Assembly (NCBI GenBank): GCA_934086145.1
Contig: CAKOHV010000002.1
Location: 450-64,449 of the forward strand
From: an uncultured Bacilli bacterium
GTDB taxonomy: Bacteria > Bacillota_I > Bacilli_A > RF39 > UBA660
Reading direction: 5' to 3'
DNA: 64,000 bases
Positions within the stretch are counted from its first letter, which is position 1. The number at the start of each line of letters is the position of its first letter. Positions 1-64,000 of this stretch are shown one piece after another. The notes below the pieces were generated by a model. The model was not told the DNA's origin. It worked only from the letters and a program-made list of their open reading frames with translations, and did not search any database. The position numbers were made by a program, and so were the translations under genes.

Positions 1-471
1 ATAAGAATAAACAGAATTAAAATCATAATAATAATGTAATGGTAAAAATAACACACACATTACCAAAATAAGAGATATACCATACAAAACACTTTTTTCC
101 AATCGACTCAATTGCACTATCCCACTTGAATCAATTATTTGCGATTTCGTACAAATTATATACATATATAAGGTAAAAGTTATTATAAAAAAACTAAAAT
201 ACACTAAATAACTTCTGTTTAAAATTTCATTTAACAACGGATAATCATTCATATGAATAACACTAAAACAACAACAGAATTCCAAAAATAACCCAATCAA
301 ATTTGATATTAATAACCTTGAGTATAAAATTGTTTCCGAAGATTTAATCCCACTCTTTGAATAATAAACAACACACAATAGAATTGTATACACAAATGAG
401 CACACAATAAATGACATTCCTATAACCATCTTACAACACCCTATCTTGCATAAATTATAACATAAAAAAAA

Positions 472-500
472 TGAGATAACTCACTTTTTGAGATAACTCA
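472..500. repeat. 12-nt direct repeat TGAGATAACTCA x2 in 17-nt register, bracketed by an A-run and a T-run
   Basis: Read directly: aaaaaaaa-TGAGATAACTCA-ctttt-TGAGATAACTCA-tttttt at about 463-506, just 3' of the minus-strand acyl-CoA synthetase stop at 532. The flanking A and T runs can pair, so it may also be a weak bidirectional terminator. Confidence 0.5.
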
Positions 501-531
501 TTTTTTAAATACTTTCTATTCACTACTTTTT

Positions 532-2421
532 CTATACTTTTTTTAATACCATTTGCGAAGACTTATTTTTAATATTTTCATCTTCTTTTTCTAAAGCAAT
601 ATAATCAATTTTTCCAACCGCTGTTAATGGTAGTGATTCTCTGAATTTATAAGCAACTGGTTGAACATATTCAGGCAATTGTTCTAAACATAATAATTTT
701 ATCTGTTCTAAAACAACGTCCTCTTTGTCTTTATATTGTGGCTTTAAGACAATATGAGCTTTTGGTAATTTTCCTTGGCTATGATCCCGGTCAGCTATTG
801 CAACTACCTTACATCCCTCAACAGCTTCATGTTTTCCAATAACATTTTCTATTAAAGAAGGAAATATTTTAAAACCATCATATCTTATCATCATTCTTTT
901 AATTCTATCTACAATAAATAAACTTCCATCTTCATTTATATGACCAATATCGCCAGTATGAACCCATGTTTTTCCATCATTATGTCTTTTTAAAATTTGT
1001 TCGGTTGCTTCTGAATTATTAAAATATCCAAGCATTGTATTTGGTCCAGTTATACAAACTTCTCCATCAACACCATACATTAACTCTTCTTCTGTTCCCG
1101 GTTCAAATACGGAAATTGTCGTCTTTACAAATGGAATTCCAACACTTCCAATATGATTATTTTCATCAACTGTTCCAGCTACTCCTCCAGTAACTTCCGT
1201 CATTCCATACCCTTTTGTAATTTTAGAAGAGCAATTATGTTCTTTTAAATAAGCATTAGCTTGTTCTTCCAAAGTACGATCCATAGCATCTCCTCCTACG
1301 GTTGGAGCTATTATATAAGATAAATCCTTATTAGCTAGTTTTTTACTCTTAATAATAGTTCCCCAATAAGATGGAACACCAACCATATGAATTGGTTTAT
1401 ATTTTAGTAATAACTCATCAAACTTTGCCGGATTAAACTGAGGTATAAGAATTGTTTCCATCCCAATCGTTAATGGCAAATGTAACCCCATACCTACTCC
1501 ATATGCTATAAAAGTTGGCATGATATCTAACCAATTATGTTCTCTTTGCATATCTATGCCTGTTAAAACACTTTGTAAAGCAACTGCATTTATATTTTCA
1601 TTTGATAAAACAACACCTTTAGGAACACCAGTAGTACCTCCAGTATGTTCAATTGCCAACGGTCTATTATTTTTAAACTCAGCCTCCGTATTAATTCTAT
1701 ACTCAGCACCATTTGTAATAAATTGTGACCAATTCATAGTTCCATCTTCTAAAACTATTTTTTCCTTCGGATTTTTTAAGTTATTTATAATTTCTTTTGT
1801 TTTATACCCTATTTTCAAACCAAATGGCAATGATTCTGCCGGAGAAACTGCAACAATTTGTTTTACAACGCTTTCTTTTCGCAATTTTTTTACTTTGTTG
1901 TAACAAGAATCAACAATAATAACAAGATCCGATTCAACTTCTTCAATATAATTTTTTAAACCTTCAACGCTTGTTCTTGGATCAACCATATTGGCAATAG
2001 CACCAATTTTACTCATTGCATAAAACAAATAAACAGCTTCTGGAGTATTAGGCAATGATATAGTAACTATGTCATTTTCTTTAACTCCCATCATTTTCAA
2101 AGCCTTGGCTGTTTCTTCAATTCTCATAAAAAGTTCATCAAAAGTTATCTTTTTACCATAATAACTTAAAGCTATTCGCCCTAAAAACTTTTTATTTCGT
2201 TCAAATAAATACTTATAGGCAGACATTTTTGGCATATCTGTTTCAATTTGTTCATTTGTATAATATTTAAGCCATGGCTTATCAATACTAGGAATACCCG
2301 TTAGTGGTCCCTGAATTTCATTTTCTAGTAATTGTTTTAAATATAAATTTCTTTGTTTTTCTTCAAAGTAAGATAACTTTGATAATTGTTCTTTCAATTT
2401 TATTAATGCACTTTTTTCCAT
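532..2421 (-). CDS. AMP-dependent synthetase/ligase (acyl-CoA synthetase, ANL superfamily)
   Basis: 629-aa ORF with ANL core motifs: TGGTTGVPKG (P-loop), GYGMTE, HTGDIG, VDRIKRMM, and a C-terminal GKIDY lysine. Confidence 0.85.
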   Translation of the reverse strand: MEKSALIKLKEQLSKLSYFEEKQRNLYLKQLLENEIQGPLTGIPSIDKPWLKYYTNEQIETDMPKMSAYKYLFERNKKFLGRIALSYYGKKITFDELFMRIEETAKALKMMGVKENDIVTISLPNTPEAVYLFYAMSKIGAIANMVDPRTSVEGLKNYIEEVESDLVIIVDSCYNKVKKLRKESVVKQIVAVSPAESLPFGLKIGYKTKEIINNLKNPKEKIVLEDGTMNWSQFITNGAEYRINTEAEFKNNRPLAIEHTGGTTGVPKGVVLSNENINAVALQSVLTGIDMQREHNWLDIMPTFIAYGVGMGLHLPLTIGMETILIPQFNPAKFDELLLKYKPIHMVGVPSYWGTIIKSKKLANKDLSYIIAPTVGGDAMDRTLEEQANAYLKEHNCSSKITKGYGMTEVTGGVAGTVDENNHIGSVGIPFVKTTISVFEPGTEEELMYGVDGEVCITGPNTMLGYFNNSEATEQILKRHNDGKTWVHTGDIGHINEDGSLFIVDRIKRMMIRYDGFKIFPSLIENVIGKHEAVEGCKVVAIADRDHSQGKLPKAHIVLKPQYKDKEDVVLEQIKLLCLEQLPEYVQPVAYKFRESLPLTAVGKIDYIALEKEDENIKNKSSQMVLKKV

Positions 2422-2474
2422 TATTTATATTTCTCCTTAAATTTAAAATATATAATATTTCAAAAAATTAAATC

Positions 2475-3179
2475 TTATATTCTTTTCATCAACGACAACT
2501 TTACGCCATCATTATTTAATGTTCCATTTGCTAAAGCTTTTTTATCTTCTTCAACATAATATGCAAGATTAATTTTAGAATTAGACATTCGTTCTAGAGG
2601 TTTATCATAATAAACAATTGAACCTGGTAACCAATTATCTCCTAATTTAGTTGAAACTAAATAATATATTTTTTCTTCCAAATCTTTAAGATCAATATTT
2701 TCACTATAAAGTGAGATATGATACCTTGGAATAAATTGAACCATTTCACCAGGAATCGCTGTAACTAATGATTCTAAAGGAGAATATAATATTGTCGAAA
2801 AATTCAAAGCTTTTTCCGATTTTTTTATATTTTGATAAAAAGTATCAACTGATATTACCATTTTAGGTTTTACCTTTTCTATATCTGCTCTTACTTTTTC
2901 AGCATTATCCAAAGGATTTAAACCAACTGTGATAGCTCCAATTACATTATCTAGAGCATACAATAAATAAACAGATTCTGGCGTATTTAGAGCCATTACA
3001 CCTATTACATCACCTTCTCTAATACCTTTCGCATATAATATTTTTGTATACTTTTCTGTTCTATCATGCAATTCTTCAAAAGTTACTTTTCTTTCTCCAA
3101 AAGATAATGCCGTTAAATTCATATATTTAGCATTATTCTCAAGTAAATAGTTATACTTACTATTATTTGGATTTGCCAC
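2475..3179 (-). CDS. Truncated AMP-binding-enzyme paralog (N-terminal subdomain plus C-terminal remnant, no adenylation core)
   Basis: Residues LSFGERKVTFEELH...GDVIGVMALNTPESVYLLYAL align with residues about 85-150 of the neighbouring 629-aa synthetase. The P-loop, GYGMTE and TGD motifs are all missing. Likely GTG start at 3179 with GAGGTG 7 nt upstream. Confidence 0.5.
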   Translation of the reverse strand: MANPNNSKYNYLLENNAKYMNLTALSFGERKVTFEELHDRTEKYTKILYAKGIREGDVIGVMALNTPESVYLLYALDNVIGAITVGLNPLDNAEKVRADIEKVKPKMVISVDTFYQNIKKSEKALNFSTILYSPLESLVTAIPGEMVQFIPRYHISLYSENIDLKDLEEKIYYLVSTKLGDNWLPGSIVYYDKPLERMSNSKINLAYYVEEDKKALANGTLNNDGVKLSLMKRI

Positions 3180-3204
3180 TTTCTCACACCTCACATTAAT
3201 TCGT

Positions 3205-3232
3205 ATTTTACCATTTTAATCTGAAAAGTCAA
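3205..3232 (-). promoter_or_regulatory. Sigma-A-type promoter for the truncated synthetase paralog
   Basis: On the minus strand: TTGACT (3232-3227), 16-nt spacer, TGgTAAAAT extended -10 (3213-3205). Confidence 0.45.
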
Positions 3233-3315
3233 AAATTACAAAAGCTAAGATATAATTAGACCATATAGGCGATCAAGCCAACCTTTTCCCAAATAAAAAG
3301 CCAACAACCGTTGAC

Positions 3316-5040
3316 TTAATTTTTAGCAGCTTCCATCAATTTATTATAAATTCCTGGTTCAATAACATTAATAGCTCTTATAGCACATTCCAAAGCTTTC
3401 TTATAATCCCCTTGATAGAATAACTTTTCAGCATTACTTAGACTCATTTCTAAATTTTTATTAACAGGACGATATCTATTACCATAAACAATTGCCATTT
3501 CCGTCATAGCTGCCGTTTTAACAATTTCATTAGAAGTATTATATAACTTAAGAGCTAAATCACGAGCTGTATCTACTCTAATATTTAAAGTTTTAATTGA
3601 TATTGGCGTCATTTCAAGTTCTTTAACCATTTCTTTAATAGCAACATTTGCTTCAGATAACTGAACATAGTACATATTAGGTATTATTGGTAAGTTATAA
3701 CTTAATATTTTTTCTTTACTCTTCTTCAAAATATCCTTTATTTCATCTAATTGTTCACGTGCTCTTGATTCATCTTCTTCTAAACTACCTAGATTTCTTA
3801 ATGCTGTTTCTAGTTTTTCTTCCGTATTTAAAAGACGATTATTTAATTGTTCCATTTCTTTACCAAGTCTCGTAAAAGCAAAGGACTTTGTACGATGAGC
3901 ATCAATTATTTGATTATAATCTTTTTTTATCGCAATTAATTCTTGTTTAATTACTTCAATAACTTTAACATCTTCATCTGTTAAATCATAACTATATTTA
4001 ATTTGATCTAACTTTTTATATAAACCATTATTAATTTTTTCTAGTTTGTTAGCTTTTACCAAGACTTTTCTTACATATTCTTCAAAAATAGCACGAGCTT
4101 GTTTTTCTTGATCAAAATCATTATATATTCCATCAAAATAATCTAACATTGTCTTCAATTCAAAGATTGAATCTTCAACATTTAAAACATTCAAACGCGC
4201 AAAGATATCTTGAATTTTCTTTTCTGCTTCTTCAATATTATAAGTTATATTTAAATAATCTAGATTATATCCTTCTGATCGCATTCTTTCATGAATTTTT
4301 TCAATATCACGCATTTTATTAGGAATTAAATTTTTTCCCATCAATATAATGGTCGGAGCTTCATCAATAATTACCCCAAGATTACCAATTAAATCATCTA
4401 TTCCTTTAACTATTTTACCAACTTCTTCATAGCTATTAGCTTCCATAGCTACTTCAAAAGCCGCAAATAACTTATCAACATTTTCAAATTGTAATTCAAG
4501 AGGAGCACAAACTTCTTTATAATCATTTTTATTATTGTTATACTTAGTTACAATTTCACGATAACGAGTTTTAAGTTTAATAATTGTATCTCTATTTCTT
4601 TCTTCGGACAAAGTTATTTCTTTAATCTCATCTAGTAAAAAATTAGCTTTTGTTTTAACGTAAAAAATTTCTAATTCAGCTTTTGCTATCTTGTCATTTA
4701 AGGCTTTGTAATCACTTTCATTAAAGCATTCTTCTATATCAATTAAAGCATCTGTTATTTTTGGTACTTCAACATCTTTAATTTGTTTAAACCTCTTTTG
4801 CCAATCATCATACACTTCTTGCATCTTATCATTATTTACTAAAGCTTCTACTTTATTTAGTTCACTTAAAATAGAAGAAGATATAATCAAGTTTTTATCA
4901 CGCTCTAAGGTTGTAATTTCATCTCTATACTTTTTATTTTCACGACGATTAATAATATTTAGAACAACAACAACTATTATGATACTGACAATATAATAAG
5001 TTATTCCAGCAAGTATATAGGCAGTCTGACTCATACTCAT
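3316..5040 (-). CDS. ezrA: Septation ring formation regulator EzrA
   Basis: About 574 aa. It has an N-terminal TM helix (YILAGITYYIVSIIIVVVVL), a long coiled-coil body, and the C-terminal QNR-patch-like VYGNRYRP. ATG at 5040 follows GGAGGT. Confidence 0.85.
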   Translation of the reverse strand: MSMSQTAYILAGITYYIVSIIIVVVVLNIINRRENKKYRDEITTLERDKNLIISSSILSELNKVEALVNNDKMQEVYDDWQKRFKQIKDVEVPKITDALIDIEECFNESDYKALNDKIAKAELEIFYVKTKANFLLDEIKEITLSEERNRDTIIKLKTRYREIVTKYNNNKNDYKEVCAPLELQFENVDKLFAAFEVAMEANSYEEVGKIVKGIDDLIGNLGVIIDEAPTIILMGKNLIPNKMRDIEKIHERMRSEGYNLDYLNITYNIEEAEKKIQDIFARLNVLNVEDSIFELKTMLDYFDGIYNDFDQEKQARAIFEEYVRKVLVKANKLEKINNGLYKKLDQIKYSYDLTDEDVKVIEVIKQELIAIKKDYNQIIDAHRTKSFAFTRLGKEMEQLNNRLLNTEEKLETALRNLGSLEEDESRAREQLDEIKDILKKSKEKILSYNLPIIPNMYYVQLSEANVAIKEMVKELEMTPISIKTLNIRVDTARDLALKLYNTSNEIVKTAAMTEMAIVYGNRYRPVNKNLEMSLSNAEKLFYQGDYKKALECAIRAINVIEPGIYNKLMEAAKN

Positions 5041-5211
5041 GATTATACCTCCTATTCTAATTTTATATATCAATATCATATCACATCTCTTCTACAAAAT
5101 ATAGCTATAATAGACAAAATATGCTATTTAATCTGTTAATCATTTTGTAAACTCGCTATCTTTTTTGCTTTTTCTTCCCTAAAAACCTTAGCTGAAATAA
5201 TGCCATATTTA

Positions 5212-5239
5212 TTGACTTTTCCCTAAATTTATGTATAAT
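5212..5239 (+). promoter_or_regulatory. Sigma-A-type promoter of rpsD
   Basis: TTGACT (5212-5217), 16-nt spacer, TATAAT (5234-5239). Confidence 0.6.
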
Positions 5240-5402
5240 TATTAATTGCAGATGTATTTGGCAGCGTTGTCATTAAATATAAAGTGTTTATTCCGTAAGT
5301 TTATTAGTAGCTAAGGCTGCCTTAGTGAACATATCAAAATAAACTCCCTATAGTTTAATTGCAACAATCCTATATATCAAATTATGGAAGGAGAGAAAAA
5401 TT
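5240..5402 (+). promoter_or_regulatory. Structured 5' leader of rpsD (possible S4 autoregulatory element)
   Basis: A roughly 160-nt untranslated leader. GGCAGC (5260-5265) can pair with GCTGCC (5315-5320). B. subtilis rpsD is known to be autoregulated through its leader. Confidence 0.35.
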
Positions 5403-6005
5403 ATGGCAAGATACACAGGTCCTGTTTACAAAAAATCTCGTCGTTTAGGTTTCTCAATTCTTGAAAATGGTAGAGAATTAGCAACTCGTCCATATGCTCC
5501 AGGAGCTCATGGAAACGATAAGAGACGTAAATCAAGCGAATATGGTATTCAATTAGCTGAAAAACAAAAAATCAGATTAATGTATGGATTAAATGAAAAA
5601 CAATTCCATAAATTATTCGAAAAAGCATCAAAAATGAAAGGTACTGCAGGTCACAACCTTCTAAATTTACTAGAATCTAGATTAGACAATGTTGTTTATC
5701 GTTTAGGTTTAGCTAAGACTAGAAGAGCTGCTAGACAAGTAGTTAACCATGGTCACATTACTGTTAATGGTGTTAAGGTAGATATTCCTTCATATCAAGT
5801 TAAAGTTGGTGACGTTGTTGCTGTTAAAGAAAATTCTTTAGATCATCCAGCAATCAAAGAAGCTGTTGAAGCATGCTTAAATCGTCCTGCTTATGTTGAA
5901 TTTGATAAAAATTCAATGTCTGGTAAATTAGTAAGATTACCTGATAGAAGTGAACTTAACCAAGAAGTTAACGAAACACTTATCGTTGAATTCTACAACA
6001 GATAG
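5403..6005 (+). CDS. rpsD: 30S ribosomal protein S4
   Basis: 200 aa beginning [16 protein letters not shown], with an S4 RNA-binding domain ([34 protein letters not shown]). GGAGAG RBS upstream. Confidence 0.97.
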
Positions 6006-6008
6006 TAA

Positions 6009-6040
6009 AAAAAAAGATTTTTTCCAAAATCTTTTTTTTA
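6009..6040 (+). terminator. Rho-independent terminator after rpsD
   Basis: Stem agatttt/aaaatct with loop ttcc, followed by a T7 run. An A-run precedes it, so it could act in both directions. Confidence 0.75.
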
Positions 6041-6051
6041 TACCCCAACAA

Positions 6052-6090
6052 AAAAGAATGATTTAACTACCTAATCATTCTTTTTTTACT
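6052..6090 (-). terminator. Rho-independent terminator after the 360-aa gene
   Basis: Minus-strand stem agaatgatt/aatcattct followed by a T-run, just 3' of the stop at 6096. Confidence 0.6.
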
Positions 6091-6095
6091 TAAAT

Positions 6096-7178
6096 TTATT
6101 TACTTAAATTATTAACTTTTTCATATTCAACATGTCTTAAATAACTGTCTTCATTTTTCCAAATAGTATCAGTTTCTTCACTATAATAATAATGTCCTCC
6201 AATATCATTAGCCATCCTAACTAATTCTTGATTACTAACATTTAAGTTTGCACTCATTCCTAAAGTACTATACATAGAAGTAATATCCTCTTTAATAGCA
6301 GTACTATCAACCATACCATAATAATAATCTTGTTTAACAAAAGCATCTACTATTTGCATTAATTCTCCAATAACAAATGACAAATCTTGTTTTGGATAAG
6401 CTTTGCACACTATATATGCCTTTGCTTGATTTACATAGGCTTCGCCTTTAGCACACATTAAATTAAAAGCAAATTTATTTTCTTCTGATAACGAATCATA
6501 ATCAATGCCAATATTAATTTCAGTCAATTCATCGTCTTTCTTTTTATCATCAAAACATCCCCCAGTATCATTACTAGTTGTTGCAATATTTAAATCATAT
6601 AAAGCTAAAGAAGGTAACACAGTTGCTGATTCTGAATAATAAATAACATCGCTCTTACTAGCTATTGGCTTACCAATTCCACTAATTTGTCGGGCCAAAA
6701 CATCTTTAACACGCATTGAACCTAAAACTTTATAATCAACATTATAAGCAACTTTTAAAATATCTTCTCGACTTTGACGACCTAAAAGAACAATATCTTC
6801 TGAGACATCTTCTAATGAAGAATTACCCATTTTTTGCGCGACACTCATAATTGAAGATGGAAATTCATCAAAGAAACCATTTGACATTAAAGTAAAGAAA
6901 TCAATTAAATAATGATAACGGACAACTTCACTTTCTAACATTGTTGTTGGATGAACATAAGTTTCCCCAGTTTTAAAAGAAAATGGACTAATCAACTTTT
7001 TAAAAGTATCAAGTTTATCTTCACAAACACACATGCGAAGCAAATCATGACTATTCTTTCTTATTTTATCTTCTGAGATAACATCCTTATCGACATTTAC
7101 TAAAGTTTGAAATAACTCATTAGTTACTTCTTCACTAAAGCCATATCTTCTTTTATAAAATTCATAACTACGATTCAT
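6096..7178 (-). CDS. Hypothetical cytoplasmic protein (360 aa)
   Basis: Long ORF with no recognisable motif, signal peptide or TM segment. Confidence 0.5.
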   Translation of the reverse strand: MNRSYEFYKRRYGFSEEVTNELFQTLVNVDKDVISEDKIRKNSHDLLRMCVCEDKLDTFKKLISPFSFKTGETYVHPTTMLESEVVRYHYLIDFFTLMSNGFFDEFPSSIMSVAQKMGNSSLEDVSEDIVLLGRQSREDILKVAYNVDYKVLGSMRVKDVLARQISGIGKPIASKSDVIYYSESATVLPSLALYDLNIATTSNDTGGCFDDKKKDDELTEINIGIDYDSLSEENKFAFNLMCAKGEAYVNQAKAYIVCKAYPKQDLSFVIGELMQIVDAFVKQDYYYGMVDSTAIKEDITSMYSTLGMSANLNVSNQELVRMANDIGGHYYYSEETDTIWKNEDSYLRHVEYEKVNNLSK

Positions 7179-7238
7179 AAAAAAACCCCTTTTCTACGAG
7201 TCCTTATTTTAAAGGTTTTGAAAAGAAGTGTCAAATTT

Positions 7239-8525
7239 TTATCCTTTTTTATTAAAAGGAACTAATGATACAATACTATAATTGTCAAAATTTAAATTAT
7301 CTATAATTTTTTGAGCTTCTGCTAAGCATATCTCATTATAAATTTCATAGACATTATCATAAATTTTATCATATAAAATTAATTGATCACAAATATCACT
7401 ATTAACATATTCAATATCATCATAATCATTAATTAAAGAAGCAACATTGGCACGACGACGTCGTTTTAAATCTTCTTCACTAATTTCCATATTTTTTATT
7501 TTATCTTGAATAATTGGAATAACTTCGGCTGGATATTTCGTTTCAAAAGTAATTTCAATTAAAACGATATTCTCATCAATTACTTTACTAAAGCCAATGG
7601 CTGTAATTAATTCTTTTTCCATTAAATCTTCTTTTAATAAGGAAGTATTACCAAAATTATTACGTAAAATGGCCCCCAAATAAACAGCTAATACTAACGA
7701 ATCATAATCTTTAAAATTTTGACGAGCCATTTTATAACAGATTTTAACTTTAGGAATTTCCACATTAGCTTCGATTTCTACTTTTTTCTTATTAACTTCT
7801 ACAGGTTCAATAATTTTTTTCTTGACGGGATTTGTATATTTTAAGAATTTCTTTTGACGTTGATTTTCTTTTATCATCCCAATAGCTTCATAAGGATTGA
7901 AATTGCCTGTAATTACCATAAACATATTACGTGGATGATAAAAAGTATCATAAACAAGTTGTAATTCTTTAGCACTGATTGCTCTAACGTCATCTTCTTC
8001 CCCAGTTACTAAAAATCTCCTTTTATCCTTTTTAAACAAAGCTCTATTCATTCCATAATATAATTTATGACCTGGTCTATTTTTACCCATTTTTACTTCT
8101 TCAACGATAATCCCTTTTTCTTTTTCAACTAACTTATCTGTAAAATATGGCTTTTGAACATAATCTAATAAATTATTTAAATTTTTTTCAAATTCACTAG
8201 AGGCAAAAACTTCATAGGAAGTAAAATCAAAAGTCGTAAAGGCATTTATGGAAGCGCCTAATTTTTCAAATAATTCATGAGCCGTTAAGTTTTCATCAAT
8301 ATTGAAATTAACATGTTCTAAGAAGTGCGCAATTCCATCATGAACTTTTTTATAAGTTTTATCTTCTTCTCTTTTAAATTCTGTATCAACAGAACCATAT
8401 TTTACATTAAGAGTCATATAAAAATTATTTACCTTATCATTAACCCACATATAAACAGGCATTCCATTACTACATTTGTCATAATAGATAACTTCGTCTA
8501 AGCCTTTTATTTTAATCTCTTCCAT
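7239..8525 (-). CDS. M16 (pitrilysin/insulinase) family zinc peptidase, catalytic subunit
   Basis: 428 aa with the inverted zinc motif HxxEH (HFLEH). It overlaps the upstream M16-like gene by 14 nt, giving a YmfF/YmfH-like pair. Confidence 0.8.
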   Translation of the reverse strand: MEEIKIKGLDEVIYYDKCSNGMPVYMWVNDKVNNFYMTLNVKYGSVDTEFKREEDKTYKKVHDGIAHFLEHVNFNIDENLTAHELFEKLGASINAFTTFDFTSYEVFASSEFEKNLNNLLDYVQKPYFTDKLVEKEKGIIVEEVKMGKNRPGHKLYYGMNRALFKKDKRRFLVTGEEDDVRAISAKELQLVYDTFYHPRNMFMVITGNFNPYEAIGMIKENQRQKKFLKYTNPVKKKIIEPVEVNKKKVEIEANVEIPKVKICYKMARQNFKDYDSLVLAVYLGAILRNNFGNTSLLKEDLMEKELITAIGFSKVIDENIVLIEITFETKYPAEVIPIIQDKIKNMEISEEDLKRRRRANVASLINDYDDIEYVNSDICDQLILYDKIYDNVYEIYNEICLAEAQKIIDNLNFDNYSIVSLVPFNKKG

Positions 8526-9789
8526 CTTGTCCCTCCTCTTCTGCTAATAAATATGTTAAATTTAATTTAATCTTTTTAGCTAAGGCCACAATTTCTTCTT
8601 TAGCAACTTTTTTAAATTCTTTTATTCTTTCTTCGTAAAGTGGTAGTTCATCTAAATCATTAAATAAATAATTATTAACAATACCTCCTAAAGTATCTTG
8701 ACTCATTTTTATAGAAGAAATTAAATTTTTCTTAGCATTTTCGATTTCTTCATCACCAAAATTACCTTCTTGCATTTCTTTTAAGGCTTTATTAACTAAT
8801 TCAACACATAAGTCTTTACTTTCGGTATCAATCCCCGCATAAATCATTAGTAACTGATCATACTTTTGATACATAGCCGACGTATTATAACATAATGAAT
8901 TTTCTTCTCGTAAATAACGATATAACTTACTTGTTAACCCCCCACTACCAAAAATAAAGTTAAATAAATGAATGACAATATCTCTTTCTCTTTTACTTAA
9001 ATCAACTAAATTATATAACATAATAAAAGTTGCTTGTTCATATTTACCAGTTTCAATAATATCTAGTTTATCTTTTCTTAGAGTATTTAAAACAAACAAT
9101 GTTTGCTTTTCTTTTTTCTTCGTCTTTACATTAAAGTACTTTTTAATATAAGAAACAATTTCATCCATATCTAAATTACCTATAACATAAATATCACAGA
9201 TACATTCTTTAAAGAACTTATTATAGTAATCGACTAAGTTACTTGGCGTAATATCTTCTAAGTCTTCTAAGTAACCTGTCATATAATAACTAGAAGGACT
9301 ATCTTCATCCATATTACTTAAAGCTCTTTTAAATGCATACTTTGTCGCATTTTCTTTAATGGATTCAATATCAGCTTTTAATCTATTTGTTACAATTGTA
9401 AAACTTCGTTTATCAAATTCATTATTTTCAATATTGGGTTCAGTTAAAAAACCAAAACTAAATTTAAATAGTTCATCTAAGTAATCTTCATCACAATATT
9501 TAGGATCTAAAAAATCAGTTACAAAAGAAGTTATTAAGTAATTTCCCAATCTAGTTACTAATCCTCTTGTATATGAATTATATAAGTTTTCAAATTCAAT
9601 TGAAATATCTCTTCTACTCTTATAGTTTTTAGTTGAAGCTACTAAAATGTCGGTTAACACATTATTAATCGTTATTTCTTCTTTTTGAAGTTTTTTTGTA
9701 AACATTACTTCCATTGAACAATTTTTAAACTTATCTGTTTTTATAGTATGAATTCGATAATTATTAAAATTATATACTTTATATTCCAT
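8512..9789 (-). CDS. M16-family peptidase-like protein, non-catalytic partner
   Basis: 425 aa of matching size and arrangement to the downstream M16 gene, but with no HxxEH motif. Confidence 0.65.
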   Translation of the reverse strand: MEYKVYNFNNYRIHTIKTDKFKNCSMEVMFTKKLQKEEITINNVLTDILVASTKNYKSRRDISIEFENLYNSYTRGLVTRLGNYLITSFVTDFLDPKYCDEDYLDELFKFSFGFLTEPNIENNEFDKRSFTIVTNRLKADIESIKENATKYAFKRALSNMDEDSPSSYYMTGYLEDLEDITPSNLVDYYNKFFKECICDIYVIGNLDMDEIVSYIKKYFNVKTKKKEKQTLFVLNTLRKDKLDIIETGKYEQATFIMLYNLVDLSKRERDIVIHLFNFIFGSGGLTSKLYRYLREENSLCYNTSAMYQKYDQLLMIYAGIDTESKDLCVELVNKALKEMQEGNFGDEEIENAKKNLISSIKMSQDTLGGIVNNYLFNDLDELPLYEERIKEFKKVAKEEIVALAKKIKLNLTYLLAEEEGQDGRD

Positions 9790-9898
9790 GGTTCACCTCT
9801 TTATTTATTATGCCTCTTTTAAATAGTTTTATATCTTTTATTTAAAAATATGCAAAGTTATTATATCATAATCTATCTATATTTTATTAATTAATATC

Positions 9899-9925
9899 AA
9901 AATAAAAGGTTTTATCAAAAACCTT
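9899..9925 (-). terminator. Rho-independent terminator after the 509-aa repeat protein gene
   Basis: Stem aaggtttt/aaaacctt with loop atc, followed on the minus strand by ttatttt. Confidence 0.5.
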
Positions 9926-11455
9926 CTATTTTTCTTTATAGTAATTAGTATTTGAGGCCATGCTTGTTACATCTTCAGCCATCTTTTTACTACTACTTCC
10001 ATTATATAAATACATATCACCATATCGTTTAGAAGAACTAAAGTCTTTTAAGTAATAGATATTTTTATCATTAACATAAACGTAACGATAGACATCTGAA
10101 TCAATCTTTTTTCCTTTACCACCAGTTGTTGTATACAAATCGCCTGAATTAGATGTGTAATCTTTTAGATAGTAAATTCTATTTCCTTTAATTGAAACTC
10201 TTAAATATGAAGCATAAACATCTGAATCAATCTTTTTACCCTTGTTTCCAGTGACGAAATATAAATCACCATTTGATCTCTTATCAGTATCAGCAACTAA
10301 TACTAAGCCTTTTTTGTAAGTTGTAAATCCACTTGGTGCATCTTCTAAAACCGTTTTCACATCACCTATTTTACTACCATTAATCTTAGCATATTTTAAT
10401 TCAGAATCGTCATTAATATAATAAATGCCTTTGCCATTATAAATATATGCAGTAGGTGATTTTTCTAAATCCTCATCAATCTTAACTTCATCACCTTTAA
10501 CCGCCTTTTTATAGTATAAAATAAATTTTTTATCATCTATTTTAGTATAAACAACTTGTTTATTAGCTACATCAACATCAGCTATTTCATAAATCTCACT
10601 AGCGACTTTCTCGCCTTCTTTACCATTATAATAATAAAGTTTACTTTCACTATCATTTGTTACATAATACATATGCTTACAATTAGTATCACAATAGTAT
10701 TCTACAACATCTGAATCAACCTTGTCAGACTTCCCATTACTTATTGTATAATATTTTAAGTCTTTATCTTTATCGGTAATATAAACAACTTTTTTACCAT
10801 CTTCAGTTATTGAAGCATAATATACATTACTATCTTCTACTTTTACTTTATCATCTTTTTTAGCATTTAAACTTCTAATATATAGAGATCCATCTTTTAC
10901 ATATAAAACTTTAGTATCAGTACAAGCTTTAATTGATGTTACATCAGAATCTAATTTTTCTTTATCTTTTTTATAATTATAAGAATACAAATTACCATCT
11001 GAATCAACTGCCACAATATATTTGTCATTTGGTGTAAAATAAGCTACTGATAAATCACTAAGAATCTTTGTTGTATCATCTTTTTTCTTACTATTATATA
11101 AGTATAAGGCATTATTCTTTTCAAACAAGATATATCTATTAGTTTTATTAGCATACACAACATCTCTTGTTTCACTATCTGAAGAAATTTTAATGCCTTC
11201 TTTTTGACTCTTATTAGTAACCAATAACTCCCCATCAGCGTTTTGATAAACCATTGAATATTCTGGATATTCTCCATTGCCTGCGTTATTTTTGTTAACT
11301 ACAAGTAAGAATGCCAAAACAATTATGACAATTCCTATTATAAAGAAATGTCCTCCTTTAAATGGTCCAAATTGCTTTTGGGAAAATTCTTTAACTACTA
11401 AAAAATTAACTTTCATATCTTTCTTTGCTTTTTTTTCTTGTTCGTTACCTTCCAT
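9926..11455 (-). CDS. Membrane-anchored repeat protein (beta-propeller-like, Y/D/K-rich repeats)
   Basis: One N-terminal TM (FFIIGIVIIVLAFLLVV). After it come about 40-45-aa repeats of the type GxKxKIDSDVxxY...IYYLKD...GDLY. ATG at 11455 with GAGGAG 7 nt upstream; the GTG at 11470 lies inside that RBS. Confidence 0.6.
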   Translation of the reverse strand: MEGNEQEKKAKKDMKVNFLVVKEFSQKQFGPFKGGHFFIIGIVIIVLAFLLVVNKNNAGNGEYPEYSMVYQNADGELLVTNKSQKEGIKISSDSETRDVVYANKTNRYILFEKNNALYLYNSKKKDDTTKILSDLSVAYFTPNDKYIVAVDSDGNLYSYNYKKDKEKLDSDVTSIKACTDTKVLYVKDGSLYIRSLNAKKDDKVKVEDSNVYYASITEDGKKVVYITDKDKDLKYYTISNGKSDKVDSDVVEYYCDTNCKHMYYVTNDSESKLYYYNGKEGEKVASEIYEIADVDVANKQVVYTKIDDKKFILYYKKAVKGDEVKIDEDLEKSPTAYIYNGKGIYYINDDSELKYAKINGSKIGDVKTVLEDAPSGFTTYKKGLVLVADTDKRSNGDLYFVTGNKGKKIDSDVYASYLRVSIKGNRIYYLKDYTSNSGDLYTTTGGKGKKIDSDVYRYVYVNDKNIYYLKDFSSSKRYGDMYLYNGSSSKKMAEDVTSMASNTNYYKEK

Positions 11456-11527
11456 AAAAAAACTCCTCACTACGCATCTCTGCTATTTAAATTATAATAT
11501 TTAAAAAGAATAAAATCAATGCCCTTA

Positions 11528-12649
11528 TTAAACTAGGTTTTCGTATTCTTTTAAAATATAATCATCCGTCATCCCCGCTATATAATCAATAACTTTCCGT
11601 TCCATCGATGTTTCTTCTAGGTATTGTGCACTCATGTCATTTAAAAAAACGGTAAAAATATTTTTAGTCGTATCATTACTTTTTAAAGCTTTTAAACATT
11701 TATCAAAGACTGTATTAAAAACTGTTTTATAAAATTCTAACATTTCCTCAGTATTAGCATGGGCATATATATGCTCATAATTAAATTTTTTTAACTTCTT
11801 TATGGCTTCAAAAACTTCATCACTCATCGCTAAATAATTTTTATTTAAACTATGGGCGAGAATATCATTAATTATCGTATCAATTATTTGGGCATTAGTA
11901 ATACCTAAAACATCTGTTATATCTTTTGGTATACTATCAACTTCAATAATTCCTAATCTTATAGCATCTTCTATATCTCGGCCTATATAAGCAATAATAT
12001 CACTAACTCGCACAACACAACCTTCTAAGGTCATTGGTACTAATTTTTTTATTAAACCTTTTTCTTTATATGAATCATAGTATTGTTTTAAAAATTTGGC
12101 TTTAGTCTTTTTAACGGGACGATACTCTTTTAATTCTAATTCTCCATTATGACACATAATAGCATCTAAGACTTGTAAAGTAATATTACTTCCAACCCCA
12201 TTGTTTTCTAAAAACATTAAAGTTCGGACACTTTGAATATTATGATTAAAGTAGCCGGCGCCAACTCTTACACTTATCTCATTTAAAATATGTTCACCAG
12301 CATGACCAAAAGGTACATGTCCTAAGTCATGACCCAAAGCGGCCGCTTCGATCAAATCTTCATTTAAACAAAGAGCCCGCCCAATCGTTCGTGCCACTTT
12401 ACTAACCATTTGAACATGCGTCATTCTTTTACTAATATTGTCATTATCATTAAAACTAAAAACCTGTGTTTTATCCATATACCTAGTATAAGAAAGAGAA
12501 TAAATAATCCGATCTATATCGCGATAAAAAGGTGTTCTAATACTTTCCTTTACTGCAAAAAAACGAATTGCTTCATCATCTTTACACGCAAAAGGCGATA
12601 AATAATTATTTTTAACTAACATATTTTTTTTGATAGTTTTCCAATCCAT
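11528..12649 (-). CDS. HD-domain dNTP triphosphohydrolase-like protein (dGTPase family)
   Basis: 373 aa with the HD motif in AALGHDLGHVPFGHAGEH and length typical of dGTPase-like proteins. Confidence 0.75.
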   Translation of the reverse strand: MDWKTIKKNMLVKNNYLSPFACKDDEAIRFFAVKESIRTPFYRDIDRIIYSLSYTRYMDKTQVFSFNDNDNISKRMTHVQMVSKVARTIGRALCLNEDLIEAAALGHDLGHVPFGHAGEHILNEISVRVGAGYFNHNIQSVRTLMFLENNGVGSNITLQVLDAIMCHNGELELKEYRPVKKTKAKFLKQYYDSYKEKGLIKKLVPMTLEGCVVRVSDIIAYIGRDIEDAIRLGIIEVDSIPKDITDVLGITNAQIIDTIINDILAHSLNKNYLAMSDEVFEAIKKLKKFNYEHIYAHANTEEMLEFYKTVFNTVFDKCLKALKSNDTTKNIFTVFLNDMSAQYLEETSMERKVIDYIAGMTDDYILKEYENLV

Positions 12650-12672
12650 CTTACCTCACCTTGTCCATTTAT

Positions 12673-13836
12673 CTATTTTATTCTAATTTCAATATCACTT
12701 ACAGGATATGTACAACATGGATGAATATAATTCTCATCTTGTTCATTCTTATCGCGTTTATCATTAACTACTTTAACCTTGCCGTTAATAAGCTTCGTTC
12801 GACATAGCCCACAACGCCCCGTATGGCACGCACTAGGAACATATATTTTAGCCTTCTCTAACGCTTCTAAAATTGTCTTATTATTAAAACACTCACATTT
12901 CAAAAAAGCCTCTTCAATTCTAACTATCATATTATACTTTTTAATTTTCTTAATATTACATTTAGGTAAATATTCTTCATACCTAATAAACTTTCGCGGT
13001 AATTTAAACTCTTCTAATTCTTTATTTAAGTACTTTAAGAAGCCTTCATAGCCACATGCAAAAATAGAAAATTCACTTAATCCTAACTCTTTAATCAATT
13101 CCGAAGTTATAAAACCATTTAAGTATCCTTCAACTTCTTCATCACTTAAGATAATTTCTAAATTAAAATTATCTAACTCATCAGCTAATCTAAATAATTC
13201 TCTTTTAAAAATAATATCTTCTTCTCGACGACAATTATATAATAAATATAAATTATAGTCTTCATCATGCGCTTCTAAAGCTTTCGCCATAGCTAAGAAT
13301 GGTGTTATTCCCCTTCCGGATGCTAAACCGACAACATTTTTATTATCACGTAACTTCGTATAATAGAAATTACCAAAAGGCCCCGAAATAGTAAGTTTTT
13401 CCCCTATTTGCGCTTCATCTACCAAATAAGTAGACATTGTTCCATTCTCAACCTTTTCAACCGTAATTCTATATTCTCCCTTTGAAGCATCATCTAAAGA
13501 AGAAGTAATAGCATAAGGCCTTGTAATAAATTTACCATCAATCATTTTGGTAACAGTTATATATTGCCCTGCTCTAAAATAAGGCAATTTCTTTTCATCA
13601 TTAGCTTTTAAAACCAAACTCTTACATATTGCTGTTTCTCTAATGATATTTTTAATATAAACTTCCTCTTCCTTAACCGCCAAGCCCTTTTTTAATTTTT
13701 CTAATGGTTTATTCTTTTCTATTAAGTCATTAGCTCCATCTAAAAGCCAATCTTCACGATCCAAAGCTAAGTTTTTATATTTTAACAAATCTAATTTACT
13801 TAAAGAACTAATTTTTACTTTTACCATCCTATTCAC
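12673..13836 (-). CDS. Ferredoxin-NAD(P)+ reductase-like flavoprotein with C-terminal 2Fe-2S ferredoxin domain
   Basis: Motifs seen: RPYAITS (RxYS FAD site), GLASGRGITP (NAD(P) site), and C-terminal CHTGRCGLC...CC (plant-type 2Fe-2S pattern). Confidence 0.7.
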   Translation of the reverse strand: MNRMVKVKISSLSKLDLLKYKNLALDREDWLLDGANDLIEKNKPLEKLKKGLAVKEEEVYIKNIIRETAICKSLVLKANDEKKLPYFRAGQYITVTKMIDGKFITRPYAITSSLDDASKGEYRITVEKVENGTMSTYLVDEAQIGEKLTISGPFGNFYYTKLRDNKNVVGLASGRGITPFLAMAKALEAHDEDYNLYLLYNCRREEDIIFKRELFRLADELDNFNLEIILSDEEVEGYLNGFITSELIKELGLSEFSIFACGYEGFLKYLNKELEEFKLPRKFIRYEEYLPKCNIKKIKKYNMIVRIEEAFLKCECFNNKTILEALEKAKIYVPSACHTGRCGLCRTKLINGKVKVVNDKRDKNEQDENYIHPCCTYPVSDIEIRIK

Positions 13837-15349
13837 CTTCTATATCTTTTATTGTATACCAAGCACTCTTCATTCCTGCTAAATATAAAGCTTCACTAGT
13901 GGCTCCATAATAAGAATAAGCTCCACCAAACCTTAAACCTTTAAAAATAAGTTCTTTAGATGCTGTTAAAAGACGGGGTAAAACATTATCTAAGCCCTCC
14001 AATTTATAACCATTAATTTGATTATTAGTTCGCAAAGCAAAGGAAACCGGTGTTAAGATTTCAATCTCTTCAATATAATCACTAATATTAACGCCAATTT
14101 TTTTGGAAAATAAATCAATCATTCGACTAGCTATTCTTTCACTTTCACTATAATAATTATCAAGACTTACACTACTCTCAAAGACATTGGTAGAAAAATA
14201 AGAGGTTAACGTAACAATACTGGTTCCTTCTAAGCTAGCATTCGGACATACCTTATTAATACATTGTACTAAAACATCATTATTTTCTCCTATTAAACCC
14301 ATTTTAGAATATTCCACATCACTATCTAAACTATTATATAAATAATAACTATAGTTTTTAATTCCTAGTTCTTCTATTGAACGATTTAAACCTAAATATA
14401 CCTTAACCTCACGCATTCCTAGTTTTCTTTGATTACAAAAACGCAAAGCTTTATCATTTAATTCTTCTGGATTTACCATCTGACTAACTAAAGTATTAGG
14501 ACTAATATTCGCAATTAAATGATTCGTATAATAAATAGTTCCATCATTAACCATAACGGCATTAACTTCACCATAAGTTGTCATAATTTTTTTTACTTCA
14601 CAATTATACTTAATCTCTCCATGATTTTCTAAATAACGATCTAGTAATTTATAAAGAATTTCACTTGTTTTATGAACTGGTATATAAAGACCTAAATCAA
14701 TATAATCATAAAAACTTGCCGCATAAGTAACAAATGATAACTCTGTTTCTGTTGATCCAAACAAAAGCCAAAAAACATTTAAGACTTCTTGAATTTCCAA
14801 TGGAATACCTAGAGCATCCATAACTTTACTTACTGAATAAGAAGCTATTCTAACAAAATTATCATAGTTTTCTTTCATATAATCTTGATCAACTAAACCA
14901 TCTTTTTCATCAATATATTTTAAGGCCTCACGACATTCCGAAGCCAAATCAAAAAAAGGTGTTAAATACTTAGTTGAACCAGGAAAATATTCTTCCATTC
15001 GTTTAATAAAACGTTCAATGCCAAAAGGTAATGTAAAATCTTTTCCACTTCCATCATCCGTTATAACACGAAAAGCTTCTGGTAACCTAACTAACTTTAA
15101 ATCATCGGCTATCTTTAATTCATCAAACACTTTATTTAAATAACCACTTTTATTAGTCATATCGTATAAACCTAGAGGGGTATATGATGTATCAAAACTA
15201 AATCTTCCTTTAACAAAGGTTTTATTATAACCTAAACAATCATTGTTCTTTTCTAAAATTAAAACTTTATATCCTTCTAAAGCAACTTTTAAGCCAGCTA
15301 CTAAACCACTTATGCCCGCACCAATTACTATAACATCATAATCATTCAT
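13829..15349 (-). CDS. FAD/NAD(P)-dependent oxidoreductase (phytoene-desaturase/amine-oxidase-like)
   Basis: N-terminal dinucleotide fold YDVIVIGAGISGLVAGLKVALEGYKVLILEKN. It overlaps the downstream reductase gene by 8 nt. Confidence 0.7.
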   Translation of the reverse strand: MNDYDVIVIGAGISGLVAGLKVALEGYKVLILEKNNDCLGYNKTFVKGRFSFDTSYTPLGLYDMTNKSGYLNKVFDELKIADDLKLVRLPEAFRVITDDGSGKDFTLPFGIERFIKRMEEYFPGSTKYLTPFFDLASECREALKYIDEKDGLVDQDYMKENYDNFVRIASYSVSKVMDALGIPLEIQEVLNVFWLLFGSTETELSFVTYAASFYDYIDLGLYIPVHKTSEILYKLLDRYLENHGEIKYNCEVKKIMTTYGEVNAVMVNDGTIYYTNHLIANISPNTLVSQMVNPEELNDKALRFCNQRKLGMREVKVYLGLNRSIEELGIKNYSYYLYNSLDSDVEYSKMGLIGENNDVLVQCINKVCPNASLEGTSIVTLTSYFSTNVFESSVSLDNYYSESERIASRMIDLFSKKIGVNISDYIEEIEILTPVSFALRTNNQINGYKLEGLDNVLPRLLTASKELIFKGLRFGGAYSYYGATSEALYLAGMKSAWYTIKDIEGE

Positions 15350-15407
15350 CTAAATTCCTCTATTCTAAGTAAAATTATAACATTAAAAAAAGAGTATTTC
15401 TACTCCT

Positions 15408-16988
15408 CTATTTAAATAATTGTTCTTTCATTTTTTGATAATTTAAAAGAATATATCCTAAAATAATAAGACTTCCTAAAATCAAGATAAAAATATGCGT
15501 ACAAACTGCTATCACATATCTACGATAAACTGGTAATAAAAATGGTACTATTCCAATAACTAAAGACACCATTAAAGGAATAAAAATAATTAAACGTTGT
15601 TTAACAATTAAGTCTTCATCTTTCTCTTTCCAAGCACAGAACTTAAAGTCTAATAATATTCCTAAAAGACTTGTAAAAATACAGGCCACAAAAGGGAAAA
15701 CAAAGGAAGCTATTTTCATAAATACCGTTGTGTTAAAAGTCATATTTAAAATTAACCAATTTATTATTATAAAAGGTCCATTAATTATGGTACTAACCAA
15801 AAACTTAACCAATAAAACATTCGCAAAACGTAACGGAATTACTTTATATAATAAAATATTTTCTCTTTCAATTGATAAAGAAGAAACACTATAACAATTA
15901 ATACTAGCTAATAAAGCTAATATTCCCGGAACATACAAATTAAAATAATATTTAAAGTATTCCATCTTTTCAATTTTATTAATTGGTAATAACACACAAA
16001 CAAGAAAAAAGATTAAGGAAAGTCCCAAGCCTAATGAAAGGACTTGACGTAAATATACTTTGTTATTCCATAAACTAATTAACTCTTTTTTAAATAAACT
16101 AACAAATTTTCCATGTTGTTTAACCTTCAAAGCAAGAACTTTTTTCTTAATTTTAACTCCTCTTAATAAAGAACCCATTTTTAAATAATTATAAGATAAG
16201 AACTTAATAAATAAAATAAATAAAATAATTGGTAATGAAAGAGCTAACAAAATAATTACTACATTTAAATTATTTAAAGCAAGATTAGCTAAATACAAAA
16301 AAGGATCAATAATATTTATTTTTTTAATTAATTGGCTAACTAAACCAGATAAACTTTTATAATGAATATTTCTAAATAATAGATAACCACCACCTAATAA
16401 CAAGCCATATATTAATGTTTTACTTAAAATATAAACAATTTTTTGATAATTAACTTTAAGATAGTTATTAAGAAAAGAACAAATTGTGGCAATAACAATT
16501 GGGACTAAAGGTAAAGTTAAAACAATTAATAAATATACAAACCCCATCGTCTCATCCACTTTGACATAATTATTATAAGCTAAGATAGCCGGCAAACAAA
16601 TAACTAACAAGTAAAATAAATTTTTCAAATAAACTTTAAAAAGCTTACTTAAAATAATTTGTTCTTTTGTCAGTGGTAACGAGTATAAAACCTCAAACTC
16701 TGATGTATTAAATAAGGTTCCCGATATTGATAATAAATCATTAAACAAGAGCATTATTGTACAAACAATACAAGAAATATTTAAAAGATCTACTTTATTT
16801 AAAATGATACTTCCTAATAAATTGTAGATATAATACAAGGCAATTCCTAAACCAATCCCAATTATGGCTAAAAAAATTAATTTTAGTTCTGAAGAATCAT
16901 TAACATCTGCTTGTTTAGACATCTGGACACGATTTATATCCCCCAAATCTAAAATATTGACATAAATTAACTTGATTAACTTATTCAT
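15408..16988 (-). CDS. Polytopic membrane protein, putative ABC exporter permease
   Basis: 526 aa with many hydrophobic helices. It overlaps the upstream ABC ATPase gene by 8 nt. Confidence 0.6.
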   Translation of the reverse strand: MNKLIKLIYVNILDLGDINRVQMSKQADVNDSSELKLIFLAIIGIGLGIALYYIYNLLGSIILNKVDLLNISCIVCTIMLLFNDLLSISGTLFNTSEFEVLYSLPLTKEQIILSKLFKVYLKNLFYLLVICLPAILAYNNYVKVDETMGFVYLLIVLTLPLVPIVIATICSFLNNYLKVNYQKIVYILSKTLIYGLLLGGGYLLFRNIHYKSLSGLVSQLIKKINIIDPFLYLANLALNNLNVVIILLALSLPIILFILFIKFLSYNYLKMGSLLRGVKIKKKVLALKVKQHGKFVSLFKKELISLWNNKVYLRQVLSLGLGLSLIFFLVCVLLPINKIEKMEYFKYYFNLYVPGILALLASINCYSVSSLSIERENILLYKVIPLRFANVLLVKFLVSTIINGPFIIINWLILNMTFNTTVFMKIASFVFPFVACIFTSLLGILLDFKFCAWKEKDEDLIVKQRLIIFIPLMVSLVIGIVPFLLPVYRRYVIAVCTHIFILILGSLIILGYILLNYQKMKEQLFK

Positions 16989-17694
16989 CTTTCTCCAACT
17001 CCATAAACACTTCTTCTAATGACTTATCTTGAATAACTCGCTTCATTGTTCCATCAGCTACTAAGATTCCATCTTTAATAATAGCAATTTTATTACATAG
17101 CTTTTGAGCCACTTCCAAAACATGAGTTGAAAAGAAAATAATTTTTCCTTGCTCAGCTTTTTCTTTTAAGATTTCTTTTAAGGTCATACTAGCTTTAGGA
17201 TCAAGACCAACAAATGGTTCATCTAAGATATATAATTTAGGATCATGAACAAGCGCCGCAATTAAAATAAGTTTCTGCTTCATTCCATGAGAATAACTAT
17301 CAATTAAGTTTCCTAAATCATTATATAATTCAAATCTTTTAGCATATTCTTCAATTCTTTCTTGGCGTTTTTTTTCAGGTACTTCATACATATCAGCAAT
17401 AAAATTAATATATTGAATGCCCGTTAAATGTTCATACAAAGTCGGTGTATCCGGAATATAAGCAATCATTTTTTTATATGTTAAAGGGTCTTTTAAAATA
17501 CTAACTTGATCTAATAGTATGTCCCCTTCTGTAATATGATTAATTCCAACTATTGATTTGATTGTTGTACTCTTACCAGCCCCATTACGCCCAACAAAAG
17601 CATATATATCGCCCTCTTTAACATATAAATTTAAGCTTTTAATTATTTTTTTCCCCTTAAAATACTCCAAAGAATAATTCTTTACTTCAAGCAT
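16981..17694 (-). CDS. ABC transporter ATP-binding protein
   Basis: Walker A GRNGAGKST, signature-like YSHGMKQKL, Walker B LYILDEP. Confidence 0.9.
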   Translation of the reverse strand: MLEVKNYSLEYFKGKKIIKSLNLYVKEGDIYAFVGRNGAGKSTTIKSIVGINHITEGDILLDQVSILKDPLTYKKMIAYIPDTPTLYEHLTGIQYINFIADMYEVPEKKRQERIEEYAKRFELYNDLGNLIDSYSHGMKQKLILIAALVHDPKLYILDEPFVGLDPKASMTLKEILKEKAEQGKIIFFSTHVLEVAQKLCNKIAIIKDGILVADGTMKRVIQDKSLEEVFMELEKDE

Positions 17695-18215
17695 TAAAAA
17701 TCACCTTTTTCTATTATTTTTTGTTCATTTCTCAAAACTTCATAAATTACTTTGGCATTTTCTTTTTGATTTCTAAAGCCTTTCCCGACCAACCATCTTC
17801 CATAAACAATTTTTAACTGACGAAAGCGACCGACCTCATCAACAAAAGATATTTTAACTTTACTTATTAACCAACCTTTTTTAATCTCTACATTTTTCAG
17901 AGCATCTTTTCGTACTTCATATGCTTCCTTTACTTTATGAGTAAAATAATTTACTCTAACGATAATAATCTTGTTTTCTGTAATACCAAGAGCGCCAATA
18001 TTATCACATAAAAACCAAAAATAATAACCAAACGAAATAATAAAAGCTATTCCAAACAATTTGGGCCAAAAATTTAAGACTAATACCCATAAAAGAAAAA
18101 TTATCAAAAATGTTTTACCTAAGTTAGTTTGAAAAGTTGCATAAACACCATTATCTATTTTTTCTTCACTATGTTTCTGCAAACAGTTTAAAAAGAAACC
18201 TAAATCTTTTATCAT
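17694..18215 (-). CDS. Small membrane protein, bacterial PH-domain-like (YdbS/DUF304-like topology)
   Basis: Two TM helices followed by a soluble domain of about 80 aa. ATG at 18215 after AGGTGA. Its stop is adjacent to the ABC ATPase start. Confidence 0.4.
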   Translation of the reverse strand: MIKDLGFFLNCLQKHSEEKIDNGVYATFQTNLGKTFLIIFLLWVLVLNFWPKLFGIAFIISFGYYFWFLCDNIGALGITENKIIIVRVNYFTHKVKEAYEVRKDALKNVEIKKGWLISKVKISFVDEVGRFRQLKIVYGRWLVGKGFRNQKENAKVIYEVLRNEQKIIEKGDF

Positions 18216-18287
18216 AACTTCACCTAAAGAAATTATACCATAAAAACTGGCACACAAAAAGATTAGTTATAAATTACAACTAATCTT

Positions 18288-20045
18288 TTATTGACGATAT
18301 TTTTTTAATTCTTTTGATAAACTACATTCATCATCGTCCTCGATAATATCAAACATACATTGACCATTTTCGACAATTGGGGCCTTTAAAGTAACTCCAT
18401 CTTCCCCTACTAACAATAAATTGTCACCTTCAATACCAAAACAGCAATAGAACAAACCTTCTCTTACTTCATCAAGTAAACTTTTATCTTGCCCACGATA
18501 TTTTACTTTATAAAAATTATTAAAATAACCATCGCGCAAAGCAATTAAAACCGCACATAAGTGTTCACAATAAAGTTCTTCCTCACAATTACACCAAATC
18601 ATGGCAAAATCATCATTAATTTGATGAAAAATTACTAAATGTGGTTCCTTATCATCAACAAGCGCCACATACTTATCTTCTAGCTTTTCTAAGAATAGAA
18701 CTTTGCCCTTCTCATATTCCTTTTGGCCTTTTTTAATTAAACTATCACTAAAGACAGTTGTTAAATCAGACTTGAAAAGATCAAACTTAATTGGTTTTAA
18801 AGCATTATATTTATCGGCCATTCCATCTAATAAACCAAATATTTCATTTAACATAACATCCATACCTCTTGGTAAATAAGAGAATAAAATAACAATGAAA
18901 TCGCCTAAGAATTCTAATTCTTCAGGTAAGAAACGATCAAAAACATACTCTCTTTTTATTCCATCAAAAATATTAGTTACTACAACTCGATCACCATATA
19001 TTTTATCATCACTAAAATTAGCACTTGAAGTAAAGGTATTAGCTAAAATATTAACTACTTTATTAGCTAAATAACTAGTCATCGTTTGAATATTAACATA
19101 ATTCTCGATATGTTTTAAATCTATAAAATTCAAATCAACCCAAACAACTTTATAAGCTTTAACAGTATCATCATAATCAAACCTTATATAAATATTATTT
19201 CCATTATAGTTACATAGCAAGATTGAAGCATATTCAATGTGTCCTTTTTTAGTTAAATACTTATCAATCTTAGAAAATACCTTATGTTGTTCCTTAGATT
19301 TTTCTCTATCAAATAAAACACGTTGTTTATCTAATTCATTTATAAATTTTTTCTTAGCTTTCATTGTTTCATTCTTAACACGAGCCGTAATATCTTTAAT
19401 TAATTTCTCACTAGCTTCAAAATTAAAAGCGGAAACCAATCTCTTGTATAAACCACCACGACTAAGTAATATTTCTTTAACCTTTTTCGTAATTTCTTCT
19501 GTACTATCTTTCTTAATTTGCCCAGCAGCTTTCTTAAATCCATTAATAATATTATAAGAAATTATATTATCAACTGCATATATAACAAATAAACTAATAG
19601 CTATCGAATTAAGCACAACTACCGGAATATTAGCTAATATTTTAGTAAAGAAAGGATTAATTAAATACATCATCACCAAGCCTAAAACACCAAATGCTAT
19701 CAAATTATCCAAACAGATACGTCCATTAAGATTATATTTCTTGTCAGAATAATCCCACCATCTAGCTTTAAACAACTTTTCCATAATATAACTTGTAAAA
19801 TATTCCAAAATTGAACAAATTAAAGTTGCCATGGCAAACAAAACAAAAGGATCATCTAAATATTTATGTAATAAAATAATAATTAATAAACATCCATTAC
19901 CATATATTGGACATATTGGTCCTATTAAAAAACCTCTATTAACCAATTTTTTAGTTGTATATAACGTTACAAGAACTTCCATACACCAACCAAAGAAAGA
20001 ATATAAAATAAACAGAATAAACAATGAAGCTAAGTTATATTGCAT
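18288..20045 (-). CDS. Fusion protein: N-terminal polytopic membrane domain (PF06541/DUF1113-like) + large cytoplasmic domain with SWIM-type zinc finger
   Basis: The N-terminus (LYSFFGWCMEVL...VNRGFLIGPICPIYGNG) matches my recollection of the 'putative ABC-transporter type IV' family. The C-terminal region has CNCEEELYCEH (CxC...CxH). Confidence 0.55.
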   Translation of the reverse strand: MQYNLASLFILFILYSFFGWCMEVLVTLYTTKKLVNRGFLIGPICPIYGNGCLLIIILLHKYLDDPFVLFAMATLICSILEYFTSYIMEKLFKARWWDYSDKKYNLNGRICLDNLIAFGVLGLVMMYLINPFFTKILANIPVVVLNSIAISLFVIYAVDNIISYNIINGFKKAAGQIKKDSTEEITKKVKEILLSRGGLYKRLVSAFNFEASEKLIKDITARVKNETMKAKKKFINELDKQRVLFDREKSKEQHKVFSKIDKYLTKKGHIEYASILLCNYNGNNIYIRFDYDDTVKAYKVVWVDLNFIDLKHIENYVNIQTMTSYLANKVVNILANTFTSSANFSDDKIYGDRVVVTNIFDGIKREYVFDRFLPEELEFLGDFIVILFSYLPRGMDVMLNEIFGLLDGMADKYNALKPIKFDLFKSDLTTVFSDSLIKKGQKEYEKGKVLFLEKLEDKYVALVDDKEPHLVIFHQINDDFAMIWCNCEEELYCEHLCAVLIALRDGYFNNFYKVKYRGQDKSLLDEVREGLFYCCFGIEGDNLLLVGEDGVTLKAPIVENGQCMFDIIEDDDECSLSKELKKYRQ

Positions 20046-20091
20046 AAAACACACCACCATTTCCCATATTTTATCATAAAAATTACATTAT

Positions 20092-20550
20092 TTAATTTTT
20101 TTCTTCTAAATATCGTTCAAGTTTTCTTAAAAAATATTTTTGCCCCTGATAAATCTTCTGATAAGCCACTGCTAAGTCAAACCATTCAGCCTGGTCCATC
20201 TCTGAAAATTCTTTAATCTGGCCCGAACCAGGTGGCCATTCTTTCTTAAAAGTATTACTCACGATATTTGTCGTATCTAAATCTTTATTCACAATAAAAA
20301 TATTAAGGATCTTTTTATTCTTTTGCTTATGACCACCCAAATAAATTAATTCGTTTGCTAAAATTTTATGTCCACTCTCTTCATAAAATTCTCTTAAAGC
20401 AGCAGCTAAAGCTCCTTCACTTTTATACTCTCCTTTACAAATACTCCATTCATCTTTACCAATAGCATAAGGACCTCCTGGATGTTCTAAATAAACTTTT
20501 ACTTTACCTTCTTCGATTTTATAAGGTAAAATCCCTGCACTTCTTTTCAC
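20092..20550 (-). CDS. NUDIX hydrolase
   Basis: Nudix box GEYKSEGALAAALREFYEESG (Gx5Ex7REUxEExGU). Confidence 0.8.
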   Translation of the reverse strand: MKRSAGILPYKIEEGKVKVYLEHPGGPYAIGKDEWSICKGEYKSEGALAAALREFYEESGHKILANELIYLGGHKQKNKKILNIFIVNKDLDTTNIVSNTFKKEWPPGSGQIKEFSEMDQAEWFDLAVAYQKIYQGQKYFLRKLERYLEEKN

Positions 20551-20567
20551 AACTTTTCCTCCTCAAT

Positions 20568-20828
20568 CTAAAAAAAGAACCTTCCTAAACAATACACCCA
20601 AATAATTAAAAAGACTAAATGACATAAATGAAATTTCCATTTCAAAGTTTTATGATGAAATACATACATTCCAAGAATGCAACCAAAAACACCACCACTC
20701 ATAGCTATCAATAACAAAGTTCGCTCTCGAATACGATGATGACGACGCATTGCTTGCACTTTATCATAAGCATAGAATATAACTCCTGTAACATTTAAAA
20801 TTATTAAATACCAATATATATACTTCAT
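20568..20828 (-). CDS. DUF1294-family small membrane protein
   Basis: The pattern YAYDKVQAMRRHHRIRERTLLLIAMSGGVFGCILGMYVFHHKTLKWKF is characteristic of DUF1294. Confidence 0.6.
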   Translation of the reverse strand: MKYIYWYLIILNVTGVIFYAYDKVQAMRRHHRIRERTLLLIAMSGGVFGCILGMYVFHHKTLKWKFHLCHLVFLIIWVYCLGRFFF

Positions 20829-20872
20829 TAAATATAACACCATCCCAATTATAGCAAAAAAGAGCTTAAACT

Positions 20873-22165
20873 TTAAGCTCCTTTTTTACCTTGTAAATTA
20901 TGACTTTTAATAACTAAATAAATTATAAGTCCCATCAAAGGTAACGCAATCAAGACAATTAAACTAATCTTTAAAATATTCCCTATATTATTATTTTTCT
21001 TTTCTGGTTCTAAAACATTTGCTTCTAAAACCTCTTCTTTTTCATTTTGACCAATAACCCCATACTGACTCAAGTGAGTCGTTTTAAAGACAATATAACC
21101 ATCTTCAATTGTTCCATCAATATATTCTGCTATTTCGCCATCATCATTTACATAAATTATTTTATAGTTATCATAATTAGTATTTTCATCTAATTTAATT
21201 TTTATTATAAATGAATTATCTTTCATTTCTACTTCTTTTTTACCATTATAAATAGAAACATCGTAAAGGCTAACTATTTCAAAATCCTCTACTTTCTCCG
21301 TATATTCAGATTTTTTATCATCTAAGTCATTAACATTTAGCTTATATTTATTATTTAATTTAGTATCACTTATTAATATAACTTTATCTGTTTTTAGTGT
21401 TGTCGTTTTTGAACTAGTTTTCTTTTTCGTTTTACTAGTTGTTTTAGTAATAGTTGTTGGTGTTGTTTGAACTTCTTCTTTCGTTTCTTCTGTTTTCTTT
21501 TCATATTTTATTATCCCATAACCATCAGCAACGGTTGCTACAAGTTCTGTTTTAATATGTTTTGCCAGCCATGACTCTGTAACACTTACTGAAGTCATAC
21601 TAACGTAATCAACGGCTTGCACCATACTATAATCTTCTTCATTAAATTCCTCTGGTAAATTATTTTTTTCTTTTAATGAAACATAATTGGTCTTAAAGTT
21701 ACTCAAAGTATCCTCATACACTATTTCATCATTAGAAATTAAAGTCTTGTCATTATAAACAAAACGATAAACCATTTCACCATTAACAACTAATTTAACA
21801 TAAGCATCTTCTTTAAATTTTAAGCTTCCTGTTCCTACTACATTTATCGGTAATTCACCGACATGGAACATTGCAATATTATTTTCCTCATTAAGGTTTA
21901 AAGTAACTTCTGTTTTATCCCAGGTTGCGAAATAGTAAGCATTAAAATTGGTCAGCGATATGCTATTTCCTTCTCCTGAATAATAAATGGCTTCTCCAAC
22001 ATTTCCATAACTTTGCCCCTTACAAATATACTTTTCAGTATCCAAACTTGAAGATTGTTTATAAGACGCTAAAACTTGACAATCACCAATCGTTAATGCC
22101 TTAATACTACTTATTTGCCATACCAAACTAAGTAATATTATGACAAAAAAACTTCTCTTTTGCAT
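20873..22165 (-). CDS. Secreted surface protein with C-terminal membrane anchor
   Basis: Signal-peptide-like N-terminus, a T/K-rich linker (TTPTTITKTTSKTKKKTSSKTTT), and a C-terminal TM (ISLIVLIALPLMGLIIYLVI) with a basic tail. Confidence 0.55.
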   Translation of the reverse strand: MQKRSFFVIILLSLVWQISSIKALTIGDCQVLASYKQSSSLDTEKYICKGQSYGNVGEAIYYSGEGNSISLTNFNAYYFATWDKTEVTLNLNEENNIAMFHVGELPINVVGTGSLKFKEDAYVKLVVNGEMVYRFVYNDKTLISNDEIVYEDTLSNFKTNYVSLKEKNNLPEEFNEEDYSMVQAVDYVSMTSVSVTESWLAKHIKTELVATVADGYGIIKYEKKTEETKEEVQTTPTTITKTTSKTKKKTSSKTTTLKTDKVILISDTKLNNKYKLNVNDLDDKKSEYTEKVEDFEIVSLYDVSIYNGKKEVEMKDNSFIIKIKLDENTNYDNYKIIYVNDDGEIAEYIDGTIEDGYIVFKTTHLSQYGVIGQNEKEEVLEANVLEPEKKNNNIGNILKISLIVLIALPLMGLIIYLVIKSHNLQGKKGA

Positions 22166-22267
22166 AAAATATTCACTACTTTCTTAAAAAGGGAACTAGT
22201 CTATGATAACACTTTAAGTTTCAAAAAAAAAGAAATTAAGGAATGATATAACTTATATATATAACTA

Positions 22268-22549
22268 TCAGCTATTGTTATAAGCTACAGTTAATAATTC
22301 ATCATCTTCCAAAATTTCCGTATAATAATGTTGTAAAATCGACTTAATTCGGGCTATTTCTCCAACATTTTCATCATTAATTTCCATCTGATAAACAGCT
22401 TCACGCATTTCCAAATAAAACTGTTCAAAATCCTTTATTTCTTCCGTCGTTACCATTCCAACAACATAAGAATCAATTATTACAAAATGTTTTTTCTCAA
22501 GTTCTATATAGGCCTTTTGTAACTCCGCCATACTATTATACCTTTTCAT
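22268..22549 (-). CDS. Hypothetical small acidic protein (93 aa)
   Basis: The ORF starts 2 nt after the upstream membrane protein gene ends. No motif recognised. Confidence 0.4.
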   Translation of the reverse strand: MKRYNSMAELQKAYIELEKKHFVIIDSYVVGMVTTEEIKDFEQFYLEMREAVYQMEINDENVGEIARIKSILQHYYTEILEDDELLTVAYNNS

Positions 22550-22550
22550 T

Positions 22551-23177
22551 TTAAAACAATCCTATCATAACAATTAATGAAACAATAATTAAGAAAAACA
22601 TACATGTTATATTAAATATCTTATCTTTTAACTCTTGTTCAAAATAAACATCCATATGATCCAAAGGATTAAGTTTTATTTCCTTAATACTGCCAATATC
22701 TGGAACATTTTTTGTAAAATATCTTACATAAGGTACCTCATAGTTTTCATCTTTAACTGAATAAGCATAAATTGGTAAATAAGCTTCTTTCTTTAAGTTA
22801 GGATTCTTTTCTAAATCAACAACTTGAGCTTCAACTACTAAAGTATGAGTTTCTAAAATTTTTTTTCTACGATAACATTCTAAAATAAAAGCTGTTAACA
22901 TCGTAATTACAATACTTAAACAGAAGGTAAAAGTTATAGAATCAGCTAATACTAAAACCTTTGACTTATATAATATAACAGCTATAATCGTACTAAAACC
23001 AATTCCAACACATAAATAACCATAAGTTTTCTTTAATAAGATAAAACATATGCCTAAAATCAATAAAACTACTGAGCCAATAGCCGTTATCAAAAATAAA
23101 TTATTTCTAAAAATCAAAATTAATATTGCTGCAACTACTCCTACTATATACATTATTATATTTATTATTTTTTCCAT
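22551..23177 (-). CDS. Hypothetical membrane protein (4 N-terminal TM + soluble domain + C-terminal TM)
   Basis: Hydrophobicity pattern read from the 208-aa translation. Confidence 0.5.
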   Translation of the reverse strand: MEKIINIIMYIVGVVAAILILIFRNNLFLITAIGSVVLLILGICFILLKKTYGYLCVGIGFSTIIAVILYKSKVLVLADSITFTFCLSIVITMLTAFILECYRRKKILETHTLVVEAQVVDLEKNPNLKKEAYLPIYAYSVKDENYEVPYVRYFTKNVPDIGSIKEIKLNPLDHMDVYFEQELKDKIFNITCMFFLIIVSLIVMIGLF

Positions 23178-23189
23178 TTTACCACCATC

Positions 23190-23408
23190 TCAAACCTTTT
23201 TTTCTGGTACCGGGTCAAAGCCACCTTTACAAAAAGGATTACATCTTAGAACTCTTTTTATTGTTAAATAGCTCCCTTTAACTACCCCAAATCTTTCTAT
23301 AGCTATTATAGCATAATTAGAACAAGTTGGTTCAAAGCGACAACTATTATGCCAAGGTCCCGGTATCATCTGATATAATTTTATCATCTTAATAAACAAA
23401 GCCTTCAT
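23190..23408 (-). CDS. yidD: Membrane protein insertion efficiency factor YidD
   Basis: CRFEPTCSNYAIIAIERFGVVKGSYLTIKRVLRCNPF.KGGFDPVP is the YidD signature. Confidence 0.85.
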   Translation of the reverse strand: MKALFIKMIKLYQMIPGPWHNSCRFEPTCSNYAIIAIERFGVVKGSYLTIKRVLRCNPFCKGGFDPVPEKKV

Positions 23409-23616
23409 ATATTATCACAGAAATAAGATAACATAACATTCCCAATATGTAAAGACAGGAAAAAAGGTCCCTTCCGAGACCAAATACAATTAATATTATT
23501 TCAATTCAAACAATCACTTTAAATTCCAATAAGTAAAAATATTTTTTTTATTTATTATTCTTTCTAAATAAATCCTTACTCTTTTTTATCTATTTAATCA
23601 AAATGATTAAACCTAA

Positions 23617-24348
23617 TTAATCACTGTTATTTTCATTTTTTATCATATAACTATATAAATCATTTTTTAAATCTTTAGCTAACTCATATAATGTTTTTTC
23701 ATTATTCTCCATAAACTCATCTTCATAATTAGTTAAAACATCTACCATATTTAGTAAACCATCTTTGTTCGAAATTAAATAATAAAATTCATAATATGCA
23801 TCTTCTAAAGATTCATAAACGTCATTAAAATTTTTTAAATCAATTTTCTTTTCTAAAATTAAATACTTTTTTATTAATTTATCTTCACACTTTTTTACTA
23901 CTATAACTTTATTCTCTTTTTTTAAATAATCATCTAATAACACAAACTCTAATTTTACTTTTTTATGCAAATAAAACCAATTTCGTGCTTTTATATCATA
24001 CAAATAAAATTCATTTACTTTTTTTTCTCTTTTAATAAATTTCCAAAATTCTTGACGATTTTTAAAAATATACTTTTTCTTCTTTAAATTGCCATCACGG
24101 TAATAAGCTAAAGTAACATCTTTTTGTCTCTCGCAATATTTAAAATTATGAGCTATTAACTTATCAGGCCTAATCTTCTTTCCCAATAAATATATATTAC
24201 CCAAATCTATAAGTTTTCTAACTTTATTTATATTTTTATAATAGTAATTCAAAATAAAACCACATTTTTCTAAACCACCATCACAACGACAATATATTCC
24301 TTCGATCCTTTCTTTATTATCTATAAAAATGTAACTACTATTATTCAT
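23617..24348 (-). CDS. Hypothetical protein (243 aa, K/Y/N-rich)
   Basis: ATG at 24348 preceded by AGAGGTGA. No recognisable domain. Confidence 0.45.
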   Translation of the reverse strand: MNNSSYIFIDNKERIEGIYCRCDGGLEKCGFILNYYYKNINKVRKLIDLGNIYLLGKKIRPDKLIAHNFKYCERQKDVTLAYYRDGNLKKKKYIFKNRQEFWKFIKREKKVNEFYLYDIKARNWFYLHKKVKLEFVLLDDYLKKENKVIVVKKCEDKLIKKYLILEKKIDLKNFNDVYESLEDAYYEFYYLISNKDGLLNMVDVLTNYEDEFMENNEKTLYELAKDLKNDLYSYMIKNENNSD

Positions 24349-24426
24349 GTAATCACCTCTAACATACAAGCTCTACTTATATATTATACTTGAATAATAA
24401 TATTTCTTTTTTATTTTTCAATATTT

Positions 24427-24963
24427 TTATATAAATAACTCACTTCTATTAAATTCTTTATTTCTTCTATCGAACAGATAATCATCTTCCATTTTATTAT
24501 AGTTACAATATAAATTTTTTAGATTTTTCCATTCTTTTAGTAAGCCACTTTTTTGTTTATTTTGATTATAAGTTACACAAATCTTAAACCATAAACTATT
24601 AGAAGCGATATTTACAGTTAAACCTTTTTCTTCAAAAAACATACAAAAGCCTTTTATAGCTTCCTTAATTAATCTTTTATTTTTTTGACTATCATAACCG
24701 GGTATTTCTATATCAATATATAAAGGATACATTTTTTTATTAAAAACATATTTATAAAGCTTTTTTGCTTCTTTAAAAGCTAATTCAAAATCAGTAGCAA
24801 AGCTATGCCAATAGAAGCCTAGTGGTCTATCAACTCGATTCTTTAAATAACAAACTTCTAAATAGTCAGTAACTTTTTTAAAATAAATATCTTCATTTGC
24901 TAATTCATCAATACTTAAATCCGTCATAACTTCATTTTTACTCACTTTTGCACCAACTTTCAT
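24427..24963 (-). CDS. Divergent GH25-like muramidase (endolysin-like, no signal peptide)
   Basis: GFYWHSF...EAKKLY...LYIDIE...FCMFFEEKGLTVNIASNSLWF follows the GH25 pattern GaYHF..EA..F..LDvE..F....G....iYt..w. The N-terminal catalytic Asp region is unclear. Confidence 0.35.
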   Translation of the reverse strand: MKVGAKVSKNEVMTDLSIDELANEDIYFKKVTDYLEVCYLKNRVDRPLGFYWHSFATDFELAFKEAKKLYKYVFNKKMYPLYIDIEIPGYDSQKNKRLIKEAIKGFCMFFEEKGLTVNIASNSLWFKICVTYNQNKQKSGLLKEWKNLKNLYCNYNKMEDDYLFDRRNKEFNRSELFI

Positions 24964-25231
24964 TTTTATATCTTTACTGTCGTTAAACCTTCATATAAAA
25001 TTATTGAACTATATTTTTAAATAATTTTATAATTTTAAATACTTTTCATTGTAGTCAAATTCTTTAACTTATACCTATCACCTCTTTGTTAACCCCGTGA
25101 CTCTAGAATAAACTTTTTTACCTTATAAAATCAATTACTATATAAACAATTCTAATGCTTATTTATGCAACAAGCCCTTAACTTGCTATGCAACACCCCA
25201 CGCAACACCACAAAATTCGACAAAATCCGCC

Positions 25232-25263
25232 ATTTTTCAACTTTTTTCAACTTTTTTCAACTT
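25232..25263. repeat. 10-bp-phased tandem repeat (TTTTTTCAAC x3) = phased A-tracts
   Basis: Read directly: catttttCAACttttttCAACttttttCAACtt. The helical-repeat periodicity predicts intrinsic DNA curvature. Confidence 0.8.
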
Positions 25264-25703
25264 AAAGCATTCATTTCTTTACTTAATCTCACACCTTATC
25301 TTAAATAATATTTTTTTACCTAAAAATTTTTTAAAATCTAAAATTTTAACTTACTACCATAAAAGAAACTTCTTACCAACAAAACATCTTCTCTTAAATA
25401 CCAAGTATACTCCATTACTTAGTATCAAATTGCCTAAAAAAACTTAGTAACTTCTTACGCAACATCTTTATTTACGTCCTATCCTTACTATATAAGAAAC
25501 GCCTTTTTCACGTACATTACCAAGAATTTTTATAATAAAATTTAAAGGCTATTTTTAATAAGCAAACACGTTAACATACTCAATTTTCTACTATAAAAAA
25601 CATTTTATTGCTATAGTATTTAGTATTATCTACCCTACATCATTTAGATAAGATATTTCACTTTAAATAATGATTATCAAAACTTTCAGGAAAAAAATGA
25701 GTC

Positions 25704-25730
25704 AAAAAAAAATCACCGAAGTGATTTTTT
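25704..25730 (-). terminator. Bidirectional rho-independent terminator after the secreted-protein gene
   Basis: Stem aatcac/gtgatt with loop cgaa, flanked by an A8 run and a T run. Confidence 0.7.
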
Positions 25731-25749
25731 CCACTAAAGTGACTTTCTA

Positions 25750-26505
25750 TTACCAAGTACCTTCCCAGTAAACATGGGCTTCTGGTGTATTGTCATATTT
25801 ACTACTAACTGATGTAGCTAAAACAATTCCATAAGTACTTGCTACATATTTTTTTGCTTCTGTAAGAGATGATGTCTTCTGAGCATGTGCATAATCACCT
25901 GTTGCTGCCTGAGCAGTTATTGTACCTTCTTCAGATTTTTTAACATCAAAATACAAAGTTTGTTTTAATGAAGACAATGTTCCTGTAGGCAAGGCAAATG
26001 AAACACCAATTGCATTATCAAAATTCAAAAATGAGCCATTACGTTCTGTTGTACAACTACCACCAGAAATACAATAATATTGAGTAAAAGTTCCGCCAAT
26101 ACGTGGTTTAACGTTACTAGGGTAACCAATTGACATTATGTCATAACTTCTTGTTTTAGGATATTTCTGCCAAACAAGAATATTTTTATAACGATAATAA
26201 CTACCATTAGCTAAAATACTCGTTTCCATGTACTTATATTCTGTAGTTATACCAGCAGAATTATATGGTTCCGCCACATTATCATCCGCTTCGGCTGCAT
26301 CATACTCATCTTTACTTATTTCTACTGTCCTATACAAGTCATTTGAATCAGTACTAAAAGTTGAAACCTCAGGAGCATAGTGAATAGTTTTATAGTATTT
26401 AGTTACTGACGCAACAACATAAAAGCCCTCATCCTCACTTGCATGAACCACAAATGGTACAACTAACAACAAGGCTAGAAGCAAACCCAATCCTTTCTTT
26501 TTCAA
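25750..26505 (-). CDS. Secreted hypothetical protein (251 aa)
   Basis: Signal peptide MKKKGLGLLLALLLVVPFVVHASE. No other motif recognised. Confidence 0.55.
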   Translation of the reverse strand: MKKKGLGLLLALLLVVPFVVHASEDEGFYVVASVTKYYKTIHYAPEVSTFSTDSNDLYRTVEISKDEYDAAEADDNVAEPYNSAGITTEYKYMETSILANGSYYRYKNILVWQKYPKTRSYDIMSIGYPSNVKPRIGGTFTQYYCISGGSCTTERNGSFLNFDNAIGVSFALPTGTLSSLKQTLYFDVKKSEEGTITAQAATGDYAHAQKTSSLTEAKKYVASTYGIVLATSVSSKYDNTPEAHVYWEGTW

Positions 26506-26597
26506 AACTATTTCCTCCTTTCATGCCTTCATTTTATAAAACATTTAATAAAATTCAAAGAAATATTTACGCAACTACAGAAGCTATTTAAGCATCA

Positions 26598-27386
26598 TCA
26601 TACTCTAGACAATACAACATCATATCTTCCAGTTTCTTTACTTTCATAATTTTTATAAGAAATTGAAAGAGTTAAATTTTCATCTATATCAAGTAGTTCA
26701 CTTTCAAAAGACAAATCAAAATAATCAAAAAACGTATGAATTTTTTCAACTTTATCACTTTTAAAAAAAGTATTATAAATCATTTTATTACCTGAATAAA
26801 TATTCAGTGTAACTTCGTTAGCAGATGGCTCTAATTCCTTACCATAATTTTTTGAAACATAATTAATGCTTCGAAGGCTAAACATTTTTTTATTACGATT
26901 AAAAAAAATTTGACCACTACAACTTATTTCACTAGAATCAGATTTAACATTATAAAAATCCCACTTATTATTATTCTTAATTATCCAAAAACAAGTTAAA
27001 AAGATGATAAAAAATAATAATATTGTACCAAAAACCTTAATACATTTATTTTTTATAGAAGTAGTATACATTTCAATTCCATTTAACGTCGCTTCATCTG
27101 TTTCTGCGGCCGAATCATCATCTATTATTTCCCCACATAATAAATCATTAACAGTAACATCTAAAACTTTAGCTAATTTCATCAAACGAAAAATATCCGG
27201 AGCATAACTGCCACTTTCCCATCTCGAAACAGTCCCCTTATTTACACCAACCAACTCTGCCAACTGTAATTGTGTCATATCTTTCTCATTACGAAGTGAT
27301 GCAATAAATTGGCCAAGTTTTTCTGTACTCATTTTTCTTGATCTTTCTACATTTTCATTCGTTATACATTGTCTTTTCATATACAC
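26598..27386 (-). CDS. Membrane-tethered XRE-family HTH transcriptional regulator
   Basis: HTH_3 pattern LRNEKDMTQLQLAELVGVNKGTVSRWESG, one TM (VFGTILLFFIIFLTCFWII), and an extracytoplasmic C-terminal domain. The true start may be an internal Met. Confidence 0.65.
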   Translation of the reverse strand: MYMKRQCITNENVERSRKMSTEKLGQFIASLRNEKDMTQLQLAELVGVNKGTVSRWESGSYAPDIFRLMKLAKVLDVTVNDLLCGEIIDDDSAAETDEATLNGIEMYTTSIKNKCIKVFGTILLFFIIFLTCFWIIKNNNKWDFYNVKSDSSEISCSGQIFFNRNKKMFSLRSINYVSKNYGKELEPSANEVTLNIYSGNKMIYNTFFKSDKVEKIHTFFDYFDLSFESELLDIDENLTLSISYKNYESKETGRYDVVLSRV

Positions 27387-27566
27387 TACTTCCCACTCCT
27401 TTTAATTATCTCAAAAAAAGGTCTTTAAATCATTATAAACTTAATAAACATTTTTCCAAAACTAAAAAAAACTCCCGAAAAATAACCAAAAAATTATTTT
27501 TTCACATTTCCCAGACTTTAAGCATAAGTTAAAATTTATTTGGAATAATAACATTGGGTGATTCTA

Positions 27567-28025
27567 ATGTTAGAAGAGAGATTAAGAGAAACAAGAGAAT
27601 TATTAGAGTTAAAAGGTAAAGATGTTGCTAAGACACTAGGAGTATCAAGTAAAACAATTTATGGTTACGAAAAAGATTATGATACTATTCCACTAAGAAA
27701 TCTTATTAAATATGCCAATGAGTACTCTTTTAGCTTAGATTATCTATTTGGTCTTACAAACAAAAACGTTCCATATGAGCCAATTAAAATCGATTTAAAA
27801 GCCTTAGGACAAAATTTAACAAAACTACGCATCAAAAACAACTTATCTCAAACATATATAACAAATAAACTAAATATTGCTAGCGGTGCTTATTCCCACT
27901 ATGAAAACGGAAAATATCTATGTACCGTCAAATGTTTAAAAGGCTTAATAAAAATATATGATAAGATTTCTATAGATCAATTATTTAACCGAGTAAAAGC
28001 AAACAAAAACACTAAAGCCAACTAA
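27567..28025 (+). CDS. Tandem-HTH XRE-family regulator
   Basis: Two HTH_3-like halves (LKGKDVAKTLGVSSKTIYGYE and NNLSQTYITNKLNIASGAYSHYENG). It is transcribed divergently from the membrane XRE gene. Confidence 0.6.
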   Translation: MLEERLRETRELLELKGKDVAKTLGVSSKTIYGYEKDYDTIPLRNLIKYANEYSFSLDYLFGLTNKNVPYEPIKIDLKALGQNLTKLRIKNNLSQTYITNKLNIASGAYSHYENGKYLCTVKCLKGLIKIYDKISIDQLFNRVKANKNTKAN

Positions 28026-28044
28026 GGAAATTAGTGTTTTTTTA
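28008..28044 (+). terminator. Rho-independent terminator after the tandem-HTH gene
   Basis: aacactaa...ttagtgtt stem followed by a T7 run; it overlaps the stop codon. Confidence 0.5.
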
Positions 28045-28251
28045 TTTACATTATTTTTTTAATACTTTTTTACATTAAATTTATTAAAATCAATCTAAAT
28101 TATTTTTAAATTTTTTATCTTTTTACTAAATATTACTAAAAACATTATAAAAAGCATAATATTTTTATTTTTAAAGAACAAATATCTTGCCACTTGTTAT
28201 ATTTTTTCAAAATGAAAATATAATTTTTAAATAAAATCTATCCAAGTTTTA

Positions 28252-28298
28252 AAATTAAAAAAAGGCATTATAAAAGCCTCTTTAAAAGAGGCTTTATA
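28252..28298 (-). terminator. Terminator region after the tRNA-Arg/tRNA-Pro unit
   Basis: Stem aaagcctct/agaggcttt, then on the minus strand tataatgcc and a T8 run. An alternative short aggc/gcct stem abuts the T-run. Confidence 0.5.
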
Positions 28299-28306
28299 AA
28301 CAAAAA

Positions 28307-28383
28307 TGGTCGAGAAGACAGGATTTGAACCTGCGACCCCTAGTTCCCAAAACTAGTGCACTACCAAATTGTGCTACTTCTCG
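28307..28383 (-). tRNA. tRNA-Pro (anticodon UGG)
   Basis: The minus strand reads CGAGAAGTAGCACAATTTGGTAGTGCACTAGTTTTGGGAACTAGGGGTCGCAGGTTCAAATCCTGTCTTCTCGACCA. Anticodon loop is TT-TGG-GA and CCA is encoded. Confidence 0.9.
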
Positions 28384-28391
28384 ATAAATAA

Positions 28392-28468
28392 TGGTGCGCC
28401 CAAAGGGAGTCGAACCCCTAACCTTTTGATCCGTAGTCAAACGCTCTATCCAATTGAGCTATGAGCGC
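28392..28468 (-). tRNA. tRNA-Arg (anticodon ACG)
   Basis: Cloverleaf GCGCTCA..AGCTCAATTGGATAGAGC..TTTGA-CTACGGA-TCAAA..GGTTCGACTCC..TGGGCGCACCA, anticodon ACG. Confidence 0.9.
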
Positions 28469-28502
28469 ATATAACTGTGCTTTTTCTCATAAACGCAAAT
28501 AC

Positions 28503-28531
28503 ATTATATCTTTATTTATTGAAAAAAGCAA
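28503..28531 (-). promoter_or_regulatory. Putative promoter of the tRNA-Arg/Pro unit
   Basis: On the minus strand: TTGCTT, 17-nt spacer, TATAAT, about 35 nt upstream of the tRNA-Arg 5' end. Confidence 0.45.
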
Positions 28532-28691
28532 GCTTTTTTTTTAAAAAAGTGCAAAATATCTTCATAATCTTTCAATATTTAAAATAATTATCCCTATTAT
28601 CCCTCTTGACACTTATAGATAAGAAAAAATTTACTCTACCTTTTTATCAACAACTATCACAATTATTATATGAATATGTTTTATTTATTAC

Positions 28692-28718
28692 ACAAAAAAA
28701 ACAAGGAAACCCTTGTTA
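28692..28718 (-). terminator. Rho-independent terminator after the five-tRNA unit
   Basis: On the minus strand: aacaagg-gttt-ccttgtt followed by a T8 run, just 3' of tRNA-Lys. Confidence 0.7.
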
Positions 28719-28729
28719 ATTTTTAAAAA

Positions 28730-28805
28730 TGGTGTCCCGCTGGGGATTTGAACCCCAGACCCTCTGATTAAAAGTCAGATGCTCTACCAACTGAGCTAGC
28801 GGAAC
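28730..28805 (-). tRNA. tRNA-Lys (anticodon UUU)
   Basis: GTTCCGCTAGCTCAGTTGGTAGAGCATCTGA-CTTTTAA-TCAGAGGGTCTGGGGTTCAAATCCCCAGCGGGACACCA. Confidence 0.9.
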
Positions 28806-28812
28806 ATAAGAA

Positions 28813-28888
28813 TGGCTGCCTTGGATGGACTCGAACCATCGGAATGTCAGAGTCAAAGTCTGATGCCTTACCACTTGGCTACAAGGCA
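28813..28888 (-). tRNA. tRNA-Gln (anticodon UUG)
   Basis: TGCCTTGTAGCCAAGTGGTAAGGCATCAGA-CTTTGAC-TCTGA...GGTTCGAGTCCATCCAAGGCAGCCA. Confidence 0.9.
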
Positions 28889-28897
28889 ATACAGAAA

Positions 28898-28981
28898 TGG
28901 TGGGAGGACATGGATTTGAACCATGGAACCCGAAGGAACAGATTTACAGTCTGCCGCGTTTGACCACTTCGCTATCCTCCC
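28898..28981 (-). tRNA. tRNA-Tyr (anticodon GUA), long variable arm
   Basis: GGGAGGATAGCGAAGTGGTCAAACGCGGCAGA-CTGTAAA-TCTGT + variable arm TCCTTCGGGTTC + CATGGTTCAAATCCATGTCCTCCCACCA. Confidence 0.9.
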
Positions 28982-28988
28982 ACATTTA

Positions 28989-29064
28989 TGGTGCCGACAG
29001 AGGGAGTCGAACCCCCAACCTACTGATTACAAGTCAGTTGCGCTGCCAGTTACGCTATGTCGGC
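28989..29064 (-). tRNA. tRNA-Thr (anticodon UGU)
   Basis: GCCGACATAGCGTAACTGGCAGCGCAACTGA-CTTGTAA-TCAGTAGGTTGGGGGTTCGACTCCCTCTGTCGGCACCA. Confidence 0.9.
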
Positions 29065-29070
29065 AAAAAA

Positions 29071-29147
29071 TGGTGGGCGATATAGGACTCGAACCTATGA
29101 CCCCCTGCTTGTAAGGCAGGTGCTCTAACCAACTGAGCTAATCGCCC
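29071..29147 (-). tRNA. tRNA-Val (anticodon UAC)
   Basis: GGGCGATTAGCTCAGTTGGTTAGAGCACCTGC-CTTACAA-GCAGGGGGTCATAGGTTCGAGTCCTATATCGCCCACCA. Confidence 0.9.
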
Positions 29148-29169
29148 ATAACTCCTCTGGACAAGACTA

Positions 29170-29198
29170 AGTATACCAATTATATTGATTATTGTCAA
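29170..29198 (-). promoter_or_regulatory. Promoter of the Val-Thr-Tyr-Gln-Lys tRNA unit
   Basis: On the minus strand: TTGACA (29198-29193), 17-nt spacer, TATACT (29175-29170), about 23 nt upstream of tRNA-Val. Confidence 0.7.
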
Positions 29199-29651
29199 CA
29201 ACTTTTTCTCAATATTTTATATTTTTTCTTAATCTCTATTTTCATCTTATAATCTCTCACAAGACAAATATATTATATTATTAAAATTTCAAAAAGTCCA
29301 ACATTTTTTTACACTTTTTGCAATTTTTTGCATATTTTTCTAAAAAATGTCCTAATAATCCCATTTAAGTTCTATAAATTAGATAAAATAAGTCAAATTA
29401 AGCAACAAAAACTTTATTAATTTATTAAAAAAAACATAAAAAACATTTATTAAAAAATTTAATTGAATCAATATTATTCAAGTTCCAGTATAATTATTTA
29501 AAAATATTATTTCTAAATTAATTAATTTACTTTGTTCATTACAAACTAATACATATATTTATTTTCATAGTAAAAGATAATCAAATATTTTTTACATCAT
29601 AATTAATAATATTTTTAATAAATCATCCTTTTTATATTTCATTATATTTTT

Positions 29652-29680
29652 ACAAAATAAAAACCGCATCAATGATACGA
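29652..29680 (-). terminator. Putative terminator after the Ser-fMet-Asp-Phe tRNA unit
   Basis: On the minus strand: cgtatc-att-gatgcg (6 bp, one G-U) followed by gtttttatttt. Confidence 0.4.
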
Positions 29681-29715
29681 TTTGTATTATACTCGATAAC
29701 GAGTTTTCTTCAAAC

Positions 29716-29791
<76 letters not shown>

Positions 29792-29794
29792 AGA

Positions 29795-29871
29795 TGGCGG
29801 TCCGTACGGGATTCGAACCCGTGATCTTCTGCGTGACAGGCAGACGTCATAGGCCTCTAGACTAACGGACC
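29795..29871 (-). tRNA. tRNA-Asp (anticodon GUC)
   Basis: GGTCCGTTAGTCTAGAGGCCTATGACGTCTGC-CTGTCAC-GCAGAAGATCACGGGTTCGAATCCCGTACGGACCGCCA. Confidence 0.9.
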
Positions 29872-29872
29872 A

Positions 29873-29949
29873 TGGTTGCGGGAGCTGGATTTGGACCAAC
29901 GACCTCCGGGTTATGAGCCCGGCGAGCTACCAGACTGCTCCATCCCGCG
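29873..29949 (-). tRNA. Initiator tRNA-fMet (anticodon CAU)
   Basis: CGCGGGATGGAGCAGTCTGGTAGCTCGCCGGG-CTCATAA-CCCGGAGG... It has the C1:A72 mismatch and three G-C pairs closing the anticodon stem, both initiator hallmarks. Confidence 0.9.
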
Positions 29950-29958
29950 ATAATTTAA

Positions 29959-30050
29959 TGGCGGAGGAAAAGGGATTCGAACCCCTGCGCCGCTCACACG
30001 ACCTTCCGGTTTTCAAGACCGGTCCCTTCAACCAACTTGGGTATTCCTCC
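29959..30050 (-). tRNA. tRNA-Ser (anticodon UGA), long variable arm
   Basis: GGAGGAATACCCAAGTTGGTTGAAGGGACCGGT-CTTGAAA-ACCGG + long variable arm + GGTTCGAATCCCTTTTCCTCCGCCA. Confidence 0.9.
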
Positions 30051-30078
30051 ATGCGCTTCTTTCATCAGCGACAAGTAG

Positions 30079-30108
30079 ATTATAGCACAATATATTTTTA
30101 TATGTCAA
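30079..30108 (-). promoter_or_regulatory. Strong promoter of the Ser-fMet-Asp-Phe tRNA unit
   Basis: On the minus strand: TTGACA (30108-30103), 18-nt spacer ending in TGc, TATAAT (30084-30079). This is an extended -10 about 28 nt upstream of tRNA-Ser. Confidence 0.75.
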
Positions 30109-30316
30109 CAAAAATTAGTAAATTATTTAAATTCCGTATATTTATTTGAAAATTTACTAGATGATCGAACAAAATAAAACTAATAAATCCCCTTTTTAGA
30201 ACAATATTTTTATCTTTTTCCATCCCTATAGTAATATAATATATACTAATAACAATAATTAAACACTCCTTAAAAATAGTACTATACAAAAAATCTTACT
30301 CATATATAACATACGT

Positions 30317-30372
30317 ATAATAAATACATAATATACACAATAAATACATAACATACATATAATAAATATATC
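30317..30372. repeat. Imperfect 20-22-nt tandem repeat (AATAAATACATAAYATACA-like, 3 copies)
   Basis: Read directly: aataaatacataatatacac / aataaatacataacatacatat / aataaatatatcatatt, in the divergent tRNA promoter spacer. Confidence 0.6.
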
Positions 30373-30536
30373 ATATTAGACACTATCTATAAAATTAATA
30401 TAATTTTTACCCACAAAAGATCATTTTAATTATTAATCTTTCTCCATAATAATTTGTATTTATTTATAATTGTAAGCAATTTTATCACTAAAAAATCGAA
30501 AAATCACATTATCTTTAAATTTTTTCACAAAAACTA

Positions 30537-30565
30537 TTGCAAAACCAAAAAAAATGCGCTATACT
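30537..30565 (+). promoter_or_regulatory. Promoter of tRNA-Leu
   Basis: TTGCAA (30537-30542), 17-nt spacer, TATACT (30560-30565), about 31 nt upstream of the tRNA. Confidence 0.7.
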
Positions 30566-30596
30566 CAAATAGTCTTATGAAAAGACGCAAGTGCTT

Positions 30597-30685
30597 GCCC
30601 AAGTGGCGGAATAGGTAGACGCACAGGACTTAAAATCCTGCGAGATTTAACCCTCGTGCCGGTTCAAGTCCGGCCTTGGGCACCA
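30597..30685 (+). tRNA. tRNA-Leu (anticodon UAA), long variable arm
   Basis: GCCCAAGTGGCGGAATAGGTAGACGCACAGGA-CTTAAAA-TCCTG + variable arm + CCGGTTCAAGTCCGGCCTTGGGCACCA. Confidence 0.9.
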
Positions 30686-30695
30686 TAATGAAATT

Positions 30696-30726
30696 AACCA
30701 ATAAGTTTTACTTATTGGTTTTTTTA
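30696..30726 (+). terminator. Rho-independent terminator after tRNA-Leu
   Basis: Stem aaccaataag/cttattggtt (10 bp) with loop tttta, then a T5 run. Confidence 0.8.
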
Positions 30727-30730
30727 TTTC

Positions 30731-30762
30731 TAAAAAAAAATACTAAGTTTATACCTAGTATT
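30731..30762 (-). terminator. Rho-independent terminator after the S1-domain gene
   Basis: On the minus strand: atacta-ggtataaact-tagtat followed by a T9 run. Confidence 0.55.
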
Positions 30763-31111
30763 ATTTATTAATCTTCTTTAAAGCTTCAGCAATCCATTCT
30801 GGCAATTTTCTATTTAAAATCTCAAAGCCATTTTCCAATGGTAATACACTACTACCATCCGTTTTATAGTTAATATTCTTAATCGACAATTTTAAATTTT
30901 TCTTTTCATCGTCAACTCCAATAATTCTAGCCACAATATTTTCCCCGATTTTCACATAATCATTAACATCTTTAACAAACTTTTCAGACATTTCTGAAAT
31001 ATGGACTAACCCAGAATATTTTTCATCAGTCACAACAAAAAAACCATATTTTTCAATTCCCGTTACACAACATTTTACTAAATCTCCAACTTTATAACTC
31101 GTCTCAGGCAT
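30761..31111 (-). CDS. S1 RNA-binding domain protein (YugI/general stress protein 13-like)
   Basis: S1 fold pattern VGDLVKCCVTGIEKYGFFV...YSGLVHISEMSEKFVKDVNDYVKIGENIVARIIGVD. ATG at 31111 after AGAGGTGG. Confidence 0.8.
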   Translation of the reverse strand: MPETSYKVGDLVKCCVTGIEKYGFFVVTDEKYSGLVHISEMSEKFVKDVNDYVKIGENIVARIIGVDDEKKNLKLSIKNINYKTDGSSVLPLENGFEILNRKLPEWIAEALKKINK

Positions 31112-31195
31112 AAAAACCACCTCTTTCAAATTATAACATATCCCATTATTTACACAAAGTGAAATATAGTTTATAATGAAAAAGGTGATTTTTTT

Positions 31196-31426
31196 ATGAA
31201 AACTGAAGAAAAAATTAAAGAAATGCTTGCTTCTATCCGACCTTATTTAAATATGGAAGGTGGCGACATCGAATTCGTTAAATACGAAGATAAAATCGTA
31301 TATGTAAAATTAACCGGTGCTTGCGCCGCCTGTATGTTCTCTGATGATACTATTCAATATAGTGTTCTTGAAACTTTAAAAAGTGAAATTCCTGAAGTAG
31401 AAAAAGTAATTAATGTCGAAATTTAA
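31196..31426 (+). CDS. NifU-like (Nfu/YutI-type) Fe-S cluster carrier protein
   Basis: 76 aa with IRPYLNMEGGDIEFV...VKLTGACAACMFS, the CxxC Nfu C-terminal domain. Confidence 0.85.
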   Translation: MKTEEKIKEMLASIRPYLNMEGGDIEFVKYEDKIVYVKLTGACAACMFSDDTIQYSVLETLKSEIPEVEKVINVEI

Positions 31427-32286
31427 TTACTTTTTTTTATCCATGAAAATAAAGAAAAACCAAACATTTCATCAATACATTTTATATATTCTTCATATTC
31501 AAGATATTTATTTATATAATTACTAAGTTCTTTTTCTTGTTGATTATCTAATAATATATCTTCTAAAATTTTAAAATAGTCACTTGGTAAAATTAATCTA
31601 GCATATAGATAATAATAAGCATAATCATGGGAAGCATTTTGCATAAATTGATATAAATAATCATAATCTTGATTATTCTTCACATATAAGCCTAAATCCC
31701 TTGTATAAATATCTATTATAATGTTTAAAGGATTATAAAAATCAATAACATTAAAAGATGATAAACTTCTATGCGCCAATGATAAATATTGCTTCATAGA
31801 AACATCACTAAAATTATTTAAATATTGTAAGACTTCCTCAGTAATTCCTAAATAAAAATCAAAAGAATTATTAATAATTAATCGATTAGATAATTCAGAA
31901 ACTTGATATTCTAAATAATCTAATTTTTTATACCATAACTCTATTAAAGAAACATATTGCTTATAAAATTCCTCATTGAAATTTCGGATTGCATAAAATC
32001 GTTGCATTTCTTTTTCCGTTATTTCATCCCCAAAAATGATTATTTTCATTAAACAATAACCATCTGCATTAACTCGTCCTAATTTATCTAAAATAAATTC
32101 ATGTAAATATACTTGCTTTGTTTTTAATTCTTGAATCATTTCAATTAAAATATTAAAAAATTCATCATCATAATTATGTTTAACAAAATAGTATCTAACT
32201 CCATCTAAAAAAAAGATAATGCCATCTTTATATTCATAGTAGTCATCTATTTCGATTTTATATTTTTCTTTTAATAATTCTTTCAT
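31423..32286 (-). CDS. CotS/YutH-like kinase-fold protein, probably catalytically dead
   Basis: 287 aa at the position of yutH in the Bacillus yut locus. SLAHRSLSSFNVID aligns in spacing with the APH/CotS catalytic HGDxxxxN, but with H-R-S in place of H-G-D. Weak, positional inference. Confidence 0.35.
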   Translation of the reverse strand: MKELLKEKYKIEIDDYYEYKDGIIFFLDGVRYYFVKHNYDDEFFNILIEMIQELKTKQVYLHEFILDKLGRVNADGYCLMKIIIFGDEITEKEMQRFYAIRNFNEEFYKQYVSLIELWYKKLDYLEYQVSELSNRLIINNSFDFYLGITEEVLQYLNNFSDVSMKQYLSLAHRSLSSFNVIDFYNPLNIIIDIYTRDLGLYVKNNQDYDYLYQFMQNASHDYAYYYLYARLILPSDYFKILEDILLDNQQEKELSNYINKYLEYEEYIKCIDEMFGFSLFSWIKKSN

Positions 32287-32328
32287 ACTAATATATATGA
32301 AAAAAAACTCAATGTATAACTGAGTTTT

Positions 32329-34374
32329 TTATTGATTATTATTCACATGCATAGCTGTTTGTTGCATTGGTTGTTGAACCTGTGGTGAGGCTTGTTGCAT
32401 CATTGGTTGTTGATACATTGGCTGTTGCATCGGTTGTTGCATTGGTTGCTGCATCATTGGTTGTTGGTACATAGCCTGTTGCATTGGTTGTTGAACCTGT
32501 GGTGAGGCTTGTTGCATCATTGGTTGTTGATACATTGGCTGTTGCATCATTGGTTGTCTAACCATAGCTTGATTGTAGCCAGTATTTAACATATTCATAG
32601 TTTGATCGTTAATAGCTTGTTCTCTTTGAGCTACAATAACTTCACGACGTTTTAAGTCTTCTTCTCTAGACTTTAAGTCACGATAAACTCTTTCAGTCAT
32701 TACCATTACAAGGTTTTTTACTCCTTCTTGGAATAACTCTTGAGCACCAGCAACTACTTCATCTAGGGTTGCTCTTGCACTCAAATCAGGTTGTGAATCA
32801 AAGTTAAGATTTATTCCTAATTTTTGTAAAGGGGTTTGTTCTGCCGGTTGTTGATTGACAACTGGATTTTGTGGCATAGCCATTGGTTGGGGATTATTAG
32901 CTACTGCAACATTCGCCCCTTGACCACCAGCCATCATATTTTCCATACCTGGAGCCATTGGCATCATATTTGGCATCATGCCTTCAGCTGGATTAACCAT
33001 CATTTCTGGATTTTGTTGTGGCATTTGATTCATCATATTTGGAACTTGCATTCCCATATTATTAACTGACATATTTGCTAATTGTTGCATTTCAGAAGGA
33101 ATTGCCGCAACATTAGGAACTGCCGTATTTAAAATTGGATTAACAACTGCCTCTCCCATAGGTCCCATATCTTGTGCCGGTACAGCCACTGGAGCCTGTG
33201 GAATTGCATTCGGATTTAAAGTATTAATTTCACCATCAGGATTTTCCACGATTGGTTGAACTTGTTCATATGAAACTTCTGGATTTTCGATTGTCGCCTC
33301 TTGAACTGGTTGTACTTCACTGTTTGGATCATAAACCGGTTGTTCAACATCAACCACATTAGCTTCAACTGGCGTTGGTCCATATTGTTCCATTTCTACA
33401 TTTTCTGTAGGATATTCTCCCACCACTTGTTGTTCTGGCGCATATTGTTCTAATTCTGGTTGTGAAACTTCAACTGGTTCATAAACTGGTTGTTCAGCAT
33501 CATCTTGATTAACTTCCATAGGTTCTTGAACATAATCAGAAGCTACTGGTTGTTGTTCATCGACATAATTTTCTGTTTCCTCAGGAACCGTAACTTCAAC
33601 AGGGGCTTCAGAAACAACTGGCGAAATTGTTGGTTCCTCATAATTAACTTCAGAAGGTTCATTTTCTATAACCGGTACTTCAACTGGAGCCTGTTCGACA
33701 ATCTCTTCAGCTACCGGTTCCGTAATAACTTGTTGAATCTCCTCTTCTGGTTGAACCTCCTCTTCTGGTTGAGCAACTACTTCAGGTTCGACAGCTTGAG
33801 CAGCTTCTGGTTGAATAATTGGTTGAATCGCTGGTGAAGCGTTTTCATCAACAGAAGCTGGTGTTGCTTCAATTGTTACTGGTGCCTCTTCAACAGCTAT
33901 CCCGGGTACCACCTCATCTTCATTTTGCATAACCGGTGCCGTTGGGAAAATTGAATCAACACTTGGTTCTAAAGTAGGTTCTGGTACAACAGCATCAGGA
34001 TCGAACTTCTCCCCAGTTGCATAGCTTTCAATCATTGTTTTTGAAGCTGGTTCACTTACTGATATATCACGGGAATACTGACCACTGGCACTTGCTTGAT
34101 TAAAACTTGGAAGATATTGATAAGATCCAACACTACTTGAAATAATAGCCCTCATAACTGTTTTAATTAAAGACCATTCTTCATCTGTTGCTATCTTAAC
34201 AAGGTTGTTTCCTTGAATCTCACTTACATGCAAAACCGTTAGACCATGAGGATCCACTGCGTTTTCAGTAGTAATTATATATCTTTTTCCAGACTCTGGA
34301 ATCATAAAAATCGATACAATATTCGAATTTATAGATTCTCCGCCATCTTTTAAAATTGTGATCTTTTCTGGCAT
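32329..34374 (-). CDS. DUF1292-like N-terminal domain fused to a long acidic P/E/V/Q-rich region, a short coiled coil and a Q/P/M-rich repeat tail
   Basis: The N-terminus (KITILKDGGESI...YIITTE...KIATDEEWSLIKTVMRAI) fits the DUF1292 pattern. About 400 aa of low complexity follow, then VYRDLKSREEDLKRREVIVAQREQAIND, then QQPMYQQPMMQQ repeats. Confidence 0.6.
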   Translation of the reverse strand: MPEKITILKDGGESINSNIVSIFMIPESGKRYIITTENAVDPHGLTVLHVSEIQGNNLVKIATDEEWSLIKTVMRAIISSSVGSYQYLPSFNQASASGQYSRDISVSEPASKTMIESYATGEKFDPDAVVPEPTLEPSVDSIFPTAPVMQNEDEVVPGIAVEEAPVTIEATPASVDENASPAIQPIIQPEAAQAVEPEVVAQPEEEVQPEEEIQQVITEPVAEEIVEQAPVEVPVIENEPSEVNYEEPTISPVVSEAPVEVTVPEETENYVDEQQPVASDYVQEPMEVNQDDAEQPVYEPVEVSQPELEQYAPEQQVVGEYPTENVEMEQYGPTPVEANVVDVEQPVYDPNSEVQPVQEATIENPEVSYEQVQPIVENPDGEINTLNPNAIPQAPVAVPAQDMGPMGEAVVNPILNTAVPNVAAIPSEMQQLANMSVNNMGMQVPNMMNQMPQQNPEMMVNPAEGMMPNMMPMAPGMENMMAGGQGANVAVANNPQPMAMPQNPVVNQQPAEQTPLQKLGINLNFDSQPDLSARATLDEVVAGAQELFQEGVKNLVMVMTERVYRDLKSREEDLKRREVIVAQREQAINDQTMNMLNTGYNQAMVRQPMMQQPMYQQPMMQQASPQVQQPMQQAMYQQPMMQQPMQQPMQQPMYQQPMMQQASPQVQQPMQQTAMHVNNNQ
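32361..32548. repeat. 117-bp (39-codon) in-frame duplication containing a 71-bp perfect direct repeat
   Basis: gttgcattggttgttgaacctgtggtgaggcttgttgcatcattggttgttgatacattggctgttgcatc occurs at 32361-32431 and again at 32478-32548. Confidence 0.85.
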
Positions 34375-34425
34375 TGCAATCCCTCTCTATTCTACTTTTT
34401 ATTATAGCAAATTAAAAATAGGTTT

Positions 34426-34707
34426 TCAATTGCTTTTTTTCTTTAACGCAAACCAACGACAATCATAGGCACAACGATTTGTAATATAATCGTCAAGTCC
34501 CGTGATGTCGTTATATTTTTTGCAATTTTTATTAGTTGGTTCACAGAATCCTTTTAGACGTAGTTTTCCATAAGCCCAATCCCCTACTATGTAATCATAT
34601 TCATCAAAGTAATCTGTAATTTTTTCTTCTAATATTTCTTCATCTAAACCATTTCTTACATTATTAATGACTTCGTATTTAACGTCATTAATAGTTATTA
34701 TTTTCAT
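34426..34707 (-). CDS. YutD-like protein (DUF1027)
   Basis: 93 aa. EEKITDYFDEYDYIVGDWAYGKLRLKGF matches my recollection of the YutD family core (YDYIVGDWGY.QLRLKGF). Confidence 0.6.
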   Translation of the reverse strand: MKIITINDVKYEVINNVRNGLDEEILEEKITDYFDEYDYIVGDWAYGKLRLKGFCEPTNKNCKKYNDITGLDDYITNRCAYDCRWFALKKKSN

Positions 34708-34716
34708 AAAACCACC

Positions 34717-35478
34717 CTATCTAACTCTTATTGCTGGTCGTTTCTTCGCTGTCGTTATTGCTTCGATTAATTTACGCTCTCTTTCCGGATCACTCATATC
34801 AACATTAAAATAAGCAAATATTTGTTTATTAACGCGATCGATTTGATATTGACTTACGCTATTTAAATCTTCCATTTTTACGTCAAGTAAATCATAAATA
34901 TCTTTAGACATAATTCTTTTTCTAATTGGTTCAAAACTTAATTTGTTTGTCATCAAATACATATTTTTTTTGAAGTAACGATCTACTTCATGTGGATTTT
35001 TAGCCATTAAGTAAGCATATGTCTTACGATAAAAATTATTACTACTAGATGTAAATAGTAAGTTATAAAAATTTTGCGCTTGTTTTCCATCAAGGGGCAC
35101 TTTTTTATTTTTGGCAAACATCATATCAATTAAATTCTTTTGGACACGATTAAAATATGGATTTTTTCTTTTAATATGTAGTTTACTTTGATTCATATCA
35201 AATTCATAATACTTTTCAAAATTAATTTTAAATTTTTCTAATTCACTTTGTGGATAGCCATACTTTGTCATATTAGTATCAAAACCACCCATACCTTTTT
35301 CATTTTTAGTATGATAACAGTTAGTTATGTCTAATTCTCCATATAAAAGGACAATCATTCTCATAACAGTAACTAAAAACGTATTAAATTCAATTGAATT
35401 TGGATTAGCTTTTGATTGATAATATTTAATAATTGAATCATTTATTGCATTATTAACAAAAATATATCCTTGTGCCAT
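34717..35478 (-). CDS. Hypothetical protein (253 aa)
   Basis: ATG at 35478 after AGGTGATAGG. No motif recognised. Confidence 0.5.
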   Translation of the reverse strand: MAQGYIFVNNAINDSIIKYYQSKANPNSIEFNTFLVTVMRMIVLLYGELDITNCYHTKNEKGMGGFDTNMTKYGYPQSELEKFKINFEKYYEFDMNQSKLHIKRKNPYFNRVQKNLIDMMFAKNKKVPLDGKQAQNFYNLLFTSSSNNFYRKTYAYLMAKNPHEVDRYFKKNMYLMTNKLSFEPIRKRIMSKDIYDLLDVKMEDLNSVSQYQIDRVNKQIFAYFNVDMSDPERERKLIEAITTAKKRPAIRVR

Positions 35479-35527
35479 ACCTATCACCTATTATAAATAT
35501 TATCATATTTTTCTTAAATAAACTAGT

Positions 35528-36205
35528 CTAACTATTAAGAAGTGGACTAACACTTTCCAGTACTCCATTATAATAACTGGGAACCGTTCCAGGTATAATA
35601 CGCGATGCAATTAATATTGAAAAATCATCTTTGATTTCTTCCTTAGAAACTGGTGTTAATAAACTACTATTAATGGTTATATCTAAATATAATTCTAATA
35701 AGACATTATTAATTCCATAATTCTTTACCTGCGTCTTATATCCCATAGCACTATCCGTTAAAACCTCAATTTTTACCGGTATTTTCGGTCCAAAATTACT
35801 AATTAAAATATTTTTATTCCCAATTCCTATTGGAACCCATAAGACATCTTTATTACTTCCTTTATAATTAACACTAAAATCTATTTGGGCCAAATTATTA
35901 TATAAACTTTCCAGAGATTCTCCAAGCATTACATAAACTTCATTCATCTTATAATCAACAGATATCACTTCTCCATTTTTATTTAAATTAAGACTTATTA
36001 AATCATCAACGCGAAACTTAGCTGCAACTTCTTTCGAAAAAGAATAAAATAAGCAATGATTTACCTCTTTTTTTATGTTTTGCTTGATATAAAAAATAAA
36101 ATTATCATTAATCATTCGCCCTAACAAACTAATCCATTCTAAGGCTAAGATAAATATAATAATTAGTATTATAAATTTATGATTTGTTTTTTTTCTAAAT
36201 TTCAT
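35528..36205 (-). CDS. Sporulation protein YunB-like
   Basis: N-terminal TM, then VPIGIGNKNILISNFGPKIPVKIEVL...GINNVLLELYLDITIN...GTVPSYY. This resembles the YunB family (LGPKIPVK...GEVPQFY). Confidence 0.55.
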   Translation of the reverse strand: MKFRKKTNHKFIILIIIFILALEWISLLGRMINDNFIFYIKQNIKKEVNHCLFYSFSKEVAAKFRVDDLISLNLNKNGEVISVDYKMNEVYVMLGESLESLYNNLAQIDFSVNYKGSNKDVLWVPIGIGNKNILISNFGPKIPVKIEVLTDSAMGYKTQVKNYGINNVLLELYLDITINSSLLTPVSKEEIKDDFSILIASRIIPGTVPSYYNGVLESVSPLLNS

Positions 36206-36251
36206 ACTTAATAATATGTTTAATTTACCTTTTTACAACTAAAAAGAACTA

Positions 36252-37262
36252 TTAAAATAGTCCTAATCCTAATAATTTATTAGCTAATATTAAACATCCC
36301 ACTAAGAAGACAATAATTATTAATATAATTAATATTCTAATAACAATCTTTGTAAAATGCATATCTTCCTTTAAATCATTGAAATCATCAAAATCACTTT
36401 GGGTAAAGTTGAGATTTTGAGATTTCGTTAAGTCACTAGTTGAATCTTTTTCAGGTATTTTAACATCTCTTGTAAAATCCATATCAACATTTATTGGTTT
36501 AATTTCAAGTGGTTTTTCTTCATCTTCTTCTTTGACTTGAGGAATCTCTATTTCTTTTGTAGTATCTTTAGTACCTTTTATTGTCTCTTCATCAATTAGT
36601 AGTTCATCGCTTAAAGCTCCTAATACTTTAGTATTTTCATCAGTTCCTCTTAAGTCACTTAATAAATCAAGGGGATCTAGTTCATCTAAATCTTCTTCCT
36701 TAATTAGTTCTTTAGCTGTTATGGTATTAATTAAATCTTGTAATTTTTTTTCTTCTTTTTCTTTATTAACAGGTACTGGCTTAACTTCTTCGATTTCTTC
36801 TTCATCAAGTTCTTCATCATCTTTTTTTAGAATATCTAAGTCTTTTAAAATATCATACTGTGTATTACGTAGTTTTTTTAAACGATCTTCTTCATAATTT
36901 ATTTCTTTTTCTTTATGAGCTTGCTCTAAAATAGAATTTAAATCATATTCTCGTGTTTCATCAAGGTTTATTTTTCCAATTTCAGGTTCTGTTTTATTAA
37001 GTGGCTTATTCTTAGGAAGTTCTCGATATTTACGGTCTAACATTTCTCTTATTTTATCGATATCAACGTTATTACCCTCGCCAATAACTGAAACGTTACT
37101 ATTTAAATCGAAATCTTCTAATTCTTTACTACTTACTTCTTTATATAAAACTTGATTCTTATCTATTCTTTTTAATGTAGTCGTTTGTTCTAATTCATCC
37201 AAATGCTCTTTATTATTTCCTTCATCAATTTGTTTCGCATAATATTTGTCCATCCTCGACTG
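36252..37262 (-). CDS. Acidic, tail-anchored membrane protein (hypothetical)
   Basis: E/D/K-rich sequence of about 300 aa, followed by a single C-terminal TM (IVIRILIILIIIVFLVGCLILA). Confidence 0.5.
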   Translation of the reverse strand, partial: QSRMDKYYAKQIDEGNNKEHLDELEQTTTLKRIDKNQVLYKEVSSKELEDFDLNSNVSVIGEGNNVDIDKIREMLDRKYRELPKNKPLNKTEPEIGKINLDETREYDLNSILEQAHKEKEINYEEDRLKKLRNTQYDILKDLDILKKDDEELDEEEIEEVKPVPVNKEKEEKKLQDLINTITAKELIKEEDLDELDPLDLLSDLRGTDENTKVLGALSDELLIDEETIKGTKDTTKEIEIPQVKEEDEEKPLEIKPINVDMDFTRDVKIPEKDSTSDLTKSQNLNFTQSDFDDFNDLKEDMHFTKIVIRILIILIIIVFLVGCLILANKLLGLGLF

Positions 37263-37390
37263 CATAAAAAACACTTCCTATCTTCATGTAACTATCATAA
37301 CATAATTCTAAATTATTTAAAATATCTAAAAAATAATTTAGTTGCTTTTACTATTTCAAGTATTATATAATACCTAAAGGAGGAAAGAGT

Positions 37391-37633
37391 ATGAAAAAGT
37401 TAAATGTTGATCATGATAAATGTATTGGTTGTGGTCTTTGTGTATCAAGTTACGAAGAAAATTTTGCTTTTGATAACGAATCAGGTTTATCAACAGTTAT
37501 TTCTCAAGATAATATAACTGATGATATGAAAGATTTATGTCCTGTTGGGGCTATCGAAATTATCGAAGAGGAATGTGAAAATTGTAGCTGTGGTAATAAT
37601 TGTCAATGTGCTAATAAAGCCACTGAAGAGTAA
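37391..37633 (+). CDS. Small 4Fe-4S ferredoxin with Cys-rich C-terminal tail
   Basis: CIGCGLC...CPVGAI cluster ligands, plus the tail CENCSCGNNCQC. GGAGG RBS. Confidence 0.75.
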   Translation: MKKLNVDHDKCIGCGLCVSSYEENFAFDNESGLSTVISQDNITDDMKDLCPVGAIEIIEEECENCSCGNNCQCANKATEE

Positions 37634-37644
37634 AAAATCTTCCA

Positions 37645-38367
37645 TTAATGGGAAGATTTTTTTAAACTATATAATTTTTTAACTTCCTTAGTATCTAGCA
37701 TTCTATACTCACCAGTTTGTAAGCCTTTAACATCTAAGAAAGCATATTTTTCTCTTTTTAATTTCATTACATCATAGCCAAGTTCTTTAAATAGTTTTTT
37801 TACAATATGATTACGTCCTTCAACAATACTAATTTCTACTATTTCATTACCTTTTTCCACGTTTTTCTTCTTGACTTTAACTCGTTTAGGAATACACTTA
37901 ACACCATCTATAACAAGACCATTTTTTAATTTTATTATATCTTCGGTCGTCATAATTCCTTCAATTTTAGCAATATAAACTTTTTCTACATCATTAGATG
38001 GATGCATTAAAATATTAGCTAGTTCTCCATCATTAGTTAAGATTATCAATCCCGTTGTATCATAGTCTAAACGGCCAACAGAATAAATACGTTCATCACT
38101 GGCAATTAATTCATTAACTGTTTTACGCCCTAATTCATCATTAGTACTACAAATATAACCACGTGGTTTATTCAAAAGATAATAAACTTTTTTTATATCT
38201 TTATCTAAAGTTACTCCTTCTACAACAATCTCATCATTATAATTAACTTTAGTTCCTAATTCTTTAACAACTTCCCCATTTACATAAACTTTGCCTTTTT
38301 TTATCAATTCTTCGGCTTTACGACGTGACGTATAACCACTACTAGCAATAACTTTTTGTAATCGTTC
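37645..38367 (-). CDS. rluB: Pseudouridine synthase, RsuA/RluB family
   Basis: N-terminal S4 domain (RLQKVIASSGYTSRRKAEELI..GKVYVNG) and the catalytic motif GRLDYDTTGL. Confidence 0.85.
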   Translation of the reverse strand, partial: ERLQKVIASSGYTSRRKAEELIKKGKVYVNGEVVKELGTKVNYNDEIVVEGVTLDKDIKKVYYLLNKPRGYICSTNDELGRKTVNELIASDERIYSVGRLDYDTTGLIILTNDGELANILMHPSNDVEKVYIAKIEGIMTTEDIIKLKNGLVIDGVKCIPKRVKVKKKNVEKGNEIVEISIVEGRNHIVKKLFKELGYDVMKLKREKYAFLDVKGLQTGEYRMLDTKEVKKLYSLKKSSH

Positions 38368-38417
38368 CATAAAATACACCTCTTTTCAAATATTCATATA
38401 ATACCACATATTCTTCA

Positions 38418-38906
38418 TCAATGAAAATATTTTACATATATAAAAATAACAATTCCTAAAATTATAAAGCAAAACAAAATTAGAAAGAAACGACTAATAA
38501 TTTTTAATTTTTGAATATTACTATTAGTAATTGAATGTTCAGCATCCTTAGGCACAATTTCGTTTTTCTTTCCAAAGATAAAACTATTTATAACAACAAA
38601 AAGAATTATCAAAATCGATAATATTTGTAGTGTCAAATGAATTAAAGTATTCGCTTTATTCTTATCAATTAGTAAATATCCCAATAGTAAAGCCATCAAA
38701 AGAACTGACAAGCTTAAACTAATAATTGTTCTTTTTAAACTATTACCAGCAAATTTATAACCACACTTTTGACATTTAGTAGCTTCAAAGTCATTTTTAG
38801 TAGCACATTTAGGACAACTTTTATAACTATTTTTTAAAATAGTCCCACACTTACCGCACTTACAAACGCCTTTTAAATTATCATAACCACATTTTTGACA
38901 CTTCAT
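38418..38906 (-). CDS. Double zinc-ribbon membrane protein
   Basis: CQKCGY...CGKCG and CPKC...CQKCGY ribbons, followed by 3 TM helices. Confidence 0.6.
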   Translation of the reverse strand: MKCQKCGYDNLKGVCKCGKCGTILKNSYKSCPKCATKNDFEATKCQKCGYKFAGNSLKRTIISLSLSVLLMALLLGYLLIDKNKANTLIHLTLQILSILIILFVVINSFIFGKKNEIVPKDAEHSITNSNIQKLKIISRFFLILFCFIILGIVIFIYVKYFH

Positions 38907-38935
38907 TTGAATCACTTACCTTGACCATAAGTATA

Positions 38936-39424
38936 TCAAAAAAATAGCTTAGCAACAACTACCGCTGCAATAAAACCACAAATATCAGCAAACAAACCAG
39001 CTCCTAAGGCATATCGACTGTTCTTAACACCAACACTACTAAAATACAAAGCTAAAACATAAATTGTTGTATCCGTGGCTCCTTGAATAATACTACTCAA
39101 AAAGCCATAATATGAATCAACACCATACTTATAATAAATATTATTAAGCATTGCTAAACTAGCATTTCCACTAATCGGCCTTAAGAAAAACATCGAAACG
39201 ATATCGCCATGTAAGCCTCTAAATAAATCATTCAAGAGATTACTTCCTAAAAAAACATTAATTGCCAGAATCATTGCAACAATTGTCGGAATAATTTTAT
39301 AAACCGTCTTTAACCCATCAATAGCTCCGCTCAAAAATGATTCATACAAATCAACCTTCTTAAAAAAGCCATGCATAATAATAAATAAAATTAAGATAGG
39401 AATAATATAATTATTTATTTGCAT
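38936..39424 (-). CDS. spmB: Spore maturation protein B-like (nucleoside-recognition/Gate domain membrane protein)
   Basis: 162-aa polytopic protein in the conserved dacB-spmA-spmB arrangement. It overlaps spmA by 14 nt. Confidence 0.7.
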   Translation of the reverse strand: MQINNYIIPILILFIIMHGFFKKVDLYESFLSGAIDGLKTVYKIIPTIVAMILAINVFLGSNLLNDLFRGLHGDIVSMFFLRPISGNASLAMLNNIYYKYGVDSYYGFLSSIIQGATDTTIYVLALYFSSVGVKNSRYALGAGLFADICGFIAAVVVAKLFF

Positions 39425-39986
39425 TTTTCCTCCTTATGATTCCATCTAACGTAAGACCTGCTATTGTACTAACACTCGTAGCAATTATAGCCGGAATGAT
39501 TACGGCCGTTGGATTAACACTTTTATACGCTAAACGTAAAGCTATTACACTCATCGGAATTAACGTCACACCACTAGTATTTAAAACCAAAAAGGTAATC
39601 ATCCCATCCGTCGCTTTTTCTTTCTGTGGATTTTCTTTAGCTAACTCTTCCATTGCCTTTAAACCAAAGGGCGTAGCAACGGAACCTAAACCTAACATAT
39701 TCGCCGCAATATTTGATGAAATATATTCTAAAGCCTTATCATTCTTAACCGATGGAAACAACTTTATTAGCAGCGGTTTTAAAAGATGACTAAATTTTTT
39801 AAGAAGACCACTATCATTAGCGATATTCATAATCCCTGACCATAAGACAATTAATGGCAATAAATTTTTTATCAAATCAAAAGCCGCATTAGAACTATTT
39901 AATACCACATCACTCATATTAATACCGGAGATAAAACTATAAAATAAACCTATTGTAAGTAAAAAAAACCAAATAAAATTAATCAT
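39411..39986 (-). CDS. spmA: Spore maturation protein A-like (nucleoside-recognition/Gate domain membrane protein)
   Basis: Polytopic protein of about 191 aa. Its ATG overlaps the dacB stop (ATGA at 39983-39986). Confidence 0.7.
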   Translation of the reverse strand: MINFIWFFLLTIGLFYSFISGINMSDVVLNSSNAAFDLIKNLLPLIVLWSGIMNIANDSGLLKKFSHLLKPLLIKLFPSVKNDKALEYISSNIAANMLGLGSVATPFGLKAMEELAKENPQKEKATDGMITFLVLNTSGVTLIPMSVIALRLAYKSVNPTAVIIPAIIATSVSTIAGLTLDGIIRRKNANK

Positions 39987-40993
39987 ACCCTTGACCACCA
40001 TGCCATAAATTCTTTTAGACGAAAAACTAAACTAGTCTCCCTTTTAAAAAACAAACTTACTTTATTTATCAATTTCCCATTAACATAAACCTCAATAAAA
40101 TTATCATTAACCTTTGTTTCTACCTTATCATTATCTTTAACTAATAAATAATAATCATCCTTAACATAATAATTTTTATTATACTTTTTATTCTTATCTA
40201 AAATTTTCTTTCTTTGATAAAGACTAAAATTTTTTTCATATAAATTTTTATGATCAACAAAATCATTACCATCATTAAAAGTTACAACAATTAAATTTTT
40301 AGAATCTTTACTAGCTGTCGTAACTAAAGTTCGATGCGCTTTCTTAGTAAAACCTGTCTTGCCTCCAGTACAATATTCATACATATTTAGCAATTTATTT
40401 TTATTATGCCAAGTATATGTTTTATAACTAGACTTTACAATGATATCCTTTGTAGCTACAATCTTTCTAAAATAAGTATTTTGCATTGCATAACGCATTA
40501 ATAAAGCCATATCATAAGTCGTCGATTTATTAGCTGTTCCGTCATTTTCTTCTAAACCAGATGGATTAACAAAAGTTGTATTTTTCATGCCAAGTTTCTG
40601 CGCTTCTTCATTCATCAAAAAAACAAAAGACTTAACATCTCCTGCCACTGCTTTGGCAATTGCTAAAGCCGCATCATTCCCACTTCGTAACATCAACCCA
40701 TATAATAAATCATCCAAAGTTAACTCTTCCCCTATTTCTACATAAATTCCACTTCCATAAGCTTTTAAAATACTATCATCAATCTTCACAACATTTTCTA
40801 TATTACCATTTTCAAGTGCTACTAAACATGTCATAATCTTACTAATGCTCGCAATTAAACTTTCTTTATTAATATTACTTCCTTCTAAGACTCTCTTACT
40901 ATCTTGATCCATTACAATGTAAGAACTAGCTCCAATAGCCTTTACAGAAAAAGGCCAAAGCACTATTAACATCCCTAAAAGTATTTTTTTCAT
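39983..40993 (-). CDS. dacB: D-alanyl-D-alanine carboxypeptidase (S11, DacB-like)
   Basis: Signal peptide plus the SxxK (SISK), SxN (SGND) and KTG (GGKTGFT) motifs. Confidence 0.85.
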   Translation of the reverse strand: MKKILLGMLIVLWPFSVKAIGASSYIVMDQDSKRVLEGSNINKESLIASISKIMTCLVALENGNIENVVKIDDSILKAYGSGIYVEIGEELTLDDLLYGLMLRSGNDAALAIAKAVAGDVKSFVFLMNEEAQKLGMKNTTFVNPSGLEENDGTANKSTTYDMALLMRYAMQNTYFRKIVATKDIIVKSSYKTYTWHNKNKLLNMYEYCTGGKTGFTKKAHRTLVTTASKDSKNLIVVTFNDGNDFVDHKNLYEKNFSLYQRKKILDKNKKYNKNYYVKDDYYLLVKDNDKVETKVNDNFIEVYVNGKLINKVSLFFKRETSLVFRLKEFMAWWSRV

Positions 40994-41051
40994 CTTATCA
41001 CCTAAATAATTCTATGTATAAAAAAAAAGAATAACACATTATATGCTATTC

Positions 41052-41909
41052 CTAATCTTCCTTAACTTCTTCTATTTCATAAGCAAAATAAGCTTCATTT
41101 AAATCGACATTAGCTAAAATTCCCTCAACTCTTCCAATATCTGTATATTGCCACATATCATAGATTCCTTTATAACTAACCCCATCCATATAATGCGCTA
41201 ACCATGTTTTATAATTGCCAAACCTACTTAAGTCCCAACGCATTTCCATGGCAGTTTTATTACCATAAAGCATTCCATTATAACCATGAGCTTTCATATA
41301 ATCTAAGAAAACTAAGGCATTATAATTTATTATTTCATCACTTATTTTAGAAACTCTTCCACTTTCAAATGATTCAAAATCATAAGCTACTGGGTAAGTT
41401 ATTTGATAATCTTTAATTAAATTCAAGGTAAAAGTTGCTTCTTCAAGGACTTCATATTCATTAGTCGCTGACGAAAAAAAATACACTCCGACTGGGACAT
41501 TATAATAATTAGCTTGTTGAATATTATATCTAAAATAACTATCCTCAACAATTTCACCATCGCTTATCTTTCTTACGCCAACTCTAATCATGGCAAAATC
41601 TATTCCCGTATTTTTTAAAGCTTGCCAATCAATTTTTCCTTGCCACCCTGATACATCAACCCCTTTAACATCGCGAGCAATTTCCACAACTTTAGTCTGA
41701 TTTATAATTTCTTTATCATTTTCTTTTATTTCATTGATTAACTGTTGAATTTCATCAAATTCTTCATTACTTTCTTTATATTTATAGGCAAAGCTATGTC
41801 CTAATATTGAAAAAAAAATAACTAAAATTATACTTGATAAGATTAAAATCGTTAAACGACGATGTTGCAAAGTTATATTTTTAAATTTATCAAATAAATT
41901 ATACTGCAT
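41052..41909 (-). CDS. Membrane-anchored GH25 muramidase (lysozyme)
   Basis: N-terminal TM, then GVDVSGWQGKIDWQALKNTGIDFAMIRVG...GVYFF, which is the GH25 signature. Confidence 0.8.
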   Translation of the reverse strand: MQYNLFDKFKNITLQHRRLTILILSSIILVIFFSILGHSFAYKYKESNEEFDEIQQLINEIKENDKEIINQTKVVEIARDVKGVDVSGWQGKIDWQALKNTGIDFAMIRVGVRKISDGEIVEDSYFRYNIQQANYYNVPVGVYFFSSATNEYEVLEEATFTLNLIKDYQITYPVAYDFESFESGRVSKISDEIINYNALVFLDYMKAHGYNGMLYGNKTAMEMRWDLSRFGNYKTWLAHYMDGVSYKGIYDMWQYTDIGRVEGILANVDLNEAYFAYEIEEVKED

Positions 41910-42003
41910 ATCTTATATCTCCTATATTAATTATAGCATGTCTTATATAGAACTTAAAGCTTGCAAAAAAAGAAAGAAGAAATTTCAACAACTTGGTTAG
42001 TTT

Positions 42004-43260
42004 CTATTGAAATTTAATTCTTTCATTTACATAGTCAACTACTTCATTAAGTTTTAAAGTAATTTGTTCCATAGTATCTCTATCTCTTAAAGTAACTATA
42101 CCATTATTAATAGACTCATCATCAACAGTTAAACACCATGGTGTTCCACAAGCATCGGCTCTTCTATACCTCTTACCAATACTACCAGATTCATCATAGC
42201 TCGTCATAAAGTTTTTACTTAACATATTATAAATTTCTCCAGCCTTTTCACTATGATATTTTTTTACAAGTGGCAAGACACATACTTTATAAGGAGCAAA
42301 ATATGGAATAAATTTCATAACCTCACGAGTTTCACCATTTTCAAGCGTCTCCTCAGTATAACTATTATCTAAAATTGCCAGCGTTAATTTATCACATCCA
42401 ATAGTAGATTCAATTATATATGGAATAAACTTTTCATTAGTTTCTGAATCTAAGTATTCTTGATAATTACCAGAATATTCTTGATGTCTTCCTAAATCAT
42501 AATTAGTTCTATTATGAGTACCATTAACTTCTCCCCATCCAAATACATACTTATACTCAATATACAGGCTTCTTTAGCATAATGAGCTAATTTTTCATGA
42601 TCATGAAACCTTAATTTGCCTTCACTAATTCCCAAATTCATAAAATATTTCTTCGCATAATCTTTAAAATATGCATAAAGTTCACTATCAGCGCCTTCTT
42701 TACAGAACGTTTGATATTCCATTTGTTCAAATTCAATTGTTCTAAAAGTAAAGTTTCCAGGGGTTATTTCATTTCGAAATGCTTTACCAATTTGTCCTAT
42801 ACTAAATGGTAGCTTAGCACGCATAGTTCTTTGGACATTTAAAAAGTTAACATATTCCCCTTGGGCATTTTCTGGTCTTAAATAAACTTTATTTTTACCT
42901 TCTTCAGTAACTCCCATATAAGTCTCAAACATTAAATTAAATTGTCTAATATCCGTATAATCGCTCTTTCCACACTTTGGACATGGTATTTTATGTTCTC
43001 TAATATAAACCATCATTTCTTCTTGACTCATTCCATCAGCATGCGCATTTGCATCAAAATCGCTGCATCTACTTCATAAGCATTAGGTCTTTCTTGAATA
43101 AAGCGTTTACGCCAAGAATCCTTAATATTATTTTTAAGTCTTGAACCTAATGGACCATAAACCAGGTATTAGCAAAACCACCATATATTTCACTTCCTTG
43201 GAATATAAATCCATATTTTTTACAATAATTTACTAATTTTTCCATTGTTAATTCTGCCAT
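42004..43260 (-). pseudogene. glyQS: Glycine--tRNA ligase (glyQS, alpha2 type), disrupted
   Basis: Homologous segments lie in three frames. They are MAELTMEKLVNYCKKYGFIFQGSEIYGGFANTW, then YGPLGSRLKNNIKDSWRKRFIQERPNAYEVDAAILM, then ADGMSQEEM...FNLMFETYMGV...AHYAKEA, then YIEYKYVFGWGEVNGTHNRTNYDLGRHQEYSG...C-terminal anticodon-binding domain. The lesions are -1 shifts near 43160 and 42562 and a deletion of about 40 codons near 43050-43060. Confidence 0.85.
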
Positions 43261-43261
43261 A

Positions 43262-43792
43262 TTAAACCTCCAAATATTTTATTAAATCTTCTTTCTTATT
43301 AAATATTTTTATATAATTCAAAATAGAATAATCATTAAATTTATCTTCGATAAGTCTTGTAATAAACTTAATCAAATCACTATAATATCCATCTTGATTA
43401 TAAACAATTATCTCTTTTGTACTTTCAATCGTTCGATTATCCTCTAACATACTGAATAGCTCAGCCAAACTTCCAGTCCCACCCGGAAGAATAAGAACTT
43501 TAGAAGCATCATTATAAATTTTAGCTTCTCTTTCAAAAGTATTTTTTACATAAGTGCAATCAACATTAAATAAGCTTGTATCTTCATGATATAATTTTAA
43601 TGTATAAATCTTGATATTTCTATGCGCATCATTAAAATTACTTAGTATTTTTCCAAACATACCTTCACTTGCAATACCGCCCATAACTAAATCATAGCCA
43701 CAACGAGCTAAGGCCTTACTTATAAAATCAGCATCTTCAATATACTTTTTATCTATCTCTGAATGAGAAGAACAACCTATAAATATTTTCAT
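43262..43792 (-). CDS. LOG-family (TIGR00730) Rossmann-fold nucleotide-binding protein
   Basis: 176 aa with the PGGxGTxxE-type motif LPGGTGSLAELF. The stop lies 1 nt upstream of the glyQS ATG. Confidence 0.75.
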   Translation of the reverse strand: MKIFIGCSSHSEIDKKYIEDADFISKALARCGYDLVMGGIASEGMFGKILSNFNDAHRNIKIYTLKLYHEDTSLFNVDCTYVKNTFEREAKIYNDASKVLILPGGTGSLAELFSMLEDNRTIESTKEIIVYNQDGYYSDLIKFITRLIEDKFNDYSILNYIKIFNKKEDLIKYLEV

Positions 43793-43810
43793 CCTATCAC
43801 CTTCTAAAAA

Positions 43811-43938
43811 TAAAAAAACTCCTAGAATATGTAAGGACGAATTAATATCCGCGGTTCCACCTTACTTATTCTAGAAGAATCAGCTCTTATCTATACTGCT
43901 CAGGGTTTTCCACACCCGTCATCACACTTATTGAAATC
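43811..43938 (-). promoter_or_regulatory. T-box riboswitch-like leader (Gly/U73-type acceptor-binding bulge) with U-run terminator
   Basis: The minus strand reads AAGUAAGGUGGAACCGCGG-auauuaauu-CGUCCUUAC (plus 43828-43866). The T-box consensus is AAUUAGGGUGGNACCGCG...CGUCCCU. The UGGA bulge predicts a U73 tRNA. A 15-bp hairpin (43822-43836 with 43860-43874) is followed by a U7 run (43812-43818). A K-turn-like GUGAUGA...CUGAGC hairpin lies upstream. Confidence 0.7.
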
Positions 43939-43967
43939 AATATAACCCATTTTATACAACTTGTCAA
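43939..43967 (-). promoter_or_regulatory. Putative promoter upstream of the T-box-like leader
   Basis: On the minus strand: TTGACA (43967-43962), 17-nt spacer, TATATT (43944-43939). Confidence 0.5.
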
Positions 43968-44458
43968 CAAAGAACAAAAGACAAATAAAGTTGTCCTTGA
44001 AATCTCACGATTTCAAATTTCTACTTCACAGACACTCTACTGAGTCTTCTCCATAGACTTAAAATCCGATAGTCGCTACCGTACATATTTTTTTATTTTA
44101 TCTTTTTGTTTTTCTTTTTTTATTTAATTATTTATTATTATTTTTGCTAGTTTTTCTATATACATTTTCCCCCAACTAGTTTTTTAATAATATGGTTTTT
44201 ATCATACAATATTGTTGTTCATATAGCAATATATTTTTACACAATTTTTAATTATTTTTTAATGTAATAGATGAACTTTCCTATAAGAAAAAAATTTCCC
44301 CAAAAAACTTTAAAAATGACTTGTTCTAAATGTGGGAGAGAGACAATGGAATATAAAAATGATAATGAATAATCACCATCACTTTTTTGCATGAGTAGAT
44401 TTATTTACCTACCCTTTTTTGTTTATCTACTAAAAACGCCTAATATATAAAAAAACAT

Positions 44459-45010
44459 TTATTCTTTAAAACCATAAATACCATGTATCTTTTCTAAATC
44501 ATCGTTACTTAACTGAACAACTTCCCACTTCTTTTGCTCATTTTTCATAACTTTAAAATTAATATTATATTCAACCATTGCTGTACTTTCATTCATCTTT
44601 TCAAGCTTATAATTTAAAAATAAATTTTTATCATACTTGTTATCACTATTATAAAATTTTTCACTAGCTTCATTTAAATACTTAACAGCTTCTACTTGCG
44701 GGGTATATAAATCAATTACTCTAATTCTTGTCACGACTGTCGCTTTATCCCCATCATAGGTTTCATTAACAATATTATAAGTTAATGTTTTATATTGTTT
44801 TAATAAAATCTTTTTATAGAGTTCTTTTTGTTCATCCGTAAAATCTTCACTATCTACATAATCATTTAATTCGTTAACAATACTCTCGTCATTATTAATA
44901 TAGCCATTTAAATATTCGACAACTGCATCTTTAGCCGTTAAATTCTTATTACATCCTAATAAAATTAACATTATTATTAAAAATAAACAACTTTTTATAG
45001 CCTTTTTCAT
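44459..45010 (-). CDS. Lipoprotein (hypothetical)
   Basis: Signal peptide with lipobox LILLGC, then a 160-aa soluble domain. Confidence 0.65.
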   Translation of the reverse strand: MKKAIKSCLFLIIMLILLGCNKNLTAKDAVVEYLNGYINNDESIVNELNDYVDSEDFTDEQKELYKKILLKQYKTLTYNIVNETYDGDKATVVTRIRVIDLYTPQVEAVKYLNEASEKFYNSDNKYDKNLFLNYKLEKMNESTAMVEYNINFKVMKNEQKKWEVVQLSNDDLEKIHGIYGFKE

Positions 45011-45093
45011 ATTACCTCGCCTCTACAACTAGTATTGTTTATAATTAACTTTTTATACATATTATGCTAAAATACTAAGAGGAAGTGATAAAA

Positions 45094-46098
45094 GTGAAAA
45101 AAACTATTTTAACAGGCTTACGTCCAACTGGCAATCTTCATTTAGGCCACCTTTTTGGAGCTGGCCAAAATTATGTCAAATTACAAAATGATTATGATTT
45201 TTACCTAGAAATTGCGGATGTTCAAGCTTTAACAGATAATTTCAACAATCCAGAAAAGGTTAGAAAAAATGTTAGAGAAATTACAGCAGATCTTTTAGCT
45301 ATCGGTCTTGATCCAACAAAAGTTAATTTTTTTATCCAATCAAAAATTCCCGAAATTGCAGAGTTGACTGTTTATTATTCTAACTTAGTAACAGTTGCTA
45401 GACTTCAAAGAAATCCGACTGTCAAAGCAGAAATAGCTCAAAAGAAGGAACTTTTTGGTGATAATGGCGAAAGCATTACTTATGGCTTCTTAGGCTACCC
45501 TGTATCCCAAGCAGCTGATATTACGTGCTTTGGCGGTGAATTAATTCCTGTCGGCGATGACCAACTACCATTAATTGAACAATGTCGTGAAATAGTTCGT
45601 AAATTTAATAGCATTTATGGTAATGTTTTAACTGAGCCAGAACCATACTTATCTAAAACAACTCGTATCAAAGGTCTTGATGGCAATGAAAAAATGGGCA
45701 AAAGCCTTGGTAACGCCGTTTATTTAATTGACGATGAAGAAACAATTAAGAAAAAAATAATGGGGGCTATCACTGACCCTAATAAAATTAAAAAGGATGA
45801 TAAAGCTAACCCTGACGTTTGTATGGTTTATTACTATCATAAATTAGTCAATGATGAAGAAAATGTAAAACATATTTGCCAAGAATGCCAAGAAGGAAAA
45901 CGTGGCTGTGTTAAATGTAAAACCGAACTAATTGCCAAAATGAACAAATTTTTAAAACCAATCAAAGAACGTCGTCAAAAATACGAAGAAAATCCTGAGT
46001 TAATTGACCAAGTCTTAGAAAAAGGTACTAAAAAAGCTCAACTTAAGGCTAAAGAAGAAATGAAAAAAATTAAAAAAGCAATGAAAATCGATTATTAA
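45094..46098 (+). CDS. trpS: Tryptophan--tRNA ligase (Cys-rich, putative Fe-S-binding subtype)
   Basis: Class I motifs TGNLHLGH (HIGH) and KMGKS (KMSKS). It carries the Cys cluster C-x18-C-x2-C-x6-C-x2-C. GTG at 45094 lies 8 nt after AGAGGAAG. Confidence 0.9.
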   Translation: MKKTILTGLRPTGNLHLGHLFGAGQNYVKLQNDYDFYLEIADVQALTDNFNNPEKVRKNVREITADLLAIGLDPTKVNFFIQSKIPEIAELTVYYSNLVTVARLQRNPTVKAEIAQKKELFGDNGESITYGFLGYPVSQAADITCFGGELIPVGDDQLPLIEQCREIVRKFNSIYGNVLTEPEPYLSKTTRIKGLDGNEKMGKSLGNAVYLIDDEETIKKKIMGAITDPNKIKKDDKANPDVCMVYYYHKLVNDEENVKHICQECQEGKRGCVKCKTELIAKMNKFLKPIKERRQKYEENPELIDQVLEKGTKKAQLKAKEEMKKIKKAMKIDY

Positions 46099-46128
46099 AA
46101 ATTCTTGAAATTCAAGAATTTTTTTTAT
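46097..46128 (+). terminator. Bidirectional terminator after trpS
   Basis: Palindrome aattcttgaa-a-ttcaagaatt followed by a T7 run and preceded by an A-run. Confidence 0.7.
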
Positions 46129-46309
46129 TTGCTAACCACAACAAAAGGCTTCCAATAAAAACTAAATAGCACTCAAAATGCGTAAAGCATTCCTTTAAAT
46201 ACCCCATAATTCCCACTCCAAAAATAAATAAATTCATATACAATATCCAAAAAGCTAAACCAAAGCTAATAAGCAAAACGCCTACTAAAAACATTAAAAT
46301 TTTATTCAT
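46112..46309 (-). CDS. Possible small membrane protein (65 aa, 2 TM)
   Basis: Hydrophobic ORF only; its 3' end overlaps the trpS terminator hairpin. Confidence 0.3.
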   Translation of the reverse strand: MNKILMFLVGVLLISFGLAFWILYMNLFIFGVGIMGYLKECFTHFECYLVFIGSLLLWLANKKNS

Positions 46310-46362
46310 ATTAAATTCTATTTTTTATTACCAAAAATATTATAATAAAAAGGAATGATTAC

Positions 46363-47136
46363 ATGACTATTATAAAATATCTTATTTTAGGCATCATAAG
46401 CGCCATCACAAGCCTCCTCCCTCTTTCTCAAGAACTCCATTTCTTTCTTTATGATAAAATATTTAATACTCAAATATTTACACTTGAATATTACCCTTTT
46501 TTTAGTAATTTCGGCTTAATGCTAGCATTAATAATAATTATTTTTCAAGAAAGGCCCCATAAACTTAACAAATTATCTTTAAAGCACTTTAAAAAAGCTC
46601 CCAAATTAATTTTTCTTTTCTCTAAAGTCTTCTTAATAATAATGTCCCCCATTCTCATTGAACTATTTTTAAAAAAACTCCCAATAACTTTCAAACTAAC
46701 AACCATCTCACTTATCATAAATGCTCTCTTTCTTTTTATTACCAATCAAAAAAAAGGCTCAAAAAGCCTTCGTGACTTAAAATTTTTCCATCTTTTGCTC
46801 ATCATTCCCTTAATAGCCTTCGGCTCCTATCTAAGAATTCCCTACTTTACCATCATTTTCTTTGCCTTAAGCATCTTTAACTTTACTAAAAAAGACTCTT
46901 TATTACTTAGCCTTATCCTTATGATTGCCTCCTTACTTCCTCATCTTCTTACTAACTATTCCATCTTTTCCCTTCTTTTTAATTCATCATCCTATTTGGT
47001 AAACACCATATCAACAACAATTGTGGCCCTTTTAGTATACCCACACCTCAAAAAGAAAGTTCTCAATCAAAAATTATATACCTTTTCTATCCTTTGTCTT
47101 CTAATGGTTATCTTTGAAAGTATTTGGTTTCGTTAA
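46363..47136 (+). CDS. Divergent UppP/BacA-like polytopic membrane protein (catalytic motifs degenerate)
   Basis: 257 aa with about 8 TM helices. The N-terminal GIISAITSLLPLSQELH compares with the UppP motif E(G/F)LPxSS(S/T)GH. The second motif region reads AFGSYLRIP instead of PGxSRSG. Confidence 0.4.
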   Translation: MTIIKYLILGIISAITSLLPLSQELHFFLYDKIFNTQIFTLEYYPFFSNFGLMLALIIIIFQERPHKLNKLSLKHFKKAPKLIFLFSKVFLIIMSPILIELFLKKLPITFKLTTISLIINALFLFITNQKKGSKSLRDLKFFHLLLIIPLIAFGSYLRIPYFTIIFFALSIFNFTKKDSLLLSLILMIASLLPHLLTNYSIFSLLFNSSSYLVNTISTTIVALLVYPHLKKKVLNQKLYTFSILCLLMVIFESIWFR

Positions 47137-47152
47137 AAAAAGGAATAAGTAC

Positions 47153-48223
47153 CTATTCCTCTACATGTTCTATTAAATCTAAATCAACACTATTAATTGA
47201 ATCAAATCTTTTGGTTATTTTTTCCGTTGTAATATTAATATCTTTAATATCTTTAGTAACCGTATCAATACTTCTTGTTAACTTATCCCATCTTTCACGA
47301 TATTTCATAAATTCTCTACTTAATTTACTTAACTCTAAATGTATAACTTGGGCATATTTATCTCTTTCAATATTTTTCAAAATCATTTGAATAATTGTTA
47401 ATGTACTCATCAAAGTCGTCGGACTAGTTAACCAAACTTTTTTTTCATAAGAATACTTCAACAATTCAGGATGATAAGCATTGATTTCCGCAAAAATAGC
47501 TTCTGCTGGTAAAAACATTATAGCCTCATTAGCTGTTTCGCCAGGAATAATATATTTACTACTAATAGCATCAATATGCTTTTTAACATCTGCTTTAAAC
47601 ATTTTAGTTGCTAACTCCCTTTCAGCACTTGAAAGGCTACGATCCGTCATTCGTTCATAATTTTCAAGCGGAAACTTACTATCAATACAAATAGTTCCTA
47701 AAGGTTGCGGAGCAAATATTATTGAATCAGCAATATAACCATTACTCATCAAATGTTGAATATCATAAACTTTACCTTTCTTTTCGCCAAAAACACTAGT
47801 TAGTATATAATTCAAATTAACTTCCCCAAAAATACCACGAGTTTTTTTATCAGTTAAAACACTTTGTAAACTAACAATCTCCGTCGATAAACTGTCAATT
47901 TTCTTTTGTGCTTCATCAATTCTTGTTAATCTTTCTAAAATATTATTAAATGTTTTATTTGTCTTCTCAAAATTTTGATCAATTCTTTCATTAACTTTTT
48001 CATTAATTAATAATAATTTATCTTCAACATTTTGATTTAATTTATTAAAATCCTCAACTAAAAACTTGCTTATATCAAACTTAAAATTATTTAAGTCATT
48101 ATTAACATTTTTTTCTAACTTTCCTAATCTTTCAATTAAATCATTTTGACTATCTTTCTTCGTATAAACTAAAATCAACAATATTATTATTACAATTAAT
48201 AATATTAAAATAACAAAATCCAT
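47153..48223 (-). CDS. rmuC: DNA recombination protein RmuC
   Basis: N-terminal TM, a coiled coil, then TRGIFGEVNLNYIL...IADSIIFAPQPLGTICIDSKFPLENY, the RmuC core. Confidence 0.85.
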   Translation of the reverse strand: MDFVILILLIVIIILLILVYTKKDSQNDLIERLGKLEKNVNNDLNNFKFDISKFLVEDFNKLNQNVEDKLLLINEKVNERIDQNFEKTNKTFNNILERLTRIDEAQKKIDSLSTEIVSLQSVLTDKKTRGIFGEVNLNYILTSVFGEKKGKVYDIQHLMSNGYIADSIIFAPQPLGTICIDSKFPLENYERMTDRSLSSAERELATKMFKADVKKHIDAISSKYIIPGETANEAIMFLPAEAIFAEINAYHPELLKYSYEKKVWLTSPTTLMSTLTIIQMILKNIERDKYAQVIHLELSKLSREFMKYRERWDKLTRSIDTVTKDIKDINITTEKITKRFDSINSVDLDLIEHVEE

Positions 48224-48225
48224 AA

Positions 48226-48816
48226 TTAAACCCTTTCATCAAAATTAAACTTTTTATTAACAACTAAACTTATTAAATAAGCTATAACTACTAAGATTAA
48301 AACTTTTAAGAAAGCTAATGGATTGGTCAAACTTTGAATTAAGCTTGTTCCAACAAACCCCCAAAAGATAATTGTAAATAATTTGCTGATTAACAAAGCA
48401 TACAAGAATTTTCTAGTTTTTATCTTCGATAATCCAGCCCCTAAATTTATAAAAAAAGAAGGTGTAAAAGGAATCGCCATTAGAAGAACTAAATTGGAAA
48501 ACTTGATGTTATCAACAATTTTCATAAATTTCTTTATTTGTTCTTTATCATCAATAAAACGATAAAAAAAGGCTCTAACTCCTTTACGAAAAAGGAAAAA
48601 AGTTAGCATACATCCAATTACTGTACAAATCCACGAAATGATTGTTCCAAAAACGGGCCCTAAAGTCATAAAATTAATTGTTACAAAAACAAATAATGGT
48701 AAAAAAGCTAAAACGCCCTCTAAAATTACTAAAAGTGAACTAAGTACTGGAGCCCATATTCCTGCATGTAACAAAAAGTTATTCAACCATAAATTTATAC
48801 CTTCTAAAAATTCCAT
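48226..48816 (-). CDS. TVP38/TMEM64 (DedA-related, VTT domain) membrane protein
   Basis: Polytopic protein of about 196 aa with a family-typical layout. The call comes from overall pattern rather than a strict motif. Confidence 0.55.
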   Translation of the reverse strand: MEFLEGINLWLNNFLLHAGIWAPVLSSLLVILEGVLAFLPLFVFVTINFMTLGPVFGTIISWICTVIGCMLTFFLFRKGVRAFFYRFIDDKEQIKKFMKIVDNIKFSNLVLLMAIPFTPSFFINLGAGLSKIKTRKFLYALLISKLFTIIFWGFVGTSLIQSLTNPLAFLKVLILVVIAYLISLVVNKKFNFDERV

Positions 48817-48881
48817 AATCATCACACTCTAATTATAAGTTAAACAATAATAAAAGACAATAAACCAATCAAAATTTGACG

Positions 48882-48906
48882 TAAAAAAATACTATAAAAT
48901 AGTATT
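48882..48906 (-). terminator. Rho-independent terminator after the rhodanese gene
   Basis: On the minus strand: aatactat-ttt-atagtatt followed by a T7 run; it overlaps the stop codon. Confidence 0.6.
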
Positions 48907-49156
48907 AATTATTTTTATAAACTAAAGTTACATCGTAACCATAAAATTCCAAGACATTTACAGCTTTTCTTGACTTAACTCCACCATTACAATAAATAAA
49001 ATATTTTTTATTTTTATCTAATAATTCTTTATGATTTATTAACAATCTTTCATAAGGAATATTAATAGCATCAGCTACAACATTACTATTATTATAATTA
49101 ATATCAATAAAAGTTCCCATTTCTTTTTTATAATCTTTTAATAAAATTTTTTTCAC
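48905..49156 (-). CDS. Rhodanese-like domain protein (short)
   Basis: 83 aa with the active-site-loop-like YCNGGVKSRKA. GTG start after TAGGTGAAG. Confidence 0.6.
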   Translation of the reverse strand: MKKILLKDYKKEMGTFIDINYNNSNVVADAINIPYERLLINHKELLDKNKKYFIYCNGGVKSRKAVNVLEFYGYDVTLVYKNN

Positions 49157-49189
49157 TTTACTTCACCTACTATAATTTATGTTGAAAGT

Positions 49190-49215
49190 CAAAAAAAGAG
49201 ATGATTAATCATCTC
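49190..49215 (-). terminator. Rho-independent terminator at the end of the T4SS operon
   Basis: On the minus strand: gagatga-ttaa-tcatctc followed by a T7 run. It includes the coupling-protein stop codon. Confidence 0.65.
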
Positions 49216-52096
49216 CAAAAAAGTCATCAAAGAATTCATCATCAGATATTATGTTATTATCATTTTTAACATCATCAACACTCATGTTTACATTAGGTTT
49301 TTCTTCTAACACTTCAACTTTTGGTTGAATTTTTTCATCTAACACTTCTGGTTGTGATGGCATAATATTCTGATTATAAATATTTAAATTATTATTTAAA
49401 CGTTCATTAGATGTTCTTAACCTATCTTGACTCGTTTCAACACGAGGGATGCTATCAACAAACTTATCGGTTTCATCACGAATATCATCAGCATTTTTAA
49501 CATCATCTTTTAAATTTTCCATTATATTAGGAATTGTATTATAAATATTATATTTCTCTGAATTATCAACTGTTTTAACATTATTGGTACTATAATTAGG
49601 TTTTAAAACATCAACATTTTCAACCTTTGGTAATCCTGAACTAAAATCATAATCATCATCTTCAACAGGACTACTTGTAGCAACAGCGATATTAGATAAA
49701 TCATTACTAACATTAATTTCTGGTTTTGGATACTCGGTTGTATTACTAAAGATATTAAAAGAATTAGTATTTTCTGGTTTTCTATTATCCATATAATTAG
49801 GTTCATTATTCCCAGTAGTATTAGAATAACTTGGTTTAACTTCTTCAACTTTAGCTTCCTTTACAATTGGTTTTGGTTGTACTCCAACTTCTTTTGGCAA
49901 TATAACCTCTTCGGGCTTAGCAAACTCTTCTTTAGAAGAAGATGGTTTACTATCAAACCCAAAATTATCTATTGATTTTAGAAAATCATCAATTGAATCA
50001 TTCTTTGGCAAAATCGGTTCTTCCTTCTTCACTGGTAATGAATCGACAAAATTATCTGTTGCTAAAGAAGGACTAGGTTTAGCCCCAACAATTGGTAAAT
50101 CTTTCGGTGTCTCTGAGGCTTTAGGAATAGATGCATTATCTTTAAGAGCATCTTGTTTCTTTTTCGCTTCTTCTTTTTGACGTGCCTCTTCAGCATCTAA
50201 TTCAGCAATCTTTTTATCGATATCACGCATCATAGCGTCTAAATCAAAACCACCAGTTCCTCCACCAAATGGAGAAGTATCTTTCGGAGTTCCAAATGGT
50301 GAAAAAGGATCTTTAGCACTACCTCCCCCAAAAGGATTAGCCCCAAATGGTGATGGAGCCTTAGAAGCATTATTATCTAAATCATTAATCATTTTTTGAC
50401 GTTTCTTTTCTTTTACAAAAGTTTTAACATCAAATTTTTGTACTTCTTTTACTTGTCTAACAGGATATGTACCTTCTATATGTTCATGTCCCCAATTCAT
50501 CTTAAAATTAGGTGTATATTTCGTCTTAAATGGCGATAAACGCCATCTAATAATAATTGCTTCAAATAATTTTAACTTTTGCAAATCTGTAACAGTTACC
50601 AATGGTGTAGAAGCTGTTTTATCCTTTTCGTCAGATTTTACTTCACCACACATCTTACTAATTTCTTCCAAAGCCGCTAACTCTGTACTGATAAGATAAA
50701 CTAAGTTACCACAGTTACCTTTTATAGTTTCAGCATTTTCAGGACCATAAACACTCTTCAACTGCGCAAAGTTTTGAATAATAAAAGTAAATCGAATCGC
50801 ACGTGAACGAGCTGCTGTAACCATGGTCGTAACATCCTTTAATGGTGGCATATTTGCAAACTCATCCAAAATAAAGTTTGTACGATAAGGTAATTTACCA
50901 CCATTAGCTTGAGCAACATCAATTAAAGTTTCATAACATTGTTTGATAAAAATTGTTGCTAAACCATGATAAGTAGTCTTTTCATCTTGAATTACAATAA
51001 AAACAGCCGTTTTTTGTTTTCCAATATCACGCATATCAAAATCACTATAAGCTAACATTTCTGATAAATTATCACGTGATGCAAATAATCTTATTTTTTG
51101 TCTAAATACAGATAAAATTCCACCTTTTGTTTCATTTGGTGAATTAATTGTATTTGATGCAAAAACATAAGCATTAGAATCTTCACCCTTTAAAGTAAAA
51201 TATTCTTTAATATAAGTACTAGCTGCAAATTTATCTTCACCTACTGTGCTCATATAGTTAATTGAGTTAAGGTTTATCTCTGGTTCTTTAGCATCTTCAA
51301 ATAAACCTAAAGCTAACCCTGAGAAGTAGTCTGCTGCTGATTTTTCCCAGAATGGTTCACCTTTGTTATTAGGATCATATAAAATATTTAAAGCAACGTC
51401 ATCTAGTAACTCTGTTGCTTTATCTTTATTACCATCAGTATAGTATTGATAAGGTAAAGTTAAAGGATTCCATGCATTACCATTTTGTGGTTCACGGAAA
51501 TTTAAAATTATAACTTTATAACCACGTTCTTTCATATAAACACTGGCAGCTTTATAAAGTTCGCCTTTAGGGTCAGTAATTATCATACTTTCGCCTTTTT
51601 TTATCAAAAGTTCTACCATTGGTTCAACAACCGTTTGTGATTTACCTGAACCAGTAGCACCAATTACTAAGTTATGGTACTCACCATTATCAACCCATAG
51701 TCTTTTTCCATCATTAACAAGCGGTATTCCAGCATACTTAGATTCCTGTTCTAATGGGTCAACAATCTCAACTCCCTTATCATTCTTTATTTCTTTATCT
51801 TTTGACCAACGTGAATAACCTTTTTCTTGTTTATCAGCAATTTCAAAACCAATTCCTTTTTTCTTTTCAAAAACAGACTTTGAAACACTTGTAAAAATCA
51901 AGACTAAAAAGATAACAAATAAAAGCATTGTTGTTCCTAAATAATCTTTAAAGGCCGGAAAAGGATTCAAGCCATAAAAAGATCCTTCCGCATTAAAATA
52001 AGTTATATTCGTAACTGCTAGTCCACACAAATATAATAACAAGAGAATAAAGATACCAAACATAATAAGATCTTTACTCGATATACGAAATTTCAT
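49205..52096 (-). CDS. virD4: Type IV coupling protein (VirD4/TraG family) with a C-terminal low-complexity tail of about 390 aa
   Basis: Two N-terminal TM helices, Walker A GATGSGKSQT, DPKGELY, Walker B NFILDEFANMP. The tail has PFG repeats and N/D/S/P/K-rich sequence. ATG at 52096 after GGGGTGA. Confidence 0.85.
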   Translation of the reverse strand: MKFRISSKDLIMFGIFILLLLYLCGLAVTNITYFNAEGSFYGLNPFPAFKDYLGTTMLLFVIFLVLIFTSVSKSVFEKKKGIGFEIADKQEKGYSRWSKDKEIKNDKGVEIVDPLEQESKYAGIPLVNDGKRLWVDNGEYHNLVIGATGSGKSQTVVEPMVELLIKKGESMIITDPKGELYKAASVYMKERGYKVIILNFREPQNGNAWNPLTLPYQYYTDGNKDKATELLDDVALNILYDPNNKGEPFWEKSAADYFSGLALGLFEDAKEPEINLNSINYMSTVGEDKFAASTYIKEYFTLKGEDSNAYVFASNTINSPNETKGGILSVFRQKIRLFASRDNLSEMLAYSDFDMRDIGKQKTAVFIVIQDEKTTYHGLATIFIKQCYETLIDVAQANGGKLPYRTNFILDEFANMPPLKDVTTMVTAARSRAIRFTFIIQNFAQLKSVYGPENAETIKGNCGNLVYLISTELAALEEISKMCGEVKSDEKDKTASTPLVTVTDLQKLKLFEAIIIRWRLSPFKTKYTPNFKMNWGHEHIEGTYPVRQVKEVQKFDVKTFVKEKKRQKMINDLDNNASKAPSPFGANPFGGGSAKDPFSPFGTPKDTSPFGGGTGGFDLDAMMRDIDKKIAELDAEEARQKEEAKKKQDALKDNASIPKASETPKDLPIVGAKPSPSLATDNFVDSLPVKKEEPILPKNDSIDDFLKSIDNFGFDSKPSSSKEEFAKPEEVILPKEVGVQPKPIVKEAKVEEVKPSYSNTTGNNEPNYMDNRKPENTNSFNIFSNTTEYPKPEINVSNDLSNIAVATSSPVEDDDYDFSSGLPKVENVDVLKPNYSTNNVKTVDNSEKYNIYNTIPNIMENLKDDVKNADDIRDETDKFVDSIPRVETSQDRLRTSNERLNNNLNIYNQNIMPSQPEVLDEKIQPKVEVLEEKPNVNMSVDDVKNDNNIISDDEFFDDFFGDD

Positions 52097-52161
52097 GTCA
52101 TTAATCACCCCAAATATATGAATATATTATACTACACAAAATAATTATAATCTATTAATAA

Positions 52162-52902
52162 TTATTTATATTTTCGACTACTAACTTTAGTAATCAGCAC
52201 AACTACTATTAAGAGCAACAATATGGCTCCGATAGCACATAAAATAGCATATTCTTTCTTTATTTTTTCATCTTCACTTTTATCTTTTTTAGTATCATCA
52301 ATTGTTGTAGCTTCATCTTTTTTAGTACTTAATTTTAAATAAATATTTTTTTTATTGTCACTTTGTGTAAACGTCCAATAATATATATCACCTTTTTTAG
52401 AATCAGCATTATTTTCTAAGACTTTTAATTTAGTCTTAACTTTAATCGTTACACTATCTAAATTACTATAATTTTTTAAATAAATTATGCCATTATTGTC
52501 AGTAAACAAAGTTAAAGTCTTGGCTTGATTGTCTTTTTCAAGATAAGCAGATACAAATGATGTTTTTACACTTCGAGCTTTATTATAATTACTTACCGAA
52601 AATTTATTTTTGTAACTAAATAAATAACCATTATCAATTTCTTTCATTGTTTGTTCATAGTAACTTACTCCCGATAAAGCAACATCAGGTTCTGTATCAG
52701 CAACATTAACATCATTATAGATTGGTACATATTTTCTAAAAATACCTTTTAAACTTTCCTTTGTATTATATTGATCAACCAAGGCCGTAATATTTATTTC
52801 TTCTACTACCTTATTTTCATCAATTTCCAAAGTTACATCAGCACTACAACCACAAAGAAATAACATCATAACAAACAGTAATATAGCTTTTCTTTTTTTC
52901 AT
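52162..52902 (-). CDS. T4SS-associated lipoprotein with additional C-terminal TM anchor
   Basis: Lipobox LFLCGC, a soluble domain of about 190 aa, a K/D/E linker, and TM CAIGAILLLLIVVVLITKV. It occupies the PrgL/VirB8-like slot between hydrolase and coupling protein. Confidence 0.6.
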   Translation of the reverse strand: MKKRKAILLFVMMLFLCGCSADVTLEIDENKVVEEINITALVDQYNTKESLKGIFRKYVPIYNDVNVADTEPDVALSGVSYYEQTMKEIDNGYLFSYKNKFSVSNYNKARSVKTSFVSAYLEKDNQAKTLTLFTDNNGIIYLKNYSNLDSVTIKVKTKLKVLENNADSKKGDIYYWTFTQSDNKKNIYLKLSTKKDEATTIDDTKKDKSEDEKIKKEYAILCAIGAILLLLIVVVLITKVSSRKYK

Positions 52903-52906
52903 CTTC

Positions 52907-55273
52907 TTATCCCCTCACATTGGCCGAATTATTATAATATCCATCCATTTTAACCCCCCAATATCCAGGTGATGAGAAACCTCTTTTAGTAAATAAAACT
53001 CCACTAGTATTTCCCATTGCTTCTGCACATATATAATGTTTAGTTTCTTCATCAATCCCAACAATCAAAACAATATGCCCATTAGACTCAAGTAAATCTC
53101 CTGGTTCTAAAACTGCACTATCAGTCAAAACAACTTTTTGAACACCCGACATATTTTGGAATTGGTTCGCCAAAATAGCCCAAGACATATTAAATCCCCC
53201 GTTATGAATAGTCCAGGAAACAAAACCAGAGCAATCAAAACCACAATAGTTATATGACTGACTATTAGCATACGTATGACAAGCTGTACTACCCCAATTG
53301 GCTTTTGCATAGTCATTAATGGGTCCTTCATGACCGCCACCCCAATAATAAGGTATTTTAACTTGATAATTATTACCGAGCTCAGCAATCAACGTAACCG
53401 CCGCTGCCACAACACCAGCCCTTGTTCCATATCCAGCCTTTTTAACATTCTTTTCAATCAAACTATTAAATTCTTCTAAACTTGTTCCCTTACTACTTAA
53501 AAATGACGATAAGTCTTGATGTAAAATTTCATTCCCATCACTAGAAATAGTATAATCACCATAATCAATATTTCCAGCACTATTTGAATGACACTTAGCT
53601 GAACTAAAATCACTTACATTATAAACACTTTGTAAGATTTGTTCATAAGACTTTCCTTCATTAGCCATATTTATAAATTGACTAGACTTCGTACTATTAT
53701 AACTAGTAGCATAAACATTTCCCGTTGAATCAAGTAAGACTTTTCCTTTAACATCTTCTGCTAAAGCTAATACTTCTGTCTTACGTTGCTCACTTAAAGC
53801 ACTTTTCCATAATGTTCCACTTTTAATTTCTGGTGAATAAATTGAAATTTTTCCTCTATCCAAACGATAAATATCTTTCTCGTAATCCCAATAAACTTGA
53901 TCCTGCTCACAAGCACGCATTCTTATTTTTTTAGTCGTTGTATTATATCCATAGAAACAAGAATCAGGGTTGCCTGGACACATTCCACTATTTCTTGTAA
54001 GTGCAAAGTTACGCGCTGCCACAATTTGTGCTTTGATAGCTTCATCAGGTGAATTTGGTCCAATCTCAGCCAAAGCAACTCCTAAAGTATACTTTTCAAA
54101 ATCAATCGTTTCTAAAACGGTATAATTTCCTTGTGTTGCATCACAATTAACAAGTTCAACTTTAACATCATCTAAAGAAACATTACCCGTATTAGTAACA
54201 CCTCTTAAATCATAAGTACATTGTGTTCCAGAATTTCTTTTTTTACTATTACCGGATGAACCAGCCCCAAGGCAAACAAATAAAATAAGAAGAAAAAGAA
54301 TTAAAAAACCTATTATAAACCAAGCAAAAGGATTAGTAAGTAAAAAGTGTTTTAAGGCTCCAAGAGCAGCCTTAGCAGCCATCCTAAAAGGATTACTGGC
54401 ACCTTCCTTAATATTGTTTGTTTTACTTAAAAGACTACCAACTTTTCCTTTAATACCACCACTTTTTTTACTACTTGAGCCATCACTACCACTAGAAGTT
54501 CCAGCAGCATCTCCACTCTTTTTATTGCCAAACTTATTTAAGAAGCCCTTACTTGAAGTGCCTTCTTCTTCAGCACGGCCCTCTTTCATTTTTTTCCCGA
54601 AAGAAAAATTTTTTCGATTCAATTCATCACGTTTAGAATTAGCACGCGAATCTTTGGAATATCCGTTACCAAAAGGCTCACTACCATTCATATTAGAACG
54701 AATACGTGAAGCAGGAGAATTATCGCGAACTGGAACAGAATCTTTTCCAGTCCCCCCAGGATTAGCCTCATTATTACCTTTGGCTTGATTATCTGAAGCT
54801 CCATTTGCTAAAGCTGCCGGCCCAGTTAAAGCTTTCGCTTCTTCATCATTTTCATTCTTTTTTTTATTTTCATCATCATCTTTTTTTGAAGGATCAGCCT
54901 CTTTATTAGCAGAATCAGGACTGGATACTTTATCACCATTCAAATTATTATTTTCGCCGACATTTTTATTATATCCATTTCTTACAGGTCTTCCAAAAGG
55001 ATAAGGTTGATAACTAGAACCTCCATCATCAAAGTCATCTAGTGAAGCAGAATCATCCTGCGGAATATAATCATCAGCCTCCCCATATTGGTTATCAGCA
55101 TCCATATTATGTAAAATATTATTTAAAATAATATCACTTTGTTCATCATCATTATAATCATCAAAGCCAACTTGCGAAGCCAATGAAGAAAGAATTTCTT
55201 GTTCACTTAAGCCATTAGGTACACTTAGCCCTAATTTTTTTGCTATTTCTTTTGTATCATCATTTAGAGCCAC
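52907..55273 (-). CDS. T4SS peptidoglycan hydrolase: disordered N-terminus + TM + SpoIID/LytB-like domain + NlpC/P60 endopeptidase
   Basis: YTLGVALAEIGPNSPDEAIKAQIVAARNFALTR is a SpoIID-type signature. The C-terminal YYWGGGH...GFDCSGFVSW...GHIVLIVG carries the NlpC/P60 Cys-His. TM at FAWFIIGFLILFLLILFVCLG. Confidence 0.8.
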   Translation of the reverse strand: MALNDDTKEIAKKLGLSVPNGLSEQEILSSLASQVGFDDYNDDEQSDIILNNILHNMDADNQYGEADDYIPQDDSASLDDFDDGGSSYQPYPFGRPVRNGYNKNVGENNNLNGDKVSSPDSANKEADPSKKDDDENKKKNENDEEAKALTGPAALANGASDNQAKGNNEANPGGTGKDSVPVRDNSPASRIRSNMNGSEPFGNGYSKDSRANSKRDELNRKNFSFGKKMKEGRAEEEGTSSKGFLNKFGNKKSGDAAGTSSGSDGSSSKKSGGIKGKVGSLLSKTNNIKEGASNPFRMAAKAALGALKHFLLTNPFAWFIIGFLILFLLILFVCLGAGSSGNSKKRNSGTQCTYDLRGVTNTGNVSLDDVKVELVNCDATQGNYTVLETIDFEKYTLGVALAEIGPNSPDEAIKAQIVAARNFALTRNSGMCPGNPDSCFYGYNTTTKKIRMRACEQDQVYWDYEKDIYRLDRGKISIYSPEIKSGTLWKSALSEQRKTEVLALAEDVKGKVLLDSTGNVYATSYNSTKSSQFINMANEGKSYEQILQSVYNVSDFSSAKCHSNSAGNIDYGDYTISSDGNEILHQDLSSFLSSKGTSLEEFNSLIEKNVKKAGYGTRAGVVAAAVTLIAELGNNYQVKIPYYWGGGHEGPINDYAKANWGSTACHTYANSQSYNYCGFDCSGFVSWTIHNGGFNMSWAILANQFQNMSGVQKVVLTDSAVLEPGDLLESNGHIVLIVGIDEETKHYICAEAMGNTSGVLFTKRGFSSPGYWGVKMDGYYNNSANVRG

Positions 55274-55347
55274 ACAACCACCACCTAATTAACAACTACT
55301 TAGAGTATATCACAAAAAAAGCATAAAAAAAAGCTAGTAACAGATTA

Positions 55348-57132
55348 CTATAATCCGCCACCGGCTCCAAATGAATCAAGTTCTTCTTGTGTACATATAA
55401 TTCTAATACGCATTCGTCGACTACCACATATAAATAAGGCATCTCCTTGATTATAATATTTAATACTATCCATTTCACTTTCGTTTAAGTCAACAAGTAA
55501 CGATAAATCCTCAACAGCTTGCTTTTTCAAGTTCATAACTAAATAGTAAGCTGCATTATCAAAAATAGCTTTACCATGCATAATTAAGTTTGGTGCAGCA
55601 AAGTCTGTTGGTTGTTGTGTAATAATAACCGTTCCTGTATTATACTTTCTTGCACGTCTTTGAATTTGCGCTAAGAACTCCGCCCCTAACTCATTTCTTG
55701 TTGATAATAAAACATGAGCTTCATCAACACACAAAACAGTGGTTGTTTCTTTATCTAAACATAAGCCCCAAGCAAATTTCAAGATGTTAAAGAATAAGGC
55801 ATTTCTAATATTCTCATCACTATTCATCAATTCTTTAATATTAAAAACAATAATATTACTATCAATTTTTAAAGTTGTATGTCCCGTAAAATAATATCTT
55901 AACTCACCTACTAAAGGACGAACCTTCAACTCAAGTCTTTCCATAATATCACGTTCACGTGTCTTTTCTGGCATTGATAATAAGCGACCTCTTATTGTTG
56001 CATAAACATCATCAAAAGTTGGAAAGTCTTGAGGTGTTAATTTAGAAAAGTCTGTATTAAAGTCTATTCGATATCTCTTATAAGTATCTTGAACTACTTC
56101 ACTAAACATCGCCAAAACATCTTCTTCAATAGATGGTGAATAATATTTCATAAAAGCTTTTAAAGATTGTAACCCTCTTGTTAATACAGTATACCCTAAG
56201 CCTTGTTCTAATTCTTCTTGGTCAGCATCAGCAACGATTTCCAATGGATTAATCATTCCATAGTCGCCACCTTTACCTAAGTCAAGGAAACTACCATTAA
56301 CATTTTTGCACATTTCCTCAAGTTCACCTTCAGGATCGACACAAATAACTTTATAACCATTTCTAATATGACTTCTAATTAATAATTTAGCAGCAGTTGA
56401 TTTACCACTACCAGATGTACCTAAAATAATCATATTAGCATTATTACGGTTATGTTCTTTCTTTAACTTAAATAAGAACTGATTAAATAAGATAACACCA
56501 CCTGAGAAATCAACACCTAATAAAGTTGAATCACCAGGGTCCTTAATACTATCGAAAACAAAAGGATACATTGCTGAAATAGTTACAGAAGGAATTGGCG
56601 TACCAATTCTTTCTTCAACGTCTTGTTTTGGGAAAATTGGAATCATTGATTTTAAAACTTTTTCTTGTTCAAACATCAGTGGAATGGCACGCATTCCTAA
56701 GGCATCAATATAACTCTTAACTTGCATTAAACGCATTTCTAATTCTTCTGGATTATCAGCAGTAATCATAACATGTAATTGAAAGTCGAAAATACGAGCT
56801 TGTGTAGCTGCTAACATTGAAATAAAACTTTCCAACGATTCATAATCTTGACGAATTCTTTCCTGAATTGTTTGGTCTTTTTCAGATTGATATCTCATCT
56901 TCAAGTCAGCTATTTCTTTATTTAACATTGATCTTAAAGTTGAAAATTCAATCGGAATATGTTTTGCAACAATTTTTACCCCAGCTAAATTAGTAAGATT
57001 AGCTAAAAAGCCTGGACTAATATATTTAGGATAACTAATAACCGACAAAATTGTTGCATTCTTACCACTTATTACGAAATCTTTATAATTAAATAAAATT
57101 CCTTTTGGCGCAATTTCACTTTTTAGATTCAT
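55348..57132 (-). CDS. virB4: VirB4-family T4SS ATPase, C-terminal (ATPase) part
   Basis: Walker A GTSGSGKST, VICVDPEGE, Walker B VLCVDEAHVLL, and IITQQPTDF. Confidence 0.85.
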   Translation of the reverse strand: MNLKSEIAPKGILFNYKDFVISGKNATILSVISYPKYISPGFLANLTNLAGVKIVAKHIPIEFSTLRSMLNKEIADLKMRYQSEKDQTIQERIRQDYESLESFISMLAATQARIFDFQLHVMITADNPEELEMRLMQVKSYIDALGMRAIPLMFEQEKVLKSMIPIFPKQDVEERIGTPIPSVTISAMYPFVFDSIKDPGDSTLLGVDFSGGVILFNQFLFKLKKEHNRNNANMIILGTSGSGKSTAAKLLIRSHIRNGYKVICVDPEGELEEMCKNVNGSFLDLGKGGDYGMINPLEIVADADQEELEQGLGYTVLTRGLQSLKAFMKYYSPSIEEDVLAMFSEVVQDTYKRYRIDFNTDFSKLTPQDFPTFDDVYATIRGRLLSMPEKTRERDIMERLELKVRPLVGELRYYFTGHTTLKIDSNIIVFNIKELMNSDENIRNALFFNILKFAWGLCLDKETTTVLCVDEAHVLLSTRNELGAEFLAQIQRRARKYNTGTVIITQQPTDFAAPNLIMHGKAIFDNAAYYLVMNLKKQAVEDLSLLVDLNESEMDSIKYYNQGDALFICGSRRMRIRIICTQEELDSFGAGGGL

Positions 57133-57716
57133 GAAGGCATCACCGTCCCAAAACTTGTCGTCATTCCACCATTCAAGAAGTTATCTAAAATCATACGTAA
57201 GTCTGAATTTGAAACTTGAACAGAATTAATTGAACAATTTGCCAAACCAGCAATTAAATTATGAATTCTCTTTTGAACTAATTCCAATCTTTTCTCTTTA
57301 AACAAAATGAAATATTCTGTATCAACAACATTATATTCTGCTCCCATAAAAGCATTAGCTTTATTAAGATCTTGCATAATAAGTTTTCTTATAGCTCCAT
57401 CAGTACATCTCTGATAAAGTAATTGTAGTTGTGATAAGTATAAATTTATATCAACCGGTCTATCTGCTACCATTAACCAGAATTCATAATCAATCATATT
57501 ATAGAAATTCTGCAAATTAAACAAGATATTATCAATTTCTCCTGAATCAAGAATAAAAATATTTTTAGGTGATATTTTTATTCCCGTAACGTAAGCTCCA
57601 TTATCTAGTTGAATCATACCATTCATTATATTTCTTATAGGTACCCAATCTTCTGTATATCTACTAGAAGTTTGTACGGCTACCGCGCTTTGGTCTGTCG
57701 CTGCCATAACTAGCAC
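57129..57716 (-). CDS. virB4: VirB4-family N-terminal domain encoded as a separate ORF
   Basis: 195 aa with WVPIRNIMNGMIQLDNGAYVTGIKISPKNIFILD, typical of the Gram-positive VirB4 N-terminus. Its TGA overlaps the ATG of the ATPase part (ATGA at 57129-57132). Confidence 0.7.
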   Translation of the reverse strand: MLVMAATDQSAVAVQTSSRYTEDWVPIRNIMNGMIQLDNGAYVTGIKISPKNIFILDSGEIDNILFNLQNFYNMIDYEFWLMVADRPVDINLYLSQLQLLYQRCTDGAIRKLIMQDLNKANAFMGAEYNVVDTEYFILFKEKRLELVQKRIHNLIAGLANCSINSVQVSNSDLRMILDNFLNGGMTTSFGTVMPS

Positions 57717-58005
57717 ACCATCCTCTCCAATAATACTTTTTAATTCCTGTTAAAAAGCTCCACATATTTTTTAATAAGGTTAAAACATTATGATAATAAA
57801 CTGGTAAAGGGGCTACTAGCAAGGCCGCAATTAAAGCGGGCGATGCTAGTAATAACAAGGTTGCAATATCATTTGTTTTAAATAGCAACAAAAGTAAACC
57901 AGCTATGGCAACTCCTGTTACAAAAATTGTTAAGTCAACGCCAGTAAACAAACCTAGGATAAGCCTTGATTTTTTAGCATTAGCCGGAATAATATATTTA
58001 TTCAT
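57664..58005 (-). CDS. PrgI/VirB3-like small T4SS membrane protein
   Basis: 113 aa with two TM helices (LILGLFTGVDLTIFVTGVAIAGLLLLLF and LLLLASPALIAALLVAPL). It sits immediately upstream of VirB4, as PrgI/Orf17 do. Confidence 0.6.
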   Translation of the reverse strand: MNKYIIPANAKKSRLILGLFTGVDLTIFVTGVAIAGLLLLLFKTNDIATLLLLASPALIAALLVAPLPVYYHNVLTLLKNMWSFLTGIKKYYWRGWCASYGSDRPKRGSRTNF

Positions 58006-58022
58006 TCATCTTTTCCCCTTTT

Positions 58023-60875
58023 CTATTTTTTACTTTCTTGTTTACGTTTTCTACTTTGAGCATCTACGTATTCATCAGACTTAATAATTTCATAAGTTGC
58101 AGATTCGGAAGCCTTTTTCATATCTTTAAACGGATCGCCACTAGGCGCAATTGTCTCCTTGATTTTTGTAGAATTAGTAGAAAGATATCTATTAAATTCA
58201 TCAACAGAAACTTTATTTTTTACTACACTACCATGAGAATCCTTAATAGTATAAGTTGGCCCAGATGAAGTAAATTCAACGTCAACATGATTACTGTTAT
58301 CTAGATTCATTTCGTACTTTTTACCAATCTGCATTTTTGATAAATCAACCTGACCATTTAAAATATTAGCACCAAAACTTTGTTCAAGATAATTTTCAAG
58401 TCGCATACCAGCAATCGTTGCTCCATTAGCTAAACGAAATGCCTCTTGGTTATCTCTAAAATAAGCTCTTATAGCACCTGACATTGCATTTTCACCAGTA
58501 GTAATTGCTTCAACCAACTGAGCTTGTACAGCTTTGGCTTTTTCGGCTTTTAATACATCAGTAGCAGCTTTTATTTGAGCATTTAAATTAGCAGATGCTT
58601 TTGCAAATTCAGGGCTTGTTGGATCCAAGACAAAATCACTAAGTTTTTCGTGTTTAGCTTCAAAATCAGCTTTAAAAGCTTTTTCAAACTTTGTATTATA
58701 TTCACTATCTCCCATTGTCAAAGAATTACCAAAATTTTTTCTAAAATCCTCATAAGCGGCTTTATCAGCTGCAGACATAGCTGCTGGATTGGCATTATAC
58801 TGTGCTTCCAATGCAGCTATTCTTGTTGCAAAAGCAGAATCATATTGAGCGTCAGTCATAGAAGGAGCACGAGCTGCAATTCTTTTACGAGCATTTTCAT
58901 ATTGTGCCTTAAACAAAGGTTCAAACGTCGATTTTTCAGTATTCTGAAGTTCAGTATAAACAAAATCCTTAACACTCATGGCCTTTAATCTATTCAAGTT
59001 ATCTTGTGCAGAATCTATAGTATCAGCTCTAACACTATTTTCAAGATAGGCTTTTAAACCAGCGACTTTATTTAAAGCATTAATTTGATTATCATAGTAT
59101 GACGTATCAACTGATCCGCCAGTTAAGAAAGAGCTAACTGTACTACGTGCATCATTAATATGGCCAGCCATTGAACCCTTTATCAATCCATTGAAAGCTT
59201 CATCATTAGCGTGTTGTTCATTATATGCCTTCCTGTGAACTCTAGCGTCATTAGCCGCTCTAACACCATTAGCTGTAGCATCTTTTACATCACGGAGTTT
59301 CATAGGATTTTTACGGAAATCACGAGCACCTCGATATCCAACTCTAGCACCAGCTGATAAACCACCTGCAACTCCACTAGCTGTCGAACGAATGAACCCT
59401 CTACCAAAAGCCTGAGCTTTACCAGTTAGTGTATCAGCTCTTTTCATTTCACCTCGAGCTCTCTGAACTCCAACACCAAAGTTTTGAGCAAAACTTCCTG
59501 CTGCTGCTAATCCTGTAGCCGCTGCTGTATAAAGACCACCTTCTGCCAATTTTTGACCTAATCCTAACTTCATATCCCCTGCTGGAATACCAAAAGTATC
59601 AGAAATAAGTTTAGGTGCTTGCTTAGCAAAAATAACTAAACCTAAAATCAAAATAACTCTAACAAAAAAGCCAATATCCATACTAAGCTCTTGATTATTA
59701 AATAAAATATTATTAGTTGACGATATTGTATTTAAATGGGTAATTATGTATACAACAACATACACAACTGATAATCGGACAAAAACTTCTAAAAAAGTAC
59801 TAATAATATTTTTTACCCATTTATCAAAATTAGGTCTGAACTTAGGTACAATTTGTAAGATCAAAGGAATTGGGGCAATAATTTGATAATAAGCTAATTT
59901 AGCAGCTCTTACTGCCATATCAATACTAAATGATAAAAAGGCATAAACAACAAAAGCTCCTACAAGTGTTGAAAAGAACCAATAATATTGAATTTCACCT
60001 TTAATATAGTTATCAGCAAAAACTATAAAAATTCCAAAGTCACCAGTACTAGTCGCATATGAGAAGGCTTGAGCCAAAGTAATTTCATCAGCCAGCGCAA
60101 TATCAACAGCATTAGTAACACCACCAATAACACCTGCACTACAAGCAGCGACAGTTCCGGCAACAGCAAGTGCACCAAATCCAAATGTAAAAACACTCGC
60201 CAATATTGCAGCTCCAACACCTATTGCGCACCCAGCAAGACTAATCGTCGTAATAGCCGGATGAACAAAGTAATCAGCATTTTTTCCAACTATATCATCC
60301 TCTGAAATATCATAAAGTTCTGATGGATGAAAAAAAGCCTGCCAAATATAAGTCGCTACAACATTACCTGCCGAATCAAACAAAGCTGAATCATCCTGAA
60401 CTTCACCAGCTGGCAAAGCCACTTCTCCATTGACAACAATATCATCATGAGAAGTTGTTCTAGAATCAGAAGCAAAGAACATTTTTGCTATAATATTACT
60501 TTGTAAAATGATATCTTGGCCCTGATAAATAAGATTAAAAATAACTGGTGTTAAAGCAAGGCCTAAAATACAAGTCACAACGCCTGTAATGACTTTCTTA
60601 CCAGACATATCTCCTTTTCCTAATTGATCAGGGTCAATAATAGCACGCAAAATAGAATAAGCTAAAACAAATAACATAGCAACGCCAATAATTATATATA
60701 ATTTATTAGCAATTGTTTGAAAAGCATCACTTGAAAGCAATTTTTGGGCAGCTAAAAGAGTGTAAATTTTATACATTTTAGCTATAGTTCCATAAACAAT
60801 ACCATCAAGTGTCAATAGCACTCCAGTAAAGGCCGCACCAATAGTTTCCCCAAGATCAAAAATTAATAAGTTCAT
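58023..60875 (-). CDS. VirB6-like polytopic T4SS channel protein with a soluble C-terminal extension of about 480 aa
   Basis: The N-terminal 470 aa or so hold many TM helices. The C-terminal half is Ala/Lys/Asn-rich and helical-looking. RBS GAAGGTGA. Confidence 0.65.
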   Translation of the reverse strand: MNLLIFDLGETIGAAFTGVLLTLDGIVYGTIAKMYKIYTLLAAQKLLSSDAFQTIANKLYIIIGVAMLFVLAYSILRAIIDPDQLGKGDMSGKKVITGVVTCILGLALTPVIFNLIYQGQDIILQSNIIAKMFFASDSRTTSHDDIVVNGEVALPAGEVQDDSALFDSAGNVVATYIWQAFFHPSELYDISEDDIVGKNADYFVHPAITTISLAGCAIGVGAAILASVFTFGFGALAVAGTVAACSAGVIGGVTNAVDIALADEITLAQAFSYATSTGDFGIFIVFADNYIKGEIQYYWFFSTLVGAFVVYAFLSFSIDMAVRAAKLAYYQIIAPIPLILQIVPKFRPNFDKWVKNIISTFLEVFVRLSVVYVVVYIITHLNTISSTNNILFNNQELSMDIGFFVRVILILGLVIFAKQAPKLISDTFGIPAGDMKLGLGQKLAEGGLYTAAATGLAAAGSFAQNFGVGVQRARGEMKRADTLTGKAQAFGRGFIRSTASGVAGGLSAGARVGYRGARDFRKNPMKLRDVKDATANGVRAANDARVHRKAYNEQHANDEAFNGLIKGSMAGHINDARSTVSSFLTGGSVDTSYYDNQINALNKVAGLKAYLENSVRADTIDSAQDNLNRLKAMSVKDFVYTELQNTEKSTFEPLFKAQYENARKRIAARAPSMTDAQYDSAFATRIAALEAQYNANPAAMSAADKAAYEDFRKNFGNSLTMGDSEYNTKFEKAFKADFEAKHEKLSDFVLDPTSPEFAKASANLNAQIKAATDVLKAEKAKAVQAQLVEAITTGENAMSGAIRAYFRDNQEAFRLANGATIAGMRLENYLEQSFGANILNGQVDLSKMQIGKKYEMNLDNSNHVDVEFTSSGPTYTIKDSHGSVVKNKVSVDEFNRYLSTNSTKIKETIAPSGDPFKDMKKASESATYEIIKSDEYVDAQSRKRKQESKK

Positions 60876-60886
60876 TTAGTCACCTT

Positions 60887-61306
60887 CTAACCAATCCCAC
60901 ATGTTCCATACCAACCTAAAAGTTCAAAGAAAAAATTAATTAAACTTGGTATAAAGAATAGCATCAATGCTAAGAATATTCTTTTTCCTGTTTTTTTAGT
61001 GGCTTTCGCCAATGCATCCTTATCTTCACTAGCTATTGCCTTAACAAATTCTACAATCGATAAAACAACTACCAATGATGGCGCCAAAAATTTCATAACA
61101 TTAAAAATTTGTTGCAAATAATTAGCAAAAGTCCCATCAACAGTTGGGTCCCCAAAAATAGCATCACAACCAGCATCTTGACTATCATTTCCATCTAATG
61201 CATAGATAATACTATCATCATTAAGCCCTCGAGCTTCTACTACATTAAAGGATAAAGTGAATATCATTAATAATGCCAAGAAAAAATATAAACTTTTTTT
61301 TAACAT
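60887..61306 (-). CDS. VirB2/TrbC-like pilin candidate A (signal peptide + two hydrophobic helices)
   Basis: ATG at 61306 after AGAGGTG. Signal peptide MLKKSLYFFLALLMIFTLSFNVVEA. The mature part has ..C..-helix-KAIASEDKDALAKATKKTGKR-helix(FFIPSL)-..C. Confidence 0.5.
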   Translation of the reverse strand: MLKKSLYFFLALLMIFTLSFNVVEARGLNDDSIIYALDGNDSQDAGCDAIFGDPTVDGTFANYLQQIFNVMKFLAPSLVVVLSIVEFVKAIASEDKDALAKATKKTGKRIFLALMLFFIPSLINFFFELLGWYGTCGIG

Positions 61307-61381
61307 AAAAACACCTCTAATACCAAAATTATAACACAAAAAAAATGATATTAAAACAAATATCATTTCATATTTAAGCAA

Positions 61382-61705
61382 TTAACAAGTTCCTGAATTA
61401 ACTATACATTCTTTACAAACTGCATAGTCGCCTTCTTCGTTGAAAGTATCTGCTAAAGAGAACGCAAATCCAACGAGTGAAGGAACAAAGAATATTAAAA
61501 TTCCAGCCAAAGCTCTCATACCTAAATTTTTGGCAGCTTTTTTAATTTCTTTATCATCACTTGCTACAACAGCCTTACCTAAATCAATCATACCAAAGAT
61601 TATAACTAATAGAGGTATAACAATTTTAAAAACTCCTAAAATTCTACCTACTAAAACCCAAACATCTTTAGTACCGCTACAAAAAGCAACATCTAATAAA
61701 TTCAT
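61382..61705 (-). CDS. VirB2/TrbC-like pilin candidate B (paralog of candidate A)
   Basis: 107 aa: ..C..-helix(IVIPLLVIIFGMIDL)-KAVVASDDKEIKKAAKNLGMR-helix(FFVPSLVGFAF)-...CKECIVNSGTC. The core is shared with the 139-aa neighbour. Confidence 0.5.
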   Translation of the reverse strand: MNLLDVAFCSGTKDVWVLVGRILGVFKIVIPLLVIIFGMIDLGKAVVASDDKEIKKAAKNLGMRALAGILIFFVPSLVGFAFSLADTFNEEGDYAVCKECIVNSGTC

Positions 61706-61767
61706 ACATACATCTCCTTTACTTACTCATAATTGTACCAAATATTCGTAATCTGTCAAGTTTTTAT

Positions 61768-62844
61768 CTATTCCTTAACGATTCCAAACAACCTAGCCCC
61801 TCTATTGCCATCATTAGCTGGTTTATTCTTATCAAAACCAAGTTTATTTAAGAACTCATCTAAAACACGATGACGCTCTTTTTTATCATCAAGCGGTGGA
61901 ATATTTTGAAATACTGAGCATCTTGCTTCATATTCAAAATCTTTAACATCGTTCGAATCAAGTAAACTTTTATTAAGAACAACTTTCTTTCCCTTAATCT
62001 TATCCAAGATATTACGATCTCTTCTAATCATTTTATTAAGCATTAAGGTCGAAGGCTCAATCAAATAAATCATTTCTGAACAATTAGCTTCTTCTGAGCT
62101 ATCATTAACATCTACAAGAACAACTTGTGTTCCCATTGTATTTCCCTTAATAAAAGCTCCTAATTCTTTACTACTCATACTACGTAGGTTTTGATCGTTA
62201 AAGAACATAAAATCATTTTTATCTAATTCAATTCCTAAAACGGAATAGTTTTCCTCAAGTTGTTTTTTCAACATATATATTAAGGTTGTTGCTCCAGCAT
62301 GATCTGTTAAATCTTTAAAACCAATTACACGAGTTCCACCTACCATAGGCATTGCTATACTGGCATTAATAAAGTTTCTTTCCTCTCTATTATTACCACG
62401 ACGATTATCTTTTCTTGAATTATTTGGGACTTCCATTTCCTGTGAAGCCATCATATTACTAGCACCTAACATATGGTACTGAGCAACATCTTTATACGTA
62501 TTAGGATTATCAATCAAATAAACTATGCCATCTATATTCTTAGTAAAGTTATAAATTCCCATCGAAACAAGTTCTGACATATATTGAGGTGAATTGACCT
62601 CTGGTGAGTCATCTAATAATAGAATAACTCTTGTCATATCCATTCCGAATGATAGTCTTTGTATTTGTGAAATATCTCGATAATTTCTAATAGCAGTTAT
62701 ATCAAGAATCATTTTATTAAAGAAGAAGTTATCAAACTGTGCTACTAATTCATCAGCATCAAATTCTCCATTTATACTTTTTATTAAATCTATATTTAAG
62801 TTTGAAAGCATTGCTGCATATTTATTCGAAACAATTACATTCAT
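61768..62844 (-). CDS. TadZ/CpaE-like protein: receiver-like N-domain + MinD/ParA-fold domain with degenerate Walker A
   Basis: ATG at 62844, 5 nt after the upstream stop, with an AGGA RBS. The C-domain follows the MinD beta/alpha order (RVIGFKDLTDHAGATTLIYMLKKQL, VVLVDVN, MIYLIEPS, KVVLNKS, IPPLDD), but the P-loop lacks GK[ST]. Confidence 0.5.
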   Translation of the reverse strand: MNVIVSNKYAAMLSNLNIDLIKSINGEFDADELVAQFDNFFFNKMILDITAIRNYRDISQIQRLSFGMDMTRVILLLDDSPEVNSPQYMSELVSMGIYNFTKNIDGIVYLIDNPNTYKDVAQYHMLGASNMMASQEMEVPNNSRKDNRRGNNREERNFINASIAMPMVGGTRVIGFKDLTDHAGATTLIYMLKKQLEENYSVLGIELDKNDFMFFNDQNLRSMSSKELGAFIKGNTMGTQVVLVDVNDSSEEANCSEMIYLIEPSTLMLNKMIRRDRNILDKIKGKKVVLNKSLLDSNDVKDFEYEARCSVFQNIPPLDDKKERHRVLDEFLNKLGFDKNKPANDGNRGARLFGIVKE

Positions 62845-62848
62845 TATC

Positions 62849-63385
62849 CTACACACACTCCTGACCAATTGAATCTTGTGGAAATGATATTTTAGATGTT
62901 TTTCCATCAATTTCAAAAGTTAAAATATCACCTATGACAGGCAAATTAAACTTATAAAATACTACAACATCATAGTAAGCAGCATCATTTTCAGCCCCCC
63001 ACATTTTCTCTTTTCTAAAACAATAATAATATTTACCTTTATTTTTTGAATATGAGACTTTTTTATTATAAGCTAGGTCATCTACTCCGCAATAACCAGT
63101 TGGGCAAGTCCCCTTAGTATTATAAGAACTCCCAAGCAAAAAAAGGTTAATTGTTTGCAGTGTTCCAAAATTACCCGTCACAGTCGTCCCCGATTTTACT
63201 TTCGATTCCATACTTTTCCCAGTTTTATTAGTTATTCCATCATGTTTTTCTATAATAGTTAACATTTCATTTTTTATTTTAAATACCTTAGAATAACTTA
63301 TGGAAACTGCTAAATACCCTGAAAACAATAGTATAAATAGAACAATCATTCCAAGTAACCATACATTAGAAATTGCATTTTTCAT
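62849..63385 (-). CDS. N-terminally anchored four-Cys extracytoplasmic protein (paralog 2)
   Basis: 178 aa. It has an N-terminal hydrophobic helix (VWLLGMIVLFILLFSGYLAV), the shared core YSK.(F/Y)K(I/V)K...CP(T/S)...PVIGD(I/V), and a C-terminal Cys. Confidence 0.6.
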   Translation of the reverse strand: MKNAISNVWLLGMIVLFILLFSGYLAVSISYSKVFKIKNEMLTIIEKHDGITNKTGKSMESKVKSGTTVTGNFGTLQTINLFLLGSSYNTKGTCPTGYCGVDDLAYNKKVSYSKNKGKYYYCFRKEKMWGAENDAAYYDVVVFYKFNLPVIGDILTFEIDGKTSKISFPQDSIGQECV

Positions 63386-63401
63386 TAAACGTCACTCCAT
63401 T

Positions 63402-63878
63402 CTAACATGTTGGATTTTTTAGCAGTTCTTTCTTTTCATTTGGAATTACCACAAATGATGTTTCACCATCTAAGGTAAATTTAACAACATCACCAATAAC
63501 CGGCATATCCATTTTGAAGAATACTTTAACTGAATAATATGCTGTTTTAGGATGTCCAATAGCTGTTCTGTATACACAATGTTTTTGGATACAGAAGCTA
63601 TTTGGTGAACCTATTCCTGCATTGAAGTTAAAGCCTATCCAATCATTATCACTAGGACATTTCCCCGTTGTACGATATCCAACTTCGCCTAAATAGTTTT
63701 TTATAGCGGTCGTTGATGAGTCATTTACACCACCATACTGTTCAATATAAAACAATATTTGGTCTTTTACTTTATAGCTTTTTGAATAGTTTATTGATAC
63801 TGACATATAGCAAGCAAAAACAACAACAAACACAATAACGATTGTTAAAAGCCATGATCCACCAATTGCTTCTTTCAT
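63402..63878 (-). CDS. N-terminally anchored four-Cys extracytoplasmic protein (paralog 1)
   Basis: 158 aa. MKEAIGGSWLLTIVIVFVVVFACYMSVSINYSKSYKVKD... parallels the 178-aa neighbour, and it ends ...NPTC. Confidence 0.6.
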   Translation of the reverse strand: MKEAIGGSWLLTIVIVFVVVFACYMSVSINYSKSYKVKDQILFYIEQYGGVNDSSTTAIKNYLGEVGYRTTGKCPSDNDWIGFNFNAGIGSPNSFCIQKHCVYRTAIGHPKTAYYSVKVFFKMDMPVIGDVVKFTLDGETSFVVIPNEKKELLKNPTC

Positions 63879-63886
63879 ATCATCAC

Positions 63887-64000
63887 CTAGCCTCTATATG
63901 GACATTCAAAAGTCTCACTTTTGCTCGTTCCAGGAGAATAGCAATAAGCCATAGCATTTGAGTTGATTCCTACATCACAAATTGCATCAGAACATTTTGC
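63887..64000 (-). CDS. 3' end of a further Cys-rich ORF (partial, continues beyond the window)
   Basis: The last 37 codons read AKCSDAICDVGINSNAMAYCYSPGTSKSETFECPYRG, then TAG at 63887-63889. The RBS for the next gene follows. Confidence 0.5.
   Translation of the reverse strand, partial: AKCSDAICDVGINSNAMAYCYSPGTSKSETFECPYRG

Follow-up and report, generated by a model that had tools for sequence, protein, structure and literature searches.

Near one end of the window, by which we mean the whole stretch of 64,000 nucleotides that was analysed, the ORF list and its translation show a gene for a protein of 358 amino acids at positions 61768-62844 of the minus strand, with its stop codon at 61768-61770. 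This gene lies between genes for pilin-like proteins and a block of genes for a type IV secretion system (T4SS). The features discussed below, with the basis on which each was recognised, are as follows.

49205..61705, minus strand: T4SS block encoding two VirB2/T4SS_pilin-like proteins, a VirB6-like protein (pLS20_p028 family), a VirB3-like protein, a split VirB4, a SpoIID/NlpC-P60 hydrolase, a lipoprotein and VirD4 (Pfam, NCBIfam)
61732..61759, minus strand: sigma-70-type promoter TTGACA-N16-TACAAT with TG, between the stop codon of the 358-aa gene and the VirB2-like gene (11/12 match)
61768..62844, minus strand: CpaE/TadZ-like two-domain protein, 358 aa (ORF, homologues, AlphaFold model)
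61771..61824, minus strand: tail, aa 341-358, a variable spacer followed by basic-hydrophobic RLFGIVKE (putative amphipathic membrane-targeting helix)
61825..62334, minus strand: predicted C-terminal MinD/ParA-class (SIMIBI) domain, aa 171-340 (Foldseek, hhalign, conserved columns)
62284..62316, minus strand: degenerate Walker-A loop KDLTDHAGATT, aa 177-187 (sequence; frequencies in 229 relatives)
62335..62448, minus strand: disordered hypervariable linker, aa 133-170 (pLDDT 44-55, alignment gaps)
62449..62844, minus strand: predicted N-terminal (beta-alpha)5 flavodoxin/receiver-like domain, aa 1-132 (secondary structure, pLDDT >95)
62849..63385, minus strand: minor pilin-like protein, 178 aa, N-terminus MKNAISNVWLLGMIVLF (ORF; shared leader pattern)
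63402..63878, minus strand: minor pilin-like protein, 158 aa, N-terminus MKEAIGGSWLLTIVIVF (ORF; shared leader pattern)
63887..64000, minus strand: 3' part of a small pilin gene that is truncated by the window edge, its product ending in CDVGINSNAMAYCYSPGTSKSETFECPYRG before the stop codon (sequence)

The 358-aa frame starts with an ATG at 62844. This start is supported by the finding that homologues all begin with MNVIV(S/A)NKY, and the genes called in related contigs likewise encode 358 aa. A longer ORF with a TTG start, reaching to 62916, overlaps the upstream gene. An earlier note on this DNA had placed a 358-aa ORF at 61768-62844 and had quoted the strings MILDITAI, VILLLDD and KDLTDHAGATT from its product. 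The ORF was borne out, all three strings are found in the translation, and the minus-strand orientation can now be added. More than 6300 database proteins match the protein, and so do 509 representatives of 50%-identity clusters; the observation of this protein therefore goes far beyond chance. The family comprises more than 6000 sequence clusters from animal and human gut metagenomes. However, none of 65 family members had a match in sequence searches of Pfam, NCBIfam and the PDB (the last by phmmer and hmmsearch, with both the single protein and a 65-sequence profile), which counts against a relationship with CpaE/TadZ.

An AlphaFold2 model based on 65 diverse homologues has a mean pLDDT of 88. 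It supersedes a first run with 30 close homologues, in which the pLDDT was 57 and the N-terminal domain was not resolved. In the model, aa 1-132 fold into a (beta-alpha)5 domain, aa 133-170 form a disordered linker, and beta and alpha elements alternate in the C-terminal domain (aa 172-335). The combination of a receiver-like and a MinD-like domain, as proposed in the earlier note, is supported by the model and by a Foldseek search with the whole of it, in which the top match was IcmF, with its flavodoxin-like (B12) domain and G-domain aligned over 435 columns. Receivers of the CheY type have an Asp-Asp pair after strand 1, a phospho-acceptor Asp after strand 3, a Thr or Ser after strand 4 and a Lys after strand 5. 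Of these signature residues only D48 and S80 are kept. D48 closes strand 3 and, like G26, does not vary in the family alignment, and S80 is the Ser after strand 4. Where the acidic pair should follow strand 1 the protein has N7-K8, and strand 5 is not followed by a conserved Lys. Likewise, neither Pfam TadZ_N (PF16968) nor Response_reg gave a match in profile searches with the protein or its family. Among 198 two-domain relatives the linker ranges from 0 to 222 aa in length (median 40) and is rich in N, S, G and Q. Its description as a basic linker holds to some extent for the protein in the window only, whereas across the family the linker is hypervariable.

The C-terminal domain is predicted to have the MinD/ParA fold. 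Foldseek places it in the MinD/ParA/HypB/MeaB (SIMIBI) class with E-values from 3e-7 to 1e-3 and a probability of 1.00. The matches include ATPase-type HypB (Mrp/MinD type), MinD, FleN, ParA/ParF, BcsQ and the CpaE-type chain 3ea0 from Chlorobium, relatives of which were named CpaE by JGI. The best structural matches are MinD, FleN (FlhG) and ATPase-type HypB, with which the domain is colinear in strand 1, loop and helix, the E-x-D of switch I, the D of Walker B, xEPS, xLNKS and IPPLD. Indeed, it keeps E206-x-D208 at the switch I position, D245 at the Walker B position, E263-P-S, N291 and P317-L-D319, and in the family alignment E206 is invariant while D208 and D245 are near-invariant. Sequence homology to TadZ in particular is marginal. 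When the family profile was aligned with a Chlorobi CpaE by hhalign, 150 colinear columns were obtained at an E-value of 0.027, a score that only 2 of 200 column shuffles reached. The same profile gave nothing useful against the single Ralstonia TadZ sequence. In hmmsearch, profiles of the N- and C-terminal domains scored no higher than shuffles when run on Ralstonia TadZ, a Rhizobium TadZ-like protein, E. coli MinD and 3ea0. A CpaE/TadZ identity is further weakened by the modest Foldseek TM-scores (0.4-0.57 of target length) and by the absence of E. rectale TadZ (3fkq) and the N-domain of P. aeruginosa TadZ (4lda) from the best 50 Foldseek matches.

The earlier note had recognised a degenerate Walker A motif in KDLTDHAGATT. 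Its position is borne out by the profile-profile alignment, in which TDHAGATT stands opposite KGGDGSSC of the Chlorobi CpaE. The family consensus of the loop is K-N/D-L-T-x-H-A-G-A/S-T-T/S. None of the 229 relatives has KGG or GK[ST] at this position, both lysines and the Gly-Gly being gone throughout, and the homologues with an intact P-loop that would have spoken against the earlier view were therefore not encountered. Yet the loop is near-invariant, with T180 present in 224 of 228 relatives, G184 in 228 of 229 and H182 in 174. For TadZ, one report gives the Walker-A-like consensus as K/RGGxGxS/T, from which the P-loop lysine is already absent (bioRxiv 10.64898/2026.07.08.737194), and two others describe ATP binding by TadZ without the canonical lysine (PMC6668835; PMC13170226). 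The Ralstonia TadZ sequence reads ARPGVGTTT at the loop, and only G-x-T of the TadZ-like motif survives in TDHAGATT. A missing P-loop lysine is in itself normal for TadZ, and what is new in the present family is that K/R-G-G has been lost as well.

The strict conservation of the loop together with E206, D208 and D245 suggests that a ligand could still be bound. If so, the remodelled loop might bind a nucleotide or another phosphorylated ligand, His182 and/or Lys177 replacing the lost lysines, and the protein would be a ligand-switched CpaE/TadZ that dimerises in response to ATP or some other ligand instead of serving as a constitutive scaffold. Strong purifying selection on T-x-H-A-G-A/S-T-T/S, the acidic residues at switch I and Walker B, and the lysine-independent ATP binding of TadZ are in line with this idea. 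However, every relative lacks the K/R and the Gly-Gly, which in MinD-type dimers shape the P-loop and touch the nucleotide of the partner, and we regard a ligand switch as rather unlikely.

The C-terminal tail is a low-confidence region of the AlphaFold2 model. LFGIVKE is invariant in 30 close relatives, and an end of the (K/R)LFGIVKE type is found in 132 of the 198 two-domain relatives. By inspection, the tail resembles KRLFGG of MinD and the C-terminal amphipathic helix of CpaE, which serves membrane association (PMC13170226), and RLFGIVKE may thus represent a membrane-targeting helix.

A tail like the membrane-targeting sequence of MinD and a MinD/ParA fold would also befit a degenerate partition ParA, which the earlier note had considered, or a MinD-type division regulator that is present at this locus by chance. 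The gene neighbourhood gives no support for this. No parB, parS, minC or minE was found nearby in the window or in 83 related loci, where the neighbours are pilin-like and T4SS genes, and pilin genes adjoin the gene in 80 of the 83 loci. A tblastn search of 72,556 plasmids yielded no homologue, the sole match being marginal (E 0.4, covering 15% of the query). Moreover, the Walker A motif that ParA/MinD cycling needs is absent, xKGGxGK[ST] being missing in all 229 relatives. In contrast to MinD, FleN and HypB, the protein has neither the deviant Walker A nor MinC/MinE, FleQ or HypA partners, and it carries a predicted receiver-like domain in addition. A stray partition or division protein is therefore extremely improbable.

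The pilin-like genes are found immediately upstream of the gene in the same 80 of 83 loci. Orthologues of the 178-aa pilin directly precede it in 79 loci, and orthologues of the 158-aa pilin are present in 80. The pilin leaders MKEATGELN are near-invariant, and the fragment at 63887..64000 corresponds to the C-terminal end of the MKEATGE pilin (77 aa) in the related locus L001. The earlier note had suggested looking beyond position 64000 for tadA, tadB, tadC and flp. In homologous contigs, genes of this kind do lie directly upstream: four of them are pilin-like, and the others encode a CpaB-like protein, an ATPase of the CpaF/VirB11 type and two membrane proteins that are polytopic. The CpaB-like protein of related contigs matched TIGR03177 at 2.6e-8, which is below the cutoff, and their ATPase matched PF00437 at 1.5e-25, VirB11 at 3e-31 and a TadA-family model at 1.6e-30. 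A T2SSE ATPase is encoded within 10 kb upstream in 43 of the 57 loci with enough flank. One of the membrane proteins aligns with TadB/TadC (hhalign E 0.001), and in the other, of 297 aa, similarity to TadB/TadC was undetectable. The genes by which a Tad locus is recognised (tadA/cpaF, tadB/tadC, cpaB/rcpC and Flp-type pilins) thus have their counterparts at these loci, the window itself containing pilin-like genes only. A crude motif scan of the window and the loci for G[GAMLS]GD[VAIFLM]K, which is not decisive, found no prepilin peptidase, and this counts against a CpaE/TadZ role. The locus lies on the chromosome and is kept in synteny among RF39-type small-genome gut Bacilli.

Downstream, both hexamers of the promoter are invariant across 10 loci and the spacer varies. 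Of 60 loci in which a VirB2-like gene is adjacent, 56 have the promoter, as against 1 of 21 loci without such a gene and 1.6% of background windows. This conserved promoter after the stop codon indicates that the gene is the last of the pilin/Tad-like unit and that the promoter heads the VirB2-to-VirD4 block; the gene thus does not really belong inside the T4SS operon, where the earlier note had placed it. Moreover, some genomes retain the pilin genes and this gene without VirB4 or VirB6 next to them. The gene order of the T4SS block is the same in related loci, and 37 of 54 loci encode VirB4 no more than 10 kb downstream. In the window, the ORFs for the VirB3-like protein and the VirB4 N-domain share 53 nt, which they read in different frames, and those for the VirB4 N-domain and ATPase share 4 nt. 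L001 has the same split into three ORFs (106, 200 and 594 aa). In view of these overlaps and of the matching split in L001, we rejected the idea that the genes are split because of an alternative genetic code.

Since most loci have the gene directly beside the T4SS block, often with VirB4 close by, it might encode a T4SS adaptor, VirC1-like in its ParA fold, that delivers substrate, or the coupling protein VirD4, to the transfer channel. Loci L048, L059, L060 and L067 fit such a role, as the gene is followed there by the cell-wall hydrolase and VirD4 genes even though VirB2, VirB6 and VirB4 are missing. On the other hand, the conserved promoter splits the gene from the T4SS genes, and in L035 the pilin genes and the gene are flanked by glycosyltransferase genes on one side and priA on the other, and no T4SS gene lies less than 10 kb away. 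The pXO2/pAW63-type systems have the same T4SS layout without the protein. The function of VirC1 requires an intact Walker A, which is degenerate here. ParA proteins of the VirC1 type are also partnered with a relaxase or relaxosome beside the T4SS, and neither the cluster nor the window ORFs examined contained a recognisable relaxase. We consider an adaptor of this kind improbable.

In gene order, the cluster resembles the tra regions of pAW63/pXO2 and the pLS20-type systems. The shared order runs from a large surface protein, a small protein, a VirB11/CpaF-type ATPase, two membrane proteins of ~250-290 aa and small N-terminally hydrophobic proteins to the VirB2-like, pLS20_p028-type VirB6-like, VirB3-like and VirB4 proteins, the cell-wall hydrolase and VirD4, and the best plasmid matches of the upstream ATPase are to Bacillus plasmids. 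As the tra regions of pXO2/pAW63 carry the ATPase/membrane-protein module, the module is a regular part of this T4SS class, and we rejected the view that the Tad-like and T4SS blocks are two unrelated systems. pAW63 and pXO2 (Bacillus cereus group) have no homologue of the protein and no MKEATGE-type pilins. The module can therefore work without the protein, which again counts against CpaE/TadZ. Furthermore, pAW63/pXO2 and the pLS20-type systems are mobile plasmids with relaxases, whereas the present cluster is chromosomal and syntenic across species. The thin pilus of IncI R64/TP114 likewise combines a type IV-filament machine with a neighbouring T4SS, presumably for cell contact, but these are type IVb pili of Gram-negative plasmids with no CpaE/TadZ-like component. 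The chromosomal MPF-FATA T4SS of Patescibacteria (PMC12102498) shares a monoderm-type VirB4, VirB2-like pilins, small genomes and the lack of an obvious relaxase, but belongs to a different lineage and has no CpaE/TadZ-like gene in its cluster as reported.

Taken together, fold, architecture and gene context lead us to think it fairly likely that we are dealing with a CpaE/TadZ-type organiser that has diverged strongly and serves a Tad-like (type IVc-like) pilus machine. The earlier note had likened its architecture to that of TadZ/CpaE; specific sequence homology to TadZ is limited to the marginal hhalign match. Compared with Caulobacter CpaE, Aggregatibacter TadZ, E. rectale TadZ (PDB 3FKQ) and Chlorobium 3EA0, the protein has a comparable predicted layout, with an N-domain that resembles an atypical receiver, a MinD/ParA-fold C-domain without the canonical P-loop lysine and a hydrophobic-basic C-terminal tail that by inspection recalls the amphipathic helix of CpaE. 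Its gene, too, is accompanied by pilin genes and by genes for a CpaB-like protein, platform-like membrane proteins and an ATPase of the CpaF type. Its size is also similar, the Chlorobi CpaE having 347 aa. It differs in that its loop (T-x-H-A-G-A-T-T) lacks the K/R-G-G of the Walker-A-like motif and that its domains are joined by a long, hypervariable, disordered linker. In addition, its gene follows the pilin genes at the 3' end of the unit, whereas tadZ is usually located directly upstream of the ATPase gene, and this position is an argument against CpaE/TadZ.

By analogy, such an organiser is probably a nucleotide-independent, membrane-associated scaffold for the pilus ATPase. The MinD-fold C-domains would pair into dimers, as in Caulobacter CpaE, and the basic-hydrophobic tail would tether these to the inner membrane face. 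Neighbouring dimers could be bridged, or other partners docked, by the receiver-like N-domains, and the assembly would encircle and recruit the hexamer of the CpaF/VirB11-type ATPase and the two membrane platform proteins encoded just upstream. Since no relative retains either lysine of the deviant Walker A or its Gly-Gly, we infer that dimerisation would be constitutive rather than ATP-switched, with the protein acting as a pseudo-ATPase scaffold. Coupling to the T4SS would be spatial only, the pilus being set beside the transfer channel and the protein not forming part of the T4SS core.

CpaE/TadZ, which localises the Tad machine and is needed for piliation, is the least understood core part of Tad pili. 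In a recent model, rings of ATP-dimerised CpaE hold the CpaF motor at the membrane. A family that has lost the whole nucleotide-binding signature, yet keeps an invariant loop, offers a test of whether this scaffold role needs a nucleotide, and it deserves a profile model that would end the label 'hypothetical'. The family further draws attention to a gene set of uncultured RF39-type Bacilli that is conserved but lacks annotation. This set, a Tad-like pilus and an MPF-FATA T4SS with no obvious relaxase, may explain partner attachment or DNA exchange of these auxotrophic gut bacteria. In a bolder and tentative view, which we hold to be possible though on the unlikely side, the protein is the keystone of a chromosomal organelle that defines the RF39-type small-genome gut Bacilli, in which a Tad-like pilus and a relaxase-less, Mycoplasma-ICE/pXO2-like T4SS stand side by side. 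The nucleotide-independent MinD-fold pseudo-ATPase would then place the pilus motor and, via its variable linker and receiver-like domain, the VirD4/T4SS channel at one site. If this were true, these reduced bacteria would depend on the organelle as a machine for contact-dependent DNA exchange, or for DNA or protein delivery, and it would be comparable with the T4SS that Patescibacteria carry on their chromosome.

The target open reading frame lies on the minus strand between 62916 (TTG) and 61768, and an ATG at 62844, preceded by an AGGA motif and 4 nt past the upstream gene's stop codon, yields a protein of 358 aa. This start, and with it the length given in the earlier note, is correct, since 30 of 30 homologues (68-91% identity) begin with MNVIV(S/A)NKY and the genes called on related contigs also encode 358 aa. 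All strings quoted in that note were found in the protein, with KDLTDHAGATT at aa 177-187 (nt 62284-62316). The family is unannotated and very widespread: the protein had no matches among Pfam, NCBIfam and PDB sequences, and more than 6300 relatives were counted as 90%-identity clusters (509 representatives of 50%-identity clusters), all of them named only as hypothetical proteins, in 'Bacilli bacterium', 'Tenericutes bacterium', 'Candidatus Coprovivens' or 'Mycoplasma sp. CAG:956' MAGs of gut origin (human, rabbit, mouse, goat, chicken).

AlphaFold2 resolved the C-domain alone when given 30 close relatives (pLDDT 57). With 65 sequences of identity down to 28%, the pLDDT was 88, and above 95 in both domains, with this layout:

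aa 1-132: N-domain, five strand-helix units in a flavodoxin/receiver-type layout
aa 133-170: linker, disordered
aa 172-335: C-domain, alternating beta/alpha
last 15 residues: C-terminal end, low confidence

In Foldseek searches against the PDB, the C-domain was assigned to the SIMIBI class with probability 1.00. Its matches were ATPase-type (Mrp/MinD) HypB 5auq (6e-6), MeaB, MinD (4v03 and 1g3q), FleN 5j1j, BcsQ, ParA 3cwq, ParF 4e09 and 3ea0. The best match of the full model was IcmF (3.4e-7, 435 columns), in which a flavodoxin-like domain precedes a MeaB G-domain, the same two-domain order as in the target. Judged by its sequence relatives, 3ea0 is a CpaE-type protein; they carry the name 'pilus assembly protein CpaE', and the Ralstonia TadZ, whose gene adjoins cpaF, matches it at 1e-10. 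The E. rectale TadZ (3fkq) was absent from the best 50 matches of the target and the TM-scores were modest (0.4-0.57 of the target). Therefore, the fold class is clear, but structure by itself does not settle the sub-family. In the N-domain, D48 occupies the phospho-acceptor position at the end of strand 3, N7-K8 replace the acidic pair after strand 1, and strand 5 is followed by no lysine; this domain is at best an atypical receiver.

In profile-versus-sequence searches, Ralstonia TadZ, E. coli MinD and 3ea0 scored no better than shuffled controls. A profile-profile alignment of the target family with ten Chlorobi CpaE sequences reached an E-value of 0.027 over 150 colinear columns covering the entire C-domain, a score reached by only 2 of 200 column-shuffled controls. 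The paired elements were:

RVIGFKDLTDHAGATTLIY (target) and RVFGFVSSKGGDGSSCIAA (CpaE)
VVLVDVN (target) and YILVD (CpaE)
YLIEPS (target) and CIVSTPS (CpaE)
VVLNKS (target) and IILNRA (CpaE)
NIPPLDD (target) and FPSD (CpaE)

This colinear pairing confirms where the earlier note had placed the degenerate Walker A motif. Neither KGG nor GK[ST] occurs at this loop in any of the 229 relatives covering the region. The loop is nevertheless near-invariant among them (T180 in 224/228, H182 in 174, A183 in 212, G184 in 228/229, A/S185, T186 in 215, T/S187); E206 is invariant across the 65-sequence alignment, where D245 and G184 are kept in at least 90%, and D208 is invariant in the 30 close relatives. 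This indicates that the loop was remodelled and then fixed, and has not decayed. In TadZ proteins described so far, the canonical lysine is already missing (consensus K/RGGxGxS/T; bioRxiv 10.64898/2026.07.08.737194), and the Ralstonia loop reads ARPGVGTTT; new in the target family is that the signature K/R and Gly-Gly are gone as well. Its degenerate P-loop takes a known TadZ trait to a greater extreme. Dimerisation of TadZ depends on ATP binding (PMC13170226); as every nucleotide-contacting signature residue has been lost, the target is probably now nucleotide-independent. That the new loop is so strictly conserved could also mean that it binds a non-canonical ligand, which we consider unlikely.

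The linker, described as basic in the earlier note, is so in this copy only; across the family it is hypervariable (0-222 aa, median 40) and N/S/G/Q-rich. At the extreme C-terminus, (K/R)LFGIVKE does not vary among close relatives, and a similar basic-hydrophobic end (e.g. GLFGLFRK, KIFGLFRR) was found in 132 of 198 two-domain relatives. We infer a likeness to the membrane-targeting end of MinD (KRLFGG) and the C-terminal amphipathic helix reported for CpaE (PMC13170226).

The window stops 1.1 kb upstream of the target, and upstream genes were read from L001-L003 (contigs with a 73%-identical orthologue) and L004-L083 (80 species-representative genomes). In gene order, they encode:

very large surface protein
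DUF5411
CpaB-like protein (TIGR03177 2.6e-8; PF16976 6e-4)
T2SSE ATPase (PF00437 1.5e-25), scoring equally as VirB11 and TadA-family ATPase
two polytopic proteins, 297 aa and 262 aa
two small and two larger pilin-like proteins (the larger: window ORFs 63402-63878 and 62849-63385, minus strand), a near-invariant MKEATGELN or M(K/R)EAIGG leader followed by a hydrophobic helix

The earlier note had proposed looking beyond 64000 for tadA, tadB, tadC and flp, and the related contigs indeed show the T2SSE ATPase, the 262-aa protein, which aligns with proteobacterial TadB/TadC (hhalign E 0.001), and the pilin-like genes. The latter occupy 8204-9981 in L001 and 62849-64000 in the window, which includes only the 3' end of a small one. 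The leaders of these four tandem genes are short and almost invariant with Glu directly after Gly, and differ from leaders of the Flp (G/xxxxEY) and type IVa (G/FxxxE) kinds; a crude motif scan of the window and the loci showed no prepilin peptidase gene. In 80 of the 83 loci, pilin-like genes directly precede the target; of the 57 loci with enough flank, 43 have the ATPase no more than 10 kb upstream. Several loci besides L035 have about 5 kb inserted between platform genes and pilins.

Directly 3' of the target stop lies the region's best promoter-like site (61759-61732, minus strand), a near-consensus extended -10 element (TTGACA-16-TGgTACAAT) heading the T4SS block:

two VirB2/T4SS_pilin-like genes
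pLS20_p028-type VirB6
VirB3-like gene and split VirB4 (Mycoplasma-ICE Mbov_0397 type)
SpoIID/NlpC-P60 hydrolase
lipoprotein
CD1115-type VirD4

Both hexamers are invariant, with a drifting spacer, across ten loci of 50-99% protein identity. The element was present in 56 of 60 loci with a VirB2-like gene within 400 nt downstream, in 1 of 21 without, and in 1.6% of background windows. The T4SS block therefore has its own promoter, and the pilus/pilin unit ends with the target. Contrary to the earlier note, the target borders the T4SS and does not lie inside a T4SS operon; no terminator-like hairpin was found after it, and transcription may read through into the block. Of 54 loci, 37 have VirB4 no more than 10 kb downstream of the target. 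VirB3/VirB4 comprise three ORFs (window 55348-58005, minus strand; L001 15174-17852), a VirB3-like protein (113 aa), a VirB4 N-domain (195 aa) and an ATPase (594 aa), which correspond, in the single-protein Mycoplasma-ICE VirB4 model NF045975, to positions 2-96, 98-276 and 294-890; as L001 has the same split, it is genuine and no error. VirD4 (49205-52108, minus strand) has a low-complexity-looking, probably disordered C-terminal extension of about 470 aa, and the L001 pilus ATPase (4810-6438) ends in about 180 aa rich in P/A/Q; together with the target linker, these look like a trait common to the cluster's cytoplasmic proteins.

In L035, on a 1.26-Mb contig, the pilins and the target are flanked by glycosyltransferase genes and priA, and no T4SS gene lies within 10 kb; the glycosyltransferase and GtrA-like genes directly upstream of the pilins (2721-8351) may be a pilin glycosylation module or a mere insertion. 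In L048, L059, L060 and L067, an M23/glucosaminidase hydrolase and VirD4 come after the target, and VirB2, VirB6 and VirB4 are absent. VirB3 is absent there too, the hydrolase differs from the usual one, and the coupling protein is retained without a VirB4 channel, with pilus block, target and VirD4 at the same chromosomal position (e.g. L059 10001-20100). The pilins are the target's constant partners. The promoter boundary and the presence of the target in T4SS-less loci both argue against a T4SS adaptor of the VirC1 kind, a reading we regard as unlikely, and a role as a partition protein is essentially excluded.

Rhodanese and RmuC follow VirD4 in L048, L059 and L067, and BacA in L059 and L067, matching the window order VirD4-rhodanese-(DedA)-RmuC-BacA at 46363-52108. 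The locus is therefore chromosomal and vertically inherited. The remainder of the window is housekeeping: large ORFs examined at 1-49000 (GC 29%, nearly all on the minus strand) encode EzrA, an AMP-binding enzyme, M16 peptidases, TrpRS, RluB, RmuC, BacA, a D-Ala-D-Ala carboxypeptidase and a GH25-like muramidase. No relaxase, integrase or tRNA-flanked boundary was recognised beside the T4SS among the window ORFs examined. The glycyl-tRNA synthetase gene (41990-43260, minus strand) carries two frameshifts that leave an N-terminal part, an ORF of 179 aa (42492-43031) and a C-terminal part whose end is at 42004. In an essential gene, this points to errors of assembly or sequencing in the source genome, or to a pseudogene whose intact counterpart is a second copy elsewhere.

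The best plasmid matches of the pilus ATPase were on Bacillus and Listeria plasmids. pXO2 (L087 11169-17819) and a B. halotolerans plasmid (L084 2790-10143) share one gene order: a surface protein comes first, then a small protein, the ATPase, two membrane proteins (about 250-280 aa each) and several small proteins, followed in pXO2 by VirB2, pLS20_p028-type VirB6, VirB4 and a hydrolase. This common order indicates that this class of Gram-positive T4SS regularly includes a little-studied type IV-filament-like module, and the ATPase annotated as VirB11 in pAW63 (PMC1196294), like that of pXO2, may power such a structure and not be a classical VirB11. A relative of the target is absent from all of these plasmids and from 72,556 plasmid records, where the only match was marginal (E 0.4).

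In Caulobacter, cryo-ET shows six CpaE dimers around the CpaF hexamer, membrane-held via the C-terminal amphipathic helix and linked by receiver domains (PMC13170226). TadZ serves as a recruiting hub (PMC6668835). Because the target has both the three-part layout of CpaE/TadZ and its pilus gene company, we consider it fairly likely that it would act as a scaffold of the CpaE/TadZ type for the pilus motor. The observation in the earlier note is confirmed and its interpretation holds in substance, with the framing changed from a T4SS-operon gene to a pilus-module gene at the T4SS border. If the linked pilus-T4SS locus turned out to be a lineage-defining exchange organelle, the target would gain importance.

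What the first reader, a model, noticed from the sequence alone, without database searches (positions are those of the whole stretch)
62849..64000. Family of N-anchored, four-cysteine extracytoplasmic proteins at the head of the T4SS operon
The 158-aa and 178-aa proteins are clear paralogs. Both start MK(E/N)AI...W.L then a helix, share YSK.(Y/F)K(V/I)K, CP(S/T), YY.V.VF(F/Y)K..(M/L)PVIGD(V/I)..F..DG(E/K)TS, and end in Cys. The upstream partial ORF also ends in a Cys-rich segment (four Cys in the last 37 aa). An N-terminal helix plus a small beta-rich body recalls TadE/TadF or minor-pseudopilin-like proteins. I see no prepilin-peptidase motif (no G/xxxxE), so they may be a new class of T4SS surface or tip components. 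Multiple conserved extracellular Cys are uncommon in Gram-positive surface proteins and imply disulfide dependence.
Basis: partly seen in the sequence, partly recalled or inferred. Interest (0 to 1): 0.65.

Follow-up and report, generated by a model that had tools for sequence, protein, structure and literature searches.

The report
Pilin-like pair in Tad–T4SS hybrid
Two neighbouring genes encode fast-evolving, membrane-anchored, disulfide-bearing surface proteins of a large unnamed family that probably are the larger subunits of a pilus-building (Tad-like) module joined to a Gram-positive DNA-transfer machine in uncultured gut bacteria; Gram-positive conjugation systems are generally thought to lack any pilus.

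Summary
The two ORFs are real paralogous genes on the minus strand: 63402-63878 (158 aa) and 62849-63385 (178 aa), 31% identical, E 2e-27. They belong to an unnamed family without a Pfam model (1,530 cluster representatives). Only two of the four Cys are invariant, and the genes are not at the head of the operon. A near-identical contig shows more than 10 kb of same-strand genes beyond position 64000. These encode a giant Cys-rich protein, DUF5411, a CpaB/RcpC-like protein, a VirB11/CpaF-type ATPase, two T2SSF-related membrane proteins and two small four-Cys pilin-like proteins. The finding's partial ORF is the 3' end of one of the small proteins. This order, followed by VirB2/6/3/4, a wall hydrolase and the coupling protein, recurs in about 30 loci from gut Bacilli MAGs. 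All the N-anchored proteins share a six-residue start (MKEAxG) but no known prepilin-peptidase site. The N-terminal half is remotely homologous to DUF4320, the family of pLS20 gene 40 (hhalign 91%). Long family members carry extracellular InlB-repeat or peptidoglycan-peptidase modules. Best reading (about 0.5): they are minor or modular pilin-like subunits of a Tad-like filament serving a pLS20-type T4SS. Cleavage, polymerisation and conjugative function are untested. No relaxase was seen.

The parts
63887..64000 (-). 3' end (37 codons plus stop) of a 77-aa small pilin-like protein ('pil77'). The full gene is seen in L001 9759-9992. It starts MKEA[LT]GELN, has one hydrophobic helix, then a short C-terminal body with four invariant Cys.
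   Evidence: Translation. Full-length orthologue in L001. Four Cys conserved in 22/22 orthologues. Paralogous to the 80-aa 'pil80' just upstream (hhalign 99.8%). Weak archaeal Pilin_N hits in three relatives (E 0.019-0.068).
63402..63878 (-). 158-aa member of the unnamed family ('p158'). It starts MKEAIGGSW, has a hydrophobic helix, then a helix-loop-helix and a four-stranded sheet. C74 and C96 are invariant; C101 and C158 are variable.
   Evidence: AF2 pLDDT 83.8. 99%-identical protein P0002 in public data.
62849..63385 (-). 178-aa paralog ('p178'). It starts MKNAISNVW and has the same architecture, with a 20-residue insertion after the first helix pair and four Cys.
   Evidence: A tandem p158-like + p178-like pair is present in nearly every related locus.
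61768..62844 (-). 358-aa cytoplasmic protein ('p358', ATG at 62844). It is always the next gene after the pair. It may be a degenerate ParA/MinD (TadZ/CpaE-like) protein, but this is not established.
   Evidence: No Pfam or NCBIfam hit. Conserved at about 71% identity across loci. Only a weak in-register match of residues 173-210 to the Walker-A region of ParA-like proteins (hhalign E 0.0018, probability 15%).
61732..61759 (-). Best promoter-like site of the region (TTGACA-16-TACAAT with TG), in the 62-nt gap before the VirB2-like gene. It may be an internal promoter separating the pilin/Tad-like genes from the T4SS genes.
   Evidence: Consensus match only; the number of sites in the region is not above the shuffled expectation.
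61382..61705 (-). 107-aa VirB2-like T4SS pilin.
   Evidence: Pfam T4SS_pilin E 4.8e-5, below the cut-off.
60887..61306 (-). About 139-aa protein (ATG at 61306; listed as a 164-aa TTG ORF). It has a Sec signal peptide and two C-terminal membrane helices. It may be a second VirB2-like protein.
   Evidence: Weak NCBIfam ICE_Mbov_0396_TM hit.
58023..60875 (-). 950-aa extended VirB6-like membrane protein.
   Evidence: NCBIfam pLS20_p028 family E 2.1e-7 and Mbov_0396 family E 8.2e-7, both below cut-off.
55348..58005 (-). VirB3/PrgI-like (113 aa, 57664-58005), TraC-like VirB4 N-domain (195 aa, 57129-57716) and VirB4 ATPase (594 aa, 55348-57132). The three-ORF split is conserved.
   Evidence: VirB4 versus pLS20-family VirB4: E 3e-37.
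52907..55273 (-). 788-aa cell-wall hydrolase (SpoIID domain, weak NlpC/P60), the VirB1 analogue.
52162..52902 (-). 246-aa protein between the hydrolase and the coupling protein. Function unknown.
   Evidence: No Pfam hit. Only a weak match of its N-terminus to the TraV lipoprotein model. Its position is conserved.
49205..52108 (-). 967-aa VirD4-type coupling protein, the last gene of the cluster. A terminator-like hairpin follows at 49216-49197.
   Evidence: Pfam T4SS-DNA_transf E 1.5e-55. Hairpin.

Best explanation
The 158-aa and 178-aa proteins are a conserved tandem pair from a large, unnamed, fast-evolving protein family. Each has a short conserved N-terminus (M-[KR]-E-[AS]-I-[GSA]), one hydrophobic helix, and an extracytoplasmic alpha/beta body held by one invariant Cys pair.

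They are the larger pilin-like subunits of a Tad-like (type-IV-filament-type) module. That module comprises a CpaB/RcpC-like protein, a VirB11/CpaF-type ATPase, two T2SSF-related platform proteins, two 77-80-aa four-Cys small pilin-like proteins and DUF5411. It is encoded directly upstream of, and on the same strand as, a pLS20-type monoderm T4SS in uncultured gut Bacilli.

Proposed mechanism (inferred, not shown):
1. All these N-anchored proteins insert with the body outside the membrane.
2. The ATPase/platform motor extracts them from the membrane and stacks them through their shared N-terminal helices into a short wall-crossing fibre.
3. The small proteins form the shaft. The p158/p178 pair, perhaps with DUF5411, acts as minor or tip subunits.
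4. In some relatives these subunits carry adhesin repeats or a peptidoglycan peptidase, and they may present the giant Cys-rich protein.
5. The fibre makes or stabilises cell contact for the adjacent T4SS.

Shown: paralogy, family size, conserved synteny, the shared N-terminal segment, extracellular fusion partners, Cys conservation, and remote homology to DUF4320 (the pLS20 gene 40 family). Inferred: leader cleavage, polymerisation, tip location and a role in DNA transfer.
For: - Paralogy: E 2e-27.
- Family size: 90 close homologues and 1,530 representatives, with no Pfam model or name.
- Synteny: the order [~240 aa]-giant-DUF5411-CpaB-like-ATPase-TM~300-TM262-small pilins-p158-p178-~340 aa-VirB2-like-VirB6-VirB3-VirB4N-VirB4-hydrolase-~246 aa-T4CP recurs in about 30 loci.
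- CpaB-like protein: TIGR03177 E 4e-7 and RcpC E 2e-5.
- ATPase: T2SSE E 2e-25; VirB11 E 5.9e-32 and TadA-type E 1.9e-31.
- Platform proteins: TM297 and TM262 are homologous to the pair downstream of CpaF in a Priestia plasmid (hhalign 96%, E 1e-9 to 3.5e-9). The first of that pair is annotated as T2SS F family, with Pfam T2SSF E 3.4e-5.
- Shared N-terminal motif across five gene families. p158 versus pil77 aligns residues 1-26 in register (hhalign 84%, E 7e-6), whereas six other membrane proteins of the cluster score <=2%.
- Position 6 holds only G, S or A apart from two outliers in each set.
- AF2 model: 45-residue N-terminal helix, a second helix and a four-stranded sheet.
- Long family members carry C-terminal Flg_new (6/10) or Peptidase_M15 (2/10) modules, which places the body outside the cell.
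- Cys: two are invariant, and counts are even in 85/90 members.
- Divergence: p158/p178 are 38-42% identical between loci, against 80-88% for the ATPase, platform proteins and VirB4. This is expected for exposed subunits.
- The N-terminal half (residues 9-66) matches a 71-sequence profile of the DUF4320 / pLS20 gene 40 family at 91-92% probability, E about 1e-6. That gene sits in the equivalent position in the pLS20-family, pZB18 and C. perfringens conjugation operons.
Against: - No known prepilin-peptidase site in any member or in the small pilin-like proteins.
- No A24 peptidase in the cluster or among the window ORFs scanned.
- Foldseek of a good model found no pilin, pseudopilin or other match (best E 0.2).
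- Pfam TadE matched 0/90 members; Tad (PF13400) matched 1/90 at E 0.028.
- Flank charges (N flank +0.4, C flank +1.7) do not favour an N-in anchor by the positive-inside rule.
- The T2SSF link rests on one sub-threshold Pfam hit, an NCBI annotation and profile-profile matches. The AF2 model of TM262 was too poor to test it (pLDDT 60.8).
- The ATPase scores as well against VirB11 as against TadA, so it could be a T4SS ATPase rather than a pilus motor.
- No filament has been reported for pLS20-type systems. The literature searched states that Gram-positive systems lack pili (PMC8557374, PMC11730352, PMC12102498).
Confidence: 0.5

Rival explanations
1. The pair are bitopic, non-polymerising structural subunits of the envelope machine. 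They would form a heterodimeric alignment or stator component (in the manner of PilN/PilO, GspL/M or VirB8/VirB10) that links the ATPase/platform or the T4SS channel to the cell wall. They stay anchored in the membrane and are never extracted into a fibre.
For: - Single N-terminal membrane helix that continues as a long helix, followed by a small alpha/beta domain.
- Always an adjacent paralogous pair, as PilN/PilO are.
- No prepilin-peptidase motif or peptidase.
- The homologous pLS20 gene 40 family is treated in the literature simply as an unknown, conserved T4SS-cluster gene (PMC8557374).
- Monoderm T4SSs lack a VirB10 equivalent, and the review notes that an unidentified component must fill that role (PMC12857230).
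Against: - Foldseek found no PilN/PilO/GspM or VirB8/NTF2 match.
- The first 26 residues align in register with the small pilin-like proteins but not with other membrane proteins of the cluster.
- The proteins evolve much faster than the core machine.
- Relatives carry adhesin repeats, as modular pilins do.
Confidence: 0.3
2. They are independent membrane-anchored surface proteins (adhesins, surface-exclusion factors or wall-remodelling factors). They are co-transcribed with the transfer genes but are not assembled by the ATPase/platform proteins.
For: - Extracellular modules (InlB-type repeats, M15 peptidase) are fused to some members.
- pLS20-type operons do encode separate adhesin (Tie) and exclusion (Ses) proteins near this position.
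- Sequence divergence is high.
Against: - The gene position between the small pilin-like genes and p358 is strictly conserved, and so is the tandem pair, in about 30 loci.
- The N-terminus is invariant and shared with four other gene families of the module.
- Most members (about 150-200 aa) have no recognisable binding module.
Confidence: 0.1
3. The whole cluster is not a conjugation system. It would be a chromosomally fixed, relaxase-less T4SS-plus-filament machine used by reduced-genome gut Bacilli for DNA uptake or cell-cell interaction. The pair would then serve contact with another cell rather than mating-pair formation.
For: - No relaxase or integrase was recognised in the cluster, in 30 other window ORFs scanned, or in the flanks of eight related loci.
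- The flanks look like housekeeping genes and partly recur: Metallophos upstream in L028-L031, VTT/DedA downstream in the window and L026.
- No plasmid carries p158 or TM262.
- The TM262 family is very abundant (at least 7,557 clusters) and is found on contigs of about 1 Mb.
- Precedent: an essential T4SS with pilin arrays in Saccharibacteria (PMC12857230).
Against: - A VirD4-type coupling protein is present.
- The closest characterised relatives are conjugative plasmids.
- Non-canonical relaxases could be among the unannotated ORFs.
- The flanks were examined over only about 10 kb in most loci.
Confidence: 0.25

Closest known systems
[quoted passage not shown]
   Same: - N-terminal membrane helix followed by a helix pair with the K..I...IE..GG[LV]T....I..Y signature. 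hhalign of the p158 family against a 71-sequence profile gives 91-92% probability, E about 1e-6, over residues 9-66.
- Same operon neighbourhood: after the VirB11/CpaF-type ATPase and its two membrane proteins, and before VirB2-like, T4CP, VirB6 and VirB3/4.
- A DUF5411-like gene lies upstream in both systems.
   Different: - Only the N-terminal half matches.
- The C-terminal sheet domain with the invariant Cys pair has no counterpart. DUF4320 proteins are about 120 aa and mostly Cys-free.
- The Pfam DUF4320 model reaches only E about 0.02 in 2/90 members.
- The gene is single in pLS20-type operons and a tandem pair here.
- The function of gene 40 is itself unknown (PMC8557374).
TadE/TadF pseudopilins and Flp pilins of Tad (type IVc) pili
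   Same: - Small N-anchored proteins encoded with a CpaF/TadA-type ATPase, two TadB/TadC-like platform proteins and a CpaB/RcpC-like protein.
- Two larger subunits accompany the small major subunits.
   Different: - No G/xxxxE[YF] site (0/90).
- No Pfam TadE hit.
- No TadV/A24 peptidase in the cluster.
- Conserved disulfide.
- The module is in one gene array with a T4SS.
Modular minor pilins of Gram-positive type IV pili (for example Streptococcus sanguinis PilB and PilC; own knowledge, not checked here)
   Same: A pilin-type N-terminal helix with functional modules grafted at the C-terminus. Here the modules are Flg_new repeats or an M15 peptidase in long family members.
   Different: Those pilins have canonical class III signal peptides with Glu5 and a PilD peptidase. 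They also belong to a stand-alone pilus, not to a T4SS cluster.
Type IV pilus plus T4SS partnerships in Gram-negative elements (IncI R64 thin pilus; PAPI-1)
   Same: A type-IV-filament machine encoded on the same element as VirB4/VirD4 aids or is required for DNA transfer (PMC12857230).
   Different: - Those are diderm systems with canonical T4b pilins and peptidases, in separate gene clusters.
- Here the host is a monoderm, and the pilin-like genes lie between the motor genes and the T4SS genes.
- None of the reviews read lists such a case for Gram-positives.
The CpaF + PilC/GspF + DUF5411 + InlB-like operon predicted in gut Clostridia by gene-embedding analysis (PMC9523054)
   Same: It shares DUF5411, the CpaF-type ATPase, a GspF-like membrane protein and a protein with InlB-like repeats. 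A Priestia plasmid shows the same stand-alone set plus DUF4320.
   Different: That paper reports an 8-9-gene secretion-related operon with no link to a T4SS. It does not describe the p158/p178 family.

Membership tests
Type IV pilins / pseudopilins (type IV filament superfamily) | Class III signal peptide: short leader ending in Gly, then a hydrophobic stretch with Glu5 (G|[FMLIVWY]xxxE), or the archaeal [KR][GA]| form. | tested here: not met
   Regex over the first 30 residues: 0/90 members, 0-1/143 representatives, 0/40 small pilin-like proteins. A different six-residue start (MKEAxG, with mainly G/S/A at position 6) is conserved instead.
Type IV pilins / pseudopilins (type IV filament superfamily) | Long N-terminal alpha-helix packed on an antiparallel beta-sheet ('lollipop' fold), recognisable by structure comparison. 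| tested here: inconclusive
   The AF2 model (pLDDT 83.8) has helix 3-47, helix 53-66 and four strands. Foldseek against PDB gave no pilin or other match (best E 0.2).
Type IV pilins / pseudopilins (type IV filament superfamily) | Encoded with a secretion ATPase and a GspF/PilC/TadB-type platform protein. | tested here: met
   T2SSE ATPase E 2e-25. TM297 and TM262 are homologous (hhalign 96%) to the Priestia T2SSF-annotated pair. The arrangement is conserved in about 30 loci. Direct Pfam T2SSF hits on TM297/TM262 themselves: none.
Type IV pilins / pseudopilins (type IV filament superfamily) | A24 prepilin peptidase in the genome and N-terminal processing. | not testable with these tools
   None is in the cluster or among 30 window ORFs scanned. 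The whole genome is not available, and cleavage needs an experiment.
TadE/TadF (Pfam TadE PF07811; Tad PF13400) | Match to the TadE-like N-terminal domain model. | tested here: not met
   TadE does not appear among the families listed for the 90 members at E<=0.1. Tad PF13400 matched 1/90 at E 0.028.
DUF4320 (PF14208) / pLS20 gene 40 family | Match to the family model over its length. | tested here: inconclusive
   The Pfam model matched 2/90 members at E about 0.02. Profile-profile comparison gave 91-92% probability, E about 1e-6, but only over the N-terminal 56 columns. The gene position is equivalent.
VirB8-like (NTF2-fold) T4SS subunits | NTF2-like periplasmic domain detectable by fold or sequence. 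| tested here: not met
   Foldseek found only one NTF2-like protein, at E 1.0 and probability 0.02. There was no sequence hit in the PDB profile search.
PilN/PilO/GspM-type alignment proteins | Ferredoxin-like periplasmic domain after a coiled coil, detectable by fold comparison. | tested here: not met
   No such chain is among the 50 best Foldseek matches. The negative is weak, because long helices hamper Foldseek.
pLS20-type monoderm conjugative T4SS (system level) | VirB4, VirD4-type T4CP, extended VirB6 (pLS20_p028 family), wall hydrolase and a VirB11-like ATPase in one array. | tested here: met
   ATPase best hits are pLS20-family, Enterococcus and Clostridium plasmids. VirB4 E 3e-37 against pBatNRS213. 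The VirB6 NCBIfam score is below cut-off.
pLS20-type monoderm conjugative T4SS (system level) | Relaxase and oriT, that is, a self-transmissible element. | tested here: not met
   No relaxase or integrase domain in the cluster, in 30 further window ORFs, or in the flanks of eight related loci. The scan was not exhaustive, and oriT was not tested.

The most novel reading that the evidence does not exclude
Monoderm T4SSs of the pLS20 lineage, including this abundant chromosomal version in gut Bacilli, would contain a previously unrecognised, highly diverged type-IV-filament engine: a CpaF/VirB11-type ATPase, TadB/TadC-like platform proteins and a CpaB-like protein. This engine would polymerise a new class of pilins defined by an MKEAxG N-terminus. 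They would be processed, if at all, by something other than an A24 peptidase; the neighbouring CPBP/Rce1-type intramembrane proteases are candidates. The p158/p178 family would provide disulfide-locked, module-carrying tip subunits. The fibre would be the missing 'conjugative pilus' of Gram-positive bacteria. In the relaxase-less chromosomal form, it would be a contact or DNA-exchange organelle of reduced-genome gut bacteria.
Probability: 0.3. Interest if true: 0.85.

Novelty: new variant of a known kind. Interest (0 to 1): 0.66.

Why it matters
Reviews and primary papers up to 2025 state that Gram-positive conjugation systems have no pilus and rely on adhesins (PMC11730352, PMC12102498, PMC12857230). 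In the model plasmid pLS20, genes 36-47 are still listed as 'unknown' (PMC8557374).

The evidence here links those unknown genes, and a much larger set of genes in uncultured gut Bacilli, to a Tad-like filament module with its own pilin-like substrates. The TM262 family has at least 7,557 clusters, and the p158 family has 1,530 representatives.

If the reading is right, it gives a concrete and testable answer to how such systems reach across a thick wall to a partner cell. It names the genes to delete in the tractable pLS20 system: 36-41 and their equivalents. It also defines a new pilin signal type.

If the reading is wrong, the family is still a large, conserved, unnamed component of a very common gut-bacterial envelope machine and deserves a family definition.

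Tried and rejected
- Pfam and NCBIfam scans of both proteins and of all 90 homologues gave only noise-level hits.
- PDB sequence profile search gave nothing.
- Foldseek of the good AF2 model against PDB gave no match better than E 0.2. VirB8/NTF2, PilN/O and pilin folds could therefore be neither assigned nor firmly excluded.
- The first related-loci run with the 90-sequence alignment failed because no stretch was conserved enough. A 16-sequence subfamily alignment worked.
- megablast of the region and tblastn of p158 and TM262 against plasmids found no match.
- PDB profile searches for TM297, TM262 and p358 gave nothing.
- AF2 of TM262 from a shallow alignment gave pLDDT 60.8, and the Foldseek result was meaningless.
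- p358 as TadZ/CpaE: hhalign against one ParA-like protein was negative. Against three it gave only a 38-column Walker-A match (E 0.0018, 15%). This is left as a hint.
- p358 versus pLS20-family gene 47: no similarity.
- The 195-aa VirB4 N-domain versus its pLS20 counterpart: not significant by BLASTP.
- Search for a prepilin peptidase, a thioredoxin/Dsb-like protein, a relaxase or an integrase among 30 window ORFs found none.
- Literature searches for DUF4320 (0 papers), and for pLS20 together with Tad/CpaF terms, found no prior description.
- The idea that the split VirB4 is a pseudogene was rejected, because the split is conserved everywhere.
Full report
1. THE OBSERVATION

All genes of the region are on the minus strand. 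The ORF list gives a 158-aa ORF at 63402-63878 and a 178-aa ORF at 62849-63385.

BLASTP of one against the other gives 31% identity over the full length, E 2e-27. Each protein has four Cys beyond the membrane helix.

The third ORF runs off the window. Its last 37 codons (63887-64000 with the stop) hold four Cys.

Gaps between the genes are 8-16 nt, and each start is preceded by a GGAG/AGGTGA-type motif.

A word-indexed profile search found 90 homologues, none with a Pfam domain or an informative name. An exhaustive profile scan of 1.84 billion cluster representatives found 1,530 at E<=1e-3 and 1,142 at E<=1e-10. The genes are therefore real and belong to a large unnamed family.

Two points of the finding need correction:
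- Only two Cys (C74 and C96 of the 158-aa protein) are invariant (90/90). 59/90 members have only those two, 21/90 have four, and about 26/90 have a C-terminal Cys.
- The pair is not at the head of the operon (section 2).

2. WHAT LIES BEYOND THE WINDOW END

The protein 99% identical to the 158-aa ORF (P0002) lies on a 151-kb metagenome contig (L001) that is collinear with the window.

Upstream on the same strand come, in order:
- a giant Cys-rich secreted protein (called as 1,869 aa)
- a DUF5411 protein (159 aa)
- a 266-aa protein
- a 537-aa ATPase
- two membrane proteins (297 and 262 aa)
- two small proteins of 80 and 77 aa
- the 158-aa and 178-aa pair

The window's partial ORF is the 3' end of the 77-aa protein.

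Downstream in the window come:
- a 358-aa protein
- a VirB2-like T4SS pilin (Pfam T4SS_pilin E 4.8e-5)
- a second small signal-peptide protein
- an extended VirB6-like protein (NCBIfam pLS20_p028 E 2e-7)
- a VirB3/PrgI-like ORF
- a TraC-like VirB4 N-domain ORF
- VirB4
- a SpoIID/NlpC hydrolase
- a 246-aa protein
- a VirD4-type coupling protein (E 1.5e-55)

A terminator-like hairpin sits at the coupling protein's stop codon.

Assignments of the upstream genes:
- The 266-aa protein matches CpaB/RcpC (TIGR03177 E 4e-7; RcpC E 2e-5).
- The ATPase matches T2SSE (E 2e-25). It scores equally against VirB11 (E 5.9e-32) and the TadA-type conjugal-transfer-associated ATPase model (E 1.9e-31).

3. HOW CONSERVED THE ARRANGEMENT IS

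A scan of one genome per species returned 22 loci. All came from MAGs of uncultured gut Bacilli: 'Tenericutes', Candidatus Coprovivens, Erysipelotrichaceae, and three labelled Muribaculaceae. Seven further look-ups of divergent family members gave more loci.

ORF calling plus BLASTP against the L001 proteins, together with the precomputed Pfam labels, show the same order nearly everywhere. It runs from a ~240-aa signal-peptide protein and the giant protein through to the coupling protein.

The family members always occur as an adjacent pair, with two exceptions: L023 has one, and L022 has two of the p158 type.

Median identity to the L001 orthologues:
- ATPase 82%
- the two membrane proteins 82% and 80%
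- VirB4 88%
- p358 71%
- p158 38%
- p178 42%
- the small proteins 52-54%
- the giant protein 28%

A conserved motor with fast-evolving N-anchored proteins is the pattern expected of exposed subunits.

The 262-aa membrane protein family alone has at least 7,557 clusters at 90% identity, all unnamed. Some lie on contigs of about 1 Mb.

4. THE PROTEINS THEMSELVES

AlphaFold2 with the 90-sequence alignment gives a confident model (pLDDT 83.8, pTM 0.74). It has a helix from residue 3 to 47, a second helix at 53-66 and four strands.

Foldseek against PDB found nothing (best E 0.2). No fold family can therefore be assigned.

The N-termini are the most informative feature. All five N-anchored families of the cluster begin with the same six residues followed by about 20 hydrophobic residues:
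- pil80 and pil77: MKEATGELN
- p158: MKEAIGG[ST]W
- p178: MK[ND]xI[SA]N[IV]W
- DUF5411: MKESYWGYW

Position 6 is G, S or A in all but two sequences of each set examined.

Profile-profile comparison aligns p158 residues 1-26 in register with pil77 (84%, E 7e-6) and with pil80 (50%, E 1.6e-4). Six other membrane proteins of the same cluster score 2% or less.

None of the sequences fits the bacterial G|[hydrophobic]xxxE, the Flp/TadE G|xxxxE[YF] or the archaeal [KR][GA]| pattern. The small proteins give repeated but weak hits to the archaeal Pilin_N model (E 0.019, 0.038, 0.068).

The topology was uncertain at first, because flank charges do not follow the positive-inside rule (N flank +0.4, C flank +1.7). 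Ten long family members settled it. Six carry C-terminal Flg_new (InlB B-repeat) modules, and two carry a Peptidase_M15 peptidoglycan peptidase. The body is therefore extracytoplasmic.

Extracytoplasmic Cys counts are even in 85/90 members. The four Cys of pil77 are invariant in 22/22 orthologues, and 17/18 pil80 orthologues have four Cys. Both fit disulfides. Half of the p158 orthologues in the Coprovivens-like loci have an extra Cys near position 34.

5. WHAT THE MODULE IS RELATED TO

tblastn of the ATPase core against plasmids gave as best hits the 'CpaF/VirB11 family' genes of Gram-positive conjugative plasmids. These include the pLS20 family, Enterococcus pZB18 and C. perfringens plasmids, together with a Priestia plasmid.

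The curated pLS20-family plasmid pBatNRS213 shows this order:
- Tie adhesin
- a 126-aa N-anchored protein
- VirB11-like ATPase
- 268-aa and 246-aa membrane proteins
- DUF4320 (120 aa, N-anchored)
- five small ORFs
- two 364-aa proteins
- VirD4
- extended VirB6
- 104-aa, 193-aa and 632-aa VirB3/VirB4 pieces
- VirB8-like

This is the same architecture as the window cluster. pZB18 and the C. perfringens plasmid are similar.

The 126-aa protein hits DUF5411 (E 6.3e-5).

The Priestia plasmid has a stand-alone set: DUF5411, SAF/RcpC, an AAA_31 ParA-like protein, CpaF/VirB11, a protein annotated as T2SS F family (Pfam T2SSF E 3.4e-5, 24.2 bits against a cut-off of 25.2), a second membrane protein and DUF4320.

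TM297 matches that T2SSF-annotated protein at 96.1% probability (E 3.5e-9 over 234 columns). TM262 matches its neighbour at 96.4% (E 1.2e-9). The two membrane proteins are thus TadB/TadC-like by transitive homology. Direct Pfam hits on them are absent, and a structure test failed.

The p158 family was compared with a 71-sequence profile of the DUF4320 / gene 40 family. The match is 91-92% probability, E about 1e-6, over residues 9-66, which cover the membrane helix and the helix pair. A four-sequence profile had given 67%. The C-terminal sheet domain with the Cys pair has no counterpart.

6. LITERATURE

- The pLS20-family paper lists genes 36 and 38-47 as unknown. It notes VirB11 as unusual for Gram-positives and says no pilus homologues are present (PMC8557374).
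- The December 2025 T4SS review describes T4P-T4SS partnerships only for IncI plasmids and PAPI-1, and VirB2 arrays for Patescibacteria (PMC12857230).
- A gene-embedding study predicted a CpaF + PilC/GspF + DUF5411 + InlB-like 'secretion-related' operon in gut Clostridia, without a T4SS link (PMC9523054).
- No paper mentions DUF4320. None combines pLS20 with Tad/CpaF terms.
- The library is limited to open-access papers and bioRxiv, so a description elsewhere cannot be excluded.

7. INTERPRETATION

Best-supported reading. The pair are the larger, modular, disulfide-stabilised pilin-like subunits of a Tad-like filament module that is genetically joined to a pLS20-type monoderm T4SS.

Shown:
- membership of the conserved module
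- the shared N-terminal segment
- the extracellular location
- Cys conservation
- fast divergence
- remote homology to the pLS20 gene 40 family

Inferred:
- leader processing
- extraction from the membrane by the ATPase and platform proteins
- polymerisation
- tip or minor-subunit position
- a role in partner contact

Main rival. The pair is a non-polymerising membrane-anchored heterodimer of the envelope machine, in the manner of PilN/PilO or a VirB8/VirB10 substitute. The data do not exclude this. No peptidase site, no peptidase and no structural match to pilins were found.

A separate open question is whether the cluster is conjugative at all. No relaxase or integrase was recognised in the cluster, in 30 other window ORFs, or in the flanks of eight related loci. 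The flanks look chromosomal: a cluster of 12 tRNA genes, aminoacyl-tRNA synthetases and sporulation genes. No plasmid carries the family.

8. VERDICT

The protein family is undescribed, and its system is a new variant of known kinds (Tad-type filament machines and pLS20-type T4SSs).

Interest is moderate to high. The result bears directly on the long-standing view that Gram-positive conjugation lacks a pilus, and it is testable in pLS20.

Noticed in passing
window 55348-58005 (minus); L033 22733-25534: VirB4 is encoded as three consecutive ORFs (113-aa VirB3/PrgI-like, 195-aa TraC-like N-domain, 594-aa ATPase). This holds in the window, in every related locus and in pLS20-family pBatNRS213 (104/193/632 aa). 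It is a conserved arrangement, not a frameshift.
   Followed up: partly
window 61732-61759 (minus); 49197-49216 and 55336-55362 (minus): The best promoter-like site of the region (11/12 match with an extended -10 TG) lies in the 62-nt gap between p358 and the VirB2-like gene. This suggests separate transcription of the T4SS part. Terminator-like hairpins sit right after the coupling protein and after VirB4.
   Followed up: no
L030 492-893, L031 18-701; L035 2641-3087; L036 3010-3450: CPBP/Rce1-like intramembrane protease genes lie next to the cluster in two gut-Bacilli loci, and inside the conjugation regions of Enterococcus pZB18 and a C. perfringens plasmid. They are a candidate, purely by location, for processing the MKEAxG N-termini.
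   Followed up: no
L033 14977-15213 (pBatNRS213, pLS20 family): The 78-aa homologue of pLS20 gene 45 passes the Pfam T4SS_pilin cut-off (28.8 bits against 26.6). The 2021 pLS20-family paper states that these plasmids have no VirB2 homologue.
   Followed up: partly
L013 9091-10758; proteins P0092, P0094, P0096, P0097, P0125, P0153, P0179: Long members of the p158/p178 family carry C-terminal Listeria-Bacteroides (InlB B-repeat) modules or a Peptidase_M15 (D-Ala-D-Ala dipeptidase-like) domain. They may be the 'InlB-like' proteins noted in the Clostridial DUF5411 operons of PMC9523054.
   Followed up: partly
L033 14147-14290 and 14316-14459; L035 8011-8163; L036 8113-8265: pLS20-type operons encode 47-50-aa proteins (MLDQN[AT]DR..W.IGAV...) with one central hydrophobic helix. 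By eye they resemble Flp-type pilins. There was no Pfam hit, and two identical copies occur in pBatNRS213.
   Followed up: no
L001 182-4708; L028 524-1240 and 1237-5070; L030, L031, L032 equivalents: The cluster starts with a ~240-aa signal-peptide protein that has a C-terminal membrane anchor and a KKRRR tail. Next comes a 1,000-1,900-aa secreted protein with 29-41 Cys and no Pfam domain. Nearly all exported components of the system are Cys-rich, which is unusual for an anaerobic Gram-positive host.
   Followed up: partly
L001 7040-7661 (ATPase residues ~340-537): The ATPase carries a long Q/V/P/N-rich low-complexity C-terminal tail. Its length varies widely between loci (total protein length 365-646 aa).
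   Followed up: no
window 28307-30685: Cluster of 12 tRNA genes (11 on the minus strand, 1 on the plus strand), flanked by two divergently oriented XRE-type HTH regulator genes (26598-27386 and 27558-28025).
   Followed up: partly
window 35528-36205, 52907-55273; L028 1-7: Sporulation-type genes or domains (YunB, a SpoIID domain, and CotZ in a related locus) show the host is a spore-forming, walled Bacillota member. The nearest genome (92% identical p158, L002) is nevertheless labelled 'uncultured Tenericutes'.
   Followed up: no
L018, L022, L023: Three loci carrying the cluster come from MAGs labelled Muribaculaceae (Bacteroidota). Mis-binning is more likely than transfer, given the Bacillota-type gene content, but this was not checked.
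   Followed up: no
L026 1-12325: In one lineage the cluster is rearranged. Hydrolase-259 aa-T4CP-VTT come first. A second block follows (496 aa, two small pilin-like genes, the family pair, 332 aa, 115 aa, 134 aa). No ATPase or platform genes are seen within 10 kb.
   Followed up: no
window 48226-48825; L026 4769-5356: A VTT/DedA-family membrane protein gene follows the coupling-protein gene both in the window and in the rearranged locus L026. It may belong to the module rather than to the host flank.
   Followed up: no
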